DNA from: a virus
Reading direction: 5' to 3' (one strand)
Virus record (IMG/VR): IMGVR_UViG_3300021184_000001
Location: 34,854-98,853 of that record
DNA: 64,000 nucleotides
Positions 1-64,000 of the stretch are shown in pieces (the stretch's first letter is position 1; every line of letters starts with the position of its first letter). A program made the translations under genes and the position numbers. The notes below the pieces were generated by a model that was not told where the DNA came from, did not search any database, and worked only from the letters and a program-made list of their open reading frames with translations.

Positions 1-10
1 GTCGCACAAC

Positions 11-895
11 GTGCTGTCCTGGGCCAAGGGGTGCCGGGGGCCGCAGCTGTGGGAAATGTTCGACATGGCGCTGCCGGGCACGCGCACGCGGAAGGAGGAG
101 ACGAAGGTGCAGCGGCGTGTGCGGCGCACCCTGCGGGCCCATCTGAAGTTCTCGCCCGACTGGGACCTCATCCACCGCATCGACGACCCCCTGGCGGTGG
201 AGGAGAACGCGTTCCTCATCGACCACTCGATCATGGACCTGGCGACGGCGCCGATGCCGGGTTACTGGCGCTACCTCACCGGCGACTACGACGCCGGTGC
301 CGACTGGAGGTTCGTCAAGCAGGCGCTGCAGGTGCTCTCGTACGGGCAGCCCGAGCGCCGGTGGGTGCTCAAGCACCCGGGGAACCTCTACCACCTGCCG
401 GAGATCTTCACGGTGTTCCCCGATGCGCAGGTGGTGTGGACCCACCGGGACCCGGTGACCGTGTTCGGGTCGATGTGCTCGATGGCCGAGAGCCTGCATT
501 ACCTCCACATGTTCGCCCACAAGGTCGAGCCCCGGGACATCGGCCAGTCGTGGCTGCAGGTGCTGTCGTACGGTATCGAGAAGGCGCGCAACGACCGTGC
601 GGCGCTGACCGGCGGCGAGCGGCCCCGGGCCAAGCGCGGGGCGGCGGCGTTCATCGATCTGCCCTACGCACGGCTCATGGCCGACCCGCACCAGGAGGTG
701 GCCGCGCTGTACCAGCGGCTCGGGCTTGCATGGGACGGCGTCGAGGCCGACCGGCTGAACGCGGCCTTGCGTCGGCCCAAGGACGGCAAGGGGCGGCGCC
801 ACGAGTACGGGCACACCCGCTACGGCATCGACGACAGGCAGATCGACCGCGCGTTCGGCGACTACATGGGCATGGTGCGTACGTTCAACGCCTAA
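11..895 (+). CDS. Sulfotransferase family protein (5'-truncated by window)
   Basis: RWVLKHPGNL and WTHRDP motifs typical of actinobacterial Sulfotransfer_3 proteins; frame open back to window start. Confidence 0.8.
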   Translation: MLSWAKGCRGPQLWEMFDMALPGTRTRKEETKVQRRVRRTLRAHLKFSPDWDLIHRIDDPLAVEENAFLIDHSIMDLATAPMPGYWRYLTGDYDAGADWRFVKQALQVLSYGQPERRWVLKHPGNLYHLPEIFTVFPDAQVVWTHRDPVTVFGSMCSMAESLHYLHMFAHKVEPRDIGQSWLQVLSYGIEKARNDRAALTGGERPRAKRGAAAFIDLPYARLMADPHQEVAALYQRLGLAWDGVEADRLNAALRRPKDGKGRRHEYGHTRYGIDDRQIDRAFGDYMGMVRTFNA

Positions 896-911
896 GAGGA
901 AGAGGAACACC

Positions 912-1319
912 ATGGCGAAGAGAGCCGAGGCCCACCACTGGTTGCTGATCATGCTGTGGGTGCTGTGCGCCATCAGTTTGGGCACCTCGTGCGCTACGCA
1001 CCTGCTGTCGGCAGGGGGTTTCCCCCCGTGGTCGGCTCCCGTGCTGGTGGCCATGGCGTGCGCGCCGCTGGCGCTTAGGGAACCGAGCCCGGTCGTGGAC
1101 GGGTGGCTGCAGTGGCGCGTGGGCACCTGGGGCGCGATGATCGTGGCGCCCCCCGTGCTGCTGGTCGATGTGGCCGTTGTGCCGCTGCTGCCGTTCTGGT
1201 GGGGCGTGGGTGCCGTCGGGGCCACCTACATCGCGTCGGTCCTCGGCGTGGGCGCCGCCGTCGATGGGTGGGCACGACGGTGGTCATATCAGCAGGCCCA
1301 GCAGAAAACCCAGCAGTAG
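912..1319 (+). CDS. Multi-pass membrane protein
   Basis: About 4 hydrophobic segments; purine-rich RBS (GAGGAAGAGGA) upstream. Confidence 0.7.
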   Translation: MAKRAEAHHWLLIMLWVLCAISLGTSCATHLLSAGGFPPWSAPVLVAMACAPLALREPSPVVDGWLQWRVGTWGAMIVAPPVLLVDVAVVPLLPFWWGVGAVGATYIASVLGVGAAVDGWARRWSYQQAQQKTQQ

Positions 1320-1685
1320 GCCGATAAGGGAGGTCAGGAGCATGATGCCCAGGGGCACTTCGGTGCCGCTGGGGATGCGCCAGCGCAACCGGTGGCGCAG
1401 GCGAATCCGGTCGCTGATTGGGTACGGTGACGGTTTCTCGCTGTGTTGTCCCACGCGCGGAGTTTAACCAAGCATCGTCGTGAAAGCAGCAGCCGCGAAC
1501 GCCAAGACGAGACTTATGACGGTGGTGACGGTAAGGATGCTGACCATGGCCCCAATGGCCGACCACGCTATCCTGCAAAACGGTCCAATACGGTTCACAC
1601 GTATCATCATGTCACAGTGATCGTGGGTGTTTTGTCTCCTTTTGTGAAGGGGCCGTTGCAATCCGATCGGGCTAGACTCGCCGAT

Positions 1686-2219
1686 ATGAGCAGCACTGTT
1701 ACCGCTTCCCAGCGACCGGAGACACGTATCGAAATCCCAGCCGAGGTCGCCGCCGCGCGCGACCTCCTCGAAGAGCAGTGGCTGACCCCCCAGGAGTTCG
1801 CCGCCGACCGCACCCTCGGATGGTACAGCCGCGACACCCTGCAGAAGGCGGCCAACGCCAACACCTGCGGGCTCAAAGACGCCCGGCGCGAACGCACCCG
1901 CAAGGTCATCGCCGGTCGCGAGCAGATCATCTACGAATACCCGAAATGGCGCATCCAGCAGTTCCTCAACTACGGGATGGACGGCTCGCCACCAGGCCCC
2001 AGGCGCCGCGCCCGCCGAGACATCCGCTTCGTCGGCGACCCCACCGCCGATCAACTCGCCGCCATGACCGGCATGAACGCCACCCAAGTCCTCCACCACG
2101 TCAACGAAGGCGACCTCGAAGCGGTCCTGCACCCCACAGAGGACCGCATCCTCTTTCTCGACGCCGAATCAGCCCAGCGCTGGATCAACCGCCAGGCACA
2201 CCGCAACGTCAAGCAGTGA
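1686..2219 (+). CDS. HTH DNA-binding protein (excisionase/HTH_17-like C-terminal domain)
   Basis: PTADQLAAMTGMNATQVLHHVNEGDLEA pattern; start chosen at ATG 1686, 7 nt after TAGACT (1673-1678). Confidence 0.6.
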   Translation: MSSTVTASQRPETRIEIPAEVAAARDLLEEQWLTPQEFAADRTLGWYSRDTLQKAANANTCGLKDARRERTRKVIAGREQIIYEYPKWRIQQFLNYGMDGSPPGPRRRARRDIRFVGDPTADQLAAMTGMNATQVLHHVNEGDLEAVLHPTEDRILFLDAESAQRWINRQAHRNVKQ

Positions 2220-2238
2220 ACGCGACGCTCCCGGCACG

Positions 2239-2272
2239 GATCGGGCCTGTTACTGCGATGACGGGCCCGATC
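2239..2272 (+). terminator. 14-bp stem-loop downstream of HTH gene
   Basis: GATCGGGCCTGTTA / TGACGGGCCCGATC with two G:U pairs; no U tract. Confidence 0.5.
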
Positions 2273-2352
2273 AACATGTGTAGGATCTTCATGAGCGACG
2301 AGCGGGGGAAGACCCGATTGTCCAGGTAAAACAACACAACAGAGGAGGGAGC

Positions 2353-2739
2353 ATGAGCATGGAGACGGATGCTCAGGCTTACACCGGCCTGCCGCTGGCG
2401 ATAGACGCCGAGCAGGAGGCCATGATGGCGTCGATCGCCGCCGAGACCGGCGCGCAAGTCGAGCAGTACCGTGCGGCGCTGACGGAGGCAGCCCGCAACG
2501 GTACGCTCAGCGACGAACGCGGCGGTCAGATCGCCGACGAGGTCCTGAAGCTCGCCGCAGCGAGCTCCTCGGCGGTCGCACTGATCGCGTTCGAGCGCGC
2601 GCTGCACACGGCCCGCATCGGGGCGAAGGCCTGGTCGAACGGCAAGACCGACCGCGACAGCAAGGTGATGGCCCTGGAAAGCCTCGCCGCCGACGCCGCC
2701 GCGCGCCTGCAGGTCGACCTGGCCTGCCTCAGATACTGA
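2353..2739 (+). CDS. Hypothetical protein, helical
   Basis: 128 aa; strong RBS GAGGAGGG; coding-like codon use. Confidence 0.7.
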   Translation: MSMETDAQAYTGLPLAIDAEQEAMMASIAAETGAQVEQYRAALTEAARNGTLSDERGGQIADEVLKLAAASSSAVALIAFERALHTARIGAKAWSNGKTDRDSKVMALESLAADAAARLQVDLACLRY

Positions 2740-2748
2740 GCACCAGAC

Positions 2749-2774
2749 GCCGGGCCCCCACGCGGGGGCCCGGC
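2749..2774 (+). terminator. GC-rich hairpin
   Basis: GCCGGGCCCCC-ACGC-GGGGGCCCGGC, perfect 11-bp stem. Confidence 0.55.
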
Positions 2775-2788
2775 CCGAACGGAGGCAC

Positions 2789-3088
2789 ATGCTGTTCGTC
2801 CGCATCCCGGCCGATTTCAGGCCCCACATCTCACCGCGCCTGTTCAACATCAGCGAACCCGACCCCGACACCGGGAAGATGCACCCGCTCGCCGAGCACT
2901 ACTGCCCGGTCTGCGACGAACCCCTGGTTGTGGACGGACGCATCGTGCTCGTCCCGGTCGGCATCAGCCCCGAGGACCGCAAAGACAGCGGCTGGAGCAA
3001 CGCGGGCTGCGTCGCCGTGCACGTCGCCTGCACCGGCTACACCGAAACCGAAGTCGAACAGCTCCATACGGAGATGCTGCAATCCTGA
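2789..3088 (+). CDS. Small putative Zn-binding protein
   Basis: HYCPVC and CVAVHVAC; RBS GGAGG. Confidence 0.65.
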   Translation: MLFVRIPADFRPHISPRLFNISEPDPDTGKMHPLAEHYCPVCDEPLVVDGRIVLVPVGISPEDRKDSGWSNAGCVAVHVACTGYTETEVEQLHTEMLQS

Positions 3089-3100
3089 GAGGAAGTCGCC

Positions 3101-3388
3101 ATGGCCATCTTCCCGCCGCACCTGGCCGCCTCGGCCACCGCCGAAGGCCTGCGACTCAGCCCGTTCGAGTGGATCGAGAACGACCTCCCCGGCCGCGAAG
3201 CCGCCTCCGGGACCGCCGTCATCGGCGACTACGACCGCTTGGAGGCCTTTTTGGACCGGTTTGTGGCCGCGCGCATCGGCGCCGACGGCCATGTGCGATC
3301 GCTCCTCGCCAAGCCTGACCCCGGCACCGTCGAATCAGTCCTATACTTCCCCGGTTACTACCTCGACGGGGAAGGGGAACTCACGTGA
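3101..3388 (+). CDS. Hypothetical protein
   Basis: RBS GAGAGGAAG; tightly packed operon. Confidence 0.65.
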   Translation: MAIFPPHLAASATAEGLRLSPFEWIENDLPGREAASGTAVIGDYDRLEAFLDRFVAARIGADGHVRSLLAKPDPGTVESVLYFPGYYLDGEGELT

Positions 3389-3591
3389 ACACACCAGCGC
3401 AGCCCTCCGATGGCGACCGGGACCGGGAGGCCATCGCGCGTGCCCTGGACGCCTCCGAGCAGTACTTCATGGAGCGCGACCGGATGAACGCCATGGTGCA
3501 CCTGGCGCCGGTGCGCTATTCGCCGGTCACCGAACTGGTGCACCAGGGGCGCCAAGCCGCCGCCCGGCTGAAGGCGGCAGCGGATGCCTGA
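3385..3591 (+). CDS. Hypothetical protein
   Basis: GTGA overlap with upstream gene; 68 aa. Confidence 0.6.
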   Translation: MNTPAQPSDGDRDREAIARALDASEQYFMERDRMNAMVHLAPVRYSPVTELVHQGRQAAARLKAAADA

Positions 3592-4051
3592 GGCCTACGA
3601 CAGCGCCGCCGACACCTTGGCCCACAGCCAGAAGGTGGGCCGCTACCTCGGCACCATGATCGCCGACCTGCTCGAACGCTCGTACACGCACGACGCCTCG
3701 AAGCTGGCCGAGCCGGAGAAGGCGGCCTTCGACCGGTGCACCGACCGGCTGCGGGGCATGACCTACGGCAGCGAGGAGTACAAGGCGAGCCTCGCGGAGC
3801 TGGGCCCGGCCCTAGAACACCACTACGCGCACAACCGGCACCACCCCGAACATTTCGAGCACGGCGTGCGCGACATGACCCTCATGGACCTGTGCGAGAT
3901 GCTCGCCGACTGGTACGCCGCCAGCCAGCGACACGACGACGGCGACCTCGCGCGGAGCCTGGTCATCCAGCGGGAGCGGTTCACTATCGGCGATGAGCTG
4001 ATGGAGATCCTGGAGAACACGGCACGTCAGCTGGGGTGGCTGCAGAAGTAA
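3584..4051 (+). CDS. DUF5662-like HD-type phage protein
   Basis: HDASKL, HHYAHNRHHPEHF and DLCEMLADW motifs. Confidence 0.75.
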   Translation: MPEAYDSAADTLAHSQKVGRYLGTMIADLLERSYTHDASKLAEPEKAAFDRCTDRLRGMTYGSEEYKASLAELGPALEHHYAHNRHHPEHFEHGVRDMTLMDLCEMLADWYAASQRHDDGDLARSLVIQRERFTIGDELMEILENTARQLGWLQK

Positions 4052-4326
4052 TCGGCCGGGGCAACCAGTGCGGCTGCTGCGACCCGGCCGACGACCGATA
4101 CGCGCAGCAGCCTAACGCCCCCCACGGGCCCGGCGCAGCATCATAAACGCCATGGCCGACCATGCACCGCTGCCCGGACGCCGCGCCTGGTGGCGCCTGT
4201 GCGCGGGCATCTGCTGCGAGTCCGGCGGCGCGAGCCGCCGATCCACCCGCAAACGACGTACCAAGCGCGTTGAAGCCCGCGCCGTCCGGCGCGAGATCGA
4301 CGCTGCCCTGATCGAGAGGCATACCG

Positions 4327-4746
4327 ATGCAACTGCACATCACGCACACTTACCTGCTCGTCCCCGAAGGACGAGCAGCCCTTGAAGCGTTCTGCGCCAC
4401 CATCAACGACCTCACCGCCCTACGCGGCCCCGCGCTGGCGCGCGGGGGGCTGCACGACCTGGTCCTGGAACCGGACCCGGGTCGATGCGCCCTGACCTTC
4501 CGGGCGCGAGTCGACACGTTCCCCTACCCCTCCCTCACCGCTTGCATCGACTCCGCGCACGCGCTACTGCAGCTGCTGCCGATGACCTTCTTCAACGGCA
4601 CCGACCTGGGAGCGCTGACGATGAAGGTGGTTACCGAGTTCCGCGACGACCGCCACGAGGTGGTCGCCACCAACCACCGGGCGCTCAAGGTACTCGCCCC
4701 CGTAGCCCCATCCGCGCCCCAGGGCGCCCCTCCGGCCGCGCCCTGA
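4327..4746 (+). CDS. Hypothetical protein
   Basis: 139 aa; RBS GAGAGG; C-ending codons. Confidence 0.6.
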   Translation: MQLHITHTYLLVPEGRAALEAFCATINDLTALRGPALARGGLHDLVLEPDPGRCALTFRARVDTFPYPSLTACIDSAHALLQLLPMTFFNGTDLGALTMKVVTEFRDDRHEVVATNHRALKVLAPVAPSAPQGAPPAAP

Positions 4747-4762
4747 CAGAAAGCGACACGCG

Positions 4763-5137
4763 ATGCTGCGCATCTACATCGACGACTGCTACACCTTCCC
4801 CGAAGCGACGAGGGACGACATCCAGCGCGGCTTCGACGACTTCGAGGATGCACTCAAGGAGTACGCCACGTTGGCTGACCAGATCGGCGACCTCGACATG
4901 GGTGCCTGTCTGGGGAAACAGCAGCTGTCCTTCCACGGCTTCATCGACCGGCGCGAGGGCGACTGGCCCCGCTACTACGTCACCGTGGCCTGCGACCTCA
5001 TGTTCAAATTCGCTGGCGGCCTCATGTACCGGTGCGACATCCCCCGCGCCACCATGGGGCGCCGCACCGAGATCAGCGCGGCCGACGGCTCGTTCGCAGC
5101 CGTGTCCGAGCTGACCTTCACGGCCGGGGCCCCGTGA
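4763..5137 (+). CDS. Hypothetical protein
   Basis: 124 aa; stop overlaps next GTG start. Confidence 0.65.
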   Translation: MLRIYIDDCYTFPEATRDDIQRGFDDFEDALKEYATLADQIGDLDMGACLGKQQLSFHGFIDRREGDWPRYYVTVACDLMFKFAGGLMYRCDIPRATMGRRTEISAADGSFAAVSELTFTAGAP

Positions 5138-5871
5138 ACGGGGCCGCGTTCCTGGAACTGGTCGCCCAGATCGAAGCCTGGGAGACCACGTGCGCGCTCA
5201 CGGCCGCATCCGATGCCGAGCTGGACGCCGACATGCGCACCACCCCCTTCTACGACGTCATCAGCGACCAGCGCCTGGAGGTGCCGGTCCGCAGGCTCTG
5301 CCGCAAGCTGACCCCCAACCACCGCAAGTGGCTGTGGTCGAAGATCAAAACGCGGCTGGCCGCCCTGGTGACTCGGGGAAGCCCCCGTGAGGTCGACGGA
5401 CGCCTGCAGCCGGGCGAGTGGCAGATCAAGATCCCCGCCGCCCCGTGCGGCTGGCTGAATGCCAACAAGAGCCTCGACCGCAACGTCGCCTCCCGGCTGC
5501 GGTCCCAATGGCGCCACCACGTCTACCAGGCCGCGCTCGCTGAGCGCAAGCGGCTTCCGCAGGGCTTGGAGTACGTCAAGGTCGACCTGCAGTTCCAGGT
5601 CAAGACCTACGGCCTGCGCGACAACGCGAACCTCGGGCCCACGGCGAAGCCGATCGTGGACGCGTTCGGGCCCTCCCGGACCTACCAGGTGAAGAACAAG
5701 TGGGTGCACGAGCCGGGGCTGGGGGTCTATGTGGGGGACGACCCTACCCACATGGCTGCAGGGGGTGCGTTCCTGGACTGGTTCGACGAGGAGTACAAAG
5801 GACCGCTCGACGGCATCGTATGGATGCGCATCATCGACCTCTCCCCCCTCCCGAAACTGGAGCGCCACTGA
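5134..5871 (+). CDS. RusA-like Holliday junction resolvase with N-terminal extension
   Basis: WLNAN and LRDNANLGPTAKPIVDAF resemble the actinophage RusA D-x-x-N...K...D signature. Confidence 0.6.
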   Translation: MNGAAFLELVAQIEAWETTCALTAASDAELDADMRTTPFYDVISDQRLEVPVRRLCRKLTPNHRKWLWSKIKTRLAALVTRGSPREVDGRLQPGEWQIKIPAAPCGWLNANKSLDRNVASRLRSQWRHHVYQAALAERKRLPQGLEYVKVDLQFQVKTYGLRDNANLGPTAKPIVDAFGPSRTYQVKNKWVHEPGLGVYVGDDPTHMAAGGAFLDWFDEEYKGPLDGIVWMRIIDLSPLPKLERH

Positions 5872-5967
5872 AGAAATCGTATTGGTGAACGAGGTACACA
5901 TTTGCTTCCTCCTGTCGTACGATGACCGTCGGTTCCCAGACGATTACGGCACCGATTCGGAGGATGC

Positions 5968-6873
5968 ATGTTCGATGAGCTACACCGGGGGCCCGGCGGC
6001 ACGTTCACCATCGGCGGCGGCACGTTCGAGGCCATGACCACCGTCCGGTCGCACAGCGGCCTGCAGACGATGTGGATCTACGGCCTCCACTGGCCGCACT
6101 GCTGCGAATGCGACGGCACGCACGCCCCCATCAGTTTCGGCGAAGGCCACTTCCTCGCGAAGTTCCACATCGCCAACTTCAACTTCTGGATGCACACCGG
6201 CATCGACGTGCGCGAAGTCGAAGGGGAGATGAACCGCTGGCTAGAATCAGGTGACCTACCCGACTGGGTGGTCCACTCGGGACCGTTACCGCTTGGCCAT
6301 GAGGGACAATCACATTGCATGGCCGCCGCCGGGCGCGACATCCGGCAGCGGCCCACCAGAACCACCTCTACGCGAAAGGCTCAGGTTCTGATGTATCAAC
6401 ACTCTACGCAAGGCCGACACCGCAGCAAAGGCCCCGGCGCCCTCGACGAAAACATCATCGAGCTGCGGCGCAGGCGCCAGCGCCGAGGGCGCACCGTCCT
6501 CGCCACCGGGTGCACCATCGCCTACTTCCCGCACGGGGACCTGGTCATCCGGGTCAGTGCGAGCGAAGAGACCGGTGTGTCCGACGAGATGATCCTCGAC
6601 GTCGCCGTCGCCTCAGGTCCCATGCCCTACTCCTTCATGGGATGCCTGGACCTGCGCTGGCGGGAGGTGGGCTACCTCTCCCACCGGTGGGCGATGCCCA
6701 CGTTCGGCTGGGACAACGGCGTCGTCCCGTGCTTCGAAGCGGTCGACGAGGTGGCCGCGAAAGGCTTCGCCGCCTACTACCACCTGCACAAGGGGTACGA
6801 ACTCAAACCGGAGGACGGCATCGTGGCCAACCCGGCTCCGATCTGGACGGAAGTCGAGATCGCATCAACTTAA
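5968..6873 (+). CDS. Hypothetical protein (possibly two fused ORFs)
   Basis: 301 aa; internal ATG at 6391 follows a linker-like stretch. Confidence 0.55.
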   Translation: MFDELHRGPGGTFTIGGGTFEAMTTVRSHSGLQTMWIYGLHWPHCCECDGTHAPISFGEGHFLAKFHIANFNFWMHTGIDVREVEGEMNRWLESGDLPDWVVHSGPLPLGHEGQSHCMAAAGRDIRQRPTRTTSTRKAQVLMYQHSTQGRHRSKGPGALDENIIELRRRRQRRGRTVLATGCTIAYFPHGDLVIRVSASEETGVSDEMILDVAVASGPMPYSFMGCLDLRWREVGYLSHRWAMPTFGWDNGVVPCFEAVDEVAAKGFAAYYHLHKGYELKPEDGIVANPAPIWTEVEIAST

Positions 6874-6883
6874 CTCTGGGGTT

Positions 6884-6919
6884 GGGGGCTGGGGACTGGA
6901 TCACCCCAGCCCCCTTTTT
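6884..6919 (+). terminator. Rho-independent terminator
   Basis: GGGGGCTGGGG / CCCCAGCCCCC stem followed by TTTTT. Confidence 0.8.
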
Positions 6920-6975
6920 GCTGCCCGGGAACACCCCAACAACAGAGTGCATCAGACTTGATGTACAATCATGAC

Positions 6976-7203
6976 ATGAAACGACGTACGATCAGTATTG
7001 AAGATGAGGTGTGGGAAACCGCCATCGCCTCGGGGAACGCCTCCCGGTTCATCACCGAATCGATCCTGATGAGGGAGCAGACCGAAAACGCCAGCGCCGC
7101 CGCATCGCTGCTGGCGGCCATCGACCCCCAGACGCTGGCGTTCTGGGAGGGCGAATCCTCCCGCGCGGCGACACAGTCCTGGAGCGGTGGTAACGACCAG
7201 TGA
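6976..7203 (+). CDS. Putative antitoxin (RHH-like N-terminus)
   Basis: MKRRTISIEDEVWE beta-strand/helix start; GTGA overlap with toxin; TACAAT 6 nt before ATG. Confidence 0.6.
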   Translation: MKRRTISIEDEVWETAIASGNASRFITESILMREQTENASAAASLLAAIDPQTLAFWEGESSRAATQSWSGGNDQ

Positions 7204-7511
7204 CCACGCAGGCTGGAGGCGTCTACCACTACCAAGCCGACACCAACCGCCTCGTGGTCGTGCTGACCGGGGCGGCCTACAACATCGTTACTCGTAGGCC
7301 GGTGGTGTGCCCTCTCGTCCTCACCGAGGAAGTCATCGGCCCTGTGGCCGCTGATCCGCTCCACACCATCGCGCCGTCGCCGGGGTTCGTTGCCTACCCG
7401 TTGCGGTTCTGGGTTCCCGACACGGCTCTCGCCGGATTCGTCGGCAACGTCGAGACGAGCGTGCTGCAACGCGTGCAGCGCGCTGCTCGTGACGGGTACA
7501 GCGCCGCCTGA
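7200..7511 (+). CDS. PemK/MazF-like toxin
   Basis: RLVVVLTGAAYNIVTRRPVVCPL matches the MazF RPxLVVSxxxYN...VxPL pattern; 103 aa. Confidence 0.6.
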   Translation: MTTQAGGVYHYQADTNRLVVVLTGAAYNIVTRRPVVCPLVLTEEVIGPVAADPLHTIAPSPGFVAYPLRFWVPDTALAGFVGNVETSVLQRVQRAARDGYSAA

Positions 7512-7606
7512 CATGCGCTAAACATGACAAACGCTATGTCGGCGCCCAAAGGTAGTCTCATCGGACATGCGCATCGCGCACATCCGAAACTACCTGAGGA
7601 AGTCAC

Positions 7607-8056
7607 ATGGCTGGCGAACCTATCGTCGAATTCGTCGGACGCGTCGTCCGCGACCCTGAACTGGCCCACATCCCCTCCGGCGTCCCTGTCGTCAACTTCT
7701 CCGTCGCCGTCACCCCACGACTGAAGAACCAGCACACCGACACCTGGGAAGATGGCACCACCCTCTTCTTCGACTGCGCCGCCTGGCGTACCTACGCCGA
7801 GAACGTCGCACGCACCTTCACCAAGGGCATGCACGTGTGGGTGCGCGGCCGACTGGTCGACGACTCCTACGAACGAGACGGCCAGACCATCCGCCGCTGG
7901 AAAGTCGACATCGACGAAACCGGCCCGACCCTGCGCTACGCCACCGCGACCATCACTGACACCCCCCGCACCGGCAACGGCGACACCCGATCCACCTACG
8001 TTCCAGCACCACCGCCCGTCCCCGGCGCGGGCGACAACTTCGGCGCACCGTTCTAG
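7607..8056 (+). CDS. ssb: Single-stranded DNA-binding protein
   Basis: VGRVVRDPEL, NFSVAVTPR, FFDCAAWR, KGMHVWVRGRL: actinobacterial SSB OB fold. Confidence 0.92.
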   Translation: MAGEPIVEFVGRVVRDPELAHIPSGVPVVNFSVAVTPRLKNQHTDTWEDGTTLFFDCAAWRTYAENVARTFTKGMHVWVRGRLVDDSYERDGQTIRRWKVDIDETGPTLRYATATITDTPRTGNGDTRSTYVPAPPPVPGAGDNFGAPF

Positions 8057-8058
8057 TC

Positions 8059-8319
8059 ATGGACGCCTACCACCACCGCACCACCCGCTGGCGATCCTTC
8101 GAGGTCATCGTTGTCAGCGGCGAACGCACCTACTACGGCCGCCAGGTCGAACCCGACCGAGCCTTGAGCGAGGCCCGCTGGAAGCTCGCGCTCCACGGCC
8201 CGGCGGACCCCGATGACGTGAACGACGAGAACGCCCTCGCACGCCTGATCGGCGGCCACGCCCTCGTCAGTCACTGCGCCGATGGCACCACCGTCACCGT
8301 CGCACCGCTCACCTTCTGA
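8059..8319 (+). CDS. Hypothetical protein
   Basis: 86 aa filling the gap between ssb and the ATPase. Confidence 0.6.
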   Translation: MDAYHHRTTRWRSFEVIVVSGERTYYGRQVEPDRALSEARWKLALHGPADPDDVNDENALARLIGGHALVSHCADGTTVTVAPLTF

Positions 8320-8330
8320 AAGGAGTCCCC

Positions 8331-9605
8331 ATGGCCACCATCACCCGTGAAGTCCCCATGGACTTGACCGCACTGCCGATCCAGCAGTGCCCGAAGTCGA
8401 ACATCTTCGCCCTCATCTACGGCGAGGGCGGCACCGGCAAAGGACAGTTCGCCCTGCGGCTGGCCCACCGCCTGACCGCCCCTCACGGGGGCATCATCGT
8501 CGCCATCGAAGCCGACGGCGACCGCATGCGCCACCACGCCCGCCGCCCCGACGGCAGTGGCTTCATCTGGCGGCCGATCAAGTTCCCCAAAGCCAATCCC
8601 GACCGGCTCACCAAGGTCGTGGGGGAGCTGGCCGACGCCGCTGCCGTGGCCACGGTCCCGATCGCGGTCATCGTCGACGGTGCAAGCCGCTTCTGGAACG
8701 ACCCGCACGGCTTCAAGGACCGCGCCGAAGAATACGGCGGCACCAACTCCAAGGGGCAGGCCAACCTCAAGGGGTGGGGTCCCGTCAAGGCCGAAGAGAA
8801 GGCCCTGTACATGAACTTGCAGCGGCTGAAAGCGTACGCGCACGTCATCATGTGCTTCGAGCAGACCCCCGAGTTCGTGAAACAGGAGCCGGTCGGCGTC
8901 AAGCTGGACGCCCGCAAGGGCATCACCCACGAGGCCGACTTCATTTTCCGCATGGAACGCCACCTCAAGCAGGAGGCCACCGCCCACGAGACGAACCTCA
9001 AGAAGGGCGCCGCCGACGTTCACCGCGCCATCGTGGAGAAGACCGCGCTGGTGAAGCTGCGGACGAAGGACGACGGCATGGTCGACTTCAAGTACCCGAT
9101 GCCGACCGGCACCGTCTTCGTCGACCCGGGTCCGGCCGTCGCTGACCTCATGCTGGCCGAGCTCGACGGCCTCGACAACACCGTCGAAGCTGAAACCAGC
9201 GCCTACCTTGAGCAGCTGCAGGGCGCCGACCAGCACGTGCTGCGCGAAGCGTGGCTGTGGGTCCGCGACGGCGCCTGGTGGCCTGAAGAGGTCAAGGAAA
9301 CCGTGAAGGCCGCCATCAACGCCCTCGCCACCGGCACCTCTGCACCCGCACCGGCCGCTGCGCCGACGGAAGAGATGCCATACGCGTGGGGTTCCCTCAC
9401 CATCAACTCCCGTGTCGAAGAATGGATAGACGCGGCCGAGAAGATCCTCGACGCCGAACGCGAAGAAGTGGAGAAATTCGAAACCCACGCCACCCTCCAC
9501 GAACGCCTCGACGACGTCATCGGATACGTCAAGAACCGTAAGGAAGAGCTCAACGTGGCCGAAGGCGTCGCCGGTAGCGGCCAACCACACCAGGACCCTG
9601 AATGA
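8331..9605 (+). CDS. AAA_24 / Sak4-like recombination ATPase
   Basis: IYGEGGTGK Walker A and VIVDG Walker B; lies between SSB and exonuclease. Confidence 0.7.
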   Translation: MATITREVPMDLTALPIQQCPKSNIFALIYGEGGTGKGQFALRLAHRLTAPHGGIIVAIEADGDRMRHHARRPDGSGFIWRPIKFPKANPDRLTKVVGELADAAAVATVPIAVIVDGASRFWNDPHGFKDRAEEYGGTNSKGQANLKGWGPVKAEEKALYMNLQRLKAYAHVIMCFEQTPEFVKQEPVGVKLDARKGITHEADFIFRMERHLKQEATAHETNLKKGAADVHRAIVEKTALVKLRTKDDGMVDFKYPMPTGTVFVDPGPAVADLMLAELDGLDNTVEAETSAYLEQLQGADQHVLREAWLWVRDGAWWPEEVKETVKAAINALATGTSAPAPAAAPTEEMPYAWGSLTINSRVEEWIDAAEKILDAEREEVEKFETHATLHERLDDVIGYVKNRKEELNVAEGVAGSGQPHQDPE

Positions 9606-10672
9606 TCAGCCGAGAGCACGCGGTGCGCCACGCCACGGAGGCGTGGCGCACCGCCTCGCGCCGCAACCGCGAGCACTACAACGACGGCAAGATTCACGCC
9701 TCGGCCCTGCACGAATGCCCGCGCCAAGTGCAGCTGCGGTACCGGCGCACCCCGGCCACCGACGAGATCGCCGTGCGCCTGAACCTCCGCGCCCAGATCG
9801 GGACGGCTATCCACGACTACTACCTGCCGCTGCTGGCCGAACAGTGGGCGGCCGACCCCGAGGTCGAGGACGTCGTCATCGACGACAAGGCACGCAGCAC
9901 CGAAGTGAGTGCCGGGCCCCTGGTCGCACATCCCGACCTGGTCGTCATGTTCACCGACGGCTCCCTCGCCATCGTCGAACTCAAGACCGGCGCGAAATAC
10001 ATTGTGAAAGCCGCCAAGAGCGGCGAGCCCAAACGCTCCCACCTCGACCAATGCCGCGTCGGCGGCCTCCTCGCTGAGGCCAACACCGGCTCGCCCATGC
10101 GCGGCTACTGGATCTACTACATCGACATCGAAGACCCCGAACACAACTGGGAGATGACCACCCGCGCCTGGACGGACGCGGAATTCCAAGCGGCCACCGC
10201 CCGGTTCGAGCACGGCCTGTCCCTCGCCGGGGACGAGGCCGCACCGCGCTGGTTCGGCAAGCACACCTCGGACGCGTTCGCACCGTACTCCCCGTGCATC
10301 TCCTGCGAGTTCAAATCCGGTTGCCTGGGAAAAGACAACGCCGACCCCCTCCGGGACGAGGCGGCAACCGAACTGGTCGAGGCCGGGGCGCGCTTCGGTA
10401 AGCAGCTGCGCGCCGCCGAAAACGACCTCATGGAGTTCCTGCGCCTGCGCGCGAACGTGGAGAAACCGAAGCGGGGCAAAGCCCACGTCATGGAGGTCAT
10501 CAACCACCTGGGCCTCGAACCGGGACCCTACGACGCGGGGGGCGCCGTACACGAACTGAAGTGGCGGAAGGGGTACGACAAAGACGACGGCAACGCATCA
10601 GCGAAAATACTACGATCACTCGGAAAAGACGTCCCGCAGACACACGTCGACGGGCACTACCGCATCGAATGA
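9602..10672 (+). CDS. Cas4-like PD-(D/E)XK exonuclease
   Basis: ASALHECPR, GTAIH, HPD...IVELKTG, Q, and C-terminal CxxCxFxxxC. Confidence 0.8.
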   Translation: MISREHAVRHATEAWRTASRRNREHYNDGKIHASALHECPRQVQLRYRRTPATDEIAVRLNLRAQIGTAIHDYYLPLLAEQWAADPEVEDVVIDDKARSTEVSAGPLVAHPDLVVMFTDGSLAIVELKTGAKYIVKAAKSGEPKRSHLDQCRVGGLLAEANTGSPMRGYWIYYIDIEDPEHNWEMTTRAWTDAEFQAATARFEHGLSLAGDEAAPRWFGKHTSDAFAPYSPCISCEFKSGCLGKDNADPLRDEAATELVEAGARFGKQLRAAENDLMEFLRLRANVEKPKRGKAHVMEVINHLGLEPGPYDAGGAVHELKWRKGYDKDDGNASAKILRSLGKDVPQTHVDGHYRIE

Positions 10673-10684
10673 CGAAGGAGCACC

Positions 10685-11044
10685 ATGCGTCCGCCGCGAC
10701 CGGCCAAGAGCTTCGAAACACGCTGGCTCGACGAGACCTACCGGGGGCGCGACTCCGAACTGGTCTCCGTTCCCCAAATCGCCCAGATGGCGCGCCGCGA
10801 CACCAGCACCGTCAACGTGTGGGCCCGACGCCACCCACACTTCCCCAAACCGGTCAAAGAGGTCATCGCCGGGCCCGGTCCCACCCGCTACTACGTCATC
10901 GGCGACGTCGCCGCATGGCTCCTGACCTACCGCTCTGCCGTCCTCGACGAGCTCATGGACGACCTCGACACCGAAATCGAACGGCTCACAAGTATGAGAG
11001 ACCAGATCCGCGCGGCCCGCGAAGCCGCCATCACCGGCGAGTAA
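10685..11044 (+). CDS. HTH DNA-binding protein with coiled-coil tail
   Basis: VSVPQIAQMARRDTSTVNVWARRHPHFPKP (AlpA/MerR-like). Confidence 0.7.
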   Translation: MRPPRPAKSFETRWLDETYRGRDSELVSVPQIAQMARRDTSTVNVWARRHPHFPKPVKEVIAGPGPTRYYVIGDVAAWLLTYRSAVLDELMDDLDTEIERLTSMRDQIRAAREAAITGE

Positions 11045-11082
11045 TCCGACGACCAGACGCAAACCGCTCATATGATGCGCGT

Positions 11083-11529
11083 ATGGACAGCCCCGCCAAG
11101 CGCTTGCGACTTCCCGACGAGATCCGCTCCAAGACCATCGCGTTCTTCAACTGGTACATCAACGACATCCACATCCACCATCCCCCCTACCTGCACCGCA
11201 AACACGTCGAGAACGACGAGCTGTCCTACGACTGGCGTCCCCGCGACGGATTCAGCCGCCTCACCCTCACGCACCTCGACACCGGCTACATCGCCATGAA
11301 CGCGTTCGCGTTCAGAGGACTACGCGGCACCGACCCGGCCACACTCCCACCACCGCCCAGCCTGCTCATCACCACCTGGCTCGACCTCTGCTCCACACTC
11401 GAATGGATCAGCGAAGGCGCACGCGCGTCCATGGCCGAACAGATGAACGAAATCATCGCCCACGATGTGCACCTCCTCGGCGAACCCATATACGGCGAAA
11501 GAGACGATGCGGGAATACCTCCCCAATAG
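11083..11529 (+). CDS. Hypothetical protein
   Basis: ATG 6 nt after TATGAT (11071-11076); 148 aa. Confidence 0.6.
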   Translation: MDSPAKRLRLPDEIRSKTIAFFNWYINDIHIHHPPYLHRKHVENDELSYDWRPRDGFSRLTLTHLDTGYIAMNAFAFRGLRGTDPATLPPPPSLLITTWLDLCSTLEWISEGARASMAEQMNEIIAHDVHLLGEPIYGERDDAGIPPQ

Positions 11530-11582
11530 GTTCGGTACCGCACCATCACTGATAAAACGCGACAAAGCGATATAGTGAGGTC

Positions 11583-12122
11583 ATGATTACTGCGCCTGAC
11601 GTTTTCGCCACTGACACCGAGGGCACCTACACCTCCGATGTCACCGTCGACTGGATCGGCCGACACGGCACCCCCAGCCCGCTGTACCTCGGCCGCACCC
11701 TCCGCTTCTCCCCCCAGCGCGGCTGGGAATTCGGACCCGCCAGCGCCGACGCCAAAGCCGTGTGGAAACCACTTGACGACGCCCCGAAAACCCTCCGAGC
11801 AGCCATGGGCAGCCCCGACGACCTCCCCACCATGGGCGAAGGCTTCCAGCCCGACCGCGCCGCCTACTACGAACTCATCGGCCCCAAGCTCGCCAAGAAC
11901 CCCCACGGCCTCGAACGGCCCACGATCATCCGCCACGGTCTCGTCCGCGACGACGAGCGCGGCGACTTCAAGCACGTGCCCACCACGAGCCTGTGGGCGC
12001 TGGCCCGGAACTGGTTCACGGCCAACGACTACCAGGGGATTCTGTGGACATGGCGCGATGCGGGCGATGACTGGCCCCAGCACGCCGTTGTGCGCCGCGA
12101 CCGGATGCCGCGCGTGAAATGA
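11583..12122 (+). CDS. Hypothetical protein
   Basis: ATG 6 nt after TATAGT (11571-11576); 179 aa. Confidence 0.65.
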   Translation: MITAPDVFATDTEGTYTSDVTVDWIGRHGTPSPLYLGRTLRFSPQRGWEFGPASADAKAVWKPLDDAPKTLRAAMGSPDDLPTMGEGFQPDRAAYYELIGPKLAKNPHGLERPTIIRHGLVRDDERGDFKHVPTTSLWALARNWFTANDYQGILWTWRDAGDDWPQHAVVRRDRMPRVK

Positions 12123-12190
12123 GCCGTGCCGCGAAAATGTGACACGAATGCGGATTGCGTCAGGCTGTGATCATCAGTCACAATAGGGCC

Positions 12191-12457
12191 ATGACGCCGA
12201 CTACCACCCCGGCCCTGATCCGCGCGAGCTTCATCAGGGACTTTCTCGCCGCCGCTCTCGGTGGCGGCGTCGCCATCCCCTCTCACTACACCGTGTCATC
12301 GATCGGTATCTACAACAACGTTACGGGGGAGCTCACCGAATGCGACACGACCGAGTTCTATGACGCGGTCGGCGCTGACGTCGGCGAGAACATCACCATC
12401 GAAGGCACGAAATTCGGGATCACCCGCTACGGCATCATCCACAACGACCTCTCCTGA
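12191..12457 (+). CDS. Hypothetical protein
   Basis: 88 aa; ATG 6 nt after CACAAT. Confidence 0.55.
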   Translation: MTPTTTPALIRASFIRDFLAAALGGGVAIPSHYTVSSIGIYNNVTGELTECDTTEFYDAVGADVGENITIEGTKFGITRYGIIHNDLS

Positions 12458-12459
12458 CC

Positions 12460-12506
12460 GAGGGTTCCGGAGTCGATCACTCCCGGCGGCAGGCTCCGGA
12501 CCCCTC
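12460..12506. terminator. Hairpin between convergent genes
   Basis: GAGGGTTCCGGAG / CTCCGGACCCCTC, 13-nt arms with one mismatch. Confidence 0.55.
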
Positions 12507-12514
12507 CTCAACCG

Positions 12515-14338
12515 TCACAGCGGCGCGTACATCACCAGGTCTTCAGGATTGGTGTAGCCGTGAACGAAGCCGGGATAGGCCCCCGACGAGGCCGACGGCT
12601 CATCACGCCAGCAATATGCGGCATAGGGTCCACGCCAGGTGCTATCAGCCACCGACAGCGTCCGGGTCACCCCTGCGACAGTCACGATGAAGGTCAGCTG
12701 GGACCCCTGCACGCGGACCGTCAAGTCGGCCCACGAGTCGGTCGGCAACGCCACCGTATTGCTTTCGGTGGCGATGGTGGTGAAACCGCCGTTGGTGAAC
12801 CGGCGGATGGAGATCTGCCGGAACGACGATGAGCTGCTCTGCGACGTCAGCCGCGCCATGTACCCGTCCTTGGCCAGATTCGTCGACCCGGTGGGGGTAG
12901 AGATGTCGCGGTCATCGGGGATGGCAAAAAAGATGCCGACCTCTTGGTTAGAAGTGATCACCGTGGCCGGTTCCCGGCGTACTCGCAACCGGATCTCATA
13001 GTCGGTGGCGTTCGGGATCGGGCAGATGGTACCCAGCAGCTGGTTGATCTCATTGCTGAGGATGTCGCCATTCCAGCCATACCGCATCGGAAACCAGCGC
13101 CCAGGCAGGTCCGAACGGGCGAATCCCCCGTTCCACAGCGTACGCACGTCATCGGTAACGTTCGTCAGCGAGCCGACCATGGCGGTGCGAGCGTCCAAAC
13201 CGGGAATAAGGGTCTGGCGGTAGTCGAGATCGCCGGTCTCCCCACGAGGTCCCCGCGCGTAGACGGGGTCCTGACTTTCGACCAGCCTGACGCCCAGCGT
13301 GTCGAAATTGTAGGTCGTCCAGTACTGCCGCGACGTCGTGCGTGCCATCACCTGAAGTCCGGCCCCGACCAGTTCAGTGATCCGGGCATCCGTCAGTGTG
13401 CCGTTCATGCCGTCGTCGCGGATCGCAGCGACCCAGGTCGCCCCGGACGCGACGATGCTGGCGACCGGCTGAATGCTCGTCGCCTGAGACTCCACGATGA
13501 GGTTGACCGAAGCGGTGATTCCCGCCGCCGTCACGATGGGAACCCACGCGCCCAACGGGGAGGGCGAGTCGTCGTCGAGGTACCCGGGGACGTTGATGAT
13601 GCACCAGTCCTGCGCGCCTGCATCCACCACGGCCTGCACGGTAGCGACAATCGTCGCCTCGATCTCATCGGGCGTAACCCCGCTACGGCCGACGCGCAGG
13701 TCCATGACCATCCGGCCCCGGATCAGTCGCAGCGTCTCCGACAGCTGGCGACCGCCATACTGGTTCTGGTAGAACCCGGCCCAGCCTCCATACGGGACTT
13801 GCAGTGCTGCGGGCGCATTGGAGTTGTCGCCGGTGGGGTTAACACGGGTTCCGGCGTCGTAGTTGATCGCGGTCATCGTCAGCGACGACGCCTGGCCCCA
13901 CGTTAGCGCACCCGGGTTGTCGCTGTAGGTGGTGATCGAGCTGCCCGCGCCTGCAATCGTCTCCAACGCGACGTTATCGGACCCGAGCACGACGGTGGTG
14001 GAATACGTGTCGATGTTGTTGCTGATGCAGTACTCGACAAGGTAGGGCGATGTGGAAGGGCCGACACCGATGCCGCCGCCGGTCGCGCCGATGGCCTGCG
14101 CTGGGAGCGTCGCCACCGTTCTAGGCCACGTCATCTCACCCGGGCCGGGCGACGTCGGCGAATAGAACCCTGAGTCGGAGCCGATCGATGCGATGTTGCC
14201 ACTATCGGTGGAGATCCGCAGCCCGATCTGGCGCGTGGTCTCGTTGAAGTCCAGGCCCAGGCCCAAGTTTCCGGCGATGCAGGTCATGATCGCATCGCAT
14301 GTGGTGGTCATGGCAGTGTTGCACCCGCAGCGGGCCAT
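12515..14338 (-). CDS. Minor tail / receptor-binding protein 2: MARCGC anchor + GDPD-like barrel + ConA-like domain
   Basis: 607 aa from ATG 14338 (TGATG overlap); clear paralogue of 14338-16197. Confidence 0.65.
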   Translation of the reverse strand: MARCGCNTAMTTTCDAIMTCIAGNLGLGLDFNETTRQIGLRISTDSGNIASIGSDSGFYSPTSPGPGEMTWPRTVATLPAQAIGATGGGIGVGPSTSPYLVEYCISNNIDTYSTTVVLGSDNVALETIAGAGSSITTYSDNPGALTWGQASSLTMTAINYDAGTRVNPTGDNSNAPAALQVPYGGWAGFYQNQYGGRQLSETLRLIRGRMVMDLRVGRSGVTPDEIEATIVATVQAVVDAGAQDWCIINVPGYLDDDSPSPLGAWVPIVTAAGITASVNLIVESQATSIQPVASIVASGATWVAAIRDDGMNGTLTDARITELVGAGLQVMARTTSRQYWTTYNFDTLGVRLVESQDPVYARGPRGETGDLDYRQTLIPGLDARTAMVGSLTNVTDDVRTLWNGGFARSDLPGRWFPMRYGWNGDILSNEINQLLGTICPIPNATDYEIRLRVRREPATVITSNQEVGIFFAIPDDRDISTPTGSTNLAKDGYMARLTSQSSSSSFRQISIRRFTNGGFTTIATESNTVALPTDSWADLTVRVQGSQLTFIVTVAGVTRTLSVADSTWRGPYAAYCWRDEPSASSGAYPGFVHGYTNPEDLVMYAPL

Positions 14339-16197
14339 CAGCTCAAGTCCTCCCACATCGGGAATCCGGTGGCGAATTCCTCGTAGGCGCTGTAGCCGTG
14401 GTTGAATCCGTCGTTCTGCGCCGGGGAGGTGTACGCGTCTTCCCACACATAGAAGGCGTACGGGCCACGGTGATCGGTGTCGTTGATGGTGCCGATGTCG
14501 TAGTCGATGTCTTGATGACCGACCGTGAGGCTGATGGAAGTCGTATCGACGGTGATGGCGAAATAGATCCAGCGGCCGTATTCCACGGTAGGAACGACAT
14601 CCGACGTCAACAATGCCGTGAAGTTGCCGTTGTTGAACTTGCCCATCACGACGCGGCCCCGGTTAGAGCTGCCGACGCGGATACTGAACCAATAGCCGTT
14701 GACCCATTCCGGAGCTTCGGCTGGTTCGAACCACGTGATGTCCTGGTCGGTGGGGGAGCAGAAGAAGACGCCCAGTTTCGGCTGCGTCCCGGCGGGGACG
14801 GGCTCGCTGGCGCTATCGACCCGGAACTTCAGGCGCAGTCGGAATTCGGAGGTGACCTGGTAGGGGCACAGCTCGCCCAACAGCTGAGAGTGCAAGTGCG
14901 CGCCGATGCCACCTTCCCAGCCGAAACGCTCGCTGAAGTTGCGCCCCTCAGCCGACTGCCGCGCCCACCCGATGCTCTGTGAGTCGGAGCCGTTGTTGGT
15001 GCCGTGGGTCAGCGCGCCTTCCATCATCGTGCGTGTAATCAGGCCCGGGATGACGATGGTCTTCCTATAGTCCAGGTCTCCGGCCTCTCCGCGTGCTCCT
15101 CGGCTGTAGACGGCGTTGTCGGAAGAGACCGCACGCGCGCCGATGGCGTACACCTGCTGCACATCCCATTGCCGAGACGACCGAACCTGGACGTACGCTT
15201 GCAGCCCAGCGTCGATGAACGTCTGGATGCGGTCGAGGCTCGTCCCTTGGTTGTTCTCATCGGATGCCATGCGCACCCACTGCGCTCCCGAGGCAACCAC
15301 ATCGGCGGGTGTGACCAGAAAACCACCGGAGTTGTCGTCGAACAGGTCGACAACCGGGGTGAGGCCCGCAGCGGCAATGTCGGCAACCCACGGCCCGAAG
15401 GGCGACGGAATCAGGTCATCGGTGCCGTCGTCCATGTAGCCAGGGACTCCCACGAACGTCCATTCCTGTGCCTGTGCCTGGACGACGGCACGGCCCGCTG
15501 CGGCGATGAATGCTTCGAGCTCGTCCTGGACGACTCCGGCGTACACCGCCAAGTAGACAACGCCGCGAGCCGCCACCTGATGCAACGCATCGACCAATGT
15601 GATCGGAGTGAAGTTACGGGCGTAGAAGCCGAACCAGCCTCCGTCAGGGCTCAGCAGTGCAGGGGGCGCTCCCGAGTTGCGCCCGGTGGGGGTGTTACGT
15701 GCACCTGCGTCTACCAGCAAGCTCGGCAACGTTACCGATGAAAGGGACTTGATGTCGATAGAGGAGGGATTGTCGGTGCGGCTGCTCAGGTTCGAGTTGG
15801 GTCCGTCCCAGCGAGCGATTGCCACACCGTCGGCGAGCGAGAAGGTCGAGATGTTCAGGATGTCGAGCCGGTTGGCGATGCCGTACTCCAGGCCATCGGG
15901 GGAACCGAATGGCACCATCGAGCCACCGCCGGTGGTACTGGCGCCGAACGCCCGGTCGGGAAGACCGGCAATCGTCCTACGACCCGACGCAGGGTCCGGG
16001 CTTGTTCCTGCACCCGGGACATAGATTCCCCCGTCCGAACCGAGGCTGGCACTGTTGCCCGCGTCGCCGGAGATGCGCACTGCCAGCAGCCCAGTGACGC
16101 TGTCATATCGCAAACCCGGACCGAGGTTCGCCGCCACACACAGCACGATCGCGTCGCACGTCGTCGCACTAGCGGCGTTGCAACCACATCTCGCCAC
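14338..16197 (-). CDS. Minor tail / receptor-binding protein 1: MARCGC anchor + GDPD-like barrel + ConA-like domain
   Basis: AFGASTTGGG..P...LEYGIANRLDILNIS..LADGVAI resembles a degenerate GDPD N-terminus; beta-rich C-terminus; distal tail position. Confidence 0.65.
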   Translation of the reverse strand: MARCGCNAASATTCDAIVLCVAANLGPGLRYDSVTGLLAVRISGDAGNSASLGSDGGIYVPGAGTSPDPASGRRTIAGLPDRAFGASTTGGGSMVPFGSPDGLEYGIANRLDILNISTFSLADGVAIARWDGPNSNLSSRTDNPSSIDIKSLSSVTLPSLLVDAGARNTPTGRNSGAPPALLSPDGGWFGFYARNFTPITLVDALHQVAARGVVYLAVYAGVVQDELEAFIAAAGRAVVQAQAQEWTFVGVPGYMDDGTDDLIPSPFGPWVADIAAAGLTPVVDLFDDNSGGFLVTPADVVASGAQWVRMASDENNQGTSLDRIQTFIDAGLQAYVQVRSSRQWDVQQVYAIGARAVSSDNAVYSRGARGEAGDLDYRKTIVIPGLITRTMMEGALTHGTNNGSDSQSIGWARQSAEGRNFSERFGWEGGIGAHLHSQLLGELCPYQVTSEFRLRLKFRVDSASEPVPAGTQPKLGVFFCSPTDQDITWFEPAEAPEWVNGYWFSIRVGSSNRGRVVMGKFNNGNFTALLTSDVVPTVEYGRWIYFAITVDTTSISLTVGHQDIDYDIGTINDTDHRGPYAFYVWEDAYTSPAQNDGFNHGYSAYEEFATGFPMWEDLS

Positions 16198-16369
16198 GAT
16201 TCCCCCAAAACGGTCAACTAGGACAAATACATCCTCTCACTGGTAGGGGAAATCATCCACGACCGGCACGAAATAGCCCAAAACCCTGACGGCTTCGCGG
16301 GGTGTAGATTTCTCATGTTCGCATCAACATTTATGTGATCATGTATTCACATGATCGGAAGGGTTCAGC

Positions 16370-17245
16370 ATGTCCTCCAACCTCTTTGTGCGCCCCCCTC
16401 GGGATGCCTTCCTCAACGGCAAGGGCGGCTCGGGCAAGACGTTCGGCGTCGTCCAGATCGCGCACGCCCTCGCCCGGCGCAACAAGCGCGTCCTCGTCGT
16501 CGAAGTCGACCCGCAGGACGACACCGCCGACCGCCTCGACGCCGGAGACCCCACGCGCCTGACCATGGCCGAAGTCCTCGACCCCCACAACCCTCGCCCC
16601 ATCACCGACGCCATCACCGCGTGCGGATGGGATGTCCCCGAAGCCCCCTACATCCACGTCGCGCAGGGCGGCTACATGCTCGAAGACCGACTCCACGAAA
16701 CCGACAGGCCCGGTTCGCAGTTCCGGCTGCGCCGCGCTCTCGACGCCCTTCCCGCCGACATGTACGACCACGTCCTGCTGAACGCCGACCCGAGCCTGGG
16801 CCACCTCGTGCAGAACTGCATCGCCGCGCTCGACGGCGCGCAAGACCGCGTCTGGATCACCGTCATCCCCGAACGCAACGAGATCAAGGGCGGCATGCGC
16901 ATGGCCACCTTCGTCTCCAACTTCCGCCAGCACCTGATGGTGCCGAACCTGAAGTTCGGTGGCGTCATCATCAACAAGGCCGACACGCGCCTGAAGCTCC
17001 ACAACCGGTACATCGACGAGATGCCAACCTCCTTCAAGGCGATCGACCAGGGCAACCCGGTGCCGGTGCTTCCCCACGTCATCCCCTTCCGCGCCCGACT
17101 GGCAGAGACCCAGTCGGAGAGCCTCCCGATCACCTCGTTCCGACCTTCCGAATGCGAAGGCGTTATCGAATCCATCGACGCACTCACCGACGTGGTCATC
17201 GCCCGTGGCATGGAAGAGCAGGAGGAAATCCTCAATGGCGCGTGA
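16370..17245 (+). CDS. parA: ParA/Soj partition ATPase
   Basis: NGKGGSGKT deviant Walker A, RVLVVEVDPQ, DHVLLNADP, GGVIINK. Confidence 0.9.
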   Translation: MSSNLFVRPPRDAFLNGKGGSGKTFGVVQIAHALARRNKRVLVVEVDPQDDTADRLDAGDPTRLTMAEVLDPHNPRPITDAITACGWDVPEAPYIHVAQGGYMLEDRLHETDRPGSQFRLRRALDALPADMYDHVLLNADPSLGHLVQNCIAALDGAQDRVWITVIPERNEIKGGMRMATFVSNFRQHLMVPNLKFGGVIINKADTRLKLHNRYIDEMPTSFKAIDQGNPVPVLPHVIPFRARLAETQSESLPITSFRPSECEGVIESIDALTDVVIARGMEEQEEILNGA

Positions 17246-17735
17246 CAACATGAACGTCCCTGCCCCACCGCCCCCGCAGATCCCTCCCATGTCGGCACCG
17301 ACCGACAGCGACGAGCCCACGGTTGTCGAGGTGCGACGCGAAGAACCCCAGGCACAAGACCAGCCGAAGAAGGACAAGAGGTCCGGTTCGTCCATTAGTG
17401 CACGCACGCGTGCACGCACGAACGGACAAACGTCAGAAAGCGCCGCTAAGAGCACAGCCGCTGAGATCATCGGCATGCTCGACAGCGTGCGTGCACACCA
17501 CGGTCACCCTCAGCTGGAACGTTCGAGCGTTAGCCACCGGTGGCCTGTGTGGGTCATCGAGACCATCGGAAAGAAGTCGCAGGTGGAGAAGCGACCGGCT
17601 GCCGACATCATCGCGGAAACGTTCAAGCGCGGTCTCGCGGGAGATCCCTATGCCGAGTACTACTACGGTGAAGCGTGTGAGCGTGTCAACGCCCGGGAGA
17701 ACGATTGGGGATCTGGTGAAGAGAACGACGATTGA
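17235..17735 (+). CDS. Putative centromere-binding partner (disordered N-terminus + RHH-like core)
   Basis: Overlaps parA stop; Pro-rich N-terminus; SVSHRWPVWVIETIGKKSQVEKRPAADIIAETFKRGL. Confidence 0.55.
   Translation: MARDNMNVPAPPPPQIPPMSAPTDSDEPTVVEVRREEPQAQDQPKKDKRSGSSISARTRARTNGQTSESAAKSTAAEIIGMLDSVRAHHGHPQLERSSVSHRWPVWVIETIGKKSQVEKRPAADIIAETFKRGLAGDPYAEYYYGEACERVNARENDWGSGEENDD
17398..17496. repeat. Three copies of GTGCACGCACG(C): two tandem, one inverted
   Basis: 17398-17409 and 17410-17421 direct; 17485-17496 reverse complement. Confidence 0.7.
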
Positions 17736-17862
17736 GCTCCCCGATCAACTCCACACGGACCTCAAGGTGATGGCGGCTGAGACCAAGCGCCCCATGAACG
17801 CCTTGATGGTCGAAGCGCTAGACGTGTTCGTGAAATCGAAGCGTCAAGAAAAGACCCCATAG
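17716..17862 (+). CDS. Ribbon-helix-helix protein (ParG/CopG/Arc-like)
   Basis: VKRTTIELPDQLHTDLKVMAAETKRPMNALMVEALDVF; RBS GGGGA. Confidence 0.75.
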   Translation: MKRTTIELPDQLHTDLKVMAAETKRPMNALMVEALDVFVKSKRQEKTP

Positions 17863-17873
17863 CAAGACCTTCA

Positions 17874-17907
17874 AACGGCCCCACCCGCTTTTTCGGGTGG
17901 GGCCGTT
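17874..17907. terminator. Hairpin terminator between par cassette and tail genes
   Basis: AACGGCCCCACCCG / CGGGTGGGGCCGTT, perfect 14-bp stem. Confidence 0.75.
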
Positions 17908-17911
17908 GGCG

Positions 17912-19129
17912 TTATGGTTCTACCCCCGTAACGTCCGACAGCGTCGACAGTTCCACAGCGACTTCTTCGCCTTCCTCAGTGTTGGCACCGGACGGTGTCC
18001 ACGTGACTTCCACACCGAGAAGACGCATGCCCTGTCGAATGGGCCTGCACAACCCTTCCTCGGCGAAGAAGTCGAAGCGCAAGCCCGGAACAAGTTCGGG
18101 CATCGTCAGCGGTGCCGACGGGGAGAGCTGGGCCGTGGTCGGCAGCAGGATCTCCGACGGGGGCGGGTTGCGTCCCCAGACAGCGCGTTTCGCCGATGAC
18201 AGCACGTCGCTTTCGTCGGCGTTGTTGTCCTGGACTCGGTTGAGCACGTCGATTCGGCCGTATCGTGTGCCGGTAACGCCGAAGTTCTGCGTGATGCCGG
18301 GCCAGTACTCGTTGGTTTCGGTGCCGCGAGGTTCGGTATCGTCCTCTTTCTGGGTGGTTGCCCAGCCTCTGGTGGCGGCTTCGTTGCCGTTCGATCGGGC
18401 TTCGGCCTCCCCGATGAGGTGCTGAGTGTTCAACCTGGCGTACGTCTGGTCCTGGGTGGTGCGTCGGCGTTGCAGGCGCAGGGACCGGTTGATAACGGTG
18501 AAGTCCAGCCCGTACGACTGTCCGAGGGTACGCAGGAGTTCCCCCACGGTGGCCACTTTCGGGCCCGGACGGTAGTTGATGGTGTCATCAGGGTCGGTGA
18601 CCGTCTCCACGACGATCTGCGGGAGGATGAGCGTGTCGTCCAGCGGGTTCGAAAACGGGACATCCAGCAGGTTGCGTTCGATAATGTCGTACGCGATTTG
18701 GGTGACTGGCATGTTGACGTAGTCGAGAGAGAAGTCGTTGACGGTATCTTCGAGGCGTTGGAAGATGTCGCGGGCGTTGATCTCTTTCACGGTGGAGCCG
18801 GTGGTCTCGATCGCCTGCATCACCTCCCCCTCCCAGACTTGGACGTCGTCCCTCCAGATCCGCAGTTGCGCCACGCGCACGGAGTTGGCAACGATGTCGA
18901 ACAGTCGGCAGCACTCAGGCGACGCCTGGTTGAAGTCGAGCGTGATGACCGCTTCAGAGAAGTTGCGTAGTCGCCGCGTCCATACGATCTGAGTGATGCC
19001 TTCGAGGACGCCGATGAACCGCATCTCCGGTACCGGCAGTGGGACGTCGTTGTTGTCGACGCGTTGCAGGAGGTAGACCTCGACGCGGTATTGACCGGCG
19101 CATCCCAGCAGTGGTGACAGCGACACCAT
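17912..19129 (-). CDS. Minor tail protein (Tal/hub-like)
   Basis: WTRRLRNFSEAVITL and LRIWRDDVQVWEGEV; second gene after tape measure; TGATG coupling. Confidence 0.7.
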   Translation of the reverse strand: MVSLSPLLGCAGQYRVEVYLLQRVDNNDVPLPVPEMRFIGVLEGITQIVWTRRLRNFSEAVITLDFNQASPECCRLFDIVANSVRVAQLRIWRDDVQVWEGEVMQAIETTGSTVKEINARDIFQRLEDTVNDFSLDYVNMPVTQIAYDIIERNLLDVPFSNPLDDTLILPQIVVETVTDPDDTINYRPGPKVATVGELLRTLGQSYGLDFTVINRSLRLQRRRTTQDQTYARLNTQHLIGEAEARSNGNEAATRGWATTQKEDDTEPRGTETNEYWPGITQNFGVTGTRYGRIDVLNRVQDNNADESDVLSSAKRAVWGRNPPPSEILLPTTAQLSPSAPLTMPELVPGLRFDFFAEEGLCRPIRQGMRLLGVEVTWTPSGANTEEGEEVAVELSTLSDVTGVEP

Positions 19130-20340
19130 CAGGCGGCTTCCCATCGGGTGTAGAGGGCGACTTCGACCTGCGCTTCGACATCGGCGCCGACGGCGGCGAG
19201 CACCTCGACGCAGAGGCCGTAGCCGCACGAGAACGTCGGCCACGAAAACGTGCGTCCGCCCGGTCCGTACAGGGCCGGGACGTCTACGTCACCGCCGAGG
19301 CAGACGGTTTGGGCGCGTGAGACGCGACCGTCGATGACCGTCTCGCCCCCTGAGGGGATGTACAAGACGGTGATGTCGGTGCAGGCCATGCAGGGGTCGA
19401 CCGCGATCAGGTCGGTGCAGTCCAACCCGAGCGGATTCTGGTAGAACCTGATGGTGACGTTGCGCAGGTCAGCGCCCCCGGCGCGAATGCGGATGACCGG
19501 TACGAGCTCCAACCATGAGGGAACGCTCATGCCCTCGACCGAGGCGATCTGGTGGTACGCCTCGAAGTCATCGACGGGATAGCATGCGTCCAGGGGAGCT
19601 TCAGGCACTTCGGGGATGACCGGTCGCGGGCACTCGGGATCGGTCGCGCACGGTGTGACGGTTCCGCAGTTCTCGTAGGCTTCCAGCAGGTTGACGATGG
19701 TGCGTTCAGCGTTGGCGGCGTTGAACAGCAACTGGATTTCCGCGTCCTGGAACAGACCGACGTTGCGGCTGCGCATGACGAACTCGACCTCCCAGAACGT
19801 CACGAGGCCTGACCGCCAGATCGACACGACGTGGGGACGCTCCAAGGCCGAAACGTCGACGAGGGTGCGCACAGGGTCGGGTGATCTGTCCGTTGGGCAT
19901 GCCACGGCCACGCACATTTGACCGCCGATACATGAACCGGTGGGGCAATACGATCCCGTGAGGGCCATCGACAGCCACGCAAGCCCGTACGACACCGCTG
20001 CTTCTGAGCGCCCGGCGAGGATGACGTGCATGGTCATGTCGCGGACGATGACGCCGTCGACGATCTCGGATGGATGCATCCACAGGCCCTCGATGTCGAC
20101 GCCTCCGACGCCGAGGAAGTCGGCCGACACCGGTACCGCCGGGTCGTACCAGGGGGCCGCGTCGGCCTGGGGGGAGATGAAGGGAGGATCGGAGACTTCG
20201 GCGACGAGTTCGGGGCACGGCACGCAGATGGTGACCGCCCCGGGATCGCACGGACTGTGCGCAAGGTAGGCGGCGAGGCGTGCGGAGTTGATGACCTCGG
20301 TGCCGTCGAAGGCCATCCATCCGGCGCGATCGGTTATCAT
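19129..20340 (-). CDS. Distal tail (Dit-like) protein, Cys-rich
   Basis: Immediately after tape measure; 17 Cys in 403 aa. Confidence 0.65.
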   Translation of the reverse strand: MITDRAGWMAFDGTEVINSARLAAYLAHSPCDPGAVTICVPCPELVAEVSDPPFISPQADAAPWYDPAVPVSADFLGVGGVDIEGLWMHPSEIVDGVIVRDMTMHVILAGRSEAAVSYGLAWLSMALTGSYCPTGSCIGGQMCVAVACPTDRSPDPVRTLVDVSALERPHVVSIWRSGLVTFWEVEFVMRSRNVGLFQDAEIQLLFNAANAERTIVNLLEAYENCGTVTPCATDPECPRPVIPEVPEAPLDACYPVDDFEAYHQIASVEGMSVPSWLELVPVIRIRAGGADLRNVTIRFYQNPLGLDCTDLIAVDPCMACTDITVLYIPSGGETVIDGRVSRAQTVCLGGDVDVPALYGPGGRTFSWPTFSCGYGLCVEVLAAVGADVEAQVEVALYTRWEAA

Positions 20341-23300
20341 GAGATTCGCTCCAGTCCCCGGCCGCCCATGCGGCGCTCGATGATCCGCAGGGCTCGACGT
20401 GCGACTTGCTCGGGATCGGCGTTTTGGGAGTGGACGTGCATCTCACCCACGACAGGACCAGCAGGTGCGCTGCTGGTAGACATTCCGGCAAGGGCGCCTT
20501 GGGAGGCGAGTAGGTCGATGAGGCCCGACTGCTGGGCGAGTTCGGCGGCGCGCTGGGGCCGCGTGAGGGGGATGACGACTTCTCGGCCCGCTTCGCCGAT
20601 GAGTGCGGCGGTAGGTCCGTTGACAATGCCGCCGTTGGCGAATGGGTTGAGGTCGATGTCGCCGAGGTTCTGGGCGGTGTTGATGGCGTCCTGGACGAAG
20701 CCGACGATCGAGTCGACGACGCCGCTGATGGTGTCGCGGGCGCTGCGCAGCCCGTCGAGCATGTTGTCGAAGACGTCACTGATCGTGTCGCCCATGTCAC
20801 TGAAGAAATCGCTGATGTTGCCCGCCGCGTCGGAGACCACATCGACCACGGTCTCGATCAGGCTCTCCATGAGGTCGAACCGGTTCTTCCACAGATTCCA
20901 GAGCGTAGTTACGGCGTCACGGATAGTGCCGAATTTGCTGGTCACACCGCTGCTGAGCCGACCGATCCACTCGATCAACGGCTCGATCGCGGTCTCCCAG
21001 AACAGCTTGAGGATCGCGGCGCTCTGCTCGAACCACGGGATGACGTGATCCGCGAGGATGTCGGCCAAGAACCCGAAGGCGGCGGTCAACGGCACCAGCG
21101 CGACGTTGATGATCGCGCCGATGATCTCGGCCAGAAATTCGATTACGGGCGTGAGCAGGCTGGCGATCAGCGTGATCAGCGTGGTGATCGGCTGCAGGAT
21201 CGCCGAGAACAGCTCCAGCAGCGGGGCAAGGACGAGTCCGACCAGCTGCAAAACCGGACTAAGTGCCTCAATAATGGGCAAAAGCAGAGAAATGACCGGA
21301 ACAAGCAGCGAGCCGATCACATTGACCAATTGGAAGAAAATCTCAATAATTGGTGTCAAAACGGGCAAAAGCGCCTCGATGATCGGCATCAGGGCGTCCG
21401 CAAGTGCAACGACGAGCTGCAAGATCGGCGGCAGCAGGGTCGCGATAACGCTTGCCAGCCCCGCACCCAGGGCCTCGATCACGGGCGCGAGGGCCTCGAC
21501 CAGCCTGGTGAACAAATCGGCGATAAGTGGCAAAACGGGCGCAAGGGCGCCTGCGAGCGCCTGCACGATCGGCATGATCGCGCTTGCCAGCACGGAGAGG
21601 ATCTGTGCGCCGAGAGTGATGACGATGCCGATCAACTCGCCGATCACAGGGAGTATTGGTGCGATAGCAGTCAGTACTGCCCCGATGGCTTCGCCGAGGG
21701 GGGCGAGGGAGGGGGCGATGGCCTCGGCGGCGGCAGCGATCCCGGCGAAGATCTCGACGACGCCGGGGCCAAGGGCCAGGAGAGCCTGCCCGAGCCCTTC
21801 GAGGACGACTGACAGGCTGGGGCCCAGGGCCTCGGCGATCAGCCCGATGATGGGCAAGACGAGGCCGAGCTGGGTCACCAGGGTGGCGAAGACGGGTGCC
21901 AAGGCCTGCACGGTGGTGCCGATGGCCGCGAACACGTTCGCGAGAGCCGCTTGCCCCTCGAACGATTCGAAGGTGGTGCGGACGACTTCAAGCGCTTCGC
22001 CGATGGCACCCAACGCGTCGACACCGGCGAGCTCGGCAGCCGAGAACACTGCCTGGAAGATGCCAGCGAGGTTGGCGATAATGCCTCCCAGCTGCTGGAA
22101 CACCTGGATGGCGAAGTCGAATGCCTCCATGGCCTGCCCCGAGGCCACGACCTCCTGAGTCCACGCCTGGAACTGCGCGCCGAGCCCGGCGATAGGACCG
22201 GCTGCTTCGGCGATCCGGGGCAGGAAGGTGTCGGCCAGGAGGCGCATCCCCTCCAGGAAGGGCACCGTGGACGCTGCAAGCGCGTCGAAGATGGTCGCCA
22301 GCGTCGCGAACGTGGTGGTGACAGTGCCAGCAGTGGCACTCTGGGCGAGGAACTCGCCGATCCTTGCGACGATCCCCCCGAAGGAGGCGGCAGCGAGGTT
22401 CAAACCCTCGCTGAGTGGGCCGAGGAGGTTGTCGGCGACGGCAGTGATGGTGCCTGCAAGCTGCGAGAACAGTGCTTCCTGCGCGCCCAGGCGCATGTTG
22501 GTGAGCGCGGGGGCAATGGCCTGGAACTCGCGGGCTACGGCCTGGGCTGCTGGGGCGAGACCTTCGAGCGCCTCCTCGAAGGCGGCCGTGTCCTCGAAGG
22601 CCGCGCCGATGGCGGCGCCGAAGCCGTTGAAGGCGATGGCGACGGTTGCGACACCGGCGCCGACGAGGTTAAGCACCGCCGGGAGTGCGAACAGGGCGCC
22701 TGAGAGCGACTCCAGAAGTCCCACCACGACCAGGGCCTGGGCCCCCATGGAGATCATCTCGCTGGTGGCGCTGGACAAGATTCCAGCCAGCGCCTGCAGG
22801 GGCCGCAGCGAGATAGAGGCGAGCGCGGTGCTCAGACCGCGCAGCCCGGTGGTCAGGCCCCGGGTCATGGCCGATCCGAAGCGCGCGCCGATGCTCTGTC
22901 CGCGCCGCTGGGTCTCCTCCTCGGCCCCGTCGCCGACACCGCGCCCGAACAGCTGCCCGATGCCCTGCCCGATGCGTGCCCAGGGGATGAGGTTGAAGGC
23001 ACGCTGGACGCTTTGCGCAGCGGGGCCGAACGCGCGGGTGGCCGCTGCTTGGATACGCGGGCCCGCGCGGTTGATTGCCTGCGTGATGTTGTTGACGGCC
23101 GTCGTGCCCGCCAGGCGCAGCCGTACCAGGCCGCGCCCGAACGCGTCGCTGGCACGGACACCGAACGCCTGGAACAGCGCCGGAAGGCGACCCAGGGCAC
23201 GTCCGATGGGGCTTTCCAGGACGCCGGTGATCAGCGCGCCGATGCCCGCCATGCGCTGGAAGAACGCTTCGCGAGCCATGTCCCCGGCGGCGCGGAACAG

Positions 23301-24125
23301 CGCCGGGAGCCTGCCGAGCGCTCGGCCGACGGGGCTTTCGATGAAATTGGTGATCCCGGCGCCGATACCGGCCATGCTTTGGAAGAACGACTCACGGGCC
23401 ATGTCCCCGGCGGCGCGGAAGAGCTGCCCGATGCGCGTGGCGGCGCGCCCGATGGGCCCTTCGATAACGTTCATGATGCCCGCGCCGATACCGGCCATGC
23501 GCTGGAAGAACGCTTCGCGGGCGAGGTCGCCAGCGGCGCGGAACAGTGCCGGGATGCGACCTAGTGCCTGACCGACGGGGCTGTTGATGAAGTTGGTGAT
23601 GGCCGCTCCGATGCCTGCCATCTGGCTGAAGAAGGCGTTGCGGGCTGCGGTTCCAGCGGCGGCGAACAGGGGCGCGAGCCGCGACAGCGTGGCGTTCAGT
23701 GCGCGGCCGAAAAGGTTCCCGATCAAAGTGCGCAGCGGGTTGACCACGGCGTTCTGGAACGCGGTGACGATGCCCCGGCCGCCCTCCACGAAGGCGACGC
23801 GCAAGCCCCGCGAAACCAGCTGGGCCGCGCCCTGCAGCCCTTGGGCGATGGCGAGGTTGAGGAAGCCGAGGATCTGGATGCCGCGCAGTCCGCGCCGCAG
23901 GGCGGTGCGCAGTCCGTCGGTGAAGGAGACGCCTCCTTGCTGCCCGGCGCGCCGCAGTCCACCGGTGAATTGGTTGCCGATGTTCTGGTTGAAGGCGTTG
24001 GTGAACTGCTGGGCGGCTTGAGCACCGATTTGGCTGAACGCGCCGCGCAGTTGCCGCCGCAGGTTGGAGAGGAAGCGGCTGGTGTCGGCGACAACGCGGA
24101 CTTCCGCAGTCGCAATTACTGCCAT
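20337..24125 (-). CDS. Tape measure protein
   Basis: 1262 aa, Ala/Gly/Leu-rich amphipathic repeats; AVIATAEVRVVADTS start; C-terminal FANGGIV...GEAGREVVIPL. Confidence 0.92.
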   Translation of the reverse strand: MAVIATAEVRVVADTSRFLSNLRRQLRGAFSQIGAQAAQQFTNAFNQNIGNQFTGGLRRAGQQGGVSFTDGLRTALRRGLRGIQILGFLNLAIAQGLQGAAQLVSRGLRVAFVEGGRGIVTAFQNAVVNPLRTLIGNLFGRALNATLSRLAPLFAAAGTAARNAFFSQMAGIGAAITNFINSPVGQALGRIPALFRAAGDLAREAFFQRMAGIGAGIMNVIEGPIGRAATRIGQLFRAAGDMARESFFQSMAGIGAGITNFIESPVGRALGRLPALFRAAGDMAREAFFQRMAGIGALITGVLESPIGRALGRLPALFQAFGVRASDAFGRGLVRLRLAGTTAVNNITQAINRAGPRIQAAATRAFGPAAQSVQRAFNLIPWARIGQGIGQLFGRGVGDGAEEETQRRGQSIGARFGSAMTRGLTTGLRGLSTALASISLRPLQALAGILSSATSEMISMGAQALVVVGLLESLSGALFALPAVLNLVGAGVATVAIAFNGFGAAIGAAFEDTAAFEEALEGLAPAAQAVAREFQAIAPALTNMRLGAQEALFSQLAGTITAVADNLLGPLSEGLNLAAASFGGIVARIGEFLAQSATAGTVTTTFATLATIFDALAASTVPFLEGMRLLADTFLPRIAEAAGPIAGLGAQFQAWTQEVVASGQAMEAFDFAIQVFQQLGGIIANLAGIFQAVFSAAELAGVDALGAIGEALEVVRTTFESFEGQAALANVFAAIGTTVQALAPVFATLVTQLGLVLPIIGLIAEALGPSLSVVLEGLGQALLALGPGVVEIFAGIAAAAEAIAPSLAPLGEAIGAVLTAIAPILPVIGELIGIVITLGAQILSVLASAIMPIVQALAGALAPVLPLIADLFTRLVEALAPVIEALGAGLASVIATLLPPILQLVVALADALMPIIEALLPVLTPIIEIFFQLVNVIGSLLVPVISLLLPIIEALSPVLQLVGLVLAPLLELFSAILQPITTLITLIASLLTPVIEFLAEIIGAIINVALVPLTAAFGFLADILADHVIPWFEQSAAILKLFWETAIEPLIEWIGRLSSGVTSKFGTIRDAVTTLWNLWKNRFDLMESLIETVVDVVSDAAGNISDFFSDMGDTISDVFDNMLDGLRSARDTISGVVDSIVGFVQDAINTAQNLGDIDLNPFANGGIVNGPTAALIGEAGREVVIPLTRPQRAAELAQQSGLIDLLASQGALAGMSTSSAPAGPVVGEMHVHSQNADPEQVARRALRIIERRMGGRGLERIS
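23160..23700 (-). repeat. 123-bp (41-aa) tandem repeats in tape measure, about 4.5 copies
   Basis: TC(C/G)CC(G/A)GCGGCGCGGAA anchors at 23281, 23404, 23527. Confidence 0.85.
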
Positions 24126-24192
24126 AACCCCCCCAAGTTCTCATTAGATCACAAATCGGGCATACGGGTATTATGGTACGTCTTGCGCTTGG

Positions 24193-24723
24193 CTAAGCCA
24201 TCCAATCGGGACTCACCCCGGGCGCCTCCATGGGCAGCACCCCCGGCGTCGTCAGCTGCGCCCACATCTCCAGCCGCTTCTCTTCTTTCTCACCCGTCTG
24301 CACCAGCCACGTCACCGCCGCCGCGCACCAGTCGGCCGCGCTCGCCGTGGTCAAATCGATGCGCAGGTTGCACACGGCCCACATGCGAAACGACGTGAGG
24401 TAATGCCGCAGCGTTCCCAGCGCACGGGAGGCCACAAAAAACGGGAACCCGTAGAGATAGAGCCCCAGCGGCTGCGCGATCACGTGCAGCCGCTTCCAGC
24501 TCATCAAGTCCTCGGGATCTTTCAAGCGCTCATACATGCGCTCCTTGTCCACCGTGACCAGGCCGTCGGGCATGAGATGACGCCATCCGTAGGAGGCGCC
24601 GATGTCCAGCAGGCGCTGCGCGTCCGGCACGGGCAGTTCGAAGTCGTCGCCATCGATGCGCAGCAGCGCCCGATCGGGAGAGATGCCGGGCATGTGGACG
24701 GTGGTAGCGAAGGAGGAGATCAA
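24193..24723 (-). CDS. Tail assembly chaperone, downstream ORF (T-like)
   Basis: Directly before tape measure; in -1 frame relative to upstream chaperone; start uncertain. Confidence 0.55.
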   Translation of the reverse strand: MISSFATTVHMPGISPDRALLRIDGDDFELPVPDAQRLLDIGASYGWRHLMPDGLVTVDKERMYERLKDPEDLMSWKRLHVIAQPLGLYLYGFPFFVASRALGTLRHYLTSFRMWAVCNLRIDLTTASAADWCAAAVTWLVQTGEKEEKRLEMWAQLTTPGVLPMEAPGVSPDWMA

Positions 24724-25232
24724 CGACGGCGTCCCGAGCGGCGCTTGGGACGCATGTTCGTGTCGGTGAGCTCGCCCATCCAGTCCTCGACGGCCGTGTT
24801 CATGATCCGAAGGAGCTGCTGCCGGGGTACCGGGCGTGAGTTGTCGCGCGGGCGCGCAGCGGTGGCTCGCAGGAGCACCCCGAGGCCGTCCTCGATCGGG
24901 TCGCCGTTCTCGTCGACGGCACGCCGGAAGGTGCGTTCGAAGAAGTACTCGAAGAGGTCGGTGGGGCTGACCTCGTCCATGCTCATCTCGGCGATGTCGA
25001 ACAGCACGGTGTCGTCTTCAATACCGAGGGTGTAGATGTTGCCTTTGAGCTGGAACACGAATTCGGCGTAGGAGGTCTCGGGGACATCGTCGAGGTTGAT
25101 GTCGAGAATCGGCTGCGGCCGGATGGCGCGCTGCGGCTGGGCCCCGGCCTGGGGCTGCCCGACGGAGCTCGTCTTGGCGTACTGCTTTTGGGCATCGGCC
25201 AGCGGACGCGAGGTAAACAGATCATCAGTCAC
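24720..25232 (-). CDS. Tail assembly chaperone (G-like)
   Basis: Position, size (170 aa) and acidic composition. Confidence 0.6.
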   Translation of the reverse strand: MTDDLFTSRPLADAQKQYAKTSSVGQPQAGAQPQRAIRPQPILDINLDDVPETSYAEFVFQLKGNIYTLGIEDDTVLFDIAEMSMDEVSPTDLFEYFFERTFRRAVDENGDPIEDGLGVLLRATAARPRDNSRPVPRQQLLRIMNTAVEDWMGELTDTNMRPKRRSGRRR

Positions 25233-25259
25233 ATAAAGGATCTAACCCTACGAATGCGA

Positions 25260-25276
25260 CTAAATCAGACATTTAG
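25260..25276. promoter_or_regulatory. AANCRGACA box upstream of chaperone-tape measure unit
   Basis: CTAAATCAGACATTTAG; 16 nt identical to 38575-38590. Confidence 0.7.
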
Positions 25277-25287
25277 GTTTCGGTGTG

Positions 25288-25770
25288 TCACGGCCCCGGC
25301 CCGATGTTCCGCACCCCCGAACCGGGCGTAATCACCCACCGCTGCCGCCCCGACGTCCCCCGGATGAGCCCACGCAGCATGAACGGGTTCGCCGGTTGCC
25401 CCTTCACCGACCGCCGATACAGCAGCGCCCCATCCCGCTTGCCCTCGAACCGTAGGAACCGCTTCGTCTTCGGCGTGATCGGACGCCCGCGCCTGCCGTA
25501 GATCCCAGTCCCCGTCTGAACCCACAGCGCCGCCTCGTCGAAGTTCATCACGCGGCCCATGACATACCGGAACGGGCGCACGCGCAGACTGAATCCGTAG
25601 CTGGCCTTCATATCGCCGTCCTGCACCGGGGTCTGCTGCACACACATCGCTCGCACTCGCTGCGATGTCAGCACCACCAACGACGCCACTTCGCCCTGCG
25701 GGGAGTTCAGCAGCCGGTTGGCTTCGGCCATGTTGATGTCGACGCGCGTCACGCGCATCCGGATGACCAT
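25288..25770 (-). CDS. HK97 gp10-like tail completion protein
   Basis: TPVQDGDMKAS, WVQTGTG, ITPKTKRFLRF, VKGQPANPFM. Confidence 0.75.
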   Translation of the reverse strand: MVIRMRVTRVDINMAEANRLLNSPQGEVASLVVLTSQRVRAMCVQQTPVQDGDMKASYGFSLRVRPFRYVMGRVMNFDEAALWVQTGTGIYGRRGRPITPKTKRFLRFEGKRDGALLYRRSVKGQPANPFMLRGLIRGTSGRQRWVITPGSGVRNIGPGP

Positions 25771-26435
25771 TAACCGCCTCCGGCTGGCCGTGAAACGAAG
25801 ACCTCCTCCGCAGGCTCGTTGCGCCAGGTGACTACAGCAGTCTGGCCCGTCGGATCGTCAGGATCGGCATCGACACCGGCCACCAGCTGCGCGACGGGCT
25901 CTTCGGCGACGAGCGGAGCGTTGACGACGAGCGTCAAGATCGAACCGGCACAGCCTCCCGTGGGACCCAGCGGCAGGATCTGCGCCGCGATCACCGAGAT
26001 GGGCAGCTCGAAAGACACCGGCGTGGGCGGCTCACCGGCCAGCGGCCAGCAGCAAAGCACCTGCGCCAGCGTCGCGCGGTCAGCGGCGAGCAGATCCCGG
26101 TCGGCGTCGTAGGCCGCAGGTGCCGGGGCGTTCCCGTTCTCGTCGGGGATGGCGGTGATACAGCGGTAGATGCCCAGCTCGATCTGCGCCTGCCAGGAAC
26201 TCGCGCACGGGAGCCCACCGAACGTGAGGTCTTCGGGGTCGATCTCGATCGCCTGCGAGATGCGACGCACCCACACTTGGCCATTCTCTCCGGCAGTGTT
26301 CGCTTGGCACCGGTCGCCGACCGGCGGCACGTCACCACCGAAGTGATGGCACTCGCAGGCTGGACGCCCTTCGGTACGCAGCATCGAGCACAGGCACGAC
26401 AGCAGCTCGTTTTCGAGGTAGTCAAGGACGTTCAC
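25770..26435 (-). CDS. Putative tail terminator / neck protein, Cys-rich
   Basis: GTG start overlapping upstream stop; IELGIYRC; neck position. Confidence 0.55.
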   Translation of the reverse strand: MNVLDYLENELLSCLCSMLRTEGRPACECHHFGGDVPPVGDRCQANTAGENGQVWVRRISQAIEIDPEDLTFGGLPCASSWQAQIELGIYRCITAIPDENGNAPAPAAYDADRDLLAADRATLAQVLCCWPLAGEPPTPVSFELPISVIAAQILPLGPTGGCAGSILTLVVNAPLVAEEPVAQLVAGVDADPDDPTGQTAVVTWRNEPAEEVFVSRPAGGG

Positions 26436-26656
26436 GCGACGTCCCCCCTGGCGCGATGCACGATGAAGCGCACCGTCCCGATACCCACCAGCAGCAGCGG
26501 CCATGCCAGCGCGTACAGCAGAGCGAAGCCGACGCCCATGGCCAGCCGCGCGGAAGTGGTGACGTCAAATCCACTGGCGACGGCGTTGCGGTAGAGCATG
26601 CGTGCGGTGAATAGCATGGCAACGACGTAGACCACGCTCACGATCAGCGGGATCAT
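26432..26656 (-). CDS. Small two-TM membrane protein
   Basis: 74 aa, two hydrophobic helices, overlaps both neighbours. Confidence 0.6.
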   Translation of the reverse strand: MIPLIVSVVYVVAMLFTARMLYRNAVASGFDVTTSARLAMGVGFALLYALAWPLLLVGIGTVRFIVHRARGDVA

Positions 26657-27450
26657 GGCGTCACCGGTCCGGTGCGCCAGACCTGCGAGGTGTCGACGTC
26701 AGGCGACCACACGGACGGGTTCGAGGTGACGCCATACGGGTTGATCGAAGCGATCCATCGATCGACCCGGGCGATCCCGGTGAAGTGAATGATGCCGTCC
26801 TCTCCGGACCCGATGGTCGAATCCAGCTGCATGCTCAAGCCTTCACGGTTGATGCTGGTGACACCGGAAGGCAGCGTGCCGCACCCGCTGCCAGCTGGTG
26901 GGCATTCTTGGAGCTTGCGGCAGGCGAGGATGCTGACGGCACGGATGGCGTCCAGGCCTGGCGGGGTACCGCGCAGGTAGGTGACGACGAGACCATCCTC
27001 AGTGCAGTAGTCCTGGCACGCGGGCCAGCAGCCGCCGCAGCGGGCGAGACGGTTGCGCGTCAGCAGCTTCCACTCATCGCTGTCCAGGGCGACACCGTCG
27101 ACGGTGACCGACTCGATCGAGTAGACCGGCCCCTGCAGGGTTACGGTGCACAGCTGCGTACACGAGCAGGTGTCGCGGCATCCGCATTTGGAGTTGAACC
27201 AGGAGCCATTGACGTCCCGGTAGGGTCGCATCCAGTACGCCTCCAGCGGACGCGCCACACACTGGTCCAGACAGGGCAGTTCGGTGGTGCGGCACAGGCC
27301 GATCACCCCGGCGACCGCACGCCAGAGCTCGACCGTGGCCAGCCACTGGGCCTCGAAATGGGCCTCGTCCCAATCGTCTTCGTCTGGAGGCCACCCGGGG
27401 CAGCAGACGGGATCGATCGGCCACGGGTCGCACGGGTACAACGCTGACAT
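26653..27450 (-). CDS. Head-to-tail adaptor, Cys-rich
   Basis: LWRAVAG, VTLQGPVYSIESVTVDG, GVTSINREGLSM; 18 Cys in 265 aa. Confidence 0.7.
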   Translation of the reverse strand: MSALYPCDPWPIDPVCCPGWPPDEDDWDEAHFEAQWLATVELWRAVAGVIGLCRTTELPCLDQCVARPLEAYWMRPYRDVNGSWFNSKCGCRDTCSCTQLCTVTLQGPVYSIESVTVDGVALDSDEWKLLTRNRLARCGGCWPACQDYCTEDGLVVTYLRGTPPGLDAIRAVSILACRKLQECPPAGSGCGTLPSGVTSINREGLSMQLDSTIGSGEDGIIHFTGIARVDRWIASINPYGVTSNPSVWSPDVDTSQVWRTGPVTP

Positions 27451-27490
27451 GACAAACCCCCTTCACCGCCTTACGTGACTATATATGACA

Positions 27491-27499
27491 AAACAGACA
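27491..27499. promoter_or_regulatory. AANCRGACA box upstream of adaptor gene (and of divergent mazG)
   Basis: AAACAGACA; TATAGT on minus strand at 27478-27483. Confidence 0.65.
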
Positions 27500-27521
27500 A
27501 TTAAGGAGATGTGCCCAGGGC

Positions 27522-27932
27522 GTGAGCGTCTACTACGATGCGAATGTGAATCTTGCTGACCTTTCGCATCGTGCGATGACCGTTGCCGACCTGTACGACG
27601 AGTACCATCGCCGCAAGCGCGGACGCACCTGGAGCCGATCCGATTACGCGCTCGGTCTTCTCGGCGACCTTGGCGACCTTGCCAAGCTCGTCATGATCGC
27701 CGAAGACATCCGGGACGGCACCCCCGACAAGTCCGCGCTCGAACACGAGCTGGCCGACTGCCTGTGGTCGGTCCTAGTTCTGGCACAGCGCTTCGATGTG
27801 GACCTGGAGACGGCATTCGCCACCACCATGGATCAGCTGGAAGTCCGGGTGAAGGGCAACATCGCCGCACATCGACTACGCTCGGAGACGCGCAGCGGGG
27901 TGGAGCAGCTCGGTAGCTCAACAGGCTCATAA
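27522..27932 (+). CDS. mazG: MazG-like nucleotide pyrophosphohydrolase
   Basis: LGLLGDLGDLAK and LEHELADCLWSVLVLAQRFDVDL. Confidence 0.8.
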   Translation: MSVYYDANVNLADLSHRAMTVADLYDEYHRRKRGRTWSRSDYALGLLGDLGDLAKLVMIAEDIRDGTPDKSALEHELADCLWSVLVLAQRFDVDLETAFATTMDQLEVRVKGNIAAHRLRSETRSGVEQLGSSTGS

Positions 27933-27967
27933 CCTGAAGGTCGGCGGTTCAAATCCGCTCCCCGCGA
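27894..27967 (+). tRNA. tRNA-Met(CAT), initiator-like with variant anticodon stem
   Basis: Cloverleaf: GCGGGG/CCCCGC acceptor with 1:72 mismatch, GAGC/GCTC D stem, CTCATAA loop (CAT 27928-27930), GGCGG-TTCAAAT-CCGCT T arm; no encoded CCA. Confidence 0.85.
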
Positions 27968-27971
27968 CAAG

Positions 27972-28001
27972 GCGGCCCTGACGTGCACTCGTCAGGGCCG
28001 C
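27972..28001. terminator. Hairpin after tRNA-Met
   Basis: GCGGCCCTGACG / CGTCAGGGCCGC, perfect 12-bp stem between convergent units. Confidence 0.7.
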
Positions 28002-28016
28002 TTCGAATTCCCAGTG

Positions 28017-28769
28017 CTAGTCGGTGAACGGAAGCCACACGAACTGCGTCGTATTGGTCTCAGGGTCGTCGGTATACGACAGCTCCACCATGTACTCGTC
28101 GTCATACGCATACGTATGCGTCGCGGTCGTGCCCACGACGGCGGCGGTGGTGACAGTGGCACCATCGCCCCAGTCGACAGTGAGCGTGTCTTCGGGTGCT
28201 GCCGAGGCGGCCGTGAGCACTTCCAGCTCCACAGTCATCCGCGAGACGTCGGAGGTGTCCTCGGCGAGGCTAAAACCCGGATCGTTGGCCACCGCCGTCA
28301 CCACCACATCCTGCACCACTGACAGTGCCGACCAATGGTCGGTGACCCGGATCGGGTAGGTGCCCGGGGCGAAGAGCCGCTCGACGTACTTGTTCGGCTC
28401 GGCCAGCACATCTTCGCTGTCCGTCGGTGTCCAGTCCACCGTGTACCGGCCGACGACGGGCATCTCCGGATCGTTGAACGCAACCCGGATCTTCTGCGTA
28501 TTCGCCGGAGCCGAGATGGTCACGTTCGGGACTGTCGCGTCCAGCACGTTCAGCAGCAGCGACGTCACCGGTTCGGTCTCGCCGACCAGCGTCACCGACA
28601 GCGCATACGGGCCTGGCGCCGCATAGGTGTAGGGATAGACGTCGTCGGCGTCCTTGGCGATGGTGTTGCCGTCCCCGAAGGACAGCACGTATGCCTGCGG
28701 CACATCGATGACGCGGGCCTTACCCTTGCGCGGTACCGTACGGTCCGGGTACCACTTGATACTCGGCAT
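28017..28769 (-). CDS. PKD/Ig-like repeat protein
   Basis: LSFGDG..YTYAAPGPY, YTVDW..FAPGTY, VDWGDG..HTYAYDDEY. Confidence 0.75.
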   Translation of the reverse strand: MPSIKWYPDRTVPRKGKARVIDVPQAYVLSFGDGNTIAKDADDVYPYTYAAPGPYALSVTLVGETEPVTSLLLNVLDATVPNVTISAPANTQKIRVAFNDPEMPVVGRYTVDWTPTDSEDVLAEPNKYVERLFAPGTYPIRVTDHWSALSVVQDVVVTAVANDPGFSLAEDTSDVSRMTVELEVLTAASAAPEDTLTVDWGDGATVTTAAVVGTTATHTYAYDDEYMVELSYTDDPETNTTQFVWLPFTD

Positions 28770-28802
28770 ATACCCCTCCAAAAGGGACTATAAGTTGAAA
28801 CC

Positions 28803-28843
28803 GGGGGTGCCCGGCCCCCTCGAAAAGAAAGCCGGGCACCCCC
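28803..28843. terminator. Intergenic hairpin
   Basis: GGGGGTGCCCGGC / GCCGGGCACCCCC, 13-bp stem. Confidence 0.55.
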
Positions 28844-28850
28844 GCGTCGC

Positions 28851-29738
28851 TTACGCCGTGGTCGCAGTGACCGGCGCGGTGTAGTCGGAGTCGGAGAACG
28901 ACACGTCGTCGCCGTTGGCACGCACCCGGAAGTCGTACTCGGTGGCGGTGACCAGGCCCGTGACGGTGGTCGACGGCGTGACCGGCTCGGTCGCGAAGTC
29001 GGTCCACTCGGTCTCGACGCTCGTCTTGTACTGGACGTGGTACGACACGGCGTTCGTGACCGCGTCCCAGGTCAGCGGCGCAGTCGTGGCCGTCATGGTG
29101 CCCGTCGCCAAGTTCGTGGGAACCGCGAGCTCCGGCAGCGAGGACTCCGTAGTGGCCGTAACCGTGGCAGTCCACGGCGATTTCGCGAACGCGTTGGTCG
29201 AGTCGGTCGCGCGGATGCGGATGGTGTACGCCGTGTCCGGGGTCAGTCCCGTCAGCGTGAACGGGCTGGCAGTCGCCTGCACCTCCAACCAGGTCGTCCC
29301 CGAATCCGTCGAGTACGACACCGTGTATCCGTTGGCGTTCGGCGACGCGGTCCACGTCAGCGGAATGGTGGTGTCGGTCGGCGTCCCCGCCGCCAACGCC
29401 GTCGGCGCCGCCAGCGGCGTCAGCGGCGTGCAGGTGTCCACGTTGATCGGGTCAACGTCCTCGTCGTAGATGTAGTACGAGACGTACTCGGCGCTTCCGG
29501 TCGGCGGGCACGTGATGGTTTCCCCGTTGTTGCCGGTGAACGGCAGCGGCCCGTACTCGGTGCACAGGTCGTTGGGGATGGTCCAGCGCCCGAGCGTCTG
29601 TCCCGTCGGCGAGACGCAGCACGTACCGAACTGGACGGCGACGTCGGTCATCCCGTTCGCTGCGCGAGCCCAGCAGTGCAGCTGCTGCGCCAGTTCCTTC
29701 TTTGCCGTCTGATCGATCGGCTGGAGCACGATAGGCAT
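28851..29738 (-). CDS. Cys-rich N-terminal domain + 2 fibronectin type III repeats
   Basis: LAAPT..LTW..Y.V.Y..L.P.T.Y.IR repeats; N-terminus shared with 30117-32342. Confidence 0.85.
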   Translation of the reverse strand: MPIVLQPIDQTAKKELAQQLHCWARAANGMTDVAVQFGTCCVSPTGQTLGRWTIPNDLCTEYGPLPFTGNNGETITCPPTGSAEYVSYYIYDEDVDPINVDTCTPLTPLAAPTALAAGTPTDTTIPLTWTASPNANGYTVSYSTDSGTTWLEVQATASPFTLTGLTPDTAYTIRIRATDSTNAFAKSPWTATVTATTESSLPELAVPTNLATGTMTATTAPLTWDAVTNAVSYHVQYKTSVETEWTDFATEPVTPSTTVTGLVTATEYDFRVRANGDDVSFSDSDYTAPVTATTA

Positions 29739-29754
29739 GATGGCTATCTCCTAA

Positions 29755-30108
29755 CTATTCGGTGATGGGCTGCGGCATGGTCCAGCCGGTAGACGGCTGA
29801 ACGAGGTAGAGCACTACGGCCTGCTCGGCGTCGGGCATGTAGCCGTAAACCGTTTCGTCCTCTACCGGTTCACCACCGAGAGCGGCTGGTATTTCGATCT
29901 CCAGAACGGTTTCGGTATCGGTGTTGCTGTGCGAGGCGAGGAAATATCCACGCTCGGCATCGGCCGTGGCATTGACGTAGAACCCGTAGTTCCCGCCGTT
30001 CTTGAGCCGGATCTTGAACGGCTTGGGTCCGCGCCGCCAGCTCACGATCGGCACCGGAAGGGTGGTGGGACCGTCAAGCTCGACGCGTCCAGTCCGCATT
30101 GGTGTCAT
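29755..30108 (-). CDS. Hypothetical beta-rich virion-associated protein
   Basis: 117 aa between FN3 genes; RBS AGGAG. Confidence 0.6.
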   Translation of the reverse strand: MTPMRTGRVELDGPTTLPVPIVSWRRGPKPFKIRLKNGGNYGFYVNATADAERGYFLASHSNTDTETVLEIEIPAALGGEPVEDETVYGYMPDAEQAVVLYLVQPSTGWTMPQPITE

Positions 30109-30116
30109 GGCTGCTC

Positions 30117-32342
30117 CTAGCTAGTCGACTGCGTAAGGGAGGCGGACCAGCCGGAATCGGCAAAACCATCCGCAGTGGATTTGACCTGGAAGTCATAGGA
30201 GGTCGCAGCGGTAAGACCGCTGACCGTGTCCGAAGTGCCCGACACCTCTGGTTCCTCCGTCCACGTGTTCGCCCCAGCGGGCGAGTGGCGCACGACGTAG
30301 CCACCCGCGTTGATGGCGGTGTCCCAGGTAAGGTCGACCGTCGTCGAGGTCTGCGAGGGGCTGGCGAGGCCGGTGGGCGCTGCCAGCGGACCGTGTGTTT
30401 CCTGCGTGAGCGTTGCGTAGCCGGAGTCGATGTGGTCGGGAGCGACCGCCTTGACCCGCAGGTCGTAGTTGGTCGCCGGGCTCAGGCCGGTGATCTCCTG
30501 GGTGGTTGTGGCAGCGGGGACCGGCGTCCAGGTGCCTGCCCCGGCCGGGGACCACTCGACGACGTAGGAGGCAGCGCCGTCGACGGCGTCCCACGAGGTG
30601 TTGATGCTGGTGTCGGTCTGCGATGGGCTGGTAAAACCGGTCGGCGTCGCCAGCTGCGTCTCTAGCGTCGACTCGGTGAGCGTCGTCGAGTACGGCGAGT
30701 CCGCCAGCCCGGACGCGGTCGCCTTGACGCGAATGTCGTAGGAAGTGTCCGCATTCAGGCCAGTAATGGTGTAGCTCGTCGTGGCCGAGGTCTCCGGGGT
30801 CCACGTTCCGGCCCCGGCTGGAGACCATTCGACTGTGTAGCCGGTGGCCTGCGGAACCGCGTTCCAGGACACGTCGATGGTGGTCGTCGTCTGCGAGGGG
30901 CTCGCGAGCCCCGTCGGCGCCGTCAGGGCGGCGTCGGTCGACTGGGTCAAGATCGTGGACCAGTCCGAGTCCGCCCAGCCCGGCGCCTGCGCCTTCACCT
31001 GGAACCGGTATGCAGTGGCAGGTGTAAGGCCGACTACCGTCTGTGCGGTACTGGCGACCGGGTTCATGACGGTCCAGGCGCCGTCGGGCGAGAGTGACCA
31101 CTGCGTGGTGTAAGTGGCCGCGTTCGGAATCGCTGCCCAAGCCAGGGTAACCGAGGTGTCAGTTTGTGACGGGCTCGTCACCACCGGAGCTGCGAGTGCA
31201 GCGGCCGTCGACTGGGTCAGCGTCGCCGACCATGCCGAGTCGACGAAGTCGTCGGCGGTCGCTTTGACCTGGAAGTCATAGCTCGTTCCGGCCGTCAAAC
31301 CACTCACGGTCGCGCTGGTGACACCCACCGGCGCCAGCGCCGTCCAGGTGCCTGCACCGGCGGGTGACCACTGCACGACATACTCGTTGGCGTCGGTGAC
31401 GGCCGCCCACATCAGGTTGACGGTCTGCCCGGTCTGCGACGGCGACGCCAGACCGGTCGGGGCCGCGAGCTGCTGCTCGGTCGATCCGATGATCGGCGTC
31501 GAGTACGGCGAATCGGTCCAGTCCGGTGCGGTCGCCTTGACGCGGATGTCGTACGACGTCCCGAGGGCCAGACCGGTGATGGTGTACGAGGTCGTCGTGA
31601 CAGGTGGCGACGGCGTCCAGTTGTCCTGGCCCGTCAGCGACCATTCGACGATGTAGGCCGTGGCGTTGTCGACCGCATTCCACGTGACGTCGATGGTGGT
31701 GCCGGTCGACGATGGCGTCGCTACGCCCGTCGGCGCGGCCAGCGTGCCGAGCGACGTGGTGGACACCGTGAGTGTCGCCGACCACGGCGAATCGACGAAA
31801 CCGACGCCGATTGCCTGCACCTGAAAATCGTAGGATGTTTCATCCGTCAAGCCCGTGACCTCGGCAGTCAGCAGGAACGTCGGCGTCAGCTCAGTCCAAT
31901 CATCCTGACCGGCCGGAGACCAGCGGACGACGTACCGCTGGGCGTCGGGGACGGCATTCCAGGCCAGGTCCACGGTGGTGGGCCCCTGCGTAGGCGAGTT
32001 CAGGCCCGTCGGCGCGGCCAGCAGCTGTTCCACGCATGTATTCGGATCGATGGCGTGCACGTCGTCGTCGTAGATGTAGAAGTTGACGTATTCAGCCGAG
32101 CCCGGAGCCGGGCACGGGATGATCTCCCCGTCGTTGCCGGTGAAGTCGAACGGCCCGTACGTGGCGCACAGGGACTCGTCCACGACCCACCGGCCCAGGG
32201 TCTGCCCGGTCGGCGAGACGCAGCAGGACTGGTAGATCAGGTCTTTATCGGTATAGCCGTCTTCGGCTTTCGCCCAGCAGGCAAGCCGCTGCGCCAGCTC
32301 GGCATGCGCGATCTGGTCGACGGGCTGCAACACGATAGGCAC
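30117..32342 (-). CDS. Cys-rich N-terminal domain + 7 FN3 repeats
   Basis: Seven LAAPTGL.SPSQT...W.AV..A..Y.V.WS..G..W units. Confidence 0.9.
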   Translation of the reverse strand: MPIVLQPVDQIAHAELAQRLACWAKAEDGYTDKDLIYQSCCVSPTGQTLGRWVVDESLCATYGPFDFTGNDGEIIPCPAPGSAEYVNFYIYDDDVHAIDPNTCVEQLLAAPTGLNSPTQGPTTVDLAWNAVPDAQRYVVRWSPAGQDDWTELTPTFLLTAEVTGLTDETSYDFQVQAIGVGFVDSPWSATLTVSTTSLGTLAAPTGVATPSSTGTTIDVTWNAVDNATAYIVEWSLTGQDNWTPSPPVTTTSYTITGLALGTSYDIRVKATAPDWTDSPYSTPIIGSTEQQLAAPTGLASPSQTGQTVNLMWAAVTDANEYVVQWSPAGAGTWTALAPVGVTSATVSGLTAGTSYDFQVKATADDFVDSAWSATLTQSTAAALAAPVVTSPSQTDTSVTLAWAAIPNAATYTTQWSLSPDGAWTVMNPVASTAQTVVGLTPATAYRFQVKAQAPGWADSDWSTILTQSTDAALTAPTGLASPSQTTTTIDVSWNAVPQATGYTVEWSPAGAGTWTPETSATTSYTITGLNADTSYDIRVKATASGLADSPYSTTLTESTLETQLATPTGFTSPSQTDTSINTSWDAVDGAASYVVEWSPAGAGTWTPVPAATTTQEITGLSPATNYDLRVKAVAPDHIDSGYATLTQETHGPLAAPTGLASPSQTSTTVDLTWDTAINAGGYVVRHSPAGANTWTEEPEVSGTSDTVSGLTAATSYDFQVKSTADGFADSGWSASLTQSTS

Positions 32343-32360
32343 AGCGGCTCTCCTCTCTCG

Positions 32361-33659
32361 TTAGCTTGTGGACTGCGTGAACGTGGCCGACCAGTCCGAG
32401 TCGGTCCACCCCGCAGCGCGGGCCGCGATGCGGAAGTCATACGAGGTGCCGGTGACCATCCCGGTGACCGTCGCGGAGTTCGTCGCGGAGGTCATGACTT
32501 CCGCCCAGGTCCCGGCCCCGGCAGGCGAACGCTCAATGCCGTAACTGGTGGCATTGGTGACCGCGTCCCAGGTCAGGTCGATGGTTGTGGCCGTCTGCGA
32601 CGGGCTCGCAATGTTCGTCGGGGCCGTGAGCGTGCCAAGCGAATCGGTGGCCTCGGTGATCACGGCGGAGTACGGCGAGTCGGTGAAGCCATCGGCGACA
32701 GCCTTGACACGCAGGTCGTACGTGGTGTTCGGGTCCAGGCCGGTGACCGTGGTGTTGGTCGTGGCAATGCCGGGAATCGACGTCCACACCCCGGCCGGGC
32801 TGATCCGCCAGTCCACGGTGTAGGACTCGGCGCTGGCAACCGCATCCCAGGAGAACGGGATGGTGGTGGTCGTCGGTGTCCCTGCCGACGGGTTCGTCGG
32901 TGCGGCCAGGACCGGCTGCGCGGTAGTGGCCTGCGTGAGCGTCGTCGACCACGGCGAATCCGTCGATCCGGCCGCCTGCGCCTTGACCTGGAAGTCGTAG
33001 CTCGTGGAGGCGGTGAGTGCCGAGACGGTGTCGGTCAGCGCCGCCACCGGCGCGCGCTCCGTCCAGGTGTCGGCGCCCGCAGGCGAGGAACGCACCACGT
33101 ACGTTTCGGCCTCCGGCACCGCAGCCCACGTCAGCGTGACGGTGGTCGAGGTCTGCGACGGCGACGCGAGCGACGTCGGCGCAGCCAACTCGGTGTTGGT
33201 GAGCGTCATCGCCGCCGACAGGTCCACGATGGACCCGAAGCTGACTTCCAGGTGGTAGTCACCAGCTGGAGCGTCGCTCGGCACCACCACGTCAACGTCG
33301 GTGAAAATCCCGGCGGTGTTCGTGGTGGCTGAGGTCGACACCAGCGTGGTCCCGAACGCGCCAGGCACGCCCGTGGCGATCGCGACGGTGCCACCCATGC
33401 TCGGCGGGAATCCTTCACCCGCCACCGAAATGGTGCGCTCCTCGACGGTCCCGGCCGAGTCGGCCGTGTTCGGTGTCGGCACGACCGTGGTCAGGTCGAG
33501 CGGCACCGTGTAGTCGAGAGTCACGCTGTCGCCGCCGATGGCCTCGTCGGTGATGGTCACCGTCCCAGGTCCAGCGGTGGTATACACCTTCGTTGCGGTA
33601 CCCGCGTCGGGCTGGGCCGTCAACGGAGCGTCGGCGTCCCATTGGATGCGAACGGTCAT
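32361..33659 (-). CDS. Partial PKD + Ig-like domain + 3 FN3 repeats
   Basis: Three FN3 units; RBS AGGAGGG overlapping upstream stop. Confidence 0.85.
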   Translation of the reverse strand: MTVRIQWDADAPLTAQPDAGTATKVYTTAGPGTVTITDEAIGGDSVTLDYTVPLDLTTVVPTPNTADSAGTVEERTISVAGEGFPPSMGGTVAIATGVPGAFGTTLVSTSATTNTAGIFTDVDVVVPSDAPAGDYHLEVSFGSIVDLSAAMTLTNTELAAPTSLASPSQTSTTVTLTWAAVPEAETYVVRSSPAGADTWTERAPVAALTDTVSALTASTSYDFQVKAQAAGSTDSPWSTTLTQATTAQPVLAAPTNPSAGTPTTTTIPFSWDAVASAESYTVDWRISPAGVWTSIPGIATTNTTVTGLDPNTTYDLRVKAVADGFTDSPYSAVITEATDSLGTLTAPTNIASPSQTATTIDLTWDAVTNATSYGIERSPAGAGTWAEVMTSATNSATVTGMVTGTSYDFRIAARAAGWTDSDWSATFTQSTS

Positions 33660-33669
33660 GGCAGCCCTC

Positions 33670-35199
33670 CTAGGCGTTGTTCCAAGTGACTTCGACCGTC
33701 ATGCCCGAGGTGTCAGCGCCGTCGGCGTCGACTCCGGCCTGGAGACCAGGAGCGGCGCCAACGGTGACCTGCACCGTGGTGGTCGAGAGCGGGTTGGACA
33801 CCGAAGTGACCGTGATCGAGTAGGTGCCGTCAGCGACGTAGGTGTGCTGGACGGTGCCTCCGTCGGTGTTCGGACCAGAGGTCGTGGTGCCGTCGCCCCA
33901 CTCCACGGTGGTCAGCCCGTTGCCGTTGTTGTCGACGGTCAACGTGACCAGCTGACCTGCGACAGCAGCCGACACCATCGGGTTGGGGATGACCGGCACC
34001 ACGACGGTGGCGGTGACGTAGTAGTCCGGCTGCTCGACGCGCACGGCCCGGACGGTGTAGACGCCCGGCGTGGCGTAGCAGTGCCGCACTTCCACTGGAG
34101 TGCCCGGCGTGACCTCGACGGTCGACGCGGTGGTGTCGTCGCCCCAGGTGACTTCCACGCGCCCGTCAGACTGCGGCGGCATGTCGATGGTGGCGATGAC
34201 GCACATGTCGTCGGTCGGGTCGACGGCCAGCGACATGGTCGGCTGGTCGGCAGGCATCGGCACGACGAGCTCGCGGCAGGTCGAGATCGCTGGAGTCTGC
34301 TGGTCGGCGACGCACACCGTGTAGGTGCCCGGCGTGGTGTAGCAGTGGGTGATGGTCGAGCAGTCGCCCGTGGTCTCCGGGTCCGATCCGTCGCCCCAGT
34401 TCACCGTCACCGGGCCAAAGCCGTGGTTGTCGATGATCAACCGGGCGCACATGCCGGTGCCGTCGGTGGGAACGCGGTCGATGATGACGCTCGCTTCCTC
34501 CGGGACCGGTCGTGGCAGTTCCACGCAGCCGTTGGTGGGCTCCGGCGGACGCACCTGCGTGGTGAACTCCACGAGCTGCGCGGCCGAGTCGACTGGGTCG
34601 CGCAGGACCGAGGGCACACCGTTGACGATGTCGACCAGGTAGGGGCCACGGCGCCAGCCGACAGGGCTCGTCGTGGTCCCGTTGAACGTAAATGAAGTCG
34701 CTTCGTTACTGATGGTGATTTCGCCGGGGGCGGCGCCCACGAGGCGCGGCGCCAGCCAGTACGTGGAGCCCGACACGGCGCCCGGTCCGCACTGGATCGC
34801 CGACCCGGCCGAGCCGATCTGGCCCCAGATCTCCAGGGCGAAACCGACGTCGCACGACAGGCCGCCGACGATCTGGAAGCCCTTGATCGACCCGAAATCG
34901 TCATAGATCGGAATCCAGGACGGGTAGATCATCAGAACGACACACGGGTCGACCGCGCAGAATTCGACGCCCACGGTCCAGTTGTCGATGGTCGCGCACG
35001 GCGCGGGAGCGCTGATGCACTGCTCGCCCGCGAAGTTCGTGACCGAGGTGGCTTCGCCCTCAGTGACGTTCGGGGTGTACGTGACCGAAATGATGCCCTT
35101 GGTGACGGCCTGGTTACCCGGTCCATACAACGGACGACCCAGCTCGTCCAGGCGCGTGAACCGGGCCATCCGGCCTCGGACGGTAGAAGTCTCAGCCAT
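33670..35199 (-). CDS. Major tail protein with three C-terminal PKD domains
   Basis: RFTRLDELGRP..VTKGIISV resembles actinophage MTP; three V.WGD..HxY.xxGxY units. Confidence 0.75.
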   Translation of the reverse strand: MAETSTVRGRMARFTRLDELGRPLYGPGNQAVTKGIISVTYTPNVTEGEATSVTNFAGEQCISAPAPCATIDNWTVGVEFCAVDPCVVLMIYPSWIPIYDDFGSIKGFQIVGGLSCDVGFALEIWGQIGSAGSAIQCGPGAVSGSTYWLAPRLVGAAPGEITISNEATSFTFNGTTTSPVGWRRGPYLVDIVNGVPSVLRDPVDSAAQLVEFTTQVRPPEPTNGCVELPRPVPEEASVIIDRVPTDGTGMCARLIIDNHGFGPVTVNWGDGSDPETTGDCSTITHCYTTPGTYTVCVADQQTPAISTCRELVVPMPADQPTMSLAVDPTDDMCVIATIDMPPQSDGRVEVTWGDDTTASTVEVTPGTPVEVRHCYATPGVYTVRAVRVEQPDYYVTATVVVPVIPNPMVSAAVAGQLVTLTVDNNGNGLTTVEWGDGTTTSGPNTDGGTVQHTYVADGTYSITVTSVSNPLSTTTVQVTVGAAPGLQAGVDADGADTSGMTVEVTWNNA

Positions 35200-35246
35200 G
35201 TCGGCCCTCCCCGCTGAACACCGTCAAAACGGTGCATACATGGATA

Positions 35247-35255
35247 AATCGGACA
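35247..35255. promoter_or_regulatory. AANCRGACA box upstream of major tail gene
   Basis: GGATAAATCGGACAT. Confidence 0.65.
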
Positions 35256-35262
35256 TCATGGA

Positions 35263-36681
35263 TCACGGGGTGCCCTCCACGTCGACATAGACCACGGCAG
35301 GTTCTAGGCAGTCGTCAGCAGCGGCAATGGTCTGCTCGGCGACCGCCGACCGAAGATTGGTGCGTCGATCGAACGTCTCGATCGCAGTGACCTCGGATAC
35401 GTACAAGCGCACCGCGCCGGTCGCCATGATCGCGGCACCGACCTCGTCCCCGACGTTGACGCGCGGATAGCCCGAACCGATGACGATGGGCGTCCCACGC
35501 AGCGTTCGCACCTCGTCCCCGACGGTGATCCATGCGCCTTCGGTGCCCACGCCCATCCACGCGGCCATGTAGACCGGAATGTGGATCAACCCGAGCCCGT
35601 TGTAGTTGGTCGCGATGTAGTGCTCCAGCTCGGCGATCGCCTGCGTGACCATCAACCCGGTGCCGATGACGCGGGCGCGGTCGAACGCGAGGTCCCACCA
35701 CGCCGACTCGATGGCCTTGTGGCGCGCCATCTCCAAGACGTCGCTGGCAGCCTCAGCGGCGTCGTCGAATGCCATCGACTGGCACTCGACCTCCGAGTAG
35801 ACCGTCCAGGCAGGAGCGAACAGCGTCGACCACGGAGCCGATCTGATCTCCTTGACCGGGCATGTGGCCTGGAGGAGGACAGCGGTGCCGGTCAGTGCGG
35901 CGTCGACATAGATCCATCCGGACACGAACGATCCGGAATCGACATCCCGGATCGAGATCGGCCAGGTCCCCTCACCCACGCCGGTCTCGATCACCAGGGC
36001 GCCATCGGCGTCCCCGGCGGCAATGATGATCTGATGCCCCGCGATGTTCACCACGCGCTCGCCGAGTGGCCCGGTGCCCACCGACGTCACCGTGAAACCG
36101 ACACCCTCGGCGGGCGTGGCGTCCGCTGCGGTGAAAGTCGTGGTGATGGAGTCGCATCCCTCCGGGATCGCGGCCTGCGGCACACGGAAGAGAATCGCGT
36201 CTTCACCCGGGTTCGTGATCGCGCCGGTTGTGGCGTCCTGGACGATGTTCCATTCGACATGGAGCCCGGTCAGGATGTCGGTGACCAGCAGATGCCCGTT
36301 CAGCGGCGCATCGTCGGCGGCGATCTCCACGGGCGCGGTGCCCGTGGTGTACACCGTTTCGGTCGGAATGCCCTCGTCGTAGTAGGTGAACGCCAGCTGG
36401 CGAGCGCCCTCGTTGTCCCCGGCCGCTCCCAGCATCGAGTAACGCCCCGCAGTCAGCTGACCGGTGAGCGCGATCGCGATGGTGCGTGCGTCGGGAAGGG
36501 TCGCTGGCATACCGGCGGCAGTACACCAGCGACCCCACAATTTCGCCGTCGAGCAGGCGAAACTGTCGTACTCGATGCCCGTGCGCCAATGCGCGTCGTC
36601 GCGTTCGACGACCTCGGCCACGTCGAGCAGGCCGTACGGCGCGCGCCGTACAGCTGGCGGGTCGACTCGGAACCTGAGCAT
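35263..36681 (-). CDS. Capsid-associated (minor capsid / decoration) protein with large beta-rich insertion
   Basis: VDPP..PYGLL..HWRTGIEY and GTPIVIGSGY..ATGAV; directly after major capsid gene. Confidence 0.55.
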   Translation of the reverse strand: MLRFRVDPPAVRRAPYGLLDVAEVVERDDAHWRTGIEYDSFACSTAKLWGRWCTAAGMPATLPDARTIAIALTGQLTAGRYSMLGAAGDNEGARQLAFTYYDEGIPTETVYTTGTAPVEIAADDAPLNGHLLVTDILTGLHVEWNIVQDATTGAITNPGEDAILFRVPQAAIPEGCDSITTTFTAADATPAEGVGFTVTSVGTGPLGERVVNIAGHQIIIAAGDADGALVIETGVGEGTWPISIRDVDSGSFVSGWIYVDAALTGTAVLLQATCPVKEIRSAPWSTLFAPAWTVYSEVECQSMAFDDAAEAASDVLEMARHKAIESAWWDLAFDRARVIGTGLMVTQAIAELEHYIATNYNGLGLIHIPVYMAAWMGVGTEGAWITVGDEVRTLRGTPIVIGSGYPRVNVGDEVGAAIMATGAVRLYVSEVTAIETFDRRTNLRSAVAEQTIAAADDCLEPAVVYVDVEGTP

Positions 36682-36696
36682 CGAGTTGCGGCTTCC

Positions 36697-38448
36697 TTAC
36701 GCGGTCGTCGAGCAGACGGTGAGCTCCTGCGAGCCCGAGAGTCCGTTCGGGCACAGAGGAATGGTGATGAGCATGGAACGCCCGCAACGGGCACACACCG
36801 CGAATCCCTCTTCGGTGAACAGGCGGGTGTAGACGTTGCGCTGCAGGTCGGTTCGGTCATACACCCCAGTGAGGTTGATGACGTCCTGCTGCAGGGCAAA
36901 GTACGTGCCCGGCTCCCAGAGGAGGATCGAGACCTCTTCCGGCCATTTGGTCGGAGGCGTACCACCGAACGCAGCGGGGTTCTGTTCGGACATGGAGTCC
37001 TGCCAGTCGTAAACCCACTGAATTCGGACACCACGGTCGGCGAACCACCGGTCGAGGATCTCGTCGGTGGCGATGCCCCATCGGTTGTCGATGCCGAGCT
37101 TCTTGGAGATGTCGGCGCGCAGGAGGCCTCGCAGCCAGTACGGCGCCATACCTTCGAGCAGCGCGTTGCGGCTCAGACGCATGGAGTAGCGGAAGAATTC
37201 GACCTGCAGTTCCAGAACCGACAGGAGCGATTCGAACGCCCCCGGGCCGTGGTCGTCGACGGTGATGCCCGTGGAGGGCAGCGAGTTGTCGGCGGGGCTG
37301 CGGACCGGGCCGGGAACGGTGATGGCCCAGGTGGCCATGTCGACCATGCGCTCGATGCGCCGGGCGTTGATGCGGTGCGCGTGCGCGAGCATCGCGTACT
37401 CGACGAATTCCTCGACCTTTTCCGGCCACCCGCGCTCGGTGAGCAGCGGCTGGATGAGGCAGATGCCCTCGATGTCCATGCGGCATTCGGACAAATCGTC
37501 AGGACACGGGATTTCGAAGCAAGGCTTCTCAACTCCGGCGATAGCGTCCGTTTCCGTCTGTTCGAACCCCACGAGGGACCAGAACGGGGCGAAGTCGGGC
37601 CTACGCGAGTACTTGACGCCGCCACGCGTTGCGGTGATGGTCGGCAAATCGACCATTCCGTCACGAGACACCGGAATCGGACAAACGTCGTAAAGAACCT
37701 CAGAAGGGGCACACCATCCGCCAGCGGCGACGAGCGACTTCCCCGGGAGGTTCTTCTGGTTGGTGACCTCGTCGACCTTGAGCCAGTCAGAGGCACCGGT
37801 GTAGTTGAGGTGGTCGGGCGCCTCACGCTTGATCGAGCACAGACCCTGGCGCACGCCCGGGGCCTGGGATCGGGAGACGACGGTCATACCGGCCTGGACG
37901 GCGGCGGCGATCGCCTTGGTGTCCGGCAGCTCGGTACCTCCGCGATAGTCGGGAAGGTCGCCTGCCGCCACGACGGTGTGCTTCACACGGTCGGTGCGAT
38001 CGCCTGCGGCCACCTGCGTCGGAGCGACGGAGGCAGCCTGAGCCAGCGGGATCGGCATCTGATTACTCGCCTTCTGGGTCTGCGGAGCTCCATCAGCGGC
38101 GACGAGTTCGCCTTCGCGGGCGGGCTCGGCCACCTCTTCAGCGGAGGCCGCGCGAGCGGCCGTGGCTTCGAGGTCGGCTTCCTCGGCTTCGGTGGCTTCG
38201 GTCTCGGTCTCGCCATCGCCGGTGCGCCGGTCGATCGCGTCGAGGATCACGGCCAGCGACTCAGCGCGGGCGATGTTCTCCTCGTCGGAAGGCACTTCGT
38301 CGATGTAGGCCTGCGCGGCTTCGATGGCAGCGGTGCGGATCGCGGCCAGGTCGTCTTCAGAGACTTCGCCGACGAGCTGCTCGATTCGCGCGAGCCGCTC
38401 CTCGGCATCGAGACCGTTCAGCGCCTCGATGAGTTCGTCGAGCGTCAT
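36697..38448 (-). CDS. Major capsid protein with N-terminal scaffold-like segment
   Basis: Acidic Ala/Glu N-terminus then GGWCAPSEVLYD..LPTITATRGGVKY. Confidence 0.85.
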   Translation of the reverse strand: MTLDELIEALNGLDAEERLARIEQLVGEVSEDDLAAIRTAAIEAAQAYIDEVPSDEENIARAESLAVILDAIDRRTGDGETETEATEAEEADLEATAARAASAEEVAEPAREGELVAADGAPQTQKASNQMPIPLAQAASVAPTQVAAGDRTDRVKHTVVAAGDLPDYRGGTELPDTKAIAAAVQAGMTVVSRSQAPGVRQGLCSIKREAPDHLNYTGASDWLKVDEVTNQKNLPGKSLVAAGGWCAPSEVLYDVCPIPVSRDGMVDLPTITATRGGVKYSRRPDFAPFWSLVGFEQTETDAIAGVEKPCFEIPCPDDLSECRMDIEGICLIQPLLTERGWPEKVEEFVEYAMLAHAHRINARRIERMVDMATWAITVPGPVRSPADNSLPSTGITVDDHGPGAFESLLSVLELQVEFFRYSMRLSRNALLEGMAPYWLRGLLRADISKKLGIDNRWGIATDEILDRWFADRGVRIQWVYDWQDSMSEQNPAAFGGTPPTKWPEEVSILLWEPGTYFALQQDVINLTGVYDRTDLQRNVYTRLFTEEGFAVCARCGRSMLITIPLCPNGLSGSQELTVCSTTA

Positions 38449-38549
38449 GTCGTATCTCCGGATGTGGAGTGGGCGCGTCGCTGTCGTCCCCGGCCCTCAC
38501 GCCAGCGGTCCGCTCAGTGCCTGGTCACCCACACCCCAGACACTGGATA

Positions 38550-38585
38550 AAACGGACATTACCACAGCAAACGGTAAATCAGACA
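38550..38585. promoter_or_regulatory. Two AANCRGACA boxes upstream of major capsid gene
   Basis: 38550-38558 and 38577-38585; minus-strand TACCGT abuts the second. Confidence 0.7.
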
Positions 38586-38604
38586 TTTAGCTCGCGAAAG
38601 TGTA

Positions 38605-38796
38605 CTAACCCTTCTTAAGGGTCATACCGGGGCGAATCTCTTCGACGGTGCCATTGTGGATCTGTGCATGCCGCACCGCATCCTCACGGCGCCCGTACGT
38701 CACCCTCGCGCCCGAAGGCGTCAGCACCTGCCACCGCGTTCGATTCGACGCCCAAGCGGTTCCACCGCCAGCAGCGTTCTTCGCGCAACCGCACAT
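38605..38796 (-). CDS. Small MCGC-start protein
   Basis: MCGCAK..WQVLTPSG..Y..A...NGTV; RBS AGGAAGGA. Confidence 0.6.
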   Translation of the reverse strand: MCGCAKNAAGGGTAWASNRTRWQVLTPSGARVTYGRREDAVRHAQIHNGTVEEIRPGMTLKKG

Positions 38797-38819
38797 CGAT
38801 CTGTCCTTCCTGCCTGCCG

Positions 38820-39125
38820 CTACCGCGCGGCTGAACGTGCCTTCGCCAACGCCCGTTTCGCGTTGTATTCGAGAACCGCTTTGCACCCTTTGATCCGGGT
38901 TTTCAACGTGGCCTGCTGGCGTCCGGGCCAGTTCAGGTTGTCGCCGGGGTTGCCCGAGGCACCCCCACGGCACCAGCGCCGAATGACGTTCGTGGCCACG
39001 GCGATCGCATGCGACTGCGACATGCCCTTCGCCATCAGGTGCAAGGCGACGTCCTTGAGATCCGACTGGGTACCGCCCGCCCGATCGACCCAGTTGCGTT
39101 CACCGGGAAGATCGACCCACCCCAC
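38820..39125 (-). CDS. Conserved-type phage head-region protein
   Basis: NWVDRAGG..SHAIAVATNVIRRWC. Confidence 0.6.
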   Translation of the reverse strand: MGWVDLPGERNWVDRAGGTQSDLKDVALHLMAKGMSQSHAIAVATNVIRRWCRGGASGNPGDNLNWPGRQQATLKTRIKGCKAVLEYNAKRALAKARSAAR

Positions 39126-39148
39126 CGCTGCAGCCGGTGGGGCGGCGG

Positions 39149-40828
39149 TCAGGCTTTTTTTCCGCGCCCCGCAGCCGCGAGCAGCTTCTGCCGGGCCGTG
39201 ACCGACCGGTGTTTCAGCAGATGCTTCGCCAGAGCGCTGGCCGCGACCTGCGCGGCTTCGACTGGCGCTGGTGGCGCTGGCGTGACGGGAGGTGCCGGTG
39301 CGGCGGCAGAGTCCACGGCAGGAAGTGCACCGGCACCTCCCGCGTCGGTAGGTGCCGCAGCGGCCTCGGCGCCCACGGGCTCGGGCATCGGAAGCGGGTC
39401 CTGTCCGGGCAGCTGTTCATCGGCCGGGGCCTCGGTGTCCGTTTGGGCCGCAGGCTCGGATGGGTTTTCGGGCGCCGGTGCTTCCGGAGCGGCCGGGGGC
39501 ACGGGCTCGGGCGCCTTCACAGCGACGTCGGCCTGCGATTTGAGCGCCTCGATGACAGCGTCCTTGACCTGCCCGATGAAGTCCGGTCCAATGGCCGTTC
39601 GAACAGCGTCGGCGAGCGCGGCCTGCTGTGCTTCGTCGACGACGGTCGCTCCGGCGCAGATGAAGGTGCGGATCTCGCCCGATTCGGCCTTGATCAGGCC
39701 GGAGGCGGCGAGGGTGAAGCGGTCGGCGGCCAGGAGCTGGTCGCTCTGGCGCACCGGGAAACCGGGGTTGGGCACGCTGAGCGCGGCGATGAGTTCGAGC
39801 GGGGCTCCGGGCTTGGGCTGGCGCCAGTCGCCGGAGACGCGCGCCAGGGAGAACCGGTTGCGCAGTTCGGGGGACACGTCGGGCAGCATCGAGCCAGCCA
39901 GCCAGATGCCGATCGAGTCCTCGCCGACGTTGCAGGCGGCCATCATCGTGCCGGTGTTGTCGTAGTGCGCGGCGGCGGCGTCGGCCGAGAGCGACTCGTC
40001 GGCGTGACCGGTGTTCATGGTGATGATGCCGACCGGGACGACCGATCCGTCAGCGGTGACGACCTGGGACTGGCGGAAGTAGCCGTAGGCGCCATCGCGG
40101 TTGCGTGGCGGGTACACGAGCTTGCCGTCGTAACCGATATGCGGCTGATCCCACGTGGCCAAGTGGCCGTAGACGCGGCCGTCGGCGGTCACCATCAGCT
40201 TGGTCGGCTCGGCCAGATGTGGGTTCGCGAAATGCTCGACGGGCGGACGCCATTCCCCGCCGGTGGCCGATGCTCGGAGGACCCGGGAGCGTGGTGCAGT
40301 GATGGTCGGTTCAGGCATGGCGGCCTCCTTGGGCGGCGCAGTGGTCGTCGTCGACTCGGTGGAGACCCCGCCGCAGTCGCAGGCGCAGCTGGTGACAGCC
40401 GAGGCCCTAGTGGATTCAGGTCGGTCCCAGGCCGCGCGCAGCCCTTCATCGTCGAACTCGCGGGCGAAACGGCGCAGGATGGAGGCCACGGCCGATCGCA
40501 TGCCTTCGAGTTCGGACTCCGAACCCGACAGCGCACGTGCCTGTCCGGGCTCGGCATTGGGCGAAATCGACCGGGCGGCGGCCTGGACGCCGGAGAGCAC
40601 GAGCTGGAGTTCGCCGTTGATGACGTCGGCGACCGGGAGCTTGTAGGAGCCGATGGCCGAGGGGTTCTCGTCTGGCTCGCGCCAGATGAAGCCGCGCCCC
40701 ATGCACTCGGCCATGACGCCGTCTTCGCCTGCGCAGCGGCGTGCCATGGCCGATCGGGCCGCATCGCCATCCCAAGCGCGGTCGCGCTCGCGATGCAGCG
40801 GCAGTTCAGTGTTCACGGTTACCGGCAT
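39149..40828 (-). CDS. Capsid maturation protease / scaffold
   Basis: WDGDAA, SYKLPVAD, GRVYGHLATW, SGDWR, LIAALSVPNPGFP; between portal and capsid. Confidence 0.75.
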   Translation of the reverse strand: MPVTVNTELPLHRERDRAWDGDAARSAMARRCAGEDGVMAECMGRGFIWREPDENPSAIGSYKLPVADVINGELQLVLSGVQAAARSISPNAEPGQARALSGSESELEGMRSAVASILRRFAREFDDEGLRAAWDRPESTRASAVTSCACDCGGVSTESTTTTAPPKEAAMPEPTITAPRSRVLRASATGGEWRPPVEHFANPHLAEPTKLMVTADGRVYGHLATWDQPHIGYDGKLVYPPRNRDGAYGYFRQSQVVTADGSVVPVGIITMNTGHADESLSADAAAAHYDNTGTMMAACNVGEDSIGIWLAGSMLPDVSPELRNRFSLARVSGDWRQPKPGAPLELIAALSVPNPGFPVRQSDQLLAADRFTLAASGLIKAESGEIRTFICAGATVVDEAQQAALADAVRTAIGPDFIGQVKDAVIEALKSQADVAVKAPEPVPPAAPEAPAPENPSEPAAQTDTEAPADEQLPGQDPLPMPEPVGAEAAAAPTDAGGAGALPAVDSAAAPAPPVTPAPPAPVEAAQVAASALAKHLLKHRSVTARQKLLAAAGRGKKA

Positions 40829-40834
40829 CGCGCC

Positions 40835-42574
40835 CTACCCCCTCGTGGTCGCCTCTTCTAGAAGATACCTGCACATTTCAGACTTATCGTGCTTAGTACC
40901 TGTTTCTATCCTAAAGCGGACATAGCTCGCTACGGGATCAACCAGCTGCGGCGCGGCTTCAGCCAATTCGGCGAACCCGTCCCGTAGGGCAGAGGCGACG
41001 GTGTCGGGTTCAGCGCGGATCTGGGTGTGCATCGCTTCCAGGGGCGTGTCGCGGTAGCGCCCGCGCAGGGAGCGCGACGAACCTAGGAGGTACTGCCCGC
41101 ACCGGCGCAGCGCGCGGCGCGCCCCGATGTCGGCACAGGCCGCCCACCCGGCGTCGGACGCGAGCGATTCGAGGCCGACCTGGGACTGCGTTCCCGACGC
41201 GGGACCGGCGCGGTTGGTCTGATCGCGCAGCCGGTCGGCGAGGCGGTCCATCGCGCTGGGGACCAGGCCCTCCTCGCGCTCACCGGGCGCGCGCATCTGC
41301 ACTGGCGGCACCGACCCCGGCTGCGGTGCGTCCTCAGAGCCGTAGCCCAGGGCGCTGCGGGCCGCGTCGGCCGAGATGACGCCGAGCTCGTAGGCAGCCA
41401 GCGCGAGGTCGCCCTTGTTCGCCTCGGACTGGGCTCCGGCCGGGTCGAACGAAACCATGTAGTCGTCGGCGTCGGGCAAGCCCATGGCCTTGAGCGCGGG
41501 CTGCAGGAACTTCGTGGTCAGTTCCCTGCAAATGAAATTCAACGTCGGCTCGATGTTGACCCGCTGACCAGAGGCCTCCACGGCCCACGCTGTCCAGTGA
41601 TTCAGGTCGCCGAGTCCACTGAGGACTTCGGCGGGGAGATCGAGGCCGATGGCGATGCGCCGCACGGCGCTGGTGCGCAGGGAGTCGACGCGTTCGTCGA
41701 AGGGGGTCTGAAGGCTGAGGTGGCGGACGGCGTTGAGCGCTTCCTGCTGGCCTTTGAAGATGACCGGGAGGTGGCGGGAGACGTCGGTGGGGGAGCGGAG
41801 GCTGGCTTGGGCGGTGCGCATGAGCGCGTTCATCGCCGGGTCACCGTCGGGTGGGTTGACACCGCTGGACTGACCGGGGGCGACGGTGGAGACCTGGTTG
41901 GGGATGAGGAGCAGCCCGGCACCGGCCAGACGTGATTTGGCGGCGGTCTGGACGTGTCCGGAGAGGTCGATAAGTTCGTGGAGGGTGGGGATGAGCGCTC
42001 TGGTGGGGGCGTCGGGCTCGGAGGAGCGGATGGGGTGGGGCATGAGCATGGGGATGGACCACACCTGGTCGCGGCTGAGGGTGTAGTTGACACCGGTGGT
42101 GGCGTCGTGGACGGAGACGCCGTCGCCGGATTCGTTGTAGTCGTATTCGGAGGTGACGACCCACTGCCGCTTGCCCTCATCGGTGTCGAAGCCCACGAGC
42201 CGCCACCGGCCGAGCAGCTTCATGAGGGTGACGATGCGGTAGATGAGCATCGCCTGCTCCGGGGCGGTGGGAGCGAGTTCGTTGAGCGGCTCCCATGCCG
42301 GGTTGTCGCGCGAGACGGTCTCGGGTGTCGTGTGCTCCCCGGTGGGCTTCTTGGCGACGGTGAGCGTTGCCCGGGAGGCCGAGGAGGCGATCCAGTAGAT
42401 GCCGTATCGCAGTTCGGGGACGACGTTGTACAGCTCGGCGGCTTCGGCCTGCCATTCGGCAGTGGCGCCCTGCAGCGCGTACGACCCCATCCCGATGCGT
42501 CCGGTGGGCGCGCCGACCGGCCGACCGCGAAACATGGCGGCGGTCAGGCTTTTGAGCTGCGAGCCGAACCCCAT
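40835..42574 (-). CDS. Portal protein
   Basis: YNVVPELRYGIYWIA, HPIRSSEPDAP, GLLLIP, RRIAIGLDLPAEVLSG..NHWTAW. Confidence 0.85.
   Translation of the reverse strand: MGFGSQLKSLTAAMFRGRPVGAPTGRIGMGSYALQGATAEWQAEAAELYNVVPELRYGIYWIASSASRATLTVAKKPTGEHTTPETVSRDNPAWEPLNELAPTAPEQAMLIYRIVTLMKLLGRWRLVGFDTDEGKRQWVVTSEYDYNESGDGVSVHDATTGVNYTLSRDQVWSIPMLMPHPIRSSEPDAPTRALIPTLHELIDLSGHVQTAAKSRLAGAGLLLIPNQVSTVAPGQSSGVNPPDGDPAMNALMRTAQASLRSPTDVSRHLPVIFKGQQEALNAVRHLSLQTPFDERVDSLRTSAVRRIAIGLDLPAEVLSGLGDLNHWTAWAVEASGQRVNIEPTLNFICRELTTKFLQPALKAMGLPDADDYMVSFDPAGAQSEANKGDLALAAYELGVISADAARSALGYGSEDAPQPGSVPPVQMRAPGEREEGLVPSAMDRLADRLRDQTNRAGPASGTQSQVGLESLASDAGWAACADIGARRALRRCGQYLLGSSRSLRGRYRDTPLEAMHTQIRAEPDTVASALRDGFAELAEAAPQLVDPVASYVRFRIETGTKHDKSEMCRYLLEEATTRG
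40914..40922. promoter_or_regulatory. AANCRGACA box upstream of protease (inside portal 3' end)
   Basis: AAGCGGACA; minus-strand TAGGAT (40908-40913) abuts it. Confidence 0.6.
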
Positions 42575-43056
42575 CAGTCAGACCCGCCCGCCTTGTTGAC
42601 CGGACCCCACTTGGCGCGCTGGAGCGCTTCGACGACGATCCGGGCGATCGCCTCGGGATCGGCTTCTTCGCGCGTGTCGATGTGGATCTCGTTGGTGGTC
42701 TCGACGCGCTCGACGGTCTCGCGGACGGGTTCGTCCGCGTTGAGCAGTGCGACGGGTCCGACCATGGCGACTTCGTGCTGTCCGGGCATCGCTGCGTTGG
42801 AGACGGCTCCGGCGAACCAGGAGAGCGCACCGATGAGCGCGCTGATCTGCCACCAGGTCTGGTCGGCCCACCAGTGCCAGGAGAAGGCGACGCCGACGGC
42901 GACCCAGAATCCGGAGCACCAGGGGCATTGCGCGAGGGCACCGAGCAGTCCAGGCAGCCGGTCGCGAATCGGCTGCGTGATCGTGTCGAACGTGATCAGC
43001 CGCGTGATCCTGGCCGTCAGGGCCAGGGCAAGCGCGATCGTCAGCCAGTCATCCAC
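42574..43056 (-). CDS. DUF1360-like membrane protein
   Basis: TARITRLITFDTITQPIR..CPWCSGFW; GTG 6 nt after TATGCT; TGATG-coupled to portal. Confidence 0.75.
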   Translation of the reverse strand: MDDWLTIALALALTARITRLITFDTITQPIRDRLPGLLGALAQCPWCSGFWVAVGVAFSWHWWADQTWWQISALIGALSWFAGAVSNAAMPGQHEVAMVGPVALLNADEPVRETVERVETTNEIHIDTREEADPEAIARIVVEALQRAKWGPVNKAGGSD

Positions 43057-43068
43057 CACAACAGCATA

Positions 43069-43077
43069 AACCGGACA
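43069..43077. promoter_or_regulatory. AANCRGACA box upstream of DUF1360-portal
   Basis: AACCGGACA; minus-strand TATGCT abuts it. Confidence 0.65.
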
Positions 43078-43196
43078 AAAGAGTAAATGCACCACGAACT
43101 GGTTCAAAAACGTACTTGTCTCTGGTATGCCTGCGCCCCGACCCACGACGCACTGTGGGATATCCTCACGAATCACGTTGAAGCGAAAGGATCTTC

Positions 43197-43691
43197 ATGA
43201 GCGCCTCCGCAGAGCACGCCACCGCCGTCAACTCGGCCACCGCCGAAGCCCAGACCCTCGCCGCCGAAGCCGAACGCAACCTCAAAGAAGCCGTCGAAAC
43301 CGCCGCCGCAGGCGTCACCGCCGCCATCGGCACCCTCAAGGAAACGGTCACTTCGCTCGCCGCCCAGGCCGCCACCAGTCAGACGGCCGCCAACAACACC
43401 CTCGGACCCGCCGAACAGCACGTCCGCTCGACCCAAGCCGCCGGACAAGGCACCATCGGCCACGTTCTAGCCGCCCAGGAGGCCTGCCAGCTCGCCTCCA
43501 ACAACGCTGCAGGCGTCCAGGAGTTCATGGACAACCTCGCAGGCGCCGTCGAAGAGGCGCAGTCGGTCGCCCTCACCAGCCTGATGAGCCTCCTCGGCCA
43601 GCTCGACGACGGCATCGAAGGCGCCAAAAGCGTCGTCGGCCACCTCGAAGAAGCCGCGACCCAGATCACCCTCGCGCAGACCCCCCAGTGA
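43197..43691 (+). CDS. Ala-rich helical protein
   Basis: 164 aa; RBS AAGGA. Confidence 0.65.
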   Translation: MSASAEHATAVNSATAEAQTLAAEAERNLKEAVETAAAGVTAAIGTLKETVTSLAAQAATSQTAANNTLGPAEQHVRSTQAAGQGTIGHVLAAQEACQLASNNAAGVQEFMDNLAGAVEEAQSVALTSLMSLLGQLDDGIEGAKSVVGHLEEAATQITLAQTPQ

Positions 43692-43692
43692 C

Positions 43693-44046
43693 ATGGACGG
43701 CTTCATCGACGCCGCCACCGGCTTCGTCGCACTACTCCGCGACCTAGTGCTGGCGCTGTGGCCTGCGATCGCCGCGCTGGCCGGAGCGATCTGGTGGGCG
43801 CTGGAGACCTACCCCGTCTTCCGGGCGATCGTTCTCATCGGCGCAGCGGGTTTCTCCGCCTACTGGTTCTATGACGGCGTCAAGAACTGGCGGAAGAAGT
43901 GCATTCCGTGCCGGGGAAGAGGCTTCTTCGACTCCAAGATCAGCTCCAAGCTCAACCGCCCGTGCCCATGCTGCGCCGACAGCACGGCCGGAGGCGGTCG
44001 CCACCCCACCATCCGCAGCCGCATCTGGAACCGCGTCGTGAAATGA
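43693..44046 (+). CDS. Membrane protein with DnaJ-type CxxCxGxG zinc finger
   Basis: Two TM helices then CIPCRGRG..RPCPCC..GGR. Confidence 0.65.
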   Translation: MDGFIDAATGFVALLRDLVLALWPAIAALAGAIWWALETYPVFRAIVLIGAAGFSAYWFYDGVKNWRKKCIPCRGRGFFDSKISSKLNRPCPCCADSTAGGGRHPTIRSRIWNRVVK

Positions 44047-44053
44047 GCACACC

Positions 44054-44905
44054 ATGAAGATCACTCACTACCTCCATGACCTGGCAGTCTTTCCACTCAC
44101 CTTGAGCTTCCGGCCCGCAGCCGACCAAATCGATCCAGGCCGCCTGCGCCTACTGGACCCGATCGTCTTCGTCCCCGGCCTCGGCTGCCACCGCAACTGG
44201 TTCGACACCGCATTCAGCCACCAGGCCCTGCGCACCCATGCCCTGCTGAGCATCGACCTGCCGGGCCAAGGCGACCATGCCGACGACCACATGTCACGCG
44301 ACTTCAACCGCCACCCCATGGACGGCCTGATCACCATCCTCTCCGGATGCGTCCAAGGCGCGCTGGAGCTGGTCGCCGACATGAACGACGACACCCGCGT
44401 CCACATCGTCGCCCACTCGATGGGCGCGCTGGCCGCCCTGCGGGCATGGCAGGCGCTTCCATCGCACCGGCGTGGCCGCTTCATCTCGATCGAAGGGAAC
44501 ATCACTAGCGAGGACTGCTCCATGGCGTCGCGGTCCATAGCGAAAGGCATCGACGCCGTCGAGCAGTTTGTCGCCGACATCGCCGGGAGCGACGACCCCG
44601 CCATGCGCTGCTGGGCTGTCGACCTCGCCTCCTGCGAACCCCAGTTCCTGGTCAACCTGGCTTCGTCCATCGTCGCCTGGTCCGATGTCGAGCACAACCA
44701 CCCGCGCGGGGGCGCTATGAGGGACGCCGTATACCTCTACGGGGAGCGCAGCGGTTTCCCCGAGCACCACCGCGCACGTTTCGAGGAACTCGGTGTGATC
44801 ACCCAGGGCATCGAGAACTCGGGGCATTTCCCCATGCACGATAATGCTGACGACCTGTGGAACATCGTTGCCGACGCTGTTAGGAGCTACCGTGCCCGTT
44901 ATTGA
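44054..44905 (+). CDS. Alpha/beta hydrolase
   Basis: FVPGLG, IDLPGQG, AHSMG nucleophile elbow, SGHFP. Confidence 0.85.
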   Translation: MKITHYLHDLAVFPLTLSFRPAADQIDPGRLRLLDPIVFVPGLGCHRNWFDTAFSHQALRTHALLSIDLPGQGDHADDHMSRDFNRHPMDGLITILSGCVQGALELVADMNDDTRVHIVAHSMGALAALRAWQALPSHRRGRFISIEGNITSEDCSMASRSIAKGIDAVEQFVADIAGSDDPAMRCWAVDLASCEPQFLVNLASSIVAWSDVEHNHPRGGAMRDAVYLYGERSGFPEHHRARFEELGVITQGIENSGHFPMHDNADDLWNIVADAVRSYRARY

Positions 44906-45464
44906 GATCGACTCCTTGGACGATGAGCGCTTCACGGAGCTGTTCACGTCCTTCACCGATTCGGCATGGCGCCTGGAGACCCTGGACTCCTACAGCGTCG
45001 CCTACGAGGAAGAGGCCTACAAAGCGTTCCTGGAAGGCGACCTGAGCCTCATCCACGAACGTCCCAGCTCGTGGATCGACGAGGTCATCGTCCCGGCGGT
45101 GGAAGCGGGCCGCGACATCGGCCGCGTCCACGTCATCGAACGCTTCACCGACGAGGACGGCAAGCTCGCCCTCGGCGACTACCTTCGCTTCGAGTTCGAG
45201 TGGTACAAGCGGAACAAGGCCGCCGGGGAAGATATCCGGATCGCGTGGGTCGAGCCGGGGCAGTGGGTCAAGAACGTCCGCAAGATGGGCCGCGACTTCT
45301 GGCTGTTCGACGAGGACACCGACCACGCCAAGGTCGTGGAGATGCACTACGAGCCTGACGGCTCGTTCGCCAAGGCCGTCGTCACGCGCAACGGCCGCCG
45401 GATGAAGGAAGCCGTGAAGTGCAAGAAGGCTGCCATGCGTGCGGCGAAGCGGTTCTATCCCTGA
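44892..45464 (+). CDS. DUF6879-like protein
   Basis: FTSFTDSAWRLETLDSY, RVHVI, DFWLFD..MHY; RBS AGGAG. Confidence 0.7.
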   Translation: MPVIEIDSLDDERFTELFTSFTDSAWRLETLDSYSVAYEEEAYKAFLEGDLSLIHERPSSWIDEVIVPAVEAGRDIGRVHVIERFTDEDGKLALGDYLRFEFEWYKRNKAAGEDIRIAWVEPGQWVKNVRKMGRDFWLFDEDTDHAKVVEMHYEPDGSFAKAVVTRNGRRMKEAVKCKKAAMRAAKRFYP

Positions 45465-45495
45465 TTCCGTAGCCGGTATGCGCGACCATGGAGCG

Positions 45496-45894
45496 ATGAG
45501 CGATCCCGACATGCCGTTCGCGTCCTTGCGGGAGTACCTTCGCGCCGTAGGGCAGTCCCTGGGCGACGCGGTCCAGGACCTGCAGGACGCTTTCGCGGAA
45601 CTATCCGCCAGCCTCACCGACGTCCTCGGCCCGAAGCTACGCGCCGCCGGACTCCTGGCTGAGCCGCGCACGACCAAGGCCGAACGGCGCCGCGCGAAGC
45701 AGTACCTCGCCCGCCAACGGCGCACCGGCGAGCGCCCCCGGATCGGCATTGCCGCCTGCGCCCGCCTCCAGCGACACCCGCTGGCCACCGGCGGCATCGT
45801 CCCCGCAGGCGAACAGCACCTCATCGACACCAGCAGCCCGTGCGCGATGTGGACACGAGAATCCATCGAATACACTACGGAAGCAGGAGCATGA
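45496..45894 (+). CDS. Hypothetical protein
   Basis: 132 aa; RBS GGAG; stop overlaps next ATG. Confidence 0.55.
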   Translation: MSDPDMPFASLREYLRAVGQSLGDAVQDLQDAFAELSASLTDVLGPKLRAAGLLAEPRTTKAERRRAKQYLARQRRTGERPRIGIAACARLQRHPLATGGIVPAGEQHLIDTSSPCAMWTRESIEYTTEAGA

Positions 45895-46313
45895 AGCGGG
45901 CGTCCAGTCAAGCAGCGAGCACCACTGAGGTGGACGCCCGCTCCAGCGACCAGTGCCCGTTCTGCCAGATCATCACCGGTCAGGCCCCCGCACAGGTCGT
46001 CGCCAAGTTCACCAACGCCATCGCGATCGTCCCCCTCAACCCCCGCGTCGAGGGCCACGTGCTGTTCATCCCGCACCTGCACGTCACCAAAGACCACAGC
46101 GTCGCCGTCAGCCACTCGCCGACCATGTACATGTGGATGGGCGCATGGCAGTACGCGCTGGCCCAGCGCAGGCCTTTCAACCTCATCATCAACATCGGCG
46201 CCGAAGCGACCCAAACCGTCGACCACCTCCATCTGCACTACCTGCCCAGGAGCAACGGCGACGGGATCGCGCTCCCGTGGACGCGGCTGCCTGCCGACAT
46301 GGAGCAGCCATGA
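45891..46313 (+). CDS. HIT family nucleotide hydrolase
   Basis: CPFCQI, PLNP..GHVLFIP, QTVDHLHLHYLPR histidine triad. Confidence 0.9.
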   Translation: MKRASSQAASTTEVDARSSDQCPFCQIITGQAPAQVVAKFTNAIAIVPLNPRVEGHVLFIPHLHVTKDHSVAVSHSPTMYMWMGAWQYALAQRRPFNLIINIGAEATQTVDHLHLHYLPRSNGDGIALPWTRLPADMEQP

Positions 46314-46546
46314 GAGATCCGCTCCTGTCCGTACCGGTGCGCCTGCACTACCGCACCGGCTCCTCCTGCGACTGCCGCACCATGGCCTACTGGACCCTGG
46401 AAGCGCCGATGCTCGACCAGTACAGGCCGCTGCCGTTCACCTCGCGCGGCAGAACGATCCGGTGGCGCTGGTGGCACGAGCTGTTCCGCAGCCCCTCGTT
46501 CACGATCACGGCCGCCGACTTCCCCGATCATCCGGAGACCGTGTGA
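46310..46546 (+). CDS. Hypothetical protein
   Basis: ATGA overlap; 78 aa. Confidence 0.5.
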   Translation: MRDPLLSVPVRLHYRTGSSCDCRTMAYWTLEAPMLDQYRPLPFTSRGRTIRWRWWHELFRSPSFTITAADFPDHPETV

Positions 46547-46899
46547 GCGAGCAGGTCGACCACTCCTATCTGTCCCAGGCGCCGATCACGCTGGTGTGCC
46601 CTCCCGAGCTGAAGTCGCGGCTGATGCTGCGCCTAGCCGACTGGGCCACTGACGTCGAAGGCAAGCTCGACCCGGGCATCCAGGTCCATGTGGGACGCCG
46701 CGACCGGGACGACTACGGCAGCGAAGCCCCGCAGGGGTACATCACGGTGGTCCCGGGTGTGTTCGTGCTCTACGGCGAGGCGCCTTTCACCGGCGACGGC
46801 GGCCAGACCATCGCGTGGTGGGCAGCGCCGCGCGCCTACTTCATCGGCGAAGACGACCTCGCTGCGCCGCCGCGCTTAGGATCGGGGCATGAACCCTGA
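46543..46899 (+). CDS. Hypothetical protein
   Basis: GTGA overlap; 118 aa. Confidence 0.55.
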   Translation: MSEQVDHSYLSQAPITLVCPPELKSRLMLRLADWATDVEGKLDPGIQVHVGRRDRDDYGSEAPQGYITVVPGVFVLYGEAPFTGDGGQTIAWWAAPRAYFIGEDDLAAPPRLGSGHEP

Positions 46900-47131
46900 C
46901 TCGATCCTCGTCGGCAGCCCCCTGTGGTCGTTCAACCGGCTGCTGGACGGCGTCGGTTACCGCTATCCGGTGGTCATCTGCTGCCAGGGTCGCAGCTCGT
47001 GCAGCGCCTGCGCCACGGCCCACACCCGGCAGCATGCGCTTGAGTGGATGGTCAGCCACTCCGGCACGCACGCCGAAGGCACCACCGAGTTCGGCCTGTG
47101 GCTCAGCGACACGCCAGGCCACATGCTATAA
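46889..47131 (+). CDS. Small Cys/His protein
   Basis: CCQG..CSAC..H; ATG 6 nt after TAGGAT. Confidence 0.5.
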   Translation: MNPDSILVGSPLWSFNRLLDGVGYRYPVVICCQGRSSCSACATAHTRQHALEWMVSHSGTHAEGTTEFGLWLSDTPGHML

Positions 47132-47437
47132 AACAGGGAGCTGGCTCTCGCGGCCTCGCCGCCAGTCGGCCCTCATGAGCAACGGGGGGCCGGACGTTAG
47201 CCCAGACGCTGGGTGCGGTGAGAAGTGACGCGCTCACCAGCGAGGCCGCATCTCCAGGTAGCATTGGAGGCTCCGAAGGCCCCGACGTTCAGGCGGGGCG
47301 ACCCGGCGCAATCGCAGACTGCAGGGTGGGGTCCTGCCGTGCACGGCGTGCATCGGACACGGCCGTGGAGATTACGCGCCGCGCTGCCATCGGGGTTCAG
47401 CCACGGCAGCGCGGCGCACTCATCGCATAGCTGAATA

Positions 47438-47446
47438 AAACGGACA
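47438..47446. promoter_or_regulatory. AANCRGACA box upstream of terL
   Basis: TAAAACGGACATT; TAGATT at 47453-47458. Confidence 0.65.
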
Positions 47447-47464
47447 TTCGGGTAGATTCGGGTT

Positions 47465-48979
47465 ATGCCGGATCTGTCGAAGCTGTCTGACGCGGAGCTG
47501 TACGCCTACGCCGCGCGCGTTCAGGCGCTCCACGATCCCGCCAGCCTCGGCGCCTGGATCGAACCGCGCTACCAGATCTGCCCCCACCACCGCCTCATCG
47601 GCGACCGCCTGGCGCAGCTGGCCCAACCGGGCGGCAAACGCAAGGTCATGATCTTCGCGCCCCCGCGCACCGGCAAGAGCGAGCTGGTCACCAAGAAGTT
47701 CCCGCTGTGGTGGCTCGCCCGCCACCCCCACCACCAGGTCGTCGCCGCCGCCTACGGATCGGATCTGGCCAAGAACTGGGGCCGCGACGTCCGCAAGGCC
47801 GTCCGCGAGCACGGCAGCAAACTCGGTTTGAGCATCTCCCCGGAGCAGCGCACCGCCCAAGCCTGGAAGCTCACTACCGGTGGCGGCATGAAAACTGTCG
47901 GTGTGGGTTCGGGTTTGACCGGCCATGACGGCGACCTGCTCATCTGCGACGACCCCCACAAAGACCGCGAAGAAGCCGAATCGAAGATCTTCCGCGACGC
48001 GGTCGACCACTGGTGGACCTCCACGTTCCTCACCCGAGGGTCTCCCGGCGCCCCCATCGTCCTCGTTCTCACCCGATGGCACGAAGACGACATCGCCGGT
48101 CGCCTTTTGCAACGCGAAGGCAACGAATGGGACGTCATCCGCCTCCCCGCGATCGCCGTTGACGCGAACGACCCGCTCGGCCGCGCCCTCGGCGAACCGC
48201 TCGGCCACCCGAAGATCCCCCAGGACGACAAGAACGCGCTCCTCGCGCACTGGGGCGGCCTGCAGTCCTCGCTGTCCAAGCGCGACTGGTTCGCCCTGTT
48301 CCAATGCGACCCCCAACCCGTCGAAGGGGCCCTCCTCACCCTCGAACAGATCGAAGCGTCCCGCCACCGCGCCGGAGAACCGCTCCCCGAGAAGCTGCGC
48401 GTCGCCGTCGCCGTCGACCCTTCCGGCACTGCAGGCGGCGACGAAGCCGGGATCGTCGCCGGGTTCCTCGGCGACGACAACCGCTGCTACATCACCCACG
48501 ACAAGTCCCGGCAGGCGTCCCCCACCGAATGGGCCCGCGAGGTCGCCCTCATGTCGTACGAGCTGACCGCCGACGTCATCTTCGTGGAGACGAACTTCGG
48601 CGGCGAGATGTGCAAGCTCCAGATCCAGTCAGCATGGTCCGATCTGGAGGAAGACGGTGCCATTCCACCCGATGTCCCCATCCCCCGAATAGATGAAGTT
48701 CGCGCCCGATACGGAAAACGCATTCGCGCGGACCCGGTTGCCCAATACTGGGTGCAAGGCGATATCCGTCTGGTCGGTGAACATGACAAGCTCATCCAGC
48801 AGTGGACGACCTGGCAGCCCGGTTCCCGAGAAAGCCCCGGGCGCATCGACGCCACGGTCTACCTCGCACAAGGGCTCCTCAAAGGAGCCGGATACGGGAG
48901 AGGCGAAATCATCGAACCGCCGATCGGGATGAGCATCTACGCCGACCCCCTCGACTGGGCCACCACGGACCTGTACTAG
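47465..48979 (+). CDS. terL: Terminase large subunit
   Basis: FAPPRTGKS Walker A, LICDDPHKD Walker B, VLVLTRWHEDD, VAVDPSG, SPGRIDA. Confidence 0.93.
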   Translation: MPDLSKLSDAELYAYAARVQALHDPASLGAWIEPRYQICPHHRLIGDRLAQLAQPGGKRKVMIFAPPRTGKSELVTKKFPLWWLARHPHHQVVAAAYGSDLAKNWGRDVRKAVREHGSKLGLSISPEQRTAQAWKLTTGGGMKTVGVGSGLTGHDGDLLICDDPHKDREEAESKIFRDAVDHWWTSTFLTRGSPGAPIVLVLTRWHEDDIAGRLLQREGNEWDVIRLPAIAVDANDPLGRALGEPLGHPKIPQDDKNALLAHWGGLQSSLSKRDWFALFQCDPQPVEGALLTLEQIEASRHRAGEPLPEKLRVAVAVDPSGTAGGDEAGIVAGFLGDDNRCYITHDKSRQASPTEWAREVALMSYELTADVIFVETNFGGEMCKLQIQSAWSDLEEDGAIPPDVPIPRIDEVRARYGKRIRADPVAQYWVQGDIRLVGEHDKLIQQWTTWQPGSRESPGRIDATVYLAQGLLKGAGYGRGEIIEPPIGMSIYADPLDWATTDLY

Positions 48980-48987
48980 GAGCACAC

Positions 48988-49266
48988 ATGGCATGCACAA
49001 TGAACCTGGGCGAATGGACGATGGTCATGCGCGGCCCCGACGGCGATGAGTACCCCATCGCCGCCGGGCAGCTCCCCGCATCGATCCTCCCGCACTACGG
49101 CGACGACCATCAAGTCGTCGTCACGGTCGAACTCGCCCAGTTCATTCGCGGCATCGCCGACCAGGTCGAGGAACTCGCCATCAACGGCGACGTCCCCGAC
49201 ATGACATGCGCTCACAACGCCGATGACCTATACTCGCCTTCAGGGGAACAGCCGCCGTGCCAATGA
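48988..49266 (+). CDS. Hypothetical protein
   Basis: RBS AGGAG after terL stop; 92 aa. Confidence 0.55.
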   Translation: MACTMNLGEWTMVMRGPDGDEYPIAAGQLPASILPHYGDDHQVVVTVELAQFIRGIADQVEELAINGDVPDMTCAHNADDLYSPSGEQPPCQ

Positions 49267-49505
49267 CCCGCCAAGCGGGTGAGATCACGAGCAACACCTG
49301 GCACGGTTCCGGCGGCGCCGCATCGTTTCTTCACACTGTGCGCGGCGCCGCCGACCACCCCAAACACCCACCGGCCGTACCCGCACTGCGTGTTAGACTC
49401 ACGTCGCTTCTTGTCGGGGAAGGCCGTGCGTGACCTCTGGACACCTGTAGGACTCCCCGCAGAGCGGGCGCGCCCGGCTTTCAGAGGGGGGAGGTCGGGC
49501 GACAA

Positions 49506-49587
49506 GGATCGGTGCCCGAGCGGCCAAAAGGGGCTGGCTGTAAACCAGCTGCATCACGCATCGCAGGTTCAAATCCTGCCCGGTCCA
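49506..49587 (+). tRNA. tRNA-Tyr(GTA)
   Basis: GGATCGG/CCGGTCC acceptor, GCTGG-CTGTAAA-CCAGC anticodon arm (GTA 49540-49542), long variable arm, GCAGG-TTCAAAT-CCTGC; no encoded CCA. Confidence 0.92.
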
Positions 49588-49588
49588 C

Positions 49589-50464
49589 ATGAACAACCCA
49601 CCCGACCCGAACGTCGTCCGGTTCTTCCGTCTTATCCTCACCGACCCGGCCGCCGCCGAGACCGAACTCGACCAGTGGTCCAAGAACGAACGCGCCATGC
49701 TCCGCTCCTGCGCCGCCCAACAAGCCACCATGTCCGGCTTCCAAGAAATGCCGAAACCCGCGCAGATCCGTGCCCTCGCCTCCCGCATGCGCCGCATCTT
49801 CAACGAACCCATCGACTCGTTCGCGCTGGCCTCGGTCATCGAAAGCTGCTTCACCCCGGACTCGGTGGCCGCGCAGCGACGCCTGGACTCGATCCACCCG
49901 CAGGTCATGCGGCGTATCGCATTCCTCCTACCGCACGGTATCTATTCTGGCGCCGCTGTCCCGGCAGCGGACGTTGACCGGTGGGTGGACAAGGCTGTAA
50001 ACCATTTCCTGGTGGGACGCCAGTCGATGATCGAGGCGTTCGGGGAGGACTACGCCGAGTTCTACCGGACAGTCTGCATCAACCCCAGCGGCGCCGCACG
50101 CCTGCTGTTCGAAGACGACACGAAGACGCCGCACCAACGATCGATCATGGTCTACAACGCCGCCAGCGGCGCCCTCCACATACTTTTCGAGGGGCGCAGG
50201 CCCGACCGCGATGAACGCGACCGCCTCGCGAAAGACATCGAGTTGCTCCACGGCGAGTTCCCTGTCGAGGCACTGGAAGAGATCATCGAAGCGTTCGCCG
50301 ATCCGACGGCGCAGGGCCACTGGAGGGATGAAACTGTCCACTTGTCAGTGGCGACACTGCTGCCCTCCGTGATGGTGCACCGGCTGGGGATGACGACGAT
50401 GAGCATCAACGACTTCATGCGCTCCTGCAGGAAAGCCGAGAAGGCCTTCCACGAGCTCGGCTAG
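49589..50464 (+). CDS. Hypothetical protein with internal duplication
   Basis: 291 aa; two similar halves of about 140 aa. Confidence 0.65.
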   Translation: MNNPPDPNVVRFFRLILTDPAAAETELDQWSKNERAMLRSCAAQQATMSGFQEMPKPAQIRALASRMRRIFNEPIDSFALASVIESCFTPDSVAAQRRLDSIHPQVMRRIAFLLPHGIYSGAAVPAADVDRWVDKAVNHFLVGRQSMIEAFGEDYAEFYRTVCINPSGAARLLFEDDTKTPHQRSIMVYNAASGALHILFEGRRPDRDERDRLAKDIELLHGEFPVEALEEIIEAFADPTAQGHWRDETVHLSVATLLPSVMVHRLGMTTMSINDFMRSCRKAEKAFHELG

Positions 50465-50520
50465 CGGCAGATCTGCGACTACACCCCTGGCACTTCTATG
50501 ACCAGCAAGGACGACACTCC

Positions 50521-50946
50521 ATGACACCGCTACGCCTGATCAGCCTGCTCGCTGCCGTCGCGCTCTTCAGCGTGTCGGTAACGGCGGTGTCCTTTGCCCT
50601 CGGATCACCCGAGAAGTTCACTTCCTTGCTCGCAGGCACGAGCATCATGATGCTCGTCGCATCGACCATCGTCATGCTTCAGCACTGGATGCTCGCCTTC
50701 CTGTTCCGGCAGACGCACGCCATGCAACGCATCGTGGCCGAGCGCCACGGCAGTGCCCGCGTCGACGACGACCAGGCGGAACTACCGCCGCGCTGCCGCT
50801 CCTGCAACGAGGCCATCATCGGCTACACCGGCGCTTACCGCATCAACGACCACGGCCTGGTCTCCCTGGAGGAAACCAACCAGCCGTGCGGGTGCCGCGT
50901 CCACCGCATCCGGCTCCTCGGCCCGGTCACGGCACCGGACGCCTAA
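50521..50946 (+). CDS. Membrane protein with C-terminal Zn finger
   Basis: Two TM helices; CRSC..PCGC. Confidence 0.65.
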   Translation: MTPLRLISLLAAVALFSVSVTAVSFALGSPEKFTSLLAGTSIMMLVASTIVMLQHWMLAFLFRQTHAMQRIVAERHGSARVDDDQAELPPRCRSCNEAIIGYTGAYRINDHGLVSLEETNQPCGCRVHRIRLLGPVTAPDA

Positions 50947-51440
50947 CTGTCGCGGCGACGCTCCTCCTTCGTGCGCACCCGCCGCGTCGGATGACGCACG
51001 ACCTTCCGCTTCTTCGCCTTCCCCCCACCGCCGTAGGCACGGTCATGGCTGTGAGGGTGGCCGTCGTGAGCGTGATGGGCAGCGAGCATGTTCATCGCGC
51101 TGAACCGCAGCAGCTCGGCCGCGAGCGACCGTGATTCCGCCAAGTGCGCGATGATCATCTGCAGCTCTTCCGCTTCCTCGGGCGATCCGATCGGTGTGAT
51201 GCCTTCGAAGGTGCCGAGGACCAGGGCCGCGAACCGGCGCGTGGTGAGCAACGCCGTGGGCTCAACCGCGATGTCGTCGACGATCGCTTCGAAGCACGGC
51301 ACGCAACCATCCATCTCCGCGCAGATCGCGTTCTCCGCGAGCGCGACATGCCGGTCCTCGCCGAGGACGGCGCGGGCGCCGGGCCCGTCGACGATCAGCC
51401 GGTAGTGGGACCGGTAATGGTGTCCAGCTCGGTCTTCCAT
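50943..51440 (-). CDS. Hypothetical protein
   Basis: 165 aa; RBS GAAAGG. Confidence 0.55.
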   Translation of the reverse strand: MEDRAGHHYRSHYRLIVDGPGARAVLGEDRHVALAENAICAEMDGCVPCFEAIVDDIAVEPTALLTTRRFAALVLGTFEGITPIGSPEEAEELQMIIAHLAESRSLAAELLRFSAMNMLAAHHAHDGHPHSHDRAYGGGGKAKKRKVVRHPTRRVRTKEERRRDS

Positions 51441-51847
51441 TGCGCTGCCTTTCGTCGAGCACCGGGGAGGTCGTGCGCCAGCATGTGCAGTGCCTGTACG
51501 GCCATCGCGCGACGCTGCACGGCTGAAGCTTGTTCGAGGTCGCGGCGGATCGCGTCTTCATCGAGCCGGTGCGGCAGGCCGTCCTGGTAAGCGCTGGGCT
51601 TCTCCAGGGCAAGCTCGGTCGCGTGCGCGAGTCGCGCGAGCTCCATCATCGCCTCGGTCGACGCGGCCACCCGGTTCGCCATGGCCTTCGAGCACGGCAC
51701 GCACATGCTCAAGCCGATCTCGTGCGCGGTCCATACGAGCCGCCGCGCCACCGGCAGCTGCCCGAGGACGCGACGCTGCTCACCGGACAGCCGCTCTTTC
51801 AGGTGGGTGTCGACACCATGCCGTGAAGGGTTCACCGAATCTCCCAT
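51395..51847 (-). CDS. Hypothetical protein
   Basis: 150 aa, helical, CxxC; start uncertain. Confidence 0.45.
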   Translation of the reverse strand: MGDSVNPSRHGVDTHLKERLSGEQRRVLGQLPVARRLVWTAHEIGLSMCVPCSKAMANRVAASTEAMMELARLAHATELALEKPSAYQDGLPHRLDEDAIRRDLEQASAVQRRAMAVQALHMLAHDLPGARRKAAQWKTELDTITGPTTG

Positions 51848-51957
51848 CGGTTCTGGTGAAGGCGTTCGCGGACATGCCGGTGTCCGGAGGCATTCAGAAC
51901 ATGAAGCACCCGTTGATGGTAACGGAGCGCCGTGGATGAGCAGCAGTGTGTAGGCGG

Positions 51958-52596
51958 TTAGGCCTGCTCGATCGCCGGTGCGGGTCCGGCCGCCGCGAGT
52001 TCGGCGCGGCGGCGCAGCTCTTCGGCGAGTTCCATGGTGCGGGCGTCGAGCGAGTCGCCGCTGCCGACGGTCACTTCGGCGCGGGCTCCGGCCATGATCT
52101 GCGCGGCGGCAGCCTGCTCGGGGCCCCCGAGGCGCGTCATGCCGAGGATGCCGTTGCCGACCTTCACGGACGTCTCCCAGAACATGACGAGGTCGCGCAG
52201 TTTCCAGTTCTCGGCGTCCTGGACCATGGCTTCCATGGCTTTGAAGATCATGTCCTCGGCTTTCGCGAGCTGCTTCAGCCGGTTCTCGACAAGGACGAGC
52301 CAGTGGTGCTCCAGCTGCCCCTGCACGGACTGGACTTTCGCGAGGTCATTCGCGCGGGCGCGCGCTTCCCACGAGTAGCGGCGCGCGAGGCGCTTGACGT
52401 GCCGGTCGGAGAAGTCCGTCTTGCCGAACAGCTCGGAGATCCGGCGTGGCAGCACCTCGCGGGTATCGGTGTCCGCCTGCGGGGAAAGCTTCATGTACAT
52501 CTTGAACAGGGTGTACTGCTCGTCGGTCTCGCCCGGCTGCTGCTCCCACAACTCGATGTCCTCATCGAGTTCGATCGGTTCATCCCAGTTCGACAT
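51958..52596 (-). CDS. terS: Terminase small subunit
   Basis: WEQQPGETDEQYTLF..Y..WEARARAND resembles the WERQxGES TerS family; ATG 6 nt after TACGAT. Confidence 0.7.
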   Translation of the reverse strand: MSNWDEPIELDEDIELWEQQPGETDEQYTLFKMYMKLSPQADTDTREVLPRRISELFGKTDFSDRHVKRLARRYSWEARARANDLAKVQSVQGQLEHHWLVLVENRLKQLAKAEDMIFKAMEAMVQDAENWKLRDLVMFWETSVKVGNGILGMTRLGGPEQAAAAQIMAGARAEVTVGSGDSLDARTMELAEELRRRAELAAAGPAPAIEQA

Positions 52597-52611
52597 ACAC
52601 AAATCGTACAG

Positions 52612-52620
52612 AACCGGACA
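52612..52620. promoter_or_regulatory. AANCRGACA box upstream of terS
   Basis: AACCGGACA; minus-strand TACGAT 3 nt away. Confidence 0.65.
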
Positions 52621-52742
52621 ATGCTCACAATGCATTGTCGACAACCGGGCTAACATGAACGCGCCGCAGATGCTACGCTGGCACACGCGAAGAATGAAGA
52701 CACACAGGGTTGGGAGCCACCGTCTCGGCTAACCCAACCCAC

Positions 52743-52775
52743 ACAGCCCGGGGAGACCTCCGTCCCCCGGGCTGT
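52743..52775 (+). other. Hairpin in 5' leader of second DUF6879 gene
   Basis: ACAGCCCGGGG / CCCCGGGCTGT, 11-bp stem. Confidence 0.5.
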
Positions 52776-52802
52776 CCCATGCCCACGGGAAGGAACACTT
52801 CG

Positions 52803-53486
52803 ATGACCGCCATTCCACCGCTGCTGGACCCGGCCGAGGGCGAATACCTTCCCGACGAGGAGTTCTTCAGCGACTTCAACACCCGCTTCTGGGAGGCCAC
52901 CGACTTCTGGAAACTCGAACGCGCCACGCACTTCGCTGAACCCGACAGCCCCTCATGGCAGGCGTTTCAGCGCGGCAACTGGGAACTGGCCCTCCGGCTC
53001 ATCGAAGCACGCCGGACCGACCTCGAAATCCACCACGACGAGATGCGCGACCGAGGCATCACCGCCCGCCGCGTCCGCATCGTCGACGAACCCATCGGCC
53101 CCTACCTCCAATGGGAACTCCACCTACTGCGACTGCGCGACGAAGTCTCCGGCGCCACCATCCGCGTCTTCCCCACCACCGCCATCACCGAAGACGAACG
53201 CGCCTACGGCAGGGAACTCCCCGAAATCTGCACCATGGACGACACCGTTCTCTACCTCCACACCTACGACGAGCACGGCGTCCAAGACCGCAACATCCGC
53301 TTCACCGACCCGGACATCGTCACCGCGTGGCGCGACTACACCAAATACCTCTGGGAGCACGGCCTCCCCCTCGACGACTACTTCGAAAAGCACGTCAAGG
53401 GCCTCCCCGCCCCAGGCCCCGTCGAGCAGCTCCCCGACGACTACCTCGAAACGCGAGAACACTACCGGCCGAAAAAGCGCCTGTAA
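52803..53486 (+). CDS. DUF6879-like protein (second copy)
   Basis: FWKLERATHF.EP.SPSW.AF..G.W, RRVRIVDEP..PYLQWE. Confidence 0.7.
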   Translation: MTAIPPLLDPAEGEYLPDEEFFSDFNTRFWEATDFWKLERATHFAEPDSPSWQAFQRGNWELALRLIEARRTDLEIHHDEMRDRGITARRVRIVDEPIGPYLQWELHLLRLRDEVSGATIRVFPTTAITEDERAYGRELPEICTMDDTVLYLHTYDEHGVQDRNIRFTDPDIVTAWRDYTKYLWEHGLPLDDYFEKHVKGLPAPGPVEQLPDDYLETREHYRPKKRL

Positions 53487-53512
53487 GCAGGAGCGGCTGC
53501 TAGCGTCGCTCC

Positions 53513-53980
53513 ATGCGATTCGACATCCCCGGGCCCGTCCACGCCCACGTGAACATGACCATGCGACGCATCATCAAGGAAGCCGACCAGGCGCCCGTCA
53601 TCTGGGAACCCGACGAGATGCCCAAAGACCGCGACCAAGCCAGCCGACACCTCGCCGCCTTCATCGAGATGATCCAGATCGAGCTCCGCTACCGGTGGCG
53701 CGAAAGCCCCCACTTCCTGGCCGTACCTGAATGGACCCGCAACGCCCTTCTGCGCTACCCCCACCTCACCGACACCTTCACCGTCATCCCCGGCTGGGAC
53801 AACCCCCCACCCCACGACACCACCGGCCTATGGCACGCCATCGCCTTCCTGACCACGCTCAGCCCCCTGGAGACGCTGCTCTCCACCAGAGAGAGCTGGA
53901 CGAAGGCCAGCACCTTCACCTGGGTCTTCCCTTGCAACACCAGATTCCTCGGACCGATCCTGCAACCCACCCAGGAATGA
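53513..53980 (+). CDS. Hypothetical protein
   Basis: ATG 6 nt after TAGCGT; 155 aa. Confidence 0.55.
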   Translation: MRFDIPGPVHAHVNMTMRRIIKEADQAPVIWEPDEMPKDRDQASRHLAAFIEMIQIELRYRWRESPHFLAVPEWTRNALLRYPHLTDTFTVIPGWDNPPPHDTTGLWHAIAFLTTLSPLETLLSTRESWTKASTFTWVFPCNTRFLGPILQPTQE

Positions 53981-54412
53981 CGCGGCATCCCCCAACTCCG
54001 CCGCCATCTCCCCAATCGCCGCACGGCGCCGCGCAATGAAATCGTTCGCGATCTCCACCACCAGCTCCGCGCGATCGCTCACCGAACTCCACTGCAGAAG
54101 CTCCACCACCTCCTCATGCGCGCCCTCCGGCGGCGGCTCAGACGTGAACAGCAACTTCACGACCTTCCCCAACGACGCCACCGCACCCACATCCTTAGCC
54201 AGCAACCACACCAGCCGCTGCGAACACCCTATGCACTCATCCGACGCCACTGACAACCACAGCTCAACCTTCCGCTGCTCCTCCACAGTCCCGTACTCCG
54301 CACCCAAAGACCCGAACACCGGGAATCGGTGCTCCTCCGGCGCATGCCCGAACGGCAGAACTCGTCTTGTTTGCATGGCCCGGAAGTCTAGACGATCGAA
54401 CACGACAGGCAT
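53828..54412 (-). CDS. Hypothetical protein
   Basis: Protein-like composition on the G/T-rich strand; 3' end overlaps the convergent gene. Confidence 0.45.
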   Translation of the reverse strand: MPVVFDRLDFRAMQTRRVLPFGHAPEEHRFPVFGSLGAEYGTVEEQRKVELWLSVASDECIGCSQRLVWLLAKDVGAVASLGKVVKLLFTSEPPPEGAHEEVVELLQWSSVSDRAELVVEIANDFIARRRAAIGEMAAELGDAASFLGGLQDRSEESGVAREDPGEGAGLRPALSGGEQRLQGAERGQEGDGVP

Positions 54413-54561
54413 TCACTCGATGTCACCACACCCCAACCCGCCCACCCTGCTAACGTGAACACCACAGACATCCGAGCTCCACCCCCACAGAGCCGCCGCG
54501 CTGCACGGCAGTCATACCCCGAGCAGCGCGGCACCCACACCAACCCGCCAAGGACCCACCG

Positions 54562-54861
54562 ATGAGCACCCAGCCCATCTACATCACCATGAGCCACATC
54601 GCCAAAACCCTCGGATACGCCCCCAGCAACATCAACCACCTCATCACCAAATGGCACAACGACCCCGACCTACCCACCCCACCACCCGACGCACACCTCA
54701 TCGGAAACAAAACCACCCCCACCCCCCTCTGGCTCCAAGAACACCTCCCCAAATGGGAAACCTGGAACCAACAACGCATCACCCTCAGCCACGAGCGAGC
54801 TGCACACAGCCCCACCATCGGCAGACCAGCCGCCCCCGGCAAACGAACCACCCACCAGTGA
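54562..54861 (+). CDS. HTH regulator (actinophage repressor-like)
   Basis: ITMSHIAKTLG..NI..LITKW..PTPPPD..IG..LW..W; RBS AAGGA. Confidence 0.6.
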   Translation: MSTQPIYITMSHIAKTLGYAPSNINHLITKWHNDPDLPTPPPDAHLIGNKTTPTPLWLQEHLPKWETWNQQRITLSHERAAHSPTIGRPAAPGKRTTHQ

Positions 54862-54931
54862 GCATTCCTCACGTGCTACCATCATGATCTCGAAAAATTT
54901 CATGACCCCCCCTATCTTTTAAGGGGGTGTC

Positions 54932-55164
54932 GTCCACTGTGGACGGATCGGCCCTCCTTTGTAGTCTGTCGATTTTGGATTGATCCTGTGTGGACTGTCG
55001 TGTGTGGACGCATGATCTTCGCTCATTCCTGTGTGGACGTCCTTTGTGGACGCTGGCGTGTCTCTTGTGGGTTCGTCCTGTGTGGAATTGGTGAGCGTCG
55101 CTTGTGGATTATGCGCATTGGCGCGCTGGCACTAGCCGCGCGGTTAGCTACCTCTCATGTGGAC
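54932..55164 (+). repeat. Array of TGTGGA(C/T/A) motifs, DnaA-box/iteron-like
   Basis: Copies at 54938, 54989, 55003, 55032, 55045, 55081, 55103, 55158 (variant at 55066); TCCTGTGTGGA at 54984, 55027, 55076; GTCCAC-T-GTGGAC palindrome 54932-54944. Confidence 0.85.
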
Positions 55165-55813
55165 TATCTCTGTGTAGCGATGCGCTTGCGTTCGGTAGCT
55201 GGCGTCTCACTGTGTGGCATTCGGTAAACAATGTGTTCATACTCGGTATGCATGGAATGTGCCTTTGACATGCAGCTCCATTCTTGGGAGCGCTCCATTC
55301 CTTGCCAGCACGACATCACAAACTGATAACGATCATGGCCTCACCCTTGACGCCAGCGCGGTACTGTGCTATTTCGCGCGCGCACACATGCGCACCGTGT
55401 GTAGAGAGCTAGGCCGCGCTGGCGTACCCGTCCGCCTAGGCCGCTGTACGCCTCCCTACGCCGCTCCCGTGGCACGTCCCTACCCGTGACTAGGCCGCGC
55501 CACTGCCAGCGCGCTACGCCTCCCCTAGCGGCCCGTCCGAACCGGTCGCAAGCGATCTAGCAGGGGAAACGCGTATTGTCGCAGGCCAGCGCCGCAATGC
55601 CTCTTTAGCCTCATCTTGTCGCGCTGGCAGGCGTGCGCCACACGCGCCCCATCGTGTCCACTTCGGACGCTCTCGGCTCCACTTGCGACAGTGCGACGAA
55701 TCTACCAGGGAAAACGCTGCATCCTCCCAGCTCACGCCATCAATGCCTCATCCATATCGTCTCGCACCTCTAGGGATATCCCTTCACAGCGCGCGATCGC
55801 TGGCCGCGCTGGC
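55122..55813. repeat. CGCGCTGGC (6 copies) and CTAGGCCGC (3 copies) repeats
   Basis: CGCGCTGGC at 55122, 55415, 55620, 55805 and inverted at 55352, 55505; CTAGGCCGC at 55409, 55436, 55490. Confidence 0.75.
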
Positions 55814-56045
55814 GACTTGTGGCGCGTGTGGCTAGCGTGACTACTGTGACTGTCCACTGTGTAAAGCAAGCGCTTTCCGCTCGACTGTCCACAATGTCGA
55901 TACCGTGCGAATTTCAAGAATCTTGAGCCGCTGACCAGGCAATACGCAGCCTTTACCAAACCGTGACCTTTGTGGCAAGCGCTCTCATCACCTCTTAAGG
56001 GCCGACCCCATTTCCTCCCATAAGCTCGTGACCAGGCGAAACGCA

Positions 56046-56054
56046 AAACGGACA
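56046..56054. promoter_or_regulatory. AANCRGACA box in control region
   Basis: CAAAACGGACAAAA. Confidence 0.55.
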
Positions 56055-56100
56055 AAATGAAACCCCAGCTCACGGCCCCTAAAAATCGCCGTGCTGGCCT

Positions 56101-56118
56101 ATGACATAGTTATGTCAT
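56101..56118. promoter_or_regulatory. Operator-like palindrome
   Basis: ATGACATA-GT-TATGTCAT, perfect 8-bp arms. Confidence 0.55.
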
Positions 56119-56347
56119 CGCTTCCGAGCGACGCGAACCGCAAGGGGCGCGGCACTCGGGCAGGCGAATGTTGTTACCGCGCGTCCCCCATTGCGGATGC
56201 CTCAACCGAACAGTGTGTTTTGAAGCGCAGACGCGCGACGAATCCCGCCCGCATTGGGCGCTCCCTCGGGGGCGAACTGTGCACATGGCTAGCTATATGC
56301 GAAGGGGACCAGTTGCGCGGAAGATTCGGCTAGCGAAAGGATGCGTC

Positions 56348-57133
56348 ATGCATCGCGCATTTATCACAGAACGTGATTACCTTGTTTACGAGGACCCTAA
56401 GCGCGCTCGCCAGCGAATGGATGACGAACGGGCCGTAGGTATGGAAACGTTGGCGCACACTGCCCGCGCTCCCTATCCCCAGTCCGCTCCCCCCATCATG
56501 AATGTTGACGAGTTGTCGGAAGGCCCGAACCTCCCCCATAGGGATGATAAGGACATTTCGACGGAAGCGCGGGACCGGGCGGCTAAAGCTGGCTACTACC
56601 AAGCAGCAACCTACGCGTTCTCATCGGACGCGTACCTCGACAAGCCATCACCCATCGATCGCAAAGCGCGGTCCAAGCGTAAGCACGTGTCTACCAGCGG
56701 CATCACGTACGTCATGCCGCACGGTGCGGGAGTGGACAAACCACTCACGGCACGCAACAAGCACCTCATGTACAAAAACGACCCAACGGCAAGGGAAGCG
56801 CTCGCGAACGTCATGCGAGACGCCACCCCAACCGACAGCGCTGGCGAACCGGTCGCGAACCGGTACACGCTCGCAATCCCGCGCGACATGCTGGTCATGC
56901 TCGCACGGGTGCACGACATTCAAGCTAAGCGCGGCAAGCTGGCAGGTGACAACCGAAGCGACACGCTACGGGAACTCGCCGCACGCATCGAACCGGGCGA
57001 AATGGTCGATATTGACCTGTACTCGCCTAGCGAAGTGACCAGCTTGACGCAAGGGTTGCCCAAGCGTTACAAGTCCGGAGAATTCGGACAATTCCTGAAG
57101 GATCTCGCAACCTTCGTGAAAATCGAAAAGTGA
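56348..57133 (+). CDS. Hypothetical protein, first gene after control region
   Basis: RBS AAAGGA 6 nt before ATG 56348; followed by terminator. Confidence 0.65.
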   Translation: MHRAFITERDYLVYEDPKRARQRMDDERAVGMETLAHTARAPYPQSAPPIMNVDELSEGPNLPHRDDKDISTEARDRAAKAGYYQAATYAFSSDAYLDKPSPIDRKARSKRKHVSTSGITYVMPHGAGVDKPLTARNKHLMYKNDPTAREALANVMRDATPTDSAGEPVANRYTLAIPRDMLVMLARVHDIQAKRGKLAGDNRSDTLRELAARIEPGEMVDIDLYSPSEVTSLTQGLPKRYKSGEFGQFLKDLATFVKIEK

Positions 57134-57154
57134 ACAAAACGTGCAAAAGAAATC

Positions 57155-57179
57155 AGGCTGCCCATGGGCGGCCTTTTTT
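57155..57179 (+). terminator. Rho-independent terminator
   Basis: AGGCTGCCC-AT-GGGCGGCCT followed by a T tract. Confidence 0.75.
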
Positions 57180-57189
57180 CATGTCCCAA

Positions 57190-57198
57190 AACCGGACA
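57190..57198. promoter_or_regulatory. AANCRGACA box before small-gene cluster
   Basis: AAAACCGGACAAAA. Confidence 0.55.
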
Positions 57199-57576
57199 AA
57201 ACGTACGCAACCCATGCGCTCGCAACATGAACGGGCCACACGTGAAATATAAATTCTGGGACAATCTGGACATTGTCCAGCGGGTTGCGGGTCATGAGGT
57301 CGGGTCTCTGAGTATTTTTCATGCGCATCGGGTGCCTTCCCTCGCGGGTTGAGGTGCCGGTGGGCGTGAGTTGTCCTCAGAGGGCAGGTCGCTAGTAGGT
57401 GGAATAGAGCGGGCGCGGCCCCACCCCGGATAAGCGGGTGTCTGGTGGGCAAGCGGCAATCACGTCACTGAACGGGCCGTTTCTGTTGGTTCGAGCTAAT
57501 TTCATACTAATTTCAAAGTTGATGCTGGTCGGGAGCGGCATTCTCCCGAGTCATGAAGTTCGTTCGCCCGGGTGAG

Positions 57577-57608
57577 GTGCCCCGGTCATCTTCGGGTGGC
57601 CGGGGCAC
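57577..57608 (+). other. UUCG-tetraloop hairpin
   Basis: 14-bp stem closed C(TTCG)G. Confidence 0.7.
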
Positions 57609-57676
57609 TTGGCGTGCCTGGGTCTCGGGTGTTTCCCCGGGTTTTCAGTCATTGAAGTTTCAAGTAAGGAGTTGTC

Positions 57677-57889
57677 ATGTCGCGTATGAGCAAGACGACC
57701 TATAAGCAGTTCGCTGCGTTGGTGGCGGGTGTGGAGATGCCTGACAAGGTGTTCTATGACCTGCTGGAGGCGATGATCGAGGTGTTCATTGCGGACAACC
57801 CTCGTTTCAACGCGACGCTGTTCGTGGAGGCGGCCGAGATCGCGCGCTCTGGCGAGGTGTACTCATCTGTTCGTTGTGAGGAGGTGTAG
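57677..57889 (+). CDS. Small phage protein (DNPRF motif)
   Basis: SKTTYKQFA..FIADNPRFNATLFVEA; RBS AAGGAG. Confidence 0.7.
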   Translation: MSRMSKTTYKQFAALVAGVEMPDKVFYDLLEAMIEVFIADNPRFNATLFVEAAEIARSGEVYSSVRCEEV

Positions 57890-57892
57890 CGA

Positions 57893-58315
57893 ATGGTGCA
57901 TCGGTTGACGACTGAGCACGTGAAGGCGATCGCGGGTGCGATCGGTTCGGTGGTCATGCCGCACGGGTCCCGTAAGGAGCTCGCGGGTGTGGTCGCGGAT
58001 GTTCTGGAGGAGACGACTCCGAAGGACAGGCAGGGGAACGTGAAGCCTGAGACGTGGTTCTCGGGTCGGAAGCGGGCCGTGTTCATGCAGACGGCTGCTC
58101 CGGAGGTGGGTGTGGAGATCGTCGTGAACGCGTCGATGTCCTCGCAGGGCGAGTTGCTGTATCAGGGCTGGTCGTTGGAGGTGACGCACCCGAAGTGGGG
58201 TGTGTCCTCGCACCGGCCCGAGGAGGACTCGTTCAAGGCGGTGATGGAGCTGGCGTGGCGCGAGCACTTCGTGCGTGATTTCGGGTCGGTTCCGGTTCGT
58301 ATCGAGAAGCTGTAA
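57893..58315 (+). CDS. Hypothetical protein
   Basis: RBS GAGGAGG. Confidence 0.7.
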   Translation: MVHRLTTEHVKAIAGAIGSVVMPHGSRKELAGVVADVLEETTPKDRQGNVKPETWFSGRKRAVFMQTAAPEVGVEIVVNASMSSQGELLYQGWSLEVTHPKWGVSSHRPEEDSFKAVMELAWREHFVRDFGSVPVRIEKL

Positions 58316-58328
58316 GGGAGGTTGGCCT

Positions 58329-58682
58329 GTGGCTGGTGTGGGTCGGGTTGAGGTTCAGGTGGAGGCGCAGACGGACCGGGTGTTCGCGGACTGGTTGTAT
58401 GCCCAGTTGTGCGAGGGTGACCGGATTGCGGCTCCGGACGGGACGTGCGAGGCGTGGGAGTTCGGGGCGGTGAATCCGCTTTCGGGCGCGGTCGAGGTGC
58501 CGTGGGGTCAGTTCGAGGATGATCCGGCGCGGGCGGTGTCGTGGTTGCTGCGTAAGCGTCCGCCGGAGGTGCTGCCTGCGGTGGTCGCTGAGTACGACCG
58601 GGGCAGGCGTGTGGTGTCGCTGCGGTGGGGTCGGCATGTGCCGACGTCGCGGGCGGTCGCGGGTGCGGTCCTGCTGGGTTGA
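58329..58682 (+). CDS. Hypothetical protein
   Basis: RBS GGGAGG before GTG. Confidence 0.6.
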   Translation: MAGVGRVEVQVEAQTDRVFADWLYAQLCEGDRIAAPDGTCEAWEFGAVNPLSGAVEVPWGQFEDDPARAVSWLLRKRPPEVLPAVVAEYDRGRRVVSLRWGRHVPTSRAVAGAVLLG

Positions 58683-58693
58683 GAGCCAGGTGT

Positions 58694-58741
58694 GAGTCCG
58701 TCGCGTCCCTTTCGGGGGGTGGGCGGGCTGCCACAAGGTTC
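58694..58741 (+). repeat. Intergenic hairpin element, copy A
   Basis: GAGTCCGTC..CCCTTTCGGGG..GGGCGGGCTGCCACAAGGTTC. Confidence 0.7.
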
Positions 58742-58764
58742 CCAGTTCGAGAGGAGGGGCGTCT

Positions 58765-59028
58765 ATGGCGCGTGAGGTGGTGCGGTTGCACCGTGACAGG
58801 GGTTCGCTGGTGGGTCGGGTGATCTACCGGGGCGAGCCTGGGAAAGAGGTCGAGGGAGACGAGCGGCCGTGGCGTGAGGTGCTGGCTGAGGCTGCGGGTG
58901 TGGTCGGTGCTGGGGAGCTGGTGACGGTTCGGGTGTTCGGGAGGTCCCGGGACACGACGTACAACAGCGGGTACGGGCAGTTGACCGAGTACCCGGTGCA
59001 GCTGCCGAGGGCGCGGGCCGGGTCGTGA
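58765..59028 (+). CDS. Hypothetical protein
   Basis: RBS GAGGAGGGG. Confidence 0.65.
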   Translation: MAREVVRLHRDRGSLVGRVIYRGEPGKEVEGDERPWREVLAEAAGVVGAGELVTVRVFGRSRDTTYNSGYGQLTEYPVQLPRARAGS

Positions 59029-59160
59029 AGCGGTGGGAGCGGCGCCGGTGCGGTGTGTGCGGGGGCCGGGTCGTGCGGGTGCGCCGGTGGGGTCGGGACT
59101 GGGGTCCGTGGCGTCACACGCGGTGGCACCGGAAGGCGGGTCATTGCTGGTTGTAGTGGG

Positions 59161-59211
59161 TTACGAGAGCCCGTCGCCCTACGGGGGTGGGGGCGGGTTG
59201 TCACAGCCTTC
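59161..59211 (+). repeat. Intergenic hairpin element, copy B
   Basis: TTACGAGAGCCCGTCGCCC-TACG-GGGGTGGGGGCGGGTTGTCACAGCCTTC. Confidence 0.75.
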
Positions 59212-59241
59212 TAGGACACTAGAACGATGAGAGGACGGCTC

Positions 59242-59595
59242 ATGTCTGAGGACAAGTTGGAGTTGGCGCGCCGGATGGCGGCCGACAAGACGAACCATCG
59301 CAAGCGCACGTGGGAGTCGCGGATCACGCGCTGGTTCCCTCCCCGATTCGGCGTGGTGTGGGTGCACGTGCGCATGGACCGGGAGCCGGACCGGCCGATG
59401 ACGGCCCGCATGTCGGTCGAGGACGCGCGCGAGATGGTGGTGGATCTGTCCATCAACGACTCGCCCTCGCGTCCGGGTCTGTTCTCCGGGGAACTGGACC
59501 GGCACGCCCGCATCCAGAAATTGCGCCTGCTGGTGCACCTGGGTGTGAGCGAGGACCTGGCGCGGGAGGTCGCCGGAGTCGGCAACGAGGCGTGA
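59242..59595 (+). CDS. Hypothetical protein
   Basis: RBS GAGAGGA; 117 aa. Confidence 0.65.
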   Translation: MSEDKLELARRMAADKTNHRKRTWESRITRWFPPRFGVVWVHVRMDREPDRPMTARMSVEDAREMVVDLSINDSPSRPGLFSGELDRHARIQKLRLLVHLGVSEDLAREVAGVGNEA

Positions 59596-59600
59596 GCGCT

Positions 59601-59643
59601 TTACGGGAGCCCGTCCCTTCGGGGGCGGGTTGCGGCAAGGTTC
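59601..59643 (+). repeat. Intergenic hairpin element, copy C
   Basis: TTACGGGAGCCCGTCCC-TTCG-GGGGCGGGTTGCGGCAAGGTTC. Confidence 0.75.
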
Positions 59644-59667
59644 TCAAGCTAATGGAAGGAGGCTCGC

Positions 59668-60144
59668 ATGTGGAAGTTGGAAGAGCGGCGGGTCGATGAC
59701 GAGTTCGACAAGCGCACGCCCGAGGAGCACCGCGAGATCAGGGCCCGGGAGGACTTCCCGGCCGTGCGGATGTACCGGACCGAGTTCGCGCGGTGGGAGG
59801 ACCCGGACGCGGCCGAGCCTGAAAAGCTCGGCACGCTGGCCGTGGTCTGGGAACTGGTCGAGGCCCCGTGCGAGTGCGGGTCCGATCCGGCCGAGCCCGA
59901 CGACTGCGTGTGCGACCGTCTCGAAGGGGCGCTTGCGACCGTGCTCGCGGAGTGGGACGTGTTCCCCTCCTCGGATTGGGAGCCGTCCGCGTCCCCTTGG
60001 GACGCGGCCGACGAGAACGTCTGGGTGTCCGCGACCGAGAAGTACCTGTACGAGCAGCACACGCAGTACGAGTACAGCCTGCACTTCGAAGGCGTCACGG
60101 CCGAGGTGCGCGGCGAGTTGTTCGCCGCGCTAGGTGTCAAGTAG
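59668..60144 (+). CDS. Acidic hypothetical protein
   Basis: RBS AAGGAGG; CECG..CVC. Confidence 0.7.
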   Translation: MWKLEERRVDDEFDKRTPEEHREIRAREDFPAVRMYRTEFARWEDPDAAEPEKLGTLAVVWELVEAPCECGSDPAEPDDCVCDRLEGALATVLAEWDVFPSSDWEPSASPWDAADENVWVSATEKYLYEQHTQYEYSLHFEGVTAEVRGELFAALGVK

Positions 60145-60165
60145 CAGGAGGAAGGGAGTGGCGGC

Positions 60166-60702
60166 ATGGCCGTCCCGTACTACTTCAACACCCGGTCGCA
60201 AGCCGATTGGGTGGTGGAAGAATCCGCGCTCGATGAGTCGTACCGCGACGTCTGCAACCCGAATCCGCGCGAGCGGAAGACGTGGGAGGCGACGCTGACC
60301 GTCAAGCATCACGGGCTTGACAAGCGGGCGGTCGTCATGGCGTCGTACTGGCCGGGTAAGCCGGTCGTAGTCGAGTACCTGTGGGCGCATGTCCTCAGTG
60401 ACGTTCCGACGCTCGGCGTCAACGAGCACCTGTACACGCGGGTTGCTCCGGCGGGGCGGTACAACCCGAAGTCGGCGCGTGACCTTGCGTACCGGGGGTC
60501 TGTGGAGTCACCCAAGCGTGAGGACTACCGCGAGGACACGCACGGGTTGTTCGCGTACGGGGTCTACATGGACGCGCTTCAGGTCTGGCGCGACTCGCTG
60601 GCCGACGCGCGGGAGCACAACCGGCAGCACCAGCCGATCCGGGACGCGATCAGCGGGGTGTTGAGCGCGCTCGAAAAGAAGGTTCGCGCGGACAAGGGAT
60701 AG
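60166..60702 (+). CDS. Hypothetical protein
   Basis: RBS AGGAAGGGAG. Confidence 0.7.
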   Translation: MAVPYYFNTRSQADWVVEESALDESYRDVCNPNPRERKTWEATLTVKHHGLDKRAVVMASYWPGKPVVVEYLWAHVLSDVPTLGVNEHLYTRVAPAGRYNPKSARDLAYRGSVESPKREDYREDTHGLFAYGVYMDALQVWRDSLADAREHNRQHQPIRDAISGVLSALEKKVRADKG

Positions 60703-60715
60703 CCGAGGAGGGCTG

Positions 60716-61270
60716 ATGCTGAAAGCGAAAAAGTCGTTCATGTGGGCGTGCCAGACCGAGACGGGTTGCTACCGCGACAGCGTGTGGTGCGCTGAGTGCG
60801 GGGGTGTGGAGGCCGACGCCCAGTTCAGCCGGGTGAGTCCGGTGTCCGATCCGGACGGGAGCCGTCTGGAGTGCCACCGTTTCCTGCCCGGTCCCGGTTA
60901 CACGGGCCTGGTGGGTGGGCCGCTCCCGAGTGAGGGGGGTCGGATTTGCGGGGCCGTGACCATGATCGCCACTGAGGAGGTCGACCGGCGACGCCGGGTC
61001 ATCGCTGAGGCCGAACAGGCGGAGCGGGTGCCGACGTGGGCGAAGTACGCGGGCCGGTTCTTCGAGGTGTTCGACGCTGGAACGCGGGTCGTCTCCGGGT
61101 TGCGTCCCGATGTGGCCGGTGAGGTCGTCCAGTATCACCGCGAGTGCTCGCACGGGCACCACTTCAACGGGATTGTTCGTATCCGGTACGCGGTGCCGGT
61201 GTCGAAGCTGTATCCGGACGGGTGGCAGGTGCTGGACACGGGAGCGGTCACGCTCACCGCAGTGGCGTAG
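60716..61270 (+). CDS. Hypothetical Cys-containing protein
   Basis: RBS GAGGAGG. Confidence 0.65.
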   Translation: MLKAKKSFMWACQTETGCYRDSVWCAECGGVEADAQFSRVSPVSDPDGSRLECHRFLPGPGYTGLVGGPLPSEGGRICGAVTMIATEEVDRRRRVIAEAEQAERVPTWAKYAGRFFEVFDAGTRVVSGLRPDVAGEVVQYHRECSHGHHFNGIVRIRYAVPVSKLYPDGWQVLDTGAVTLTAVA

Positions 61271-61288
61271 GCCTCCAGTGGTGACCAG

Positions 61289-61822
61289 GTGCACGGGGGT
61301 GCCTGGTTTCGCGCTGAAGACCTATTCGAGAGGAGGCCTGGCATGGAAGCGGTGGCAACGGGTTATGACCTGGTGCACGCGGCCGTGGATGCGTGGTGGG
61401 CTGAGCACACCAGCGCAAACCGCAACGGTGAGTGCGTCGTGTGCTCGCAGTGGGATCTGGATTTCGACTACGTCGCGGACGTGGCGTGGGCGGGTCTGGA
61501 TACGGCCATGTGGTCCTCGTCAGGGAACGGCGGGGACTGGTCCTTCCCCGCGATGTACCAGCGCGAGGACATCGACGCAGCGGTCGCTGTGGCGTTCACG
61601 CGGGAGGTCGCCGAGTTCTGCCACGCGATGTGGGTCGACGTCGTCGCGATCGGCGCGGGGCAGGTGGGTCACGATTTCGTGCTCACCCGCAACGGTGAGG
61701 GCACCGGGTTCTGGGACCGGGGCCTGGGGGAGGCCGGTGACCGGCTCACGGCCCGCTGCGAGCCGTACGGGGCGTTCGTCCTGTACGTGGGTGACGACGG
61801 GGCGCTGCACGCGCACAACTAG
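61289..61822 (+). CDS. Phage protein with GHDFxLTRNGxGxGFWDRG motif (true start may be ATG 61343)
   Basis: Motif recognised from small phage early proteins; GAGGAGG before 61343. Confidence 0.7.
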   Translation: MHGGAWFRAEDLFERRPGMEAVATGYDLVHAAVDAWWAEHTSANRNGECVVCSQWDLDFDYVADVAWAGLDTAMWSSSGNGGDWSFPAMYQREDIDAAVAVAFTREVAEFCHAMWVDVVAIGAGQVGHDFVLTRNGEGTGFWDRGLGEAGDRLTARCEPYGAFVLYVGDDGALHAHN

Positions 61823-61845
61823 CGAGGGAAACGAGGAGGGTTCAC

Positions 61846-62022
61846 GTGAACGGTTACATTGCGTTCGTCGAGGGCAAGCGGCACGAGATCGAGGCCGAGG
61901 ACCTGTACGAGGCGAGCGTGAAGGCGCGCGCGCTGTACAAGGGCCGCAAGAAGCGGCCGACGGTCAACGTCACGCTCGCCGAGATCGACGGTGAGCCGGT
62001 CGTGCACACGGCGGTCGACTAG
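61846..62022 (+). CDS. Small phage protein (MNGYIAF type), absent from ORF track
   Basis: 58 aa VNGYIAFVEGKRHEIEAEDLYEA..VTLAEIDGEPVVHT; RBS GAGGAGG. Confidence 0.7.
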   Translation: MNGYIAFVEGKRHEIEAEDLYEASVKARALYKGRKKRPTVNVTLAEIDGEPVVHTAVD

Positions 62023-62039
62023 CAGGGGGAGGGTCATTC

Positions 62040-62354
62040 GTGAAGGTATTCGAGTCGAAACCCGGGCTCACGTGGCCCGAGCACATCGCTCGGGTGGTCG
62101 CGTCCGGTGAGGAGTACTGGCGTCTGGTCCAGCGATCGGACACGATGCTGGCCGTGCGGGAGCAACGCGATGAGGGCGACTTCGGGGACGTGCTGCTGAT
62201 CGCGACGTTGCACACGTGGCGTCGGGTCGCCGATGAGCTGGACGCGTGGGTCATCGTGAACGGCATGCGCGACCCGGCCGGACGCGAGCAGACGCGCGCG
62301 TGGTGCGAGGTGATCCGCCGGGGGGTCCTCGGCGAAGGCGGCAGCGGGTCATAG
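62040..62354 (+). CDS. Hypothetical protein
   Basis: RBS GGGGAGGG. Confidence 0.65.
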   Translation: MKVFESKPGLTWPEHIARVVASGEEYWRLVQRSDTMLAVREQRDEGDFGDVLLIATLHTWRRVADELDAWVIVNGMRDPAGREQTRAWCEVIRRGVLGEGGSGS

Positions 62355-62361
62355 GTCGTTC

Positions 62362-62398
62362 CAGCGGTTACCACGCCTTCGGGCGTGGTGGCGCGCTG
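62362..62398 (+). other. UUCG-tetraloop hairpin
   Basis: ACCACGCC-TTCG-GGCGTGGT core with outer CAGCG/CGCTG. Confidence 0.65.
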
Positions 62399-62428
62399 CA
62401 TCCACCTATCACGATGAGGAGGCAACGC

Positions 62429-62764
62429 ATGGACCGGGAGTCGAAGCCGGTCGACACGTGGGTCGATGACGAAGGCGCTCACGAGATCCACCAGTTCGAC
62501 AACGGGTGGGGTCTGTCGATCATCAACGAGGCGCACCGCTTGGGTGTGCTCGCCGAGCCGTTCGGGAGGACCGCGCTGTTGCGGGCGGTCCTGAACGGGT
62601 GGAAGGTCGAGCAGAAGATCGCACACGACGCGGTGCCCGAGGAACTGGGTCACTACTTCATCTGGGACGGGACCGGTTCGTGGAAGGGCCGCGCGGAAGC
62701 GGCGGCGATTCTCGCGGCCGTCCAGTCCTACTACGAGGACAACAGCGAAGAGAACGACGAGTAG
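62429..62764 (+). CDS. Hypothetical protein
   Basis: RBS GAGGAGG. Confidence 0.65.
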   Translation: MDRESKPVDTWVDDEGAHEIHQFDNGWGLSIINEAHRLGVLAEPFGRTALLRAVLNGWKVEQKIAHDAVPEELGHYFIWDGTGSWKGRAEAAAILAAVQSYYEDNSEENDE

Positions 62765-62772
62765 GAGGCACT

Positions 62773-63018
62773 ATGGAAGACGAGAAACTGTCGTACTCGT
62801 GTCGGGGCGTGACCTTCACGTGGGAGGGCGGCGAGTACATCGACGTGTGGAACGGCGGCGAGTACGCCGTCGCCACCAACAACGTCTGGACCGCGACCGA
62901 CGGCGTCGGGCACGCCACGATCCCGTTCACACAGGACGCGTTCGAGGCCGAGTGCGACGCGTGGCTCGCGGGCCTGCGTCCGGAGGAGATCGCCGAGTAC
63001 GGCGTCACCAGCAAGTAG
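62773..63018 (+). CDS. Small phage protein
   Basis: GVTFTWEGGEYIDV..NVW..IPFTQDAF; RBS AGGAGG. Confidence 0.7.
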   Translation: MEDEKLSYSCRGVTFTWEGGEYIDVWNGGEYAVATNNVWTATDGVGHATIPFTQDAFEAECDAWLAGLRPEEIAEYGVTSK

Positions 63019-63035
63019 AGAGTATGAGGTGAGCG

Positions 63036-63389
63036 ATGCGGTTGACATCAGCGCGAGTGCACGAGGTGCTGTTGCCGGTTTGCGAGGCGACCGGTCATCG
63101 GGACTGGTTGCAGATCAACAATCCCGGCGACGGGAAGGGCAAGCACTACATCCCGAACCACGGAGGGTTTCGCGGGCGGCTCTGGGTGGGTGGCCCGGGT
63201 GCGGCGTCGGCCCTGTCCTATCTGGGCGGGGTCGCGGCCGTGTTCGGCGTCGACCTGTCCGATCCGGACACGCGAGCGGTGCTCGAATACCTTCACGCCT
63301 CCGGCCGGTTCGACAGTGAGGCCGAGGCCGAAGGACGCCGCGATGCCGAGGCGCTAAAAGAGCGGCAGGAGCGAGTGTCGGAAGCGTAA
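63036..63389 (+). CDS. Hypothetical protein
   Basis: 117 aa; GAGG upstream. Confidence 0.55.
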   Translation: MRLTSARVHEVLLPVCEATGHRDWLQINNPGDGKGKHYIPNHGGFRGRLWVGGPGAASALSYLGGVAAVFGVDLSDPDTRAVLEYLHASGRFDSEAEAEGRRDAEALKERQERVSEA

Positions 63390-63500
63390 CCGGGTTGTTC
63401 GCTGGTTGCCCATGATCGGCCCTCGCACGGGGGTGCGGGCCGGTTCGTGGGGTCTGTCGAACCGCACAGGCTGTAGATTCCTCACGTTAGGAGGTTCGGT

Positions 63501-63947
63501 TTGGGTAAGAAGGACGCGCGTGAGGCGTTCAACGAACTCCTCGATTCGCTTCCGGCCACGGACGGCAACGAGCACGCACCGTTCGCGGCGCTGATCAAGG
63601 CGTTCCCGACACGGACGATGTCCAGTCCGGAGCGGCGTGGCGCGGTGCACCTGGAGTGGACGAACCACCAGTGGCCGTTCTACGACGTCACGTTCAACGG
63701 ATGGGAGGGCGCGGCCGGGCGGCGTGAGATCGCGCTGGTCGAATCGTTGCAGCCCTTCACCGAGGACGGGGTCGAGGCCCGGTTCATCGACTCCGGCGGC
63801 TGGGCGCAGATGCGCATCGTCGTCGACTACGGCGACATGCCACTCGACACGTTCAAGCAGGTGCTCAACCTGATCCGGCCCTACCGGGTCGACTCGGGTT
63901 ACACCTGGGTCGCGTACAAGGACCTGAAGCAGGCGCCGCGCGGGTAG
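63501..63947 (+). CDS. Hypothetical protein
   Basis: TTG start after AGGAGG; TAGATT upstream. Confidence 0.6.
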   Translation: MGKKDAREAFNELLDSLPATDGNEHAPFAALIKAFPTRTMSSPERRGAVHLEWTNHQWPFYDVTFNGWEGAAGRREIALVESLQPFTEDGVEARFIDSGGWAQMRIVVDYGDMPLDTFKQVLNLIRPYRVDSGYTWVAYKDLKQAPRG

Positions 63948-64000
63948 CAAGCGCAAGCTGACATCGACGCGCCGGGTGCGCGGCTGATCATGTGGATGGT

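Follow-up and report, generated by a model that had tools for sequence, protein, structure and literature searches.

The TGTGGA repeats in this stretch of phage DNA (the window, 64,000 nucleotides in all) form an array that opens a conserved, mostly non-coding cassette of ~2.6 kb, running from 54,862 to ~57,400. From left to right, the cassette holds an extended −10-like TGnTAnnnT element, a C7/G5 inverted repeat, the array itself, a palindrome, ~1 kb with further repeats, one inverted TGTGGAC box, the gene for an orphan protein, a terminator and an AT-rich block. Its anatomy, its uniqueness in the genome, its conservation among relatives and the position-dependent strand skew that accompanies it are matters of direct observation. 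As to what the cassette does, we tentatively suggest, as a real but far from secure possibility, that it is an origin-type nucleoprotein assembly site, and at most a second origin of this phage.

The genome that carries the cassette belongs to a soil actinophage and has a circular map of 138,035 bp (about 138 kb). It encodes no integrase, PolA, PolB or DnaB, and it does encode a ParA; its replication must therefore draw on the host replisome, and a plasmid lifestyle is possible. Three full genomes (G000, G001 and G002) were compared, with genome-wide genes called by a crude GC-frame filter rather than a trained gene finder. A blastn search of 50,697 phage records with the 52.5–58.5 kb region gave no match, no relatives were found among 185,579 species genomes, and exact-motif scans of viral and metagenome contigs recovered only two already-found relatives. 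An Rfam search of 52–60 kb at permissive E-values returned only a chance match to PhrS, a sigma-70 consensus scan found no promoter, and Pfam and PHROGs together recognized DUF6879 alone among 20 flanking ORFs.

The array (54933..55221, + strand) comprises 11 co-oriented TC-N3-TGTGGA(C) sites spanning 54,938–55,219, eight of them exact and three degenerate (at 54960, 55066 and 55213), in agreement with an earlier note on this DNA that had counted eight or nine co-oriented TGTGGA motifs. The eight exact copies fall within 54938–55158, out of 49 on the + strand of the whole 138,035 bp; the Poisson probability of at least eight in 221 bp is 3e-14, or ~4e-11 when corrected for the number of windows. 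The extended motif TCNNNTGTGGA has 11 matches genome-wide, eight of which are inside the array, and the array is the sole cluster of such sites in the genome. Sites are spaced by 13–15, 21–23, 29 or ~50–55 bp, and in relatives the array takes the form of a 14-bp tandem unit, TGTGGACGGTCGCA. Only 5/66 columns vary in the repeat cores vs 58/249 in the spacers (P = 0.003), showing that the cores evolve more slowly than the spacers and are under constraint.

To the left of the array, the cassette starts with the TGnTAnnnT element (TGCTACCAT; 54874..54882, + strand), a putative promoter that reads into the array and is kept in nine of 10 aligned loci despite their differing upstream genes. It is followed by an AT-rich stretch and then the inverted repeat C7/TATCTTTTAA/G5 (together 54890..54927), which is found in 12 of 12 loci and is predicted to fold as a hairpin (z = −1.9); its stem is the same everywhere, whereas the AT-rich loop varies. 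The CCCCCT/AGGGGG pair described earlier at the skew switch is this same C7-TATCTTTTAA-G5 repeat (54906–54927), and the GTCCAC-T-GTGGAC palindrome described with it is also in place, at 54932–54944. A near-perfect palindrome, CTAGCCGCGCGGTTAG (55132..55147), sits between array sites 9 and 10, and its counterpart in L027 is perfect over 18 bp. Overlapping the array's end and extending into the non-coding region (55122..55813) is a second repeat family, CGCGCTGGC, with four direct and two inverted copies, so that six of the genome's 23 copies occur within 700 bp; the same interval has three copies of CTAGGCCGC, and CTAG occurs there 12 times vs 1.3 expected. Substitutions across 54862–56300 showed no 3-base periodicity. 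Further right, one TGTGGAC site in reverse orientation (reading CTGTCCACA on the + strand; 55885..55893, − strand) faces the array; it is conserved in the window and in L002, L003, L024, L025 and L031, and has variants in L027, L030 and L033. An intrinsic terminator (57155..57179, + strand) follows the orphan gene, its stem preserved in distant relatives via compensatory changes. The conserved AT-rich right border (57181..57400) contains AAAACCGGACAAAAC at 57188, GGGACAATCTGGACATTGTCCAG at 57258, CTCTGAGTATTTTTCATGCGC at 57306 and TTGTCCTCA at 57371, as well as three of the genome's twelve most AT-rich 30-bp windows. As for an unwinding element beside the repeats, the AT-rich stretch adjoining the array (54890–54922) is modest, and it is at the far end of the cassette, at 57.1–57.5 kb, that the genome is truly AT-rich.

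The sole protein gene that is constant in the cassette (56348..57133, + strand; P0004/P0005 family) encodes the orphan protein of 261 aa. It has a pN/pS of 0.19–0.24 with third-position periodicity, and 16 homologs with identity down to 42%. Searches with the protein gave no Pfam (E 1), PHROG, PDB-sequence profile, fold or ESM Atlas match, and a wide PDB search gave nothing above background. An AlphaFold model built from the 16 sequences has a mean pLDDT of 55.7 and is confident only in the C-terminal 90 residues; an RHH fold guessed by eye for residues 174–213 went unconfirmed, the structure and profile searches both being empty. The proposal that the site is a Rep-dependent origin is not borne out, as this sole conserved cassette protein matches no known Rep family or fold and no recognized initiator family is encoded in or beside the cassette by Pfam, PHROG, PDB-sequence or fold comparison.

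An HTH gene had been claimed beside the array, and homolog search and fold modelling agree: a small gene of the P0001 family (54562..54861, + strand) ends where the cassette begins, and its 99-aa product is modelled as a winged HTH (wHTH) plus a long helix (pLDDT 87.5). Its structural matches are weak (E 0.1–0.6) and fall in the MerR/RacA/Cox/BldC/TerS DNA-binding class. The family has 21 homologs, with tblastn matches in L002, L003, L024, L025, L027, L030, L031 and L032. In every relative with enough flank a homolog lies 0.1–2.2 kb upstream of the array, and the distant loci L036 and L037 have one at the same position. Divergence of the wHTH protein showed no co-variation with the repeat sequence, the motif still being TGTGGACGG at 36% protein identity.

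The cassette layout (hairpin, array, roughly 1–2 kb of non-coding DNA, protein gene, terminator) is kept in 12 related loci, ten of which were found through P0004, so that the protein gene of the layout is in those ten a P0004 homolog. Conservation of this layout reaches down to 42% identity for the orphan protein and 36% for the wHTH protein. For the non-coding part of 10 loci, only both ends were aligned, extra-gene insertions in L024, L025 and L032 having broken the full-length alignment.

The cassette also lies between two domains of opposite strand composition. The base counts given in the earlier note are exact: 54661–54720 has 6 G and 33 C, and 58321–58380 has 31 G and 10 C. In the left flank (52710..54900), the + strand is strongly C/A-rich, with a GC skew of −0.2 to −0.64 that rises toward the cassette; the genes here vary among relatives, and the same skew is seen where left-flank genes are non-homologous. 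One real gene in this domain lies on the − strand (53985..54412; tblastn 64% aa identity, E 9e-43, to a − strand gene of L024), its coding strand being G-rich and its GC-frame pattern fitting the − strand, and the overlapping + strand ORF at 54036–54458 is probably spurious. Although pN/pS failed to settle the strand of ORFs across 53.5–54.9 kb, homology did so for 53985–54412, and a skew that holds regardless of gene direction, as had been asserted, is thus upheld. The right flank (57250..64000, + strand) consists of small genes with a G/T-rich coding strand, the first four having GC3 skews of +0.36 to +0.60, in a block that continues past the window end to ~70 kb (window coordinates). The mirrored pattern, C/A-rich to the left and G/T-rich to the right, recurs in all loci with enough flank, whatever the direction or identity of the genes.

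Two earlier statements about this skew need amendment. On the one hand, the inversion was called sharp, and the C/A-rich domain does stop abruptly at ~54,900; on the other hand, the sustained G/T-rich domain starts only at ~57,250, and the 2.3 kb of cassette between them is roughly neutral, being G/T-rich in the array only. Similarly, cumulative skew over the whole genome has its minimum inside the cassette, but at 57,241 rather than at the 54,915 given for the switch, and the T-A skew minimum is at 57253. The skew is strongest at the cassette borders and local, extending about 2–4 kb to the left and 13–15 kb to the right. Dividing the whole genome into two replichores was rejected as a model, since GC3 skew is best partitioned by the 13–15-kb G-rich block. 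Since this block ends at an operon boundary and forms no replichore, the right-hand skew may belong to the early operon.

Skew steps by 4–5 SD, more than anywhere else in the genome, at the cassette and at a second locus, 58 kb away, which encodes a lambda-O-like initiator with internal iterons (wHTH, HTH_36, phrog_270). The linker-coding part of the O-like gene holds five to six CCGGTACTTTTT repeats, and the gene has undergone allelic replacement in relatives. The skew flip there (at 31.55 kb of the genome) lies ~0.7 kb away from the iterons, at a point where genes converge, and so this locus is a weak positive control for the idea that skew marks origins. Two origins are usual in a plasmid lifestyle, as with oriR and oriL of P1. 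Given that a more canonical initiator is present 58 kb away, the cassette would be at most a second origin. The sign of the skew is that expected of a bidirectional origin on both sides (leading strand G/T-rich). The bidirectional origin proposed in the earlier note is favoured by the unique array with its conserved cores, the sign of the skew, the cumulative minimum within the cassette and a gene content that includes ParA but neither an integrase nor PolA, PolB or DnaB, while the local extent of the skew and the O-like initiator elsewhere weigh against it.

If the cassette is an origin-type site, the array would be the protein-loading end of a conserved cis-acting element. A sequence-specific phage protein, with the upstream MerR/Xis-like wHTH protein and the cassette-encoded orphan protein as candidates, might polymerize head to tail on the 8–11 co-oriented TGTGGAC(GG) sites, and the single inverted site ~0.95 kb downstream, together with the palindrome, could assist DNA looping. 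Such a nucleoprotein complex would open the DNA and allow bidirectional replication to start within the cassette, which could then serve as a plasmid-maintenance or alternative lytic origin distinct from the lambda-O-type one. Repeated firing with fixed fork polarity, or long-lived single-stranded DNA, could produce a mirrored skew of the C-to-T type that would decay outward from both cassette borders. The binding partner proposed for the array, the opening of DNA here and the start of replication here are all inferred. A bolder version, which we think unlikely, is that a repeatedly firing or R-loop/D-loop-driven initiation site keeps its flanks single-stranded for long periods; these would become a strand-asymmetric hypermutation zone that reshapes the amino-acid composition of accessory genes and drives early-gene turnover, the orphan protein being a new kind of initiator and the wHTH protein its array-binding partner.

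How else might the cassette be explained? Recruitment of host DnaA, either at a DnaA-dependent origin or at a datA-type DnaA sink, would suit a phage without replisome genes of its own, and the actinobacterial box TTGTCCACA does have TGTGGAC as its 7-bp core (PMC4285127). The loose consensus for Streptomyces, YY[GA]TCCAC[AC] (PMC3583192), accommodates TGTGGACGG, five boxes with at most one mismatch occur in 55158–57798, TTGTCCYCA is conserved at the right border, and the two sites singled out earlier, TGTGGACTA (55158) and TGTGGATTA (55103), are each one mismatch from TGTGGAYAA as stated. However, the preferred 9-mer over the 12 loci is TGTGGACGG and never the high-affinity TGTGGACAA, which is absent from the cassettes of all 12, and the window has no perfect box; its 12 boxes with at most one mismatch, vs 9.75 expected, are at chance level, and the loose consensus fits only two sites in its cassette. 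Moreover, site positions 8–9 are conserved as GG, not AA, and an invariant TC, which precedes the core by 5 and 4 bp with 3 bp between, lies outside any DnaA box. DnaA arrays have an 11-bp spacing, as opposed to the 14-bp unit found here. The DnaA dependence put forward in the earlier note is thus not supported, and we consider a cluster of host DnaA boxes very unlikely. Control of transcription at the late/early boundary is unlikely. Here the array would serve as operator or roadblock, the regulator being the wHTH or the orphan protein, acting as a repressor or in the manner of an antiterminator; TGnTAnnnT would drive a non-coding RNA of ~1.4 kb, the right border would hold early promoters, and the right-block skew would be a property of the early operon. 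It is exactly at the two borders of the cassette that a + strand unit (52710–54861) ends and a long block of small early-like genes starts, with a conserved promoter-like −10 element and a conserved terminator and AT-rich blocks upstream of the early genes, and the G-rich block stops at an operon boundary ~13–15 kb downstream. MerR/Cox/BldC-like wHTH proteins are, in addition, transcription factors that bind direct repeats. Yet the early genes start 2.7 kb downstream of the array, which is present only once in the genome and forms no dispersed operator set. Transcription alone also fails to explain the G-rich block, since the heavily transcribed late structural genes are C-rich on their coding strand, and the left flank consists mostly of + strand genes whose C/A-rich coding strand is the opposite of a transcription-driven bias. 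The presence of ParA, the absence of an integrase and the co-oriented short repeats near a conserved DNA-binding protein would all fit plasmid-prophage housekeeping, with the array acting in the manner of a centromere or, like P1 incA, in copy control and incompatibility, by titrating or pairing a protein of the phage. We hold this to be improbable indeed: parA (16370–17245) is 38 kb away with its own GTGCACGCACG repeats (two direct and one inverted, 17398–17496), the array fails as a type Ib partition centromere in not being adjacent to the parA operon, the skew is left unexplained, a plasmid state has never been observed, and the search of 185,579 species genomes was empty.

Two further explanations concern packaging and genome ends. 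In a headful pac site, the co-oriented repeats would directionally load a small-terminase-like wHTH protein, with the first cut made nearby. Assemblies of these phages are circular or permuted, their TerL has a Terminase_6N domain and cultured relatives that include the circularly permuted Twister6, and the distant locus L037 has the same gene order of terL, a few genes, wHTH and non-coding cassette. The modelled wHTH fold also resembles, weakly, a packaging-redirection protein and the DNA-binding domains of small terminases of the lambda type. Loading would resemble the way in which translocases of the FtsK/TraB type read 8-bp repeats that share one orientation. Streptomyces TraB recognizes clt via co-oriented short repeats with a 14-bp unit, and the clt of pSVH1 contains a 14-bp direct repeat (PMC3583192). 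A pac site nevertheless appears quite unlikely: the array is 5.9 kb downstream of terL (47465–48979), with a tRNA and about nine genes between and no adjacent terS; the mirrored skew, the 1.2 kb of extra non-coding DNA and the conserved orphan gene would go unexplained; and no Logan contig from four soil runs ends at the array, though contigs cannot show molecule ends. Joined fixed ends of a linear genome, with a T7-like terminal repeat and adjacent short repeats, are extremely unlikely. The site does separate a late-type unit from a block of early-type genes and has an array of short repeats beside it, and end-initiated strand displacement would be expected to yield the same sign of skew. Against this stand the circular map and the breaks of the three genome contigs at three different places away from the site, the ends of G000 being adjacent in G001 and G002 and the 123-bp terminal repeat of G002 being located elsewhere. 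Contigs from independent metagenomes (X1, X3 and X4) span the site, the circularly permuted TerL relative is headful, and the family B polymerase needed for protein-primed end replication is absent. The earlier suggestion of joined physical ends is thus disfavoured.

In large actinophages hardly any origins, pac sites or control regions have been mapped. This locus offers a cis-acting cassette that is deeply conserved and has precise limits, along with two proteins that are candidates for binding it. If its mirrored skew, decaying outward, is the footprint of initiation, it would provide a sequence-only marker for such sites in uncultured phages, and would show that where an accessory gene lies relative to an initiation site can dominate its codon usage and its amino-acid composition. 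As a pac site or a transcriptional switch, by contrast, the cassette would be an ordinary element of a new lineage.

Among known systems, the array resembles the clt/TRS of Streptomyces TraB, the KOPS of FtsK and pac sites (P1 hexamers, SPP1 pacL/pacR) in its short co-oriented repeats, which in those systems load a double-stranded DNA translocase directionally, but it is not beside terS or terL, and the remainder of the cassette would be superfluous to a pac site. The 99-aa wHTH protein beside direct repeats recalls the head-to-tail binding of P2 Cox, lambda Xis, Streptomyces BldC and Bacillus subtilis RacA, and its top modelled fold matches, weak as they are (E 0.1–0.6), are in that class; it belongs to a phage without an integrase and so is not a recombination directionality factor. 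Bacterial oriC, as in Streptomyces and Mycobacterium (TTGTCCACA), shares with the cassette the 7-bp core, many boxes within a few hundred bp, a nearby AT-rich element and a switch in skew (PMC4285127), whereas the cassette has no high-affinity box and no dnaA or dnaN nearby, and differs in the GG at positions 8–9, the extra TC and the 14-bp unit. Exactly the arrangement of a lambda-type origin inside an O gene exists in this genome at the O-like locus, while the TGTGGA cassette lies outside any gene, 58 kb off, and has a different repeat. Finally, the cassette may be compared with the iteron theta origins of actinomycete plasmids and phage-plasmids (pWTY27, pFP1/pFP11, SCP2, pZL12, and P1 oriR/incA as the general model). 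It departs from these in that its repeats, all in one orientation, make up a tandem unit of 14 bp, its protein has no Rep match, ~1.2 kb of extra non-coding DNA parts the array from the gene, and it belongs to a tailed phage of 138 kb that has a lambda-O-type initiator as well. Typical iterons, at 17–22 bp, are longer than the 14-bp unit, although short direct-repeat iterons of 7–9 bp are documented in Streptomyces theta plasmids (PMC3583192). What the cassette and these origins have in common is a unique non-coding locus in which short repeats (7–9 bp) and inverted repeats lie beside the gene for a poorly conserved protein, as well as replication that would here too be bidirectional, in an element with ParA and without an integrase (PMC3583192).

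The TGTGGA cluster described in the earlier note is genuine: eight plus-strand copies lie within 221 bp (54938–55158) vs 49 in 138 kb (corrected P ~4e-11), and three degenerate copies bring the co-oriented array to 11 sites, ending at 55,219. Every core has an invariant TC 5 and 4 bp upstream, with 3 bp in between. The array is a lone cluster in the genome and not a set of scattered operators: eight of the 11 genome matches to the extended motif TCNNNTGTGGA sit here. Among three close genomes, variable columns number 5 of 66 in the cores vs 58 of 249 in the spacers (Fisher P = 0.003), and taken as a whole the array region shows no greater identity than the genes around it. The base counts claimed for the adjoining skew switch were exact on recount, and the inverted repeat (C7/G5) and 13-bp palindrome placed there were both recovered.

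The array opens a conserved, mostly non-coding cassette (~54,862–57,400). Seven further loci were reached through the 16 homologues (down to 42% identity) of the 261-aa orphan protein encoded in it (56348–57133, plus strand), and two others, more distant again, through homologues of the 99-aa protein encoded upstream; nearly all 12 loci share one order of elements. A promoter-like TGnTAnnnT, ~25–40 nt before an inverted repeat, is followed by an AT-rich stretch, the inverted repeat itself (C5–7, AT-rich loop, G4–5), a conserved TTGTGGACGGATCGGCCC, three to 11 co-oriented TGTGGAC(GG) sites (forming exact tandem copies of a 14-bp unit, TGTGGACGGTCGCA, where the array is more regular), a palindrome around GCCGCGCGGCTAGC, a non-coding stretch of ~1–2 kb in which CGCGCTGGC and CTAGGCCGC recur, one inverted box, CTGTCCACA (present in most loci), a protein gene (with homology to the orphan family P0004 shown outside loci L036 and L037), a terminator whose stem is preserved via compensatory changes, and a conserved AT-rich block with AAAACCGGACAAAAC, GGGACAnTnTGGACA, CTCTGAGTATTTTTCATGCGC and TTGTCCYCA. 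Six of the 23 genome copies of CGCGCTGGC fall inside 700 bp of the cassette, where CTAG is ninefold enriched. Substitutions show no three-base periodicity across 54862–56300; in the orphan-protein gene this periodicity is present, with pN/pS of 0.19–0.24.

In one contig, assembled from an independent soil run, similarity is confined to 54895–57286 and the sequence diverges on either side, and insertions and replacements in other relatives likewise lie at the cassette borders, so that the cassette is best described as a conserved unit with mosaic flanks. At its right edge (57500–57676) two related loci, L002 and L003, have 300–440 bp inserted immediately before the first early gene, marking a mosaic boundary. 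In three others an additional gene separates the array from the gene for the orphan protein (L024:4298–4828, L025:4424–4894, L032:619–1059), those of L024 and L025 being homologous neither to each other nor to the window. This gene follows a conserved TTGAC(A/G)...TAGACATGAGAGG element; cargo is therefore tolerated at one point of the cassette.

The plus strand is C/A-rich from ~52.7 kb, with GC skew as low as −0.64, and this domain ends abruptly at ~54,900, which bears out one half of the claimed sharp switch; the sustained G/T-rich domain starts only at ~57,250. Between the two, the array is G/T-rich and the remaining cassette near neutral. The whole-genome cumulative GC-skew minimum (57,241) falls at a spot that ranks among the genome's most AT-rich, and the T–A skew minimum lies at 57,253. 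That the skew disregards gene direction also held: the minus-strand gene 53985–54412, confirmed by 64% protein identity to distant relatives, has the same plus-strand C-richness as its plus-strand neighbours. A plus-strand ORF at 54036–54458 is probably its shadow, having a Ser/Thr-rich translation and an atypical GC-frame pattern; also in the C/A-rich flank, a 155-aa gene holds a 27-bp tandem duplication (2.1 copies, 53557–53623).

To the right, the first four genes are under purifying selection with G-rich coding strands; the genome norm is C-rich coding strands for genes of either strand. Mirrored skew occurs in every relative with enough flank (10 of 12 loci), many of the flank genes being non-homologous. 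The effect is set by position, not by gene. A segmentation model combining gene orientation with two segments was used, and a replichore pattern was rejected, the G-rich segment running only 13–15 kb (from 90–92 kb to ~105 kb of the genome). This segment stops at an operon boundary, and the left-hand shift dies away within 2–4 kb.

Two proteins are candidate array binders. The adjacent HTH gene proposed earlier (54562–54861, plus strand) encodes the 99-aa protein, whose confident model (pLDDT 87.5) is a winged HTH ending in a long helix at the C terminus; its best structural matches, all weak, are MerR-type domains, RacA, P2 Cox, BldC and small-terminase DNA-binding domains, a fold class whose members typically line up head to tail on direct repeats. 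All relatives with enough sequence have a homologue upstream of the array. The other candidate is the orphan protein, whose gene alone is always within the cassette and for which we detected no relatives of known function.

The phage, a tailed actinophage, is represented by a soil contig of 138,035 bp (66% G+C; estimated completeness 97%, IMG/VR), of which the window spans bases 34,854–98,853. It has two near-full relatives, G001 (141 kb) and G002 (142 kb), at roughly 80–95% nucleotide identity. Its genes include RecD2-like and UvrD-like helicases, an AAA_24 ATPase, a PD-(D/E)XK nuclease, a sulfotransferase and ParA, along with a RusA-like match; across the whole genome we found neither a recombinase of the tyrosine or serine type nor a DnaB-type helicase, and no DNA polymerase of family A or B. 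The phage appears host-dependent and possibly plasmid-forming. It also has a lambda-O-like initiator (HTH_36; phrog_270, E 5e-5) at genome 31636–32850, minus strand (L006:13636–14850; window ~−3217 to −2003, hence outside it). Five to six CCGGTACTTTTT repeats (genome 32,228–32,370, L006:14228–14370, just outside the window) lie inside the DNA encoding its lysine-rich linker. G001 and G002 carry an allelic replacement of equal size in the same slot, missed in both by a protein search with P0042. No skew steps in the genome exceed those at this locus and at the cassette. The second flip is at genome 31,547 (within 29075–33600, outside the window), and genes to its left include an HTH_31–TPR regulator with GC3 skew of −0.81. 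Because this flip is offset by 0.7 kb from the iterons and falls where genes converge, the O-like locus is only a weak control.

Overall, the feature is real, has no second copy in its genome, and is both deeply conserved and clearly functional. We tentatively rate first an origin-type nucleoprotein site, in which case the genome would have a second origin in addition to the O-type; the origin claim stands to that extent, but the O-like initiator with its iterons opposes a primary-origin role. Dependence on DnaA, as originally proposed, is not borne out: the high-affinity actinobacterial box is TTGTCCACA (PMC4285127), and the window has no perfect copy and near matches at chance level. Over the 12 loci the preferred 9-mer is TGTGGACGG, never TGTGGACAA, and the extra conserved TC falls outside any DnaA box, which indicates a dedicated binding protein; DnaA involvement, which overlaps the origin reading, is improbable.

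It is unlikely that the site works as a transcriptional switch, or yields a non-coding RNA, where late and early genes meet; a headful pac site is somewhat less likely still. The earlier suggestion of joined, fixed physical ends fares worst and is very unlikely. TerL (47465–48979) has a Terminase_6N domain, and its nearest cultured relatives are in Saccharomonospora phage PIS 136 and Gordonia phages (39–43% identity), a relative being that of the circularly permuted Gordonia phage Twister6. The contig ends adjoin each other in both G001 and G002, and the three contigs have different cut points relative to the feature, so the map is circular (a circle, concatemer or permuted genome); what looks like a ‘terminal repeat’ in G002 is an overlap of 123 bp in an unrelated part of the map. 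It is this circular map, the contigs from three runs that cross the site and the Twister6-related TerL that argue against fixed ends. Plasmid copy control or a centromere is also a poor prospect, the latter being less likely for the array because the ParA operon has its own repeats.

These are copies of GTGCACGCACG, two in tandem and one inverted (17398–17496), between parA (16370–17245) and small downstream genes, and are likely the operator or centromere of the ParA system. Separately, a TAAAnCrGACA box has 17 genome matches, 15 in plus orientation (25263–57190 in the window, 60–122 kb genome-wide). The boxes are mostly intergenic and occur in minus-strand structural operons as well as plus-strand ones; their orientation therefore tracks the genome and not transcription, which is odd for a promoter; they could conceivably be a DNA signal specific to one strand, for a nick, priming or translocation polarity.

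Elements of this general kind are already known; the novelty lies in the variants seen here, namely the cassette itself, the orphan protein it encodes and a mirrored skew that is sharply local and independent of the genes.
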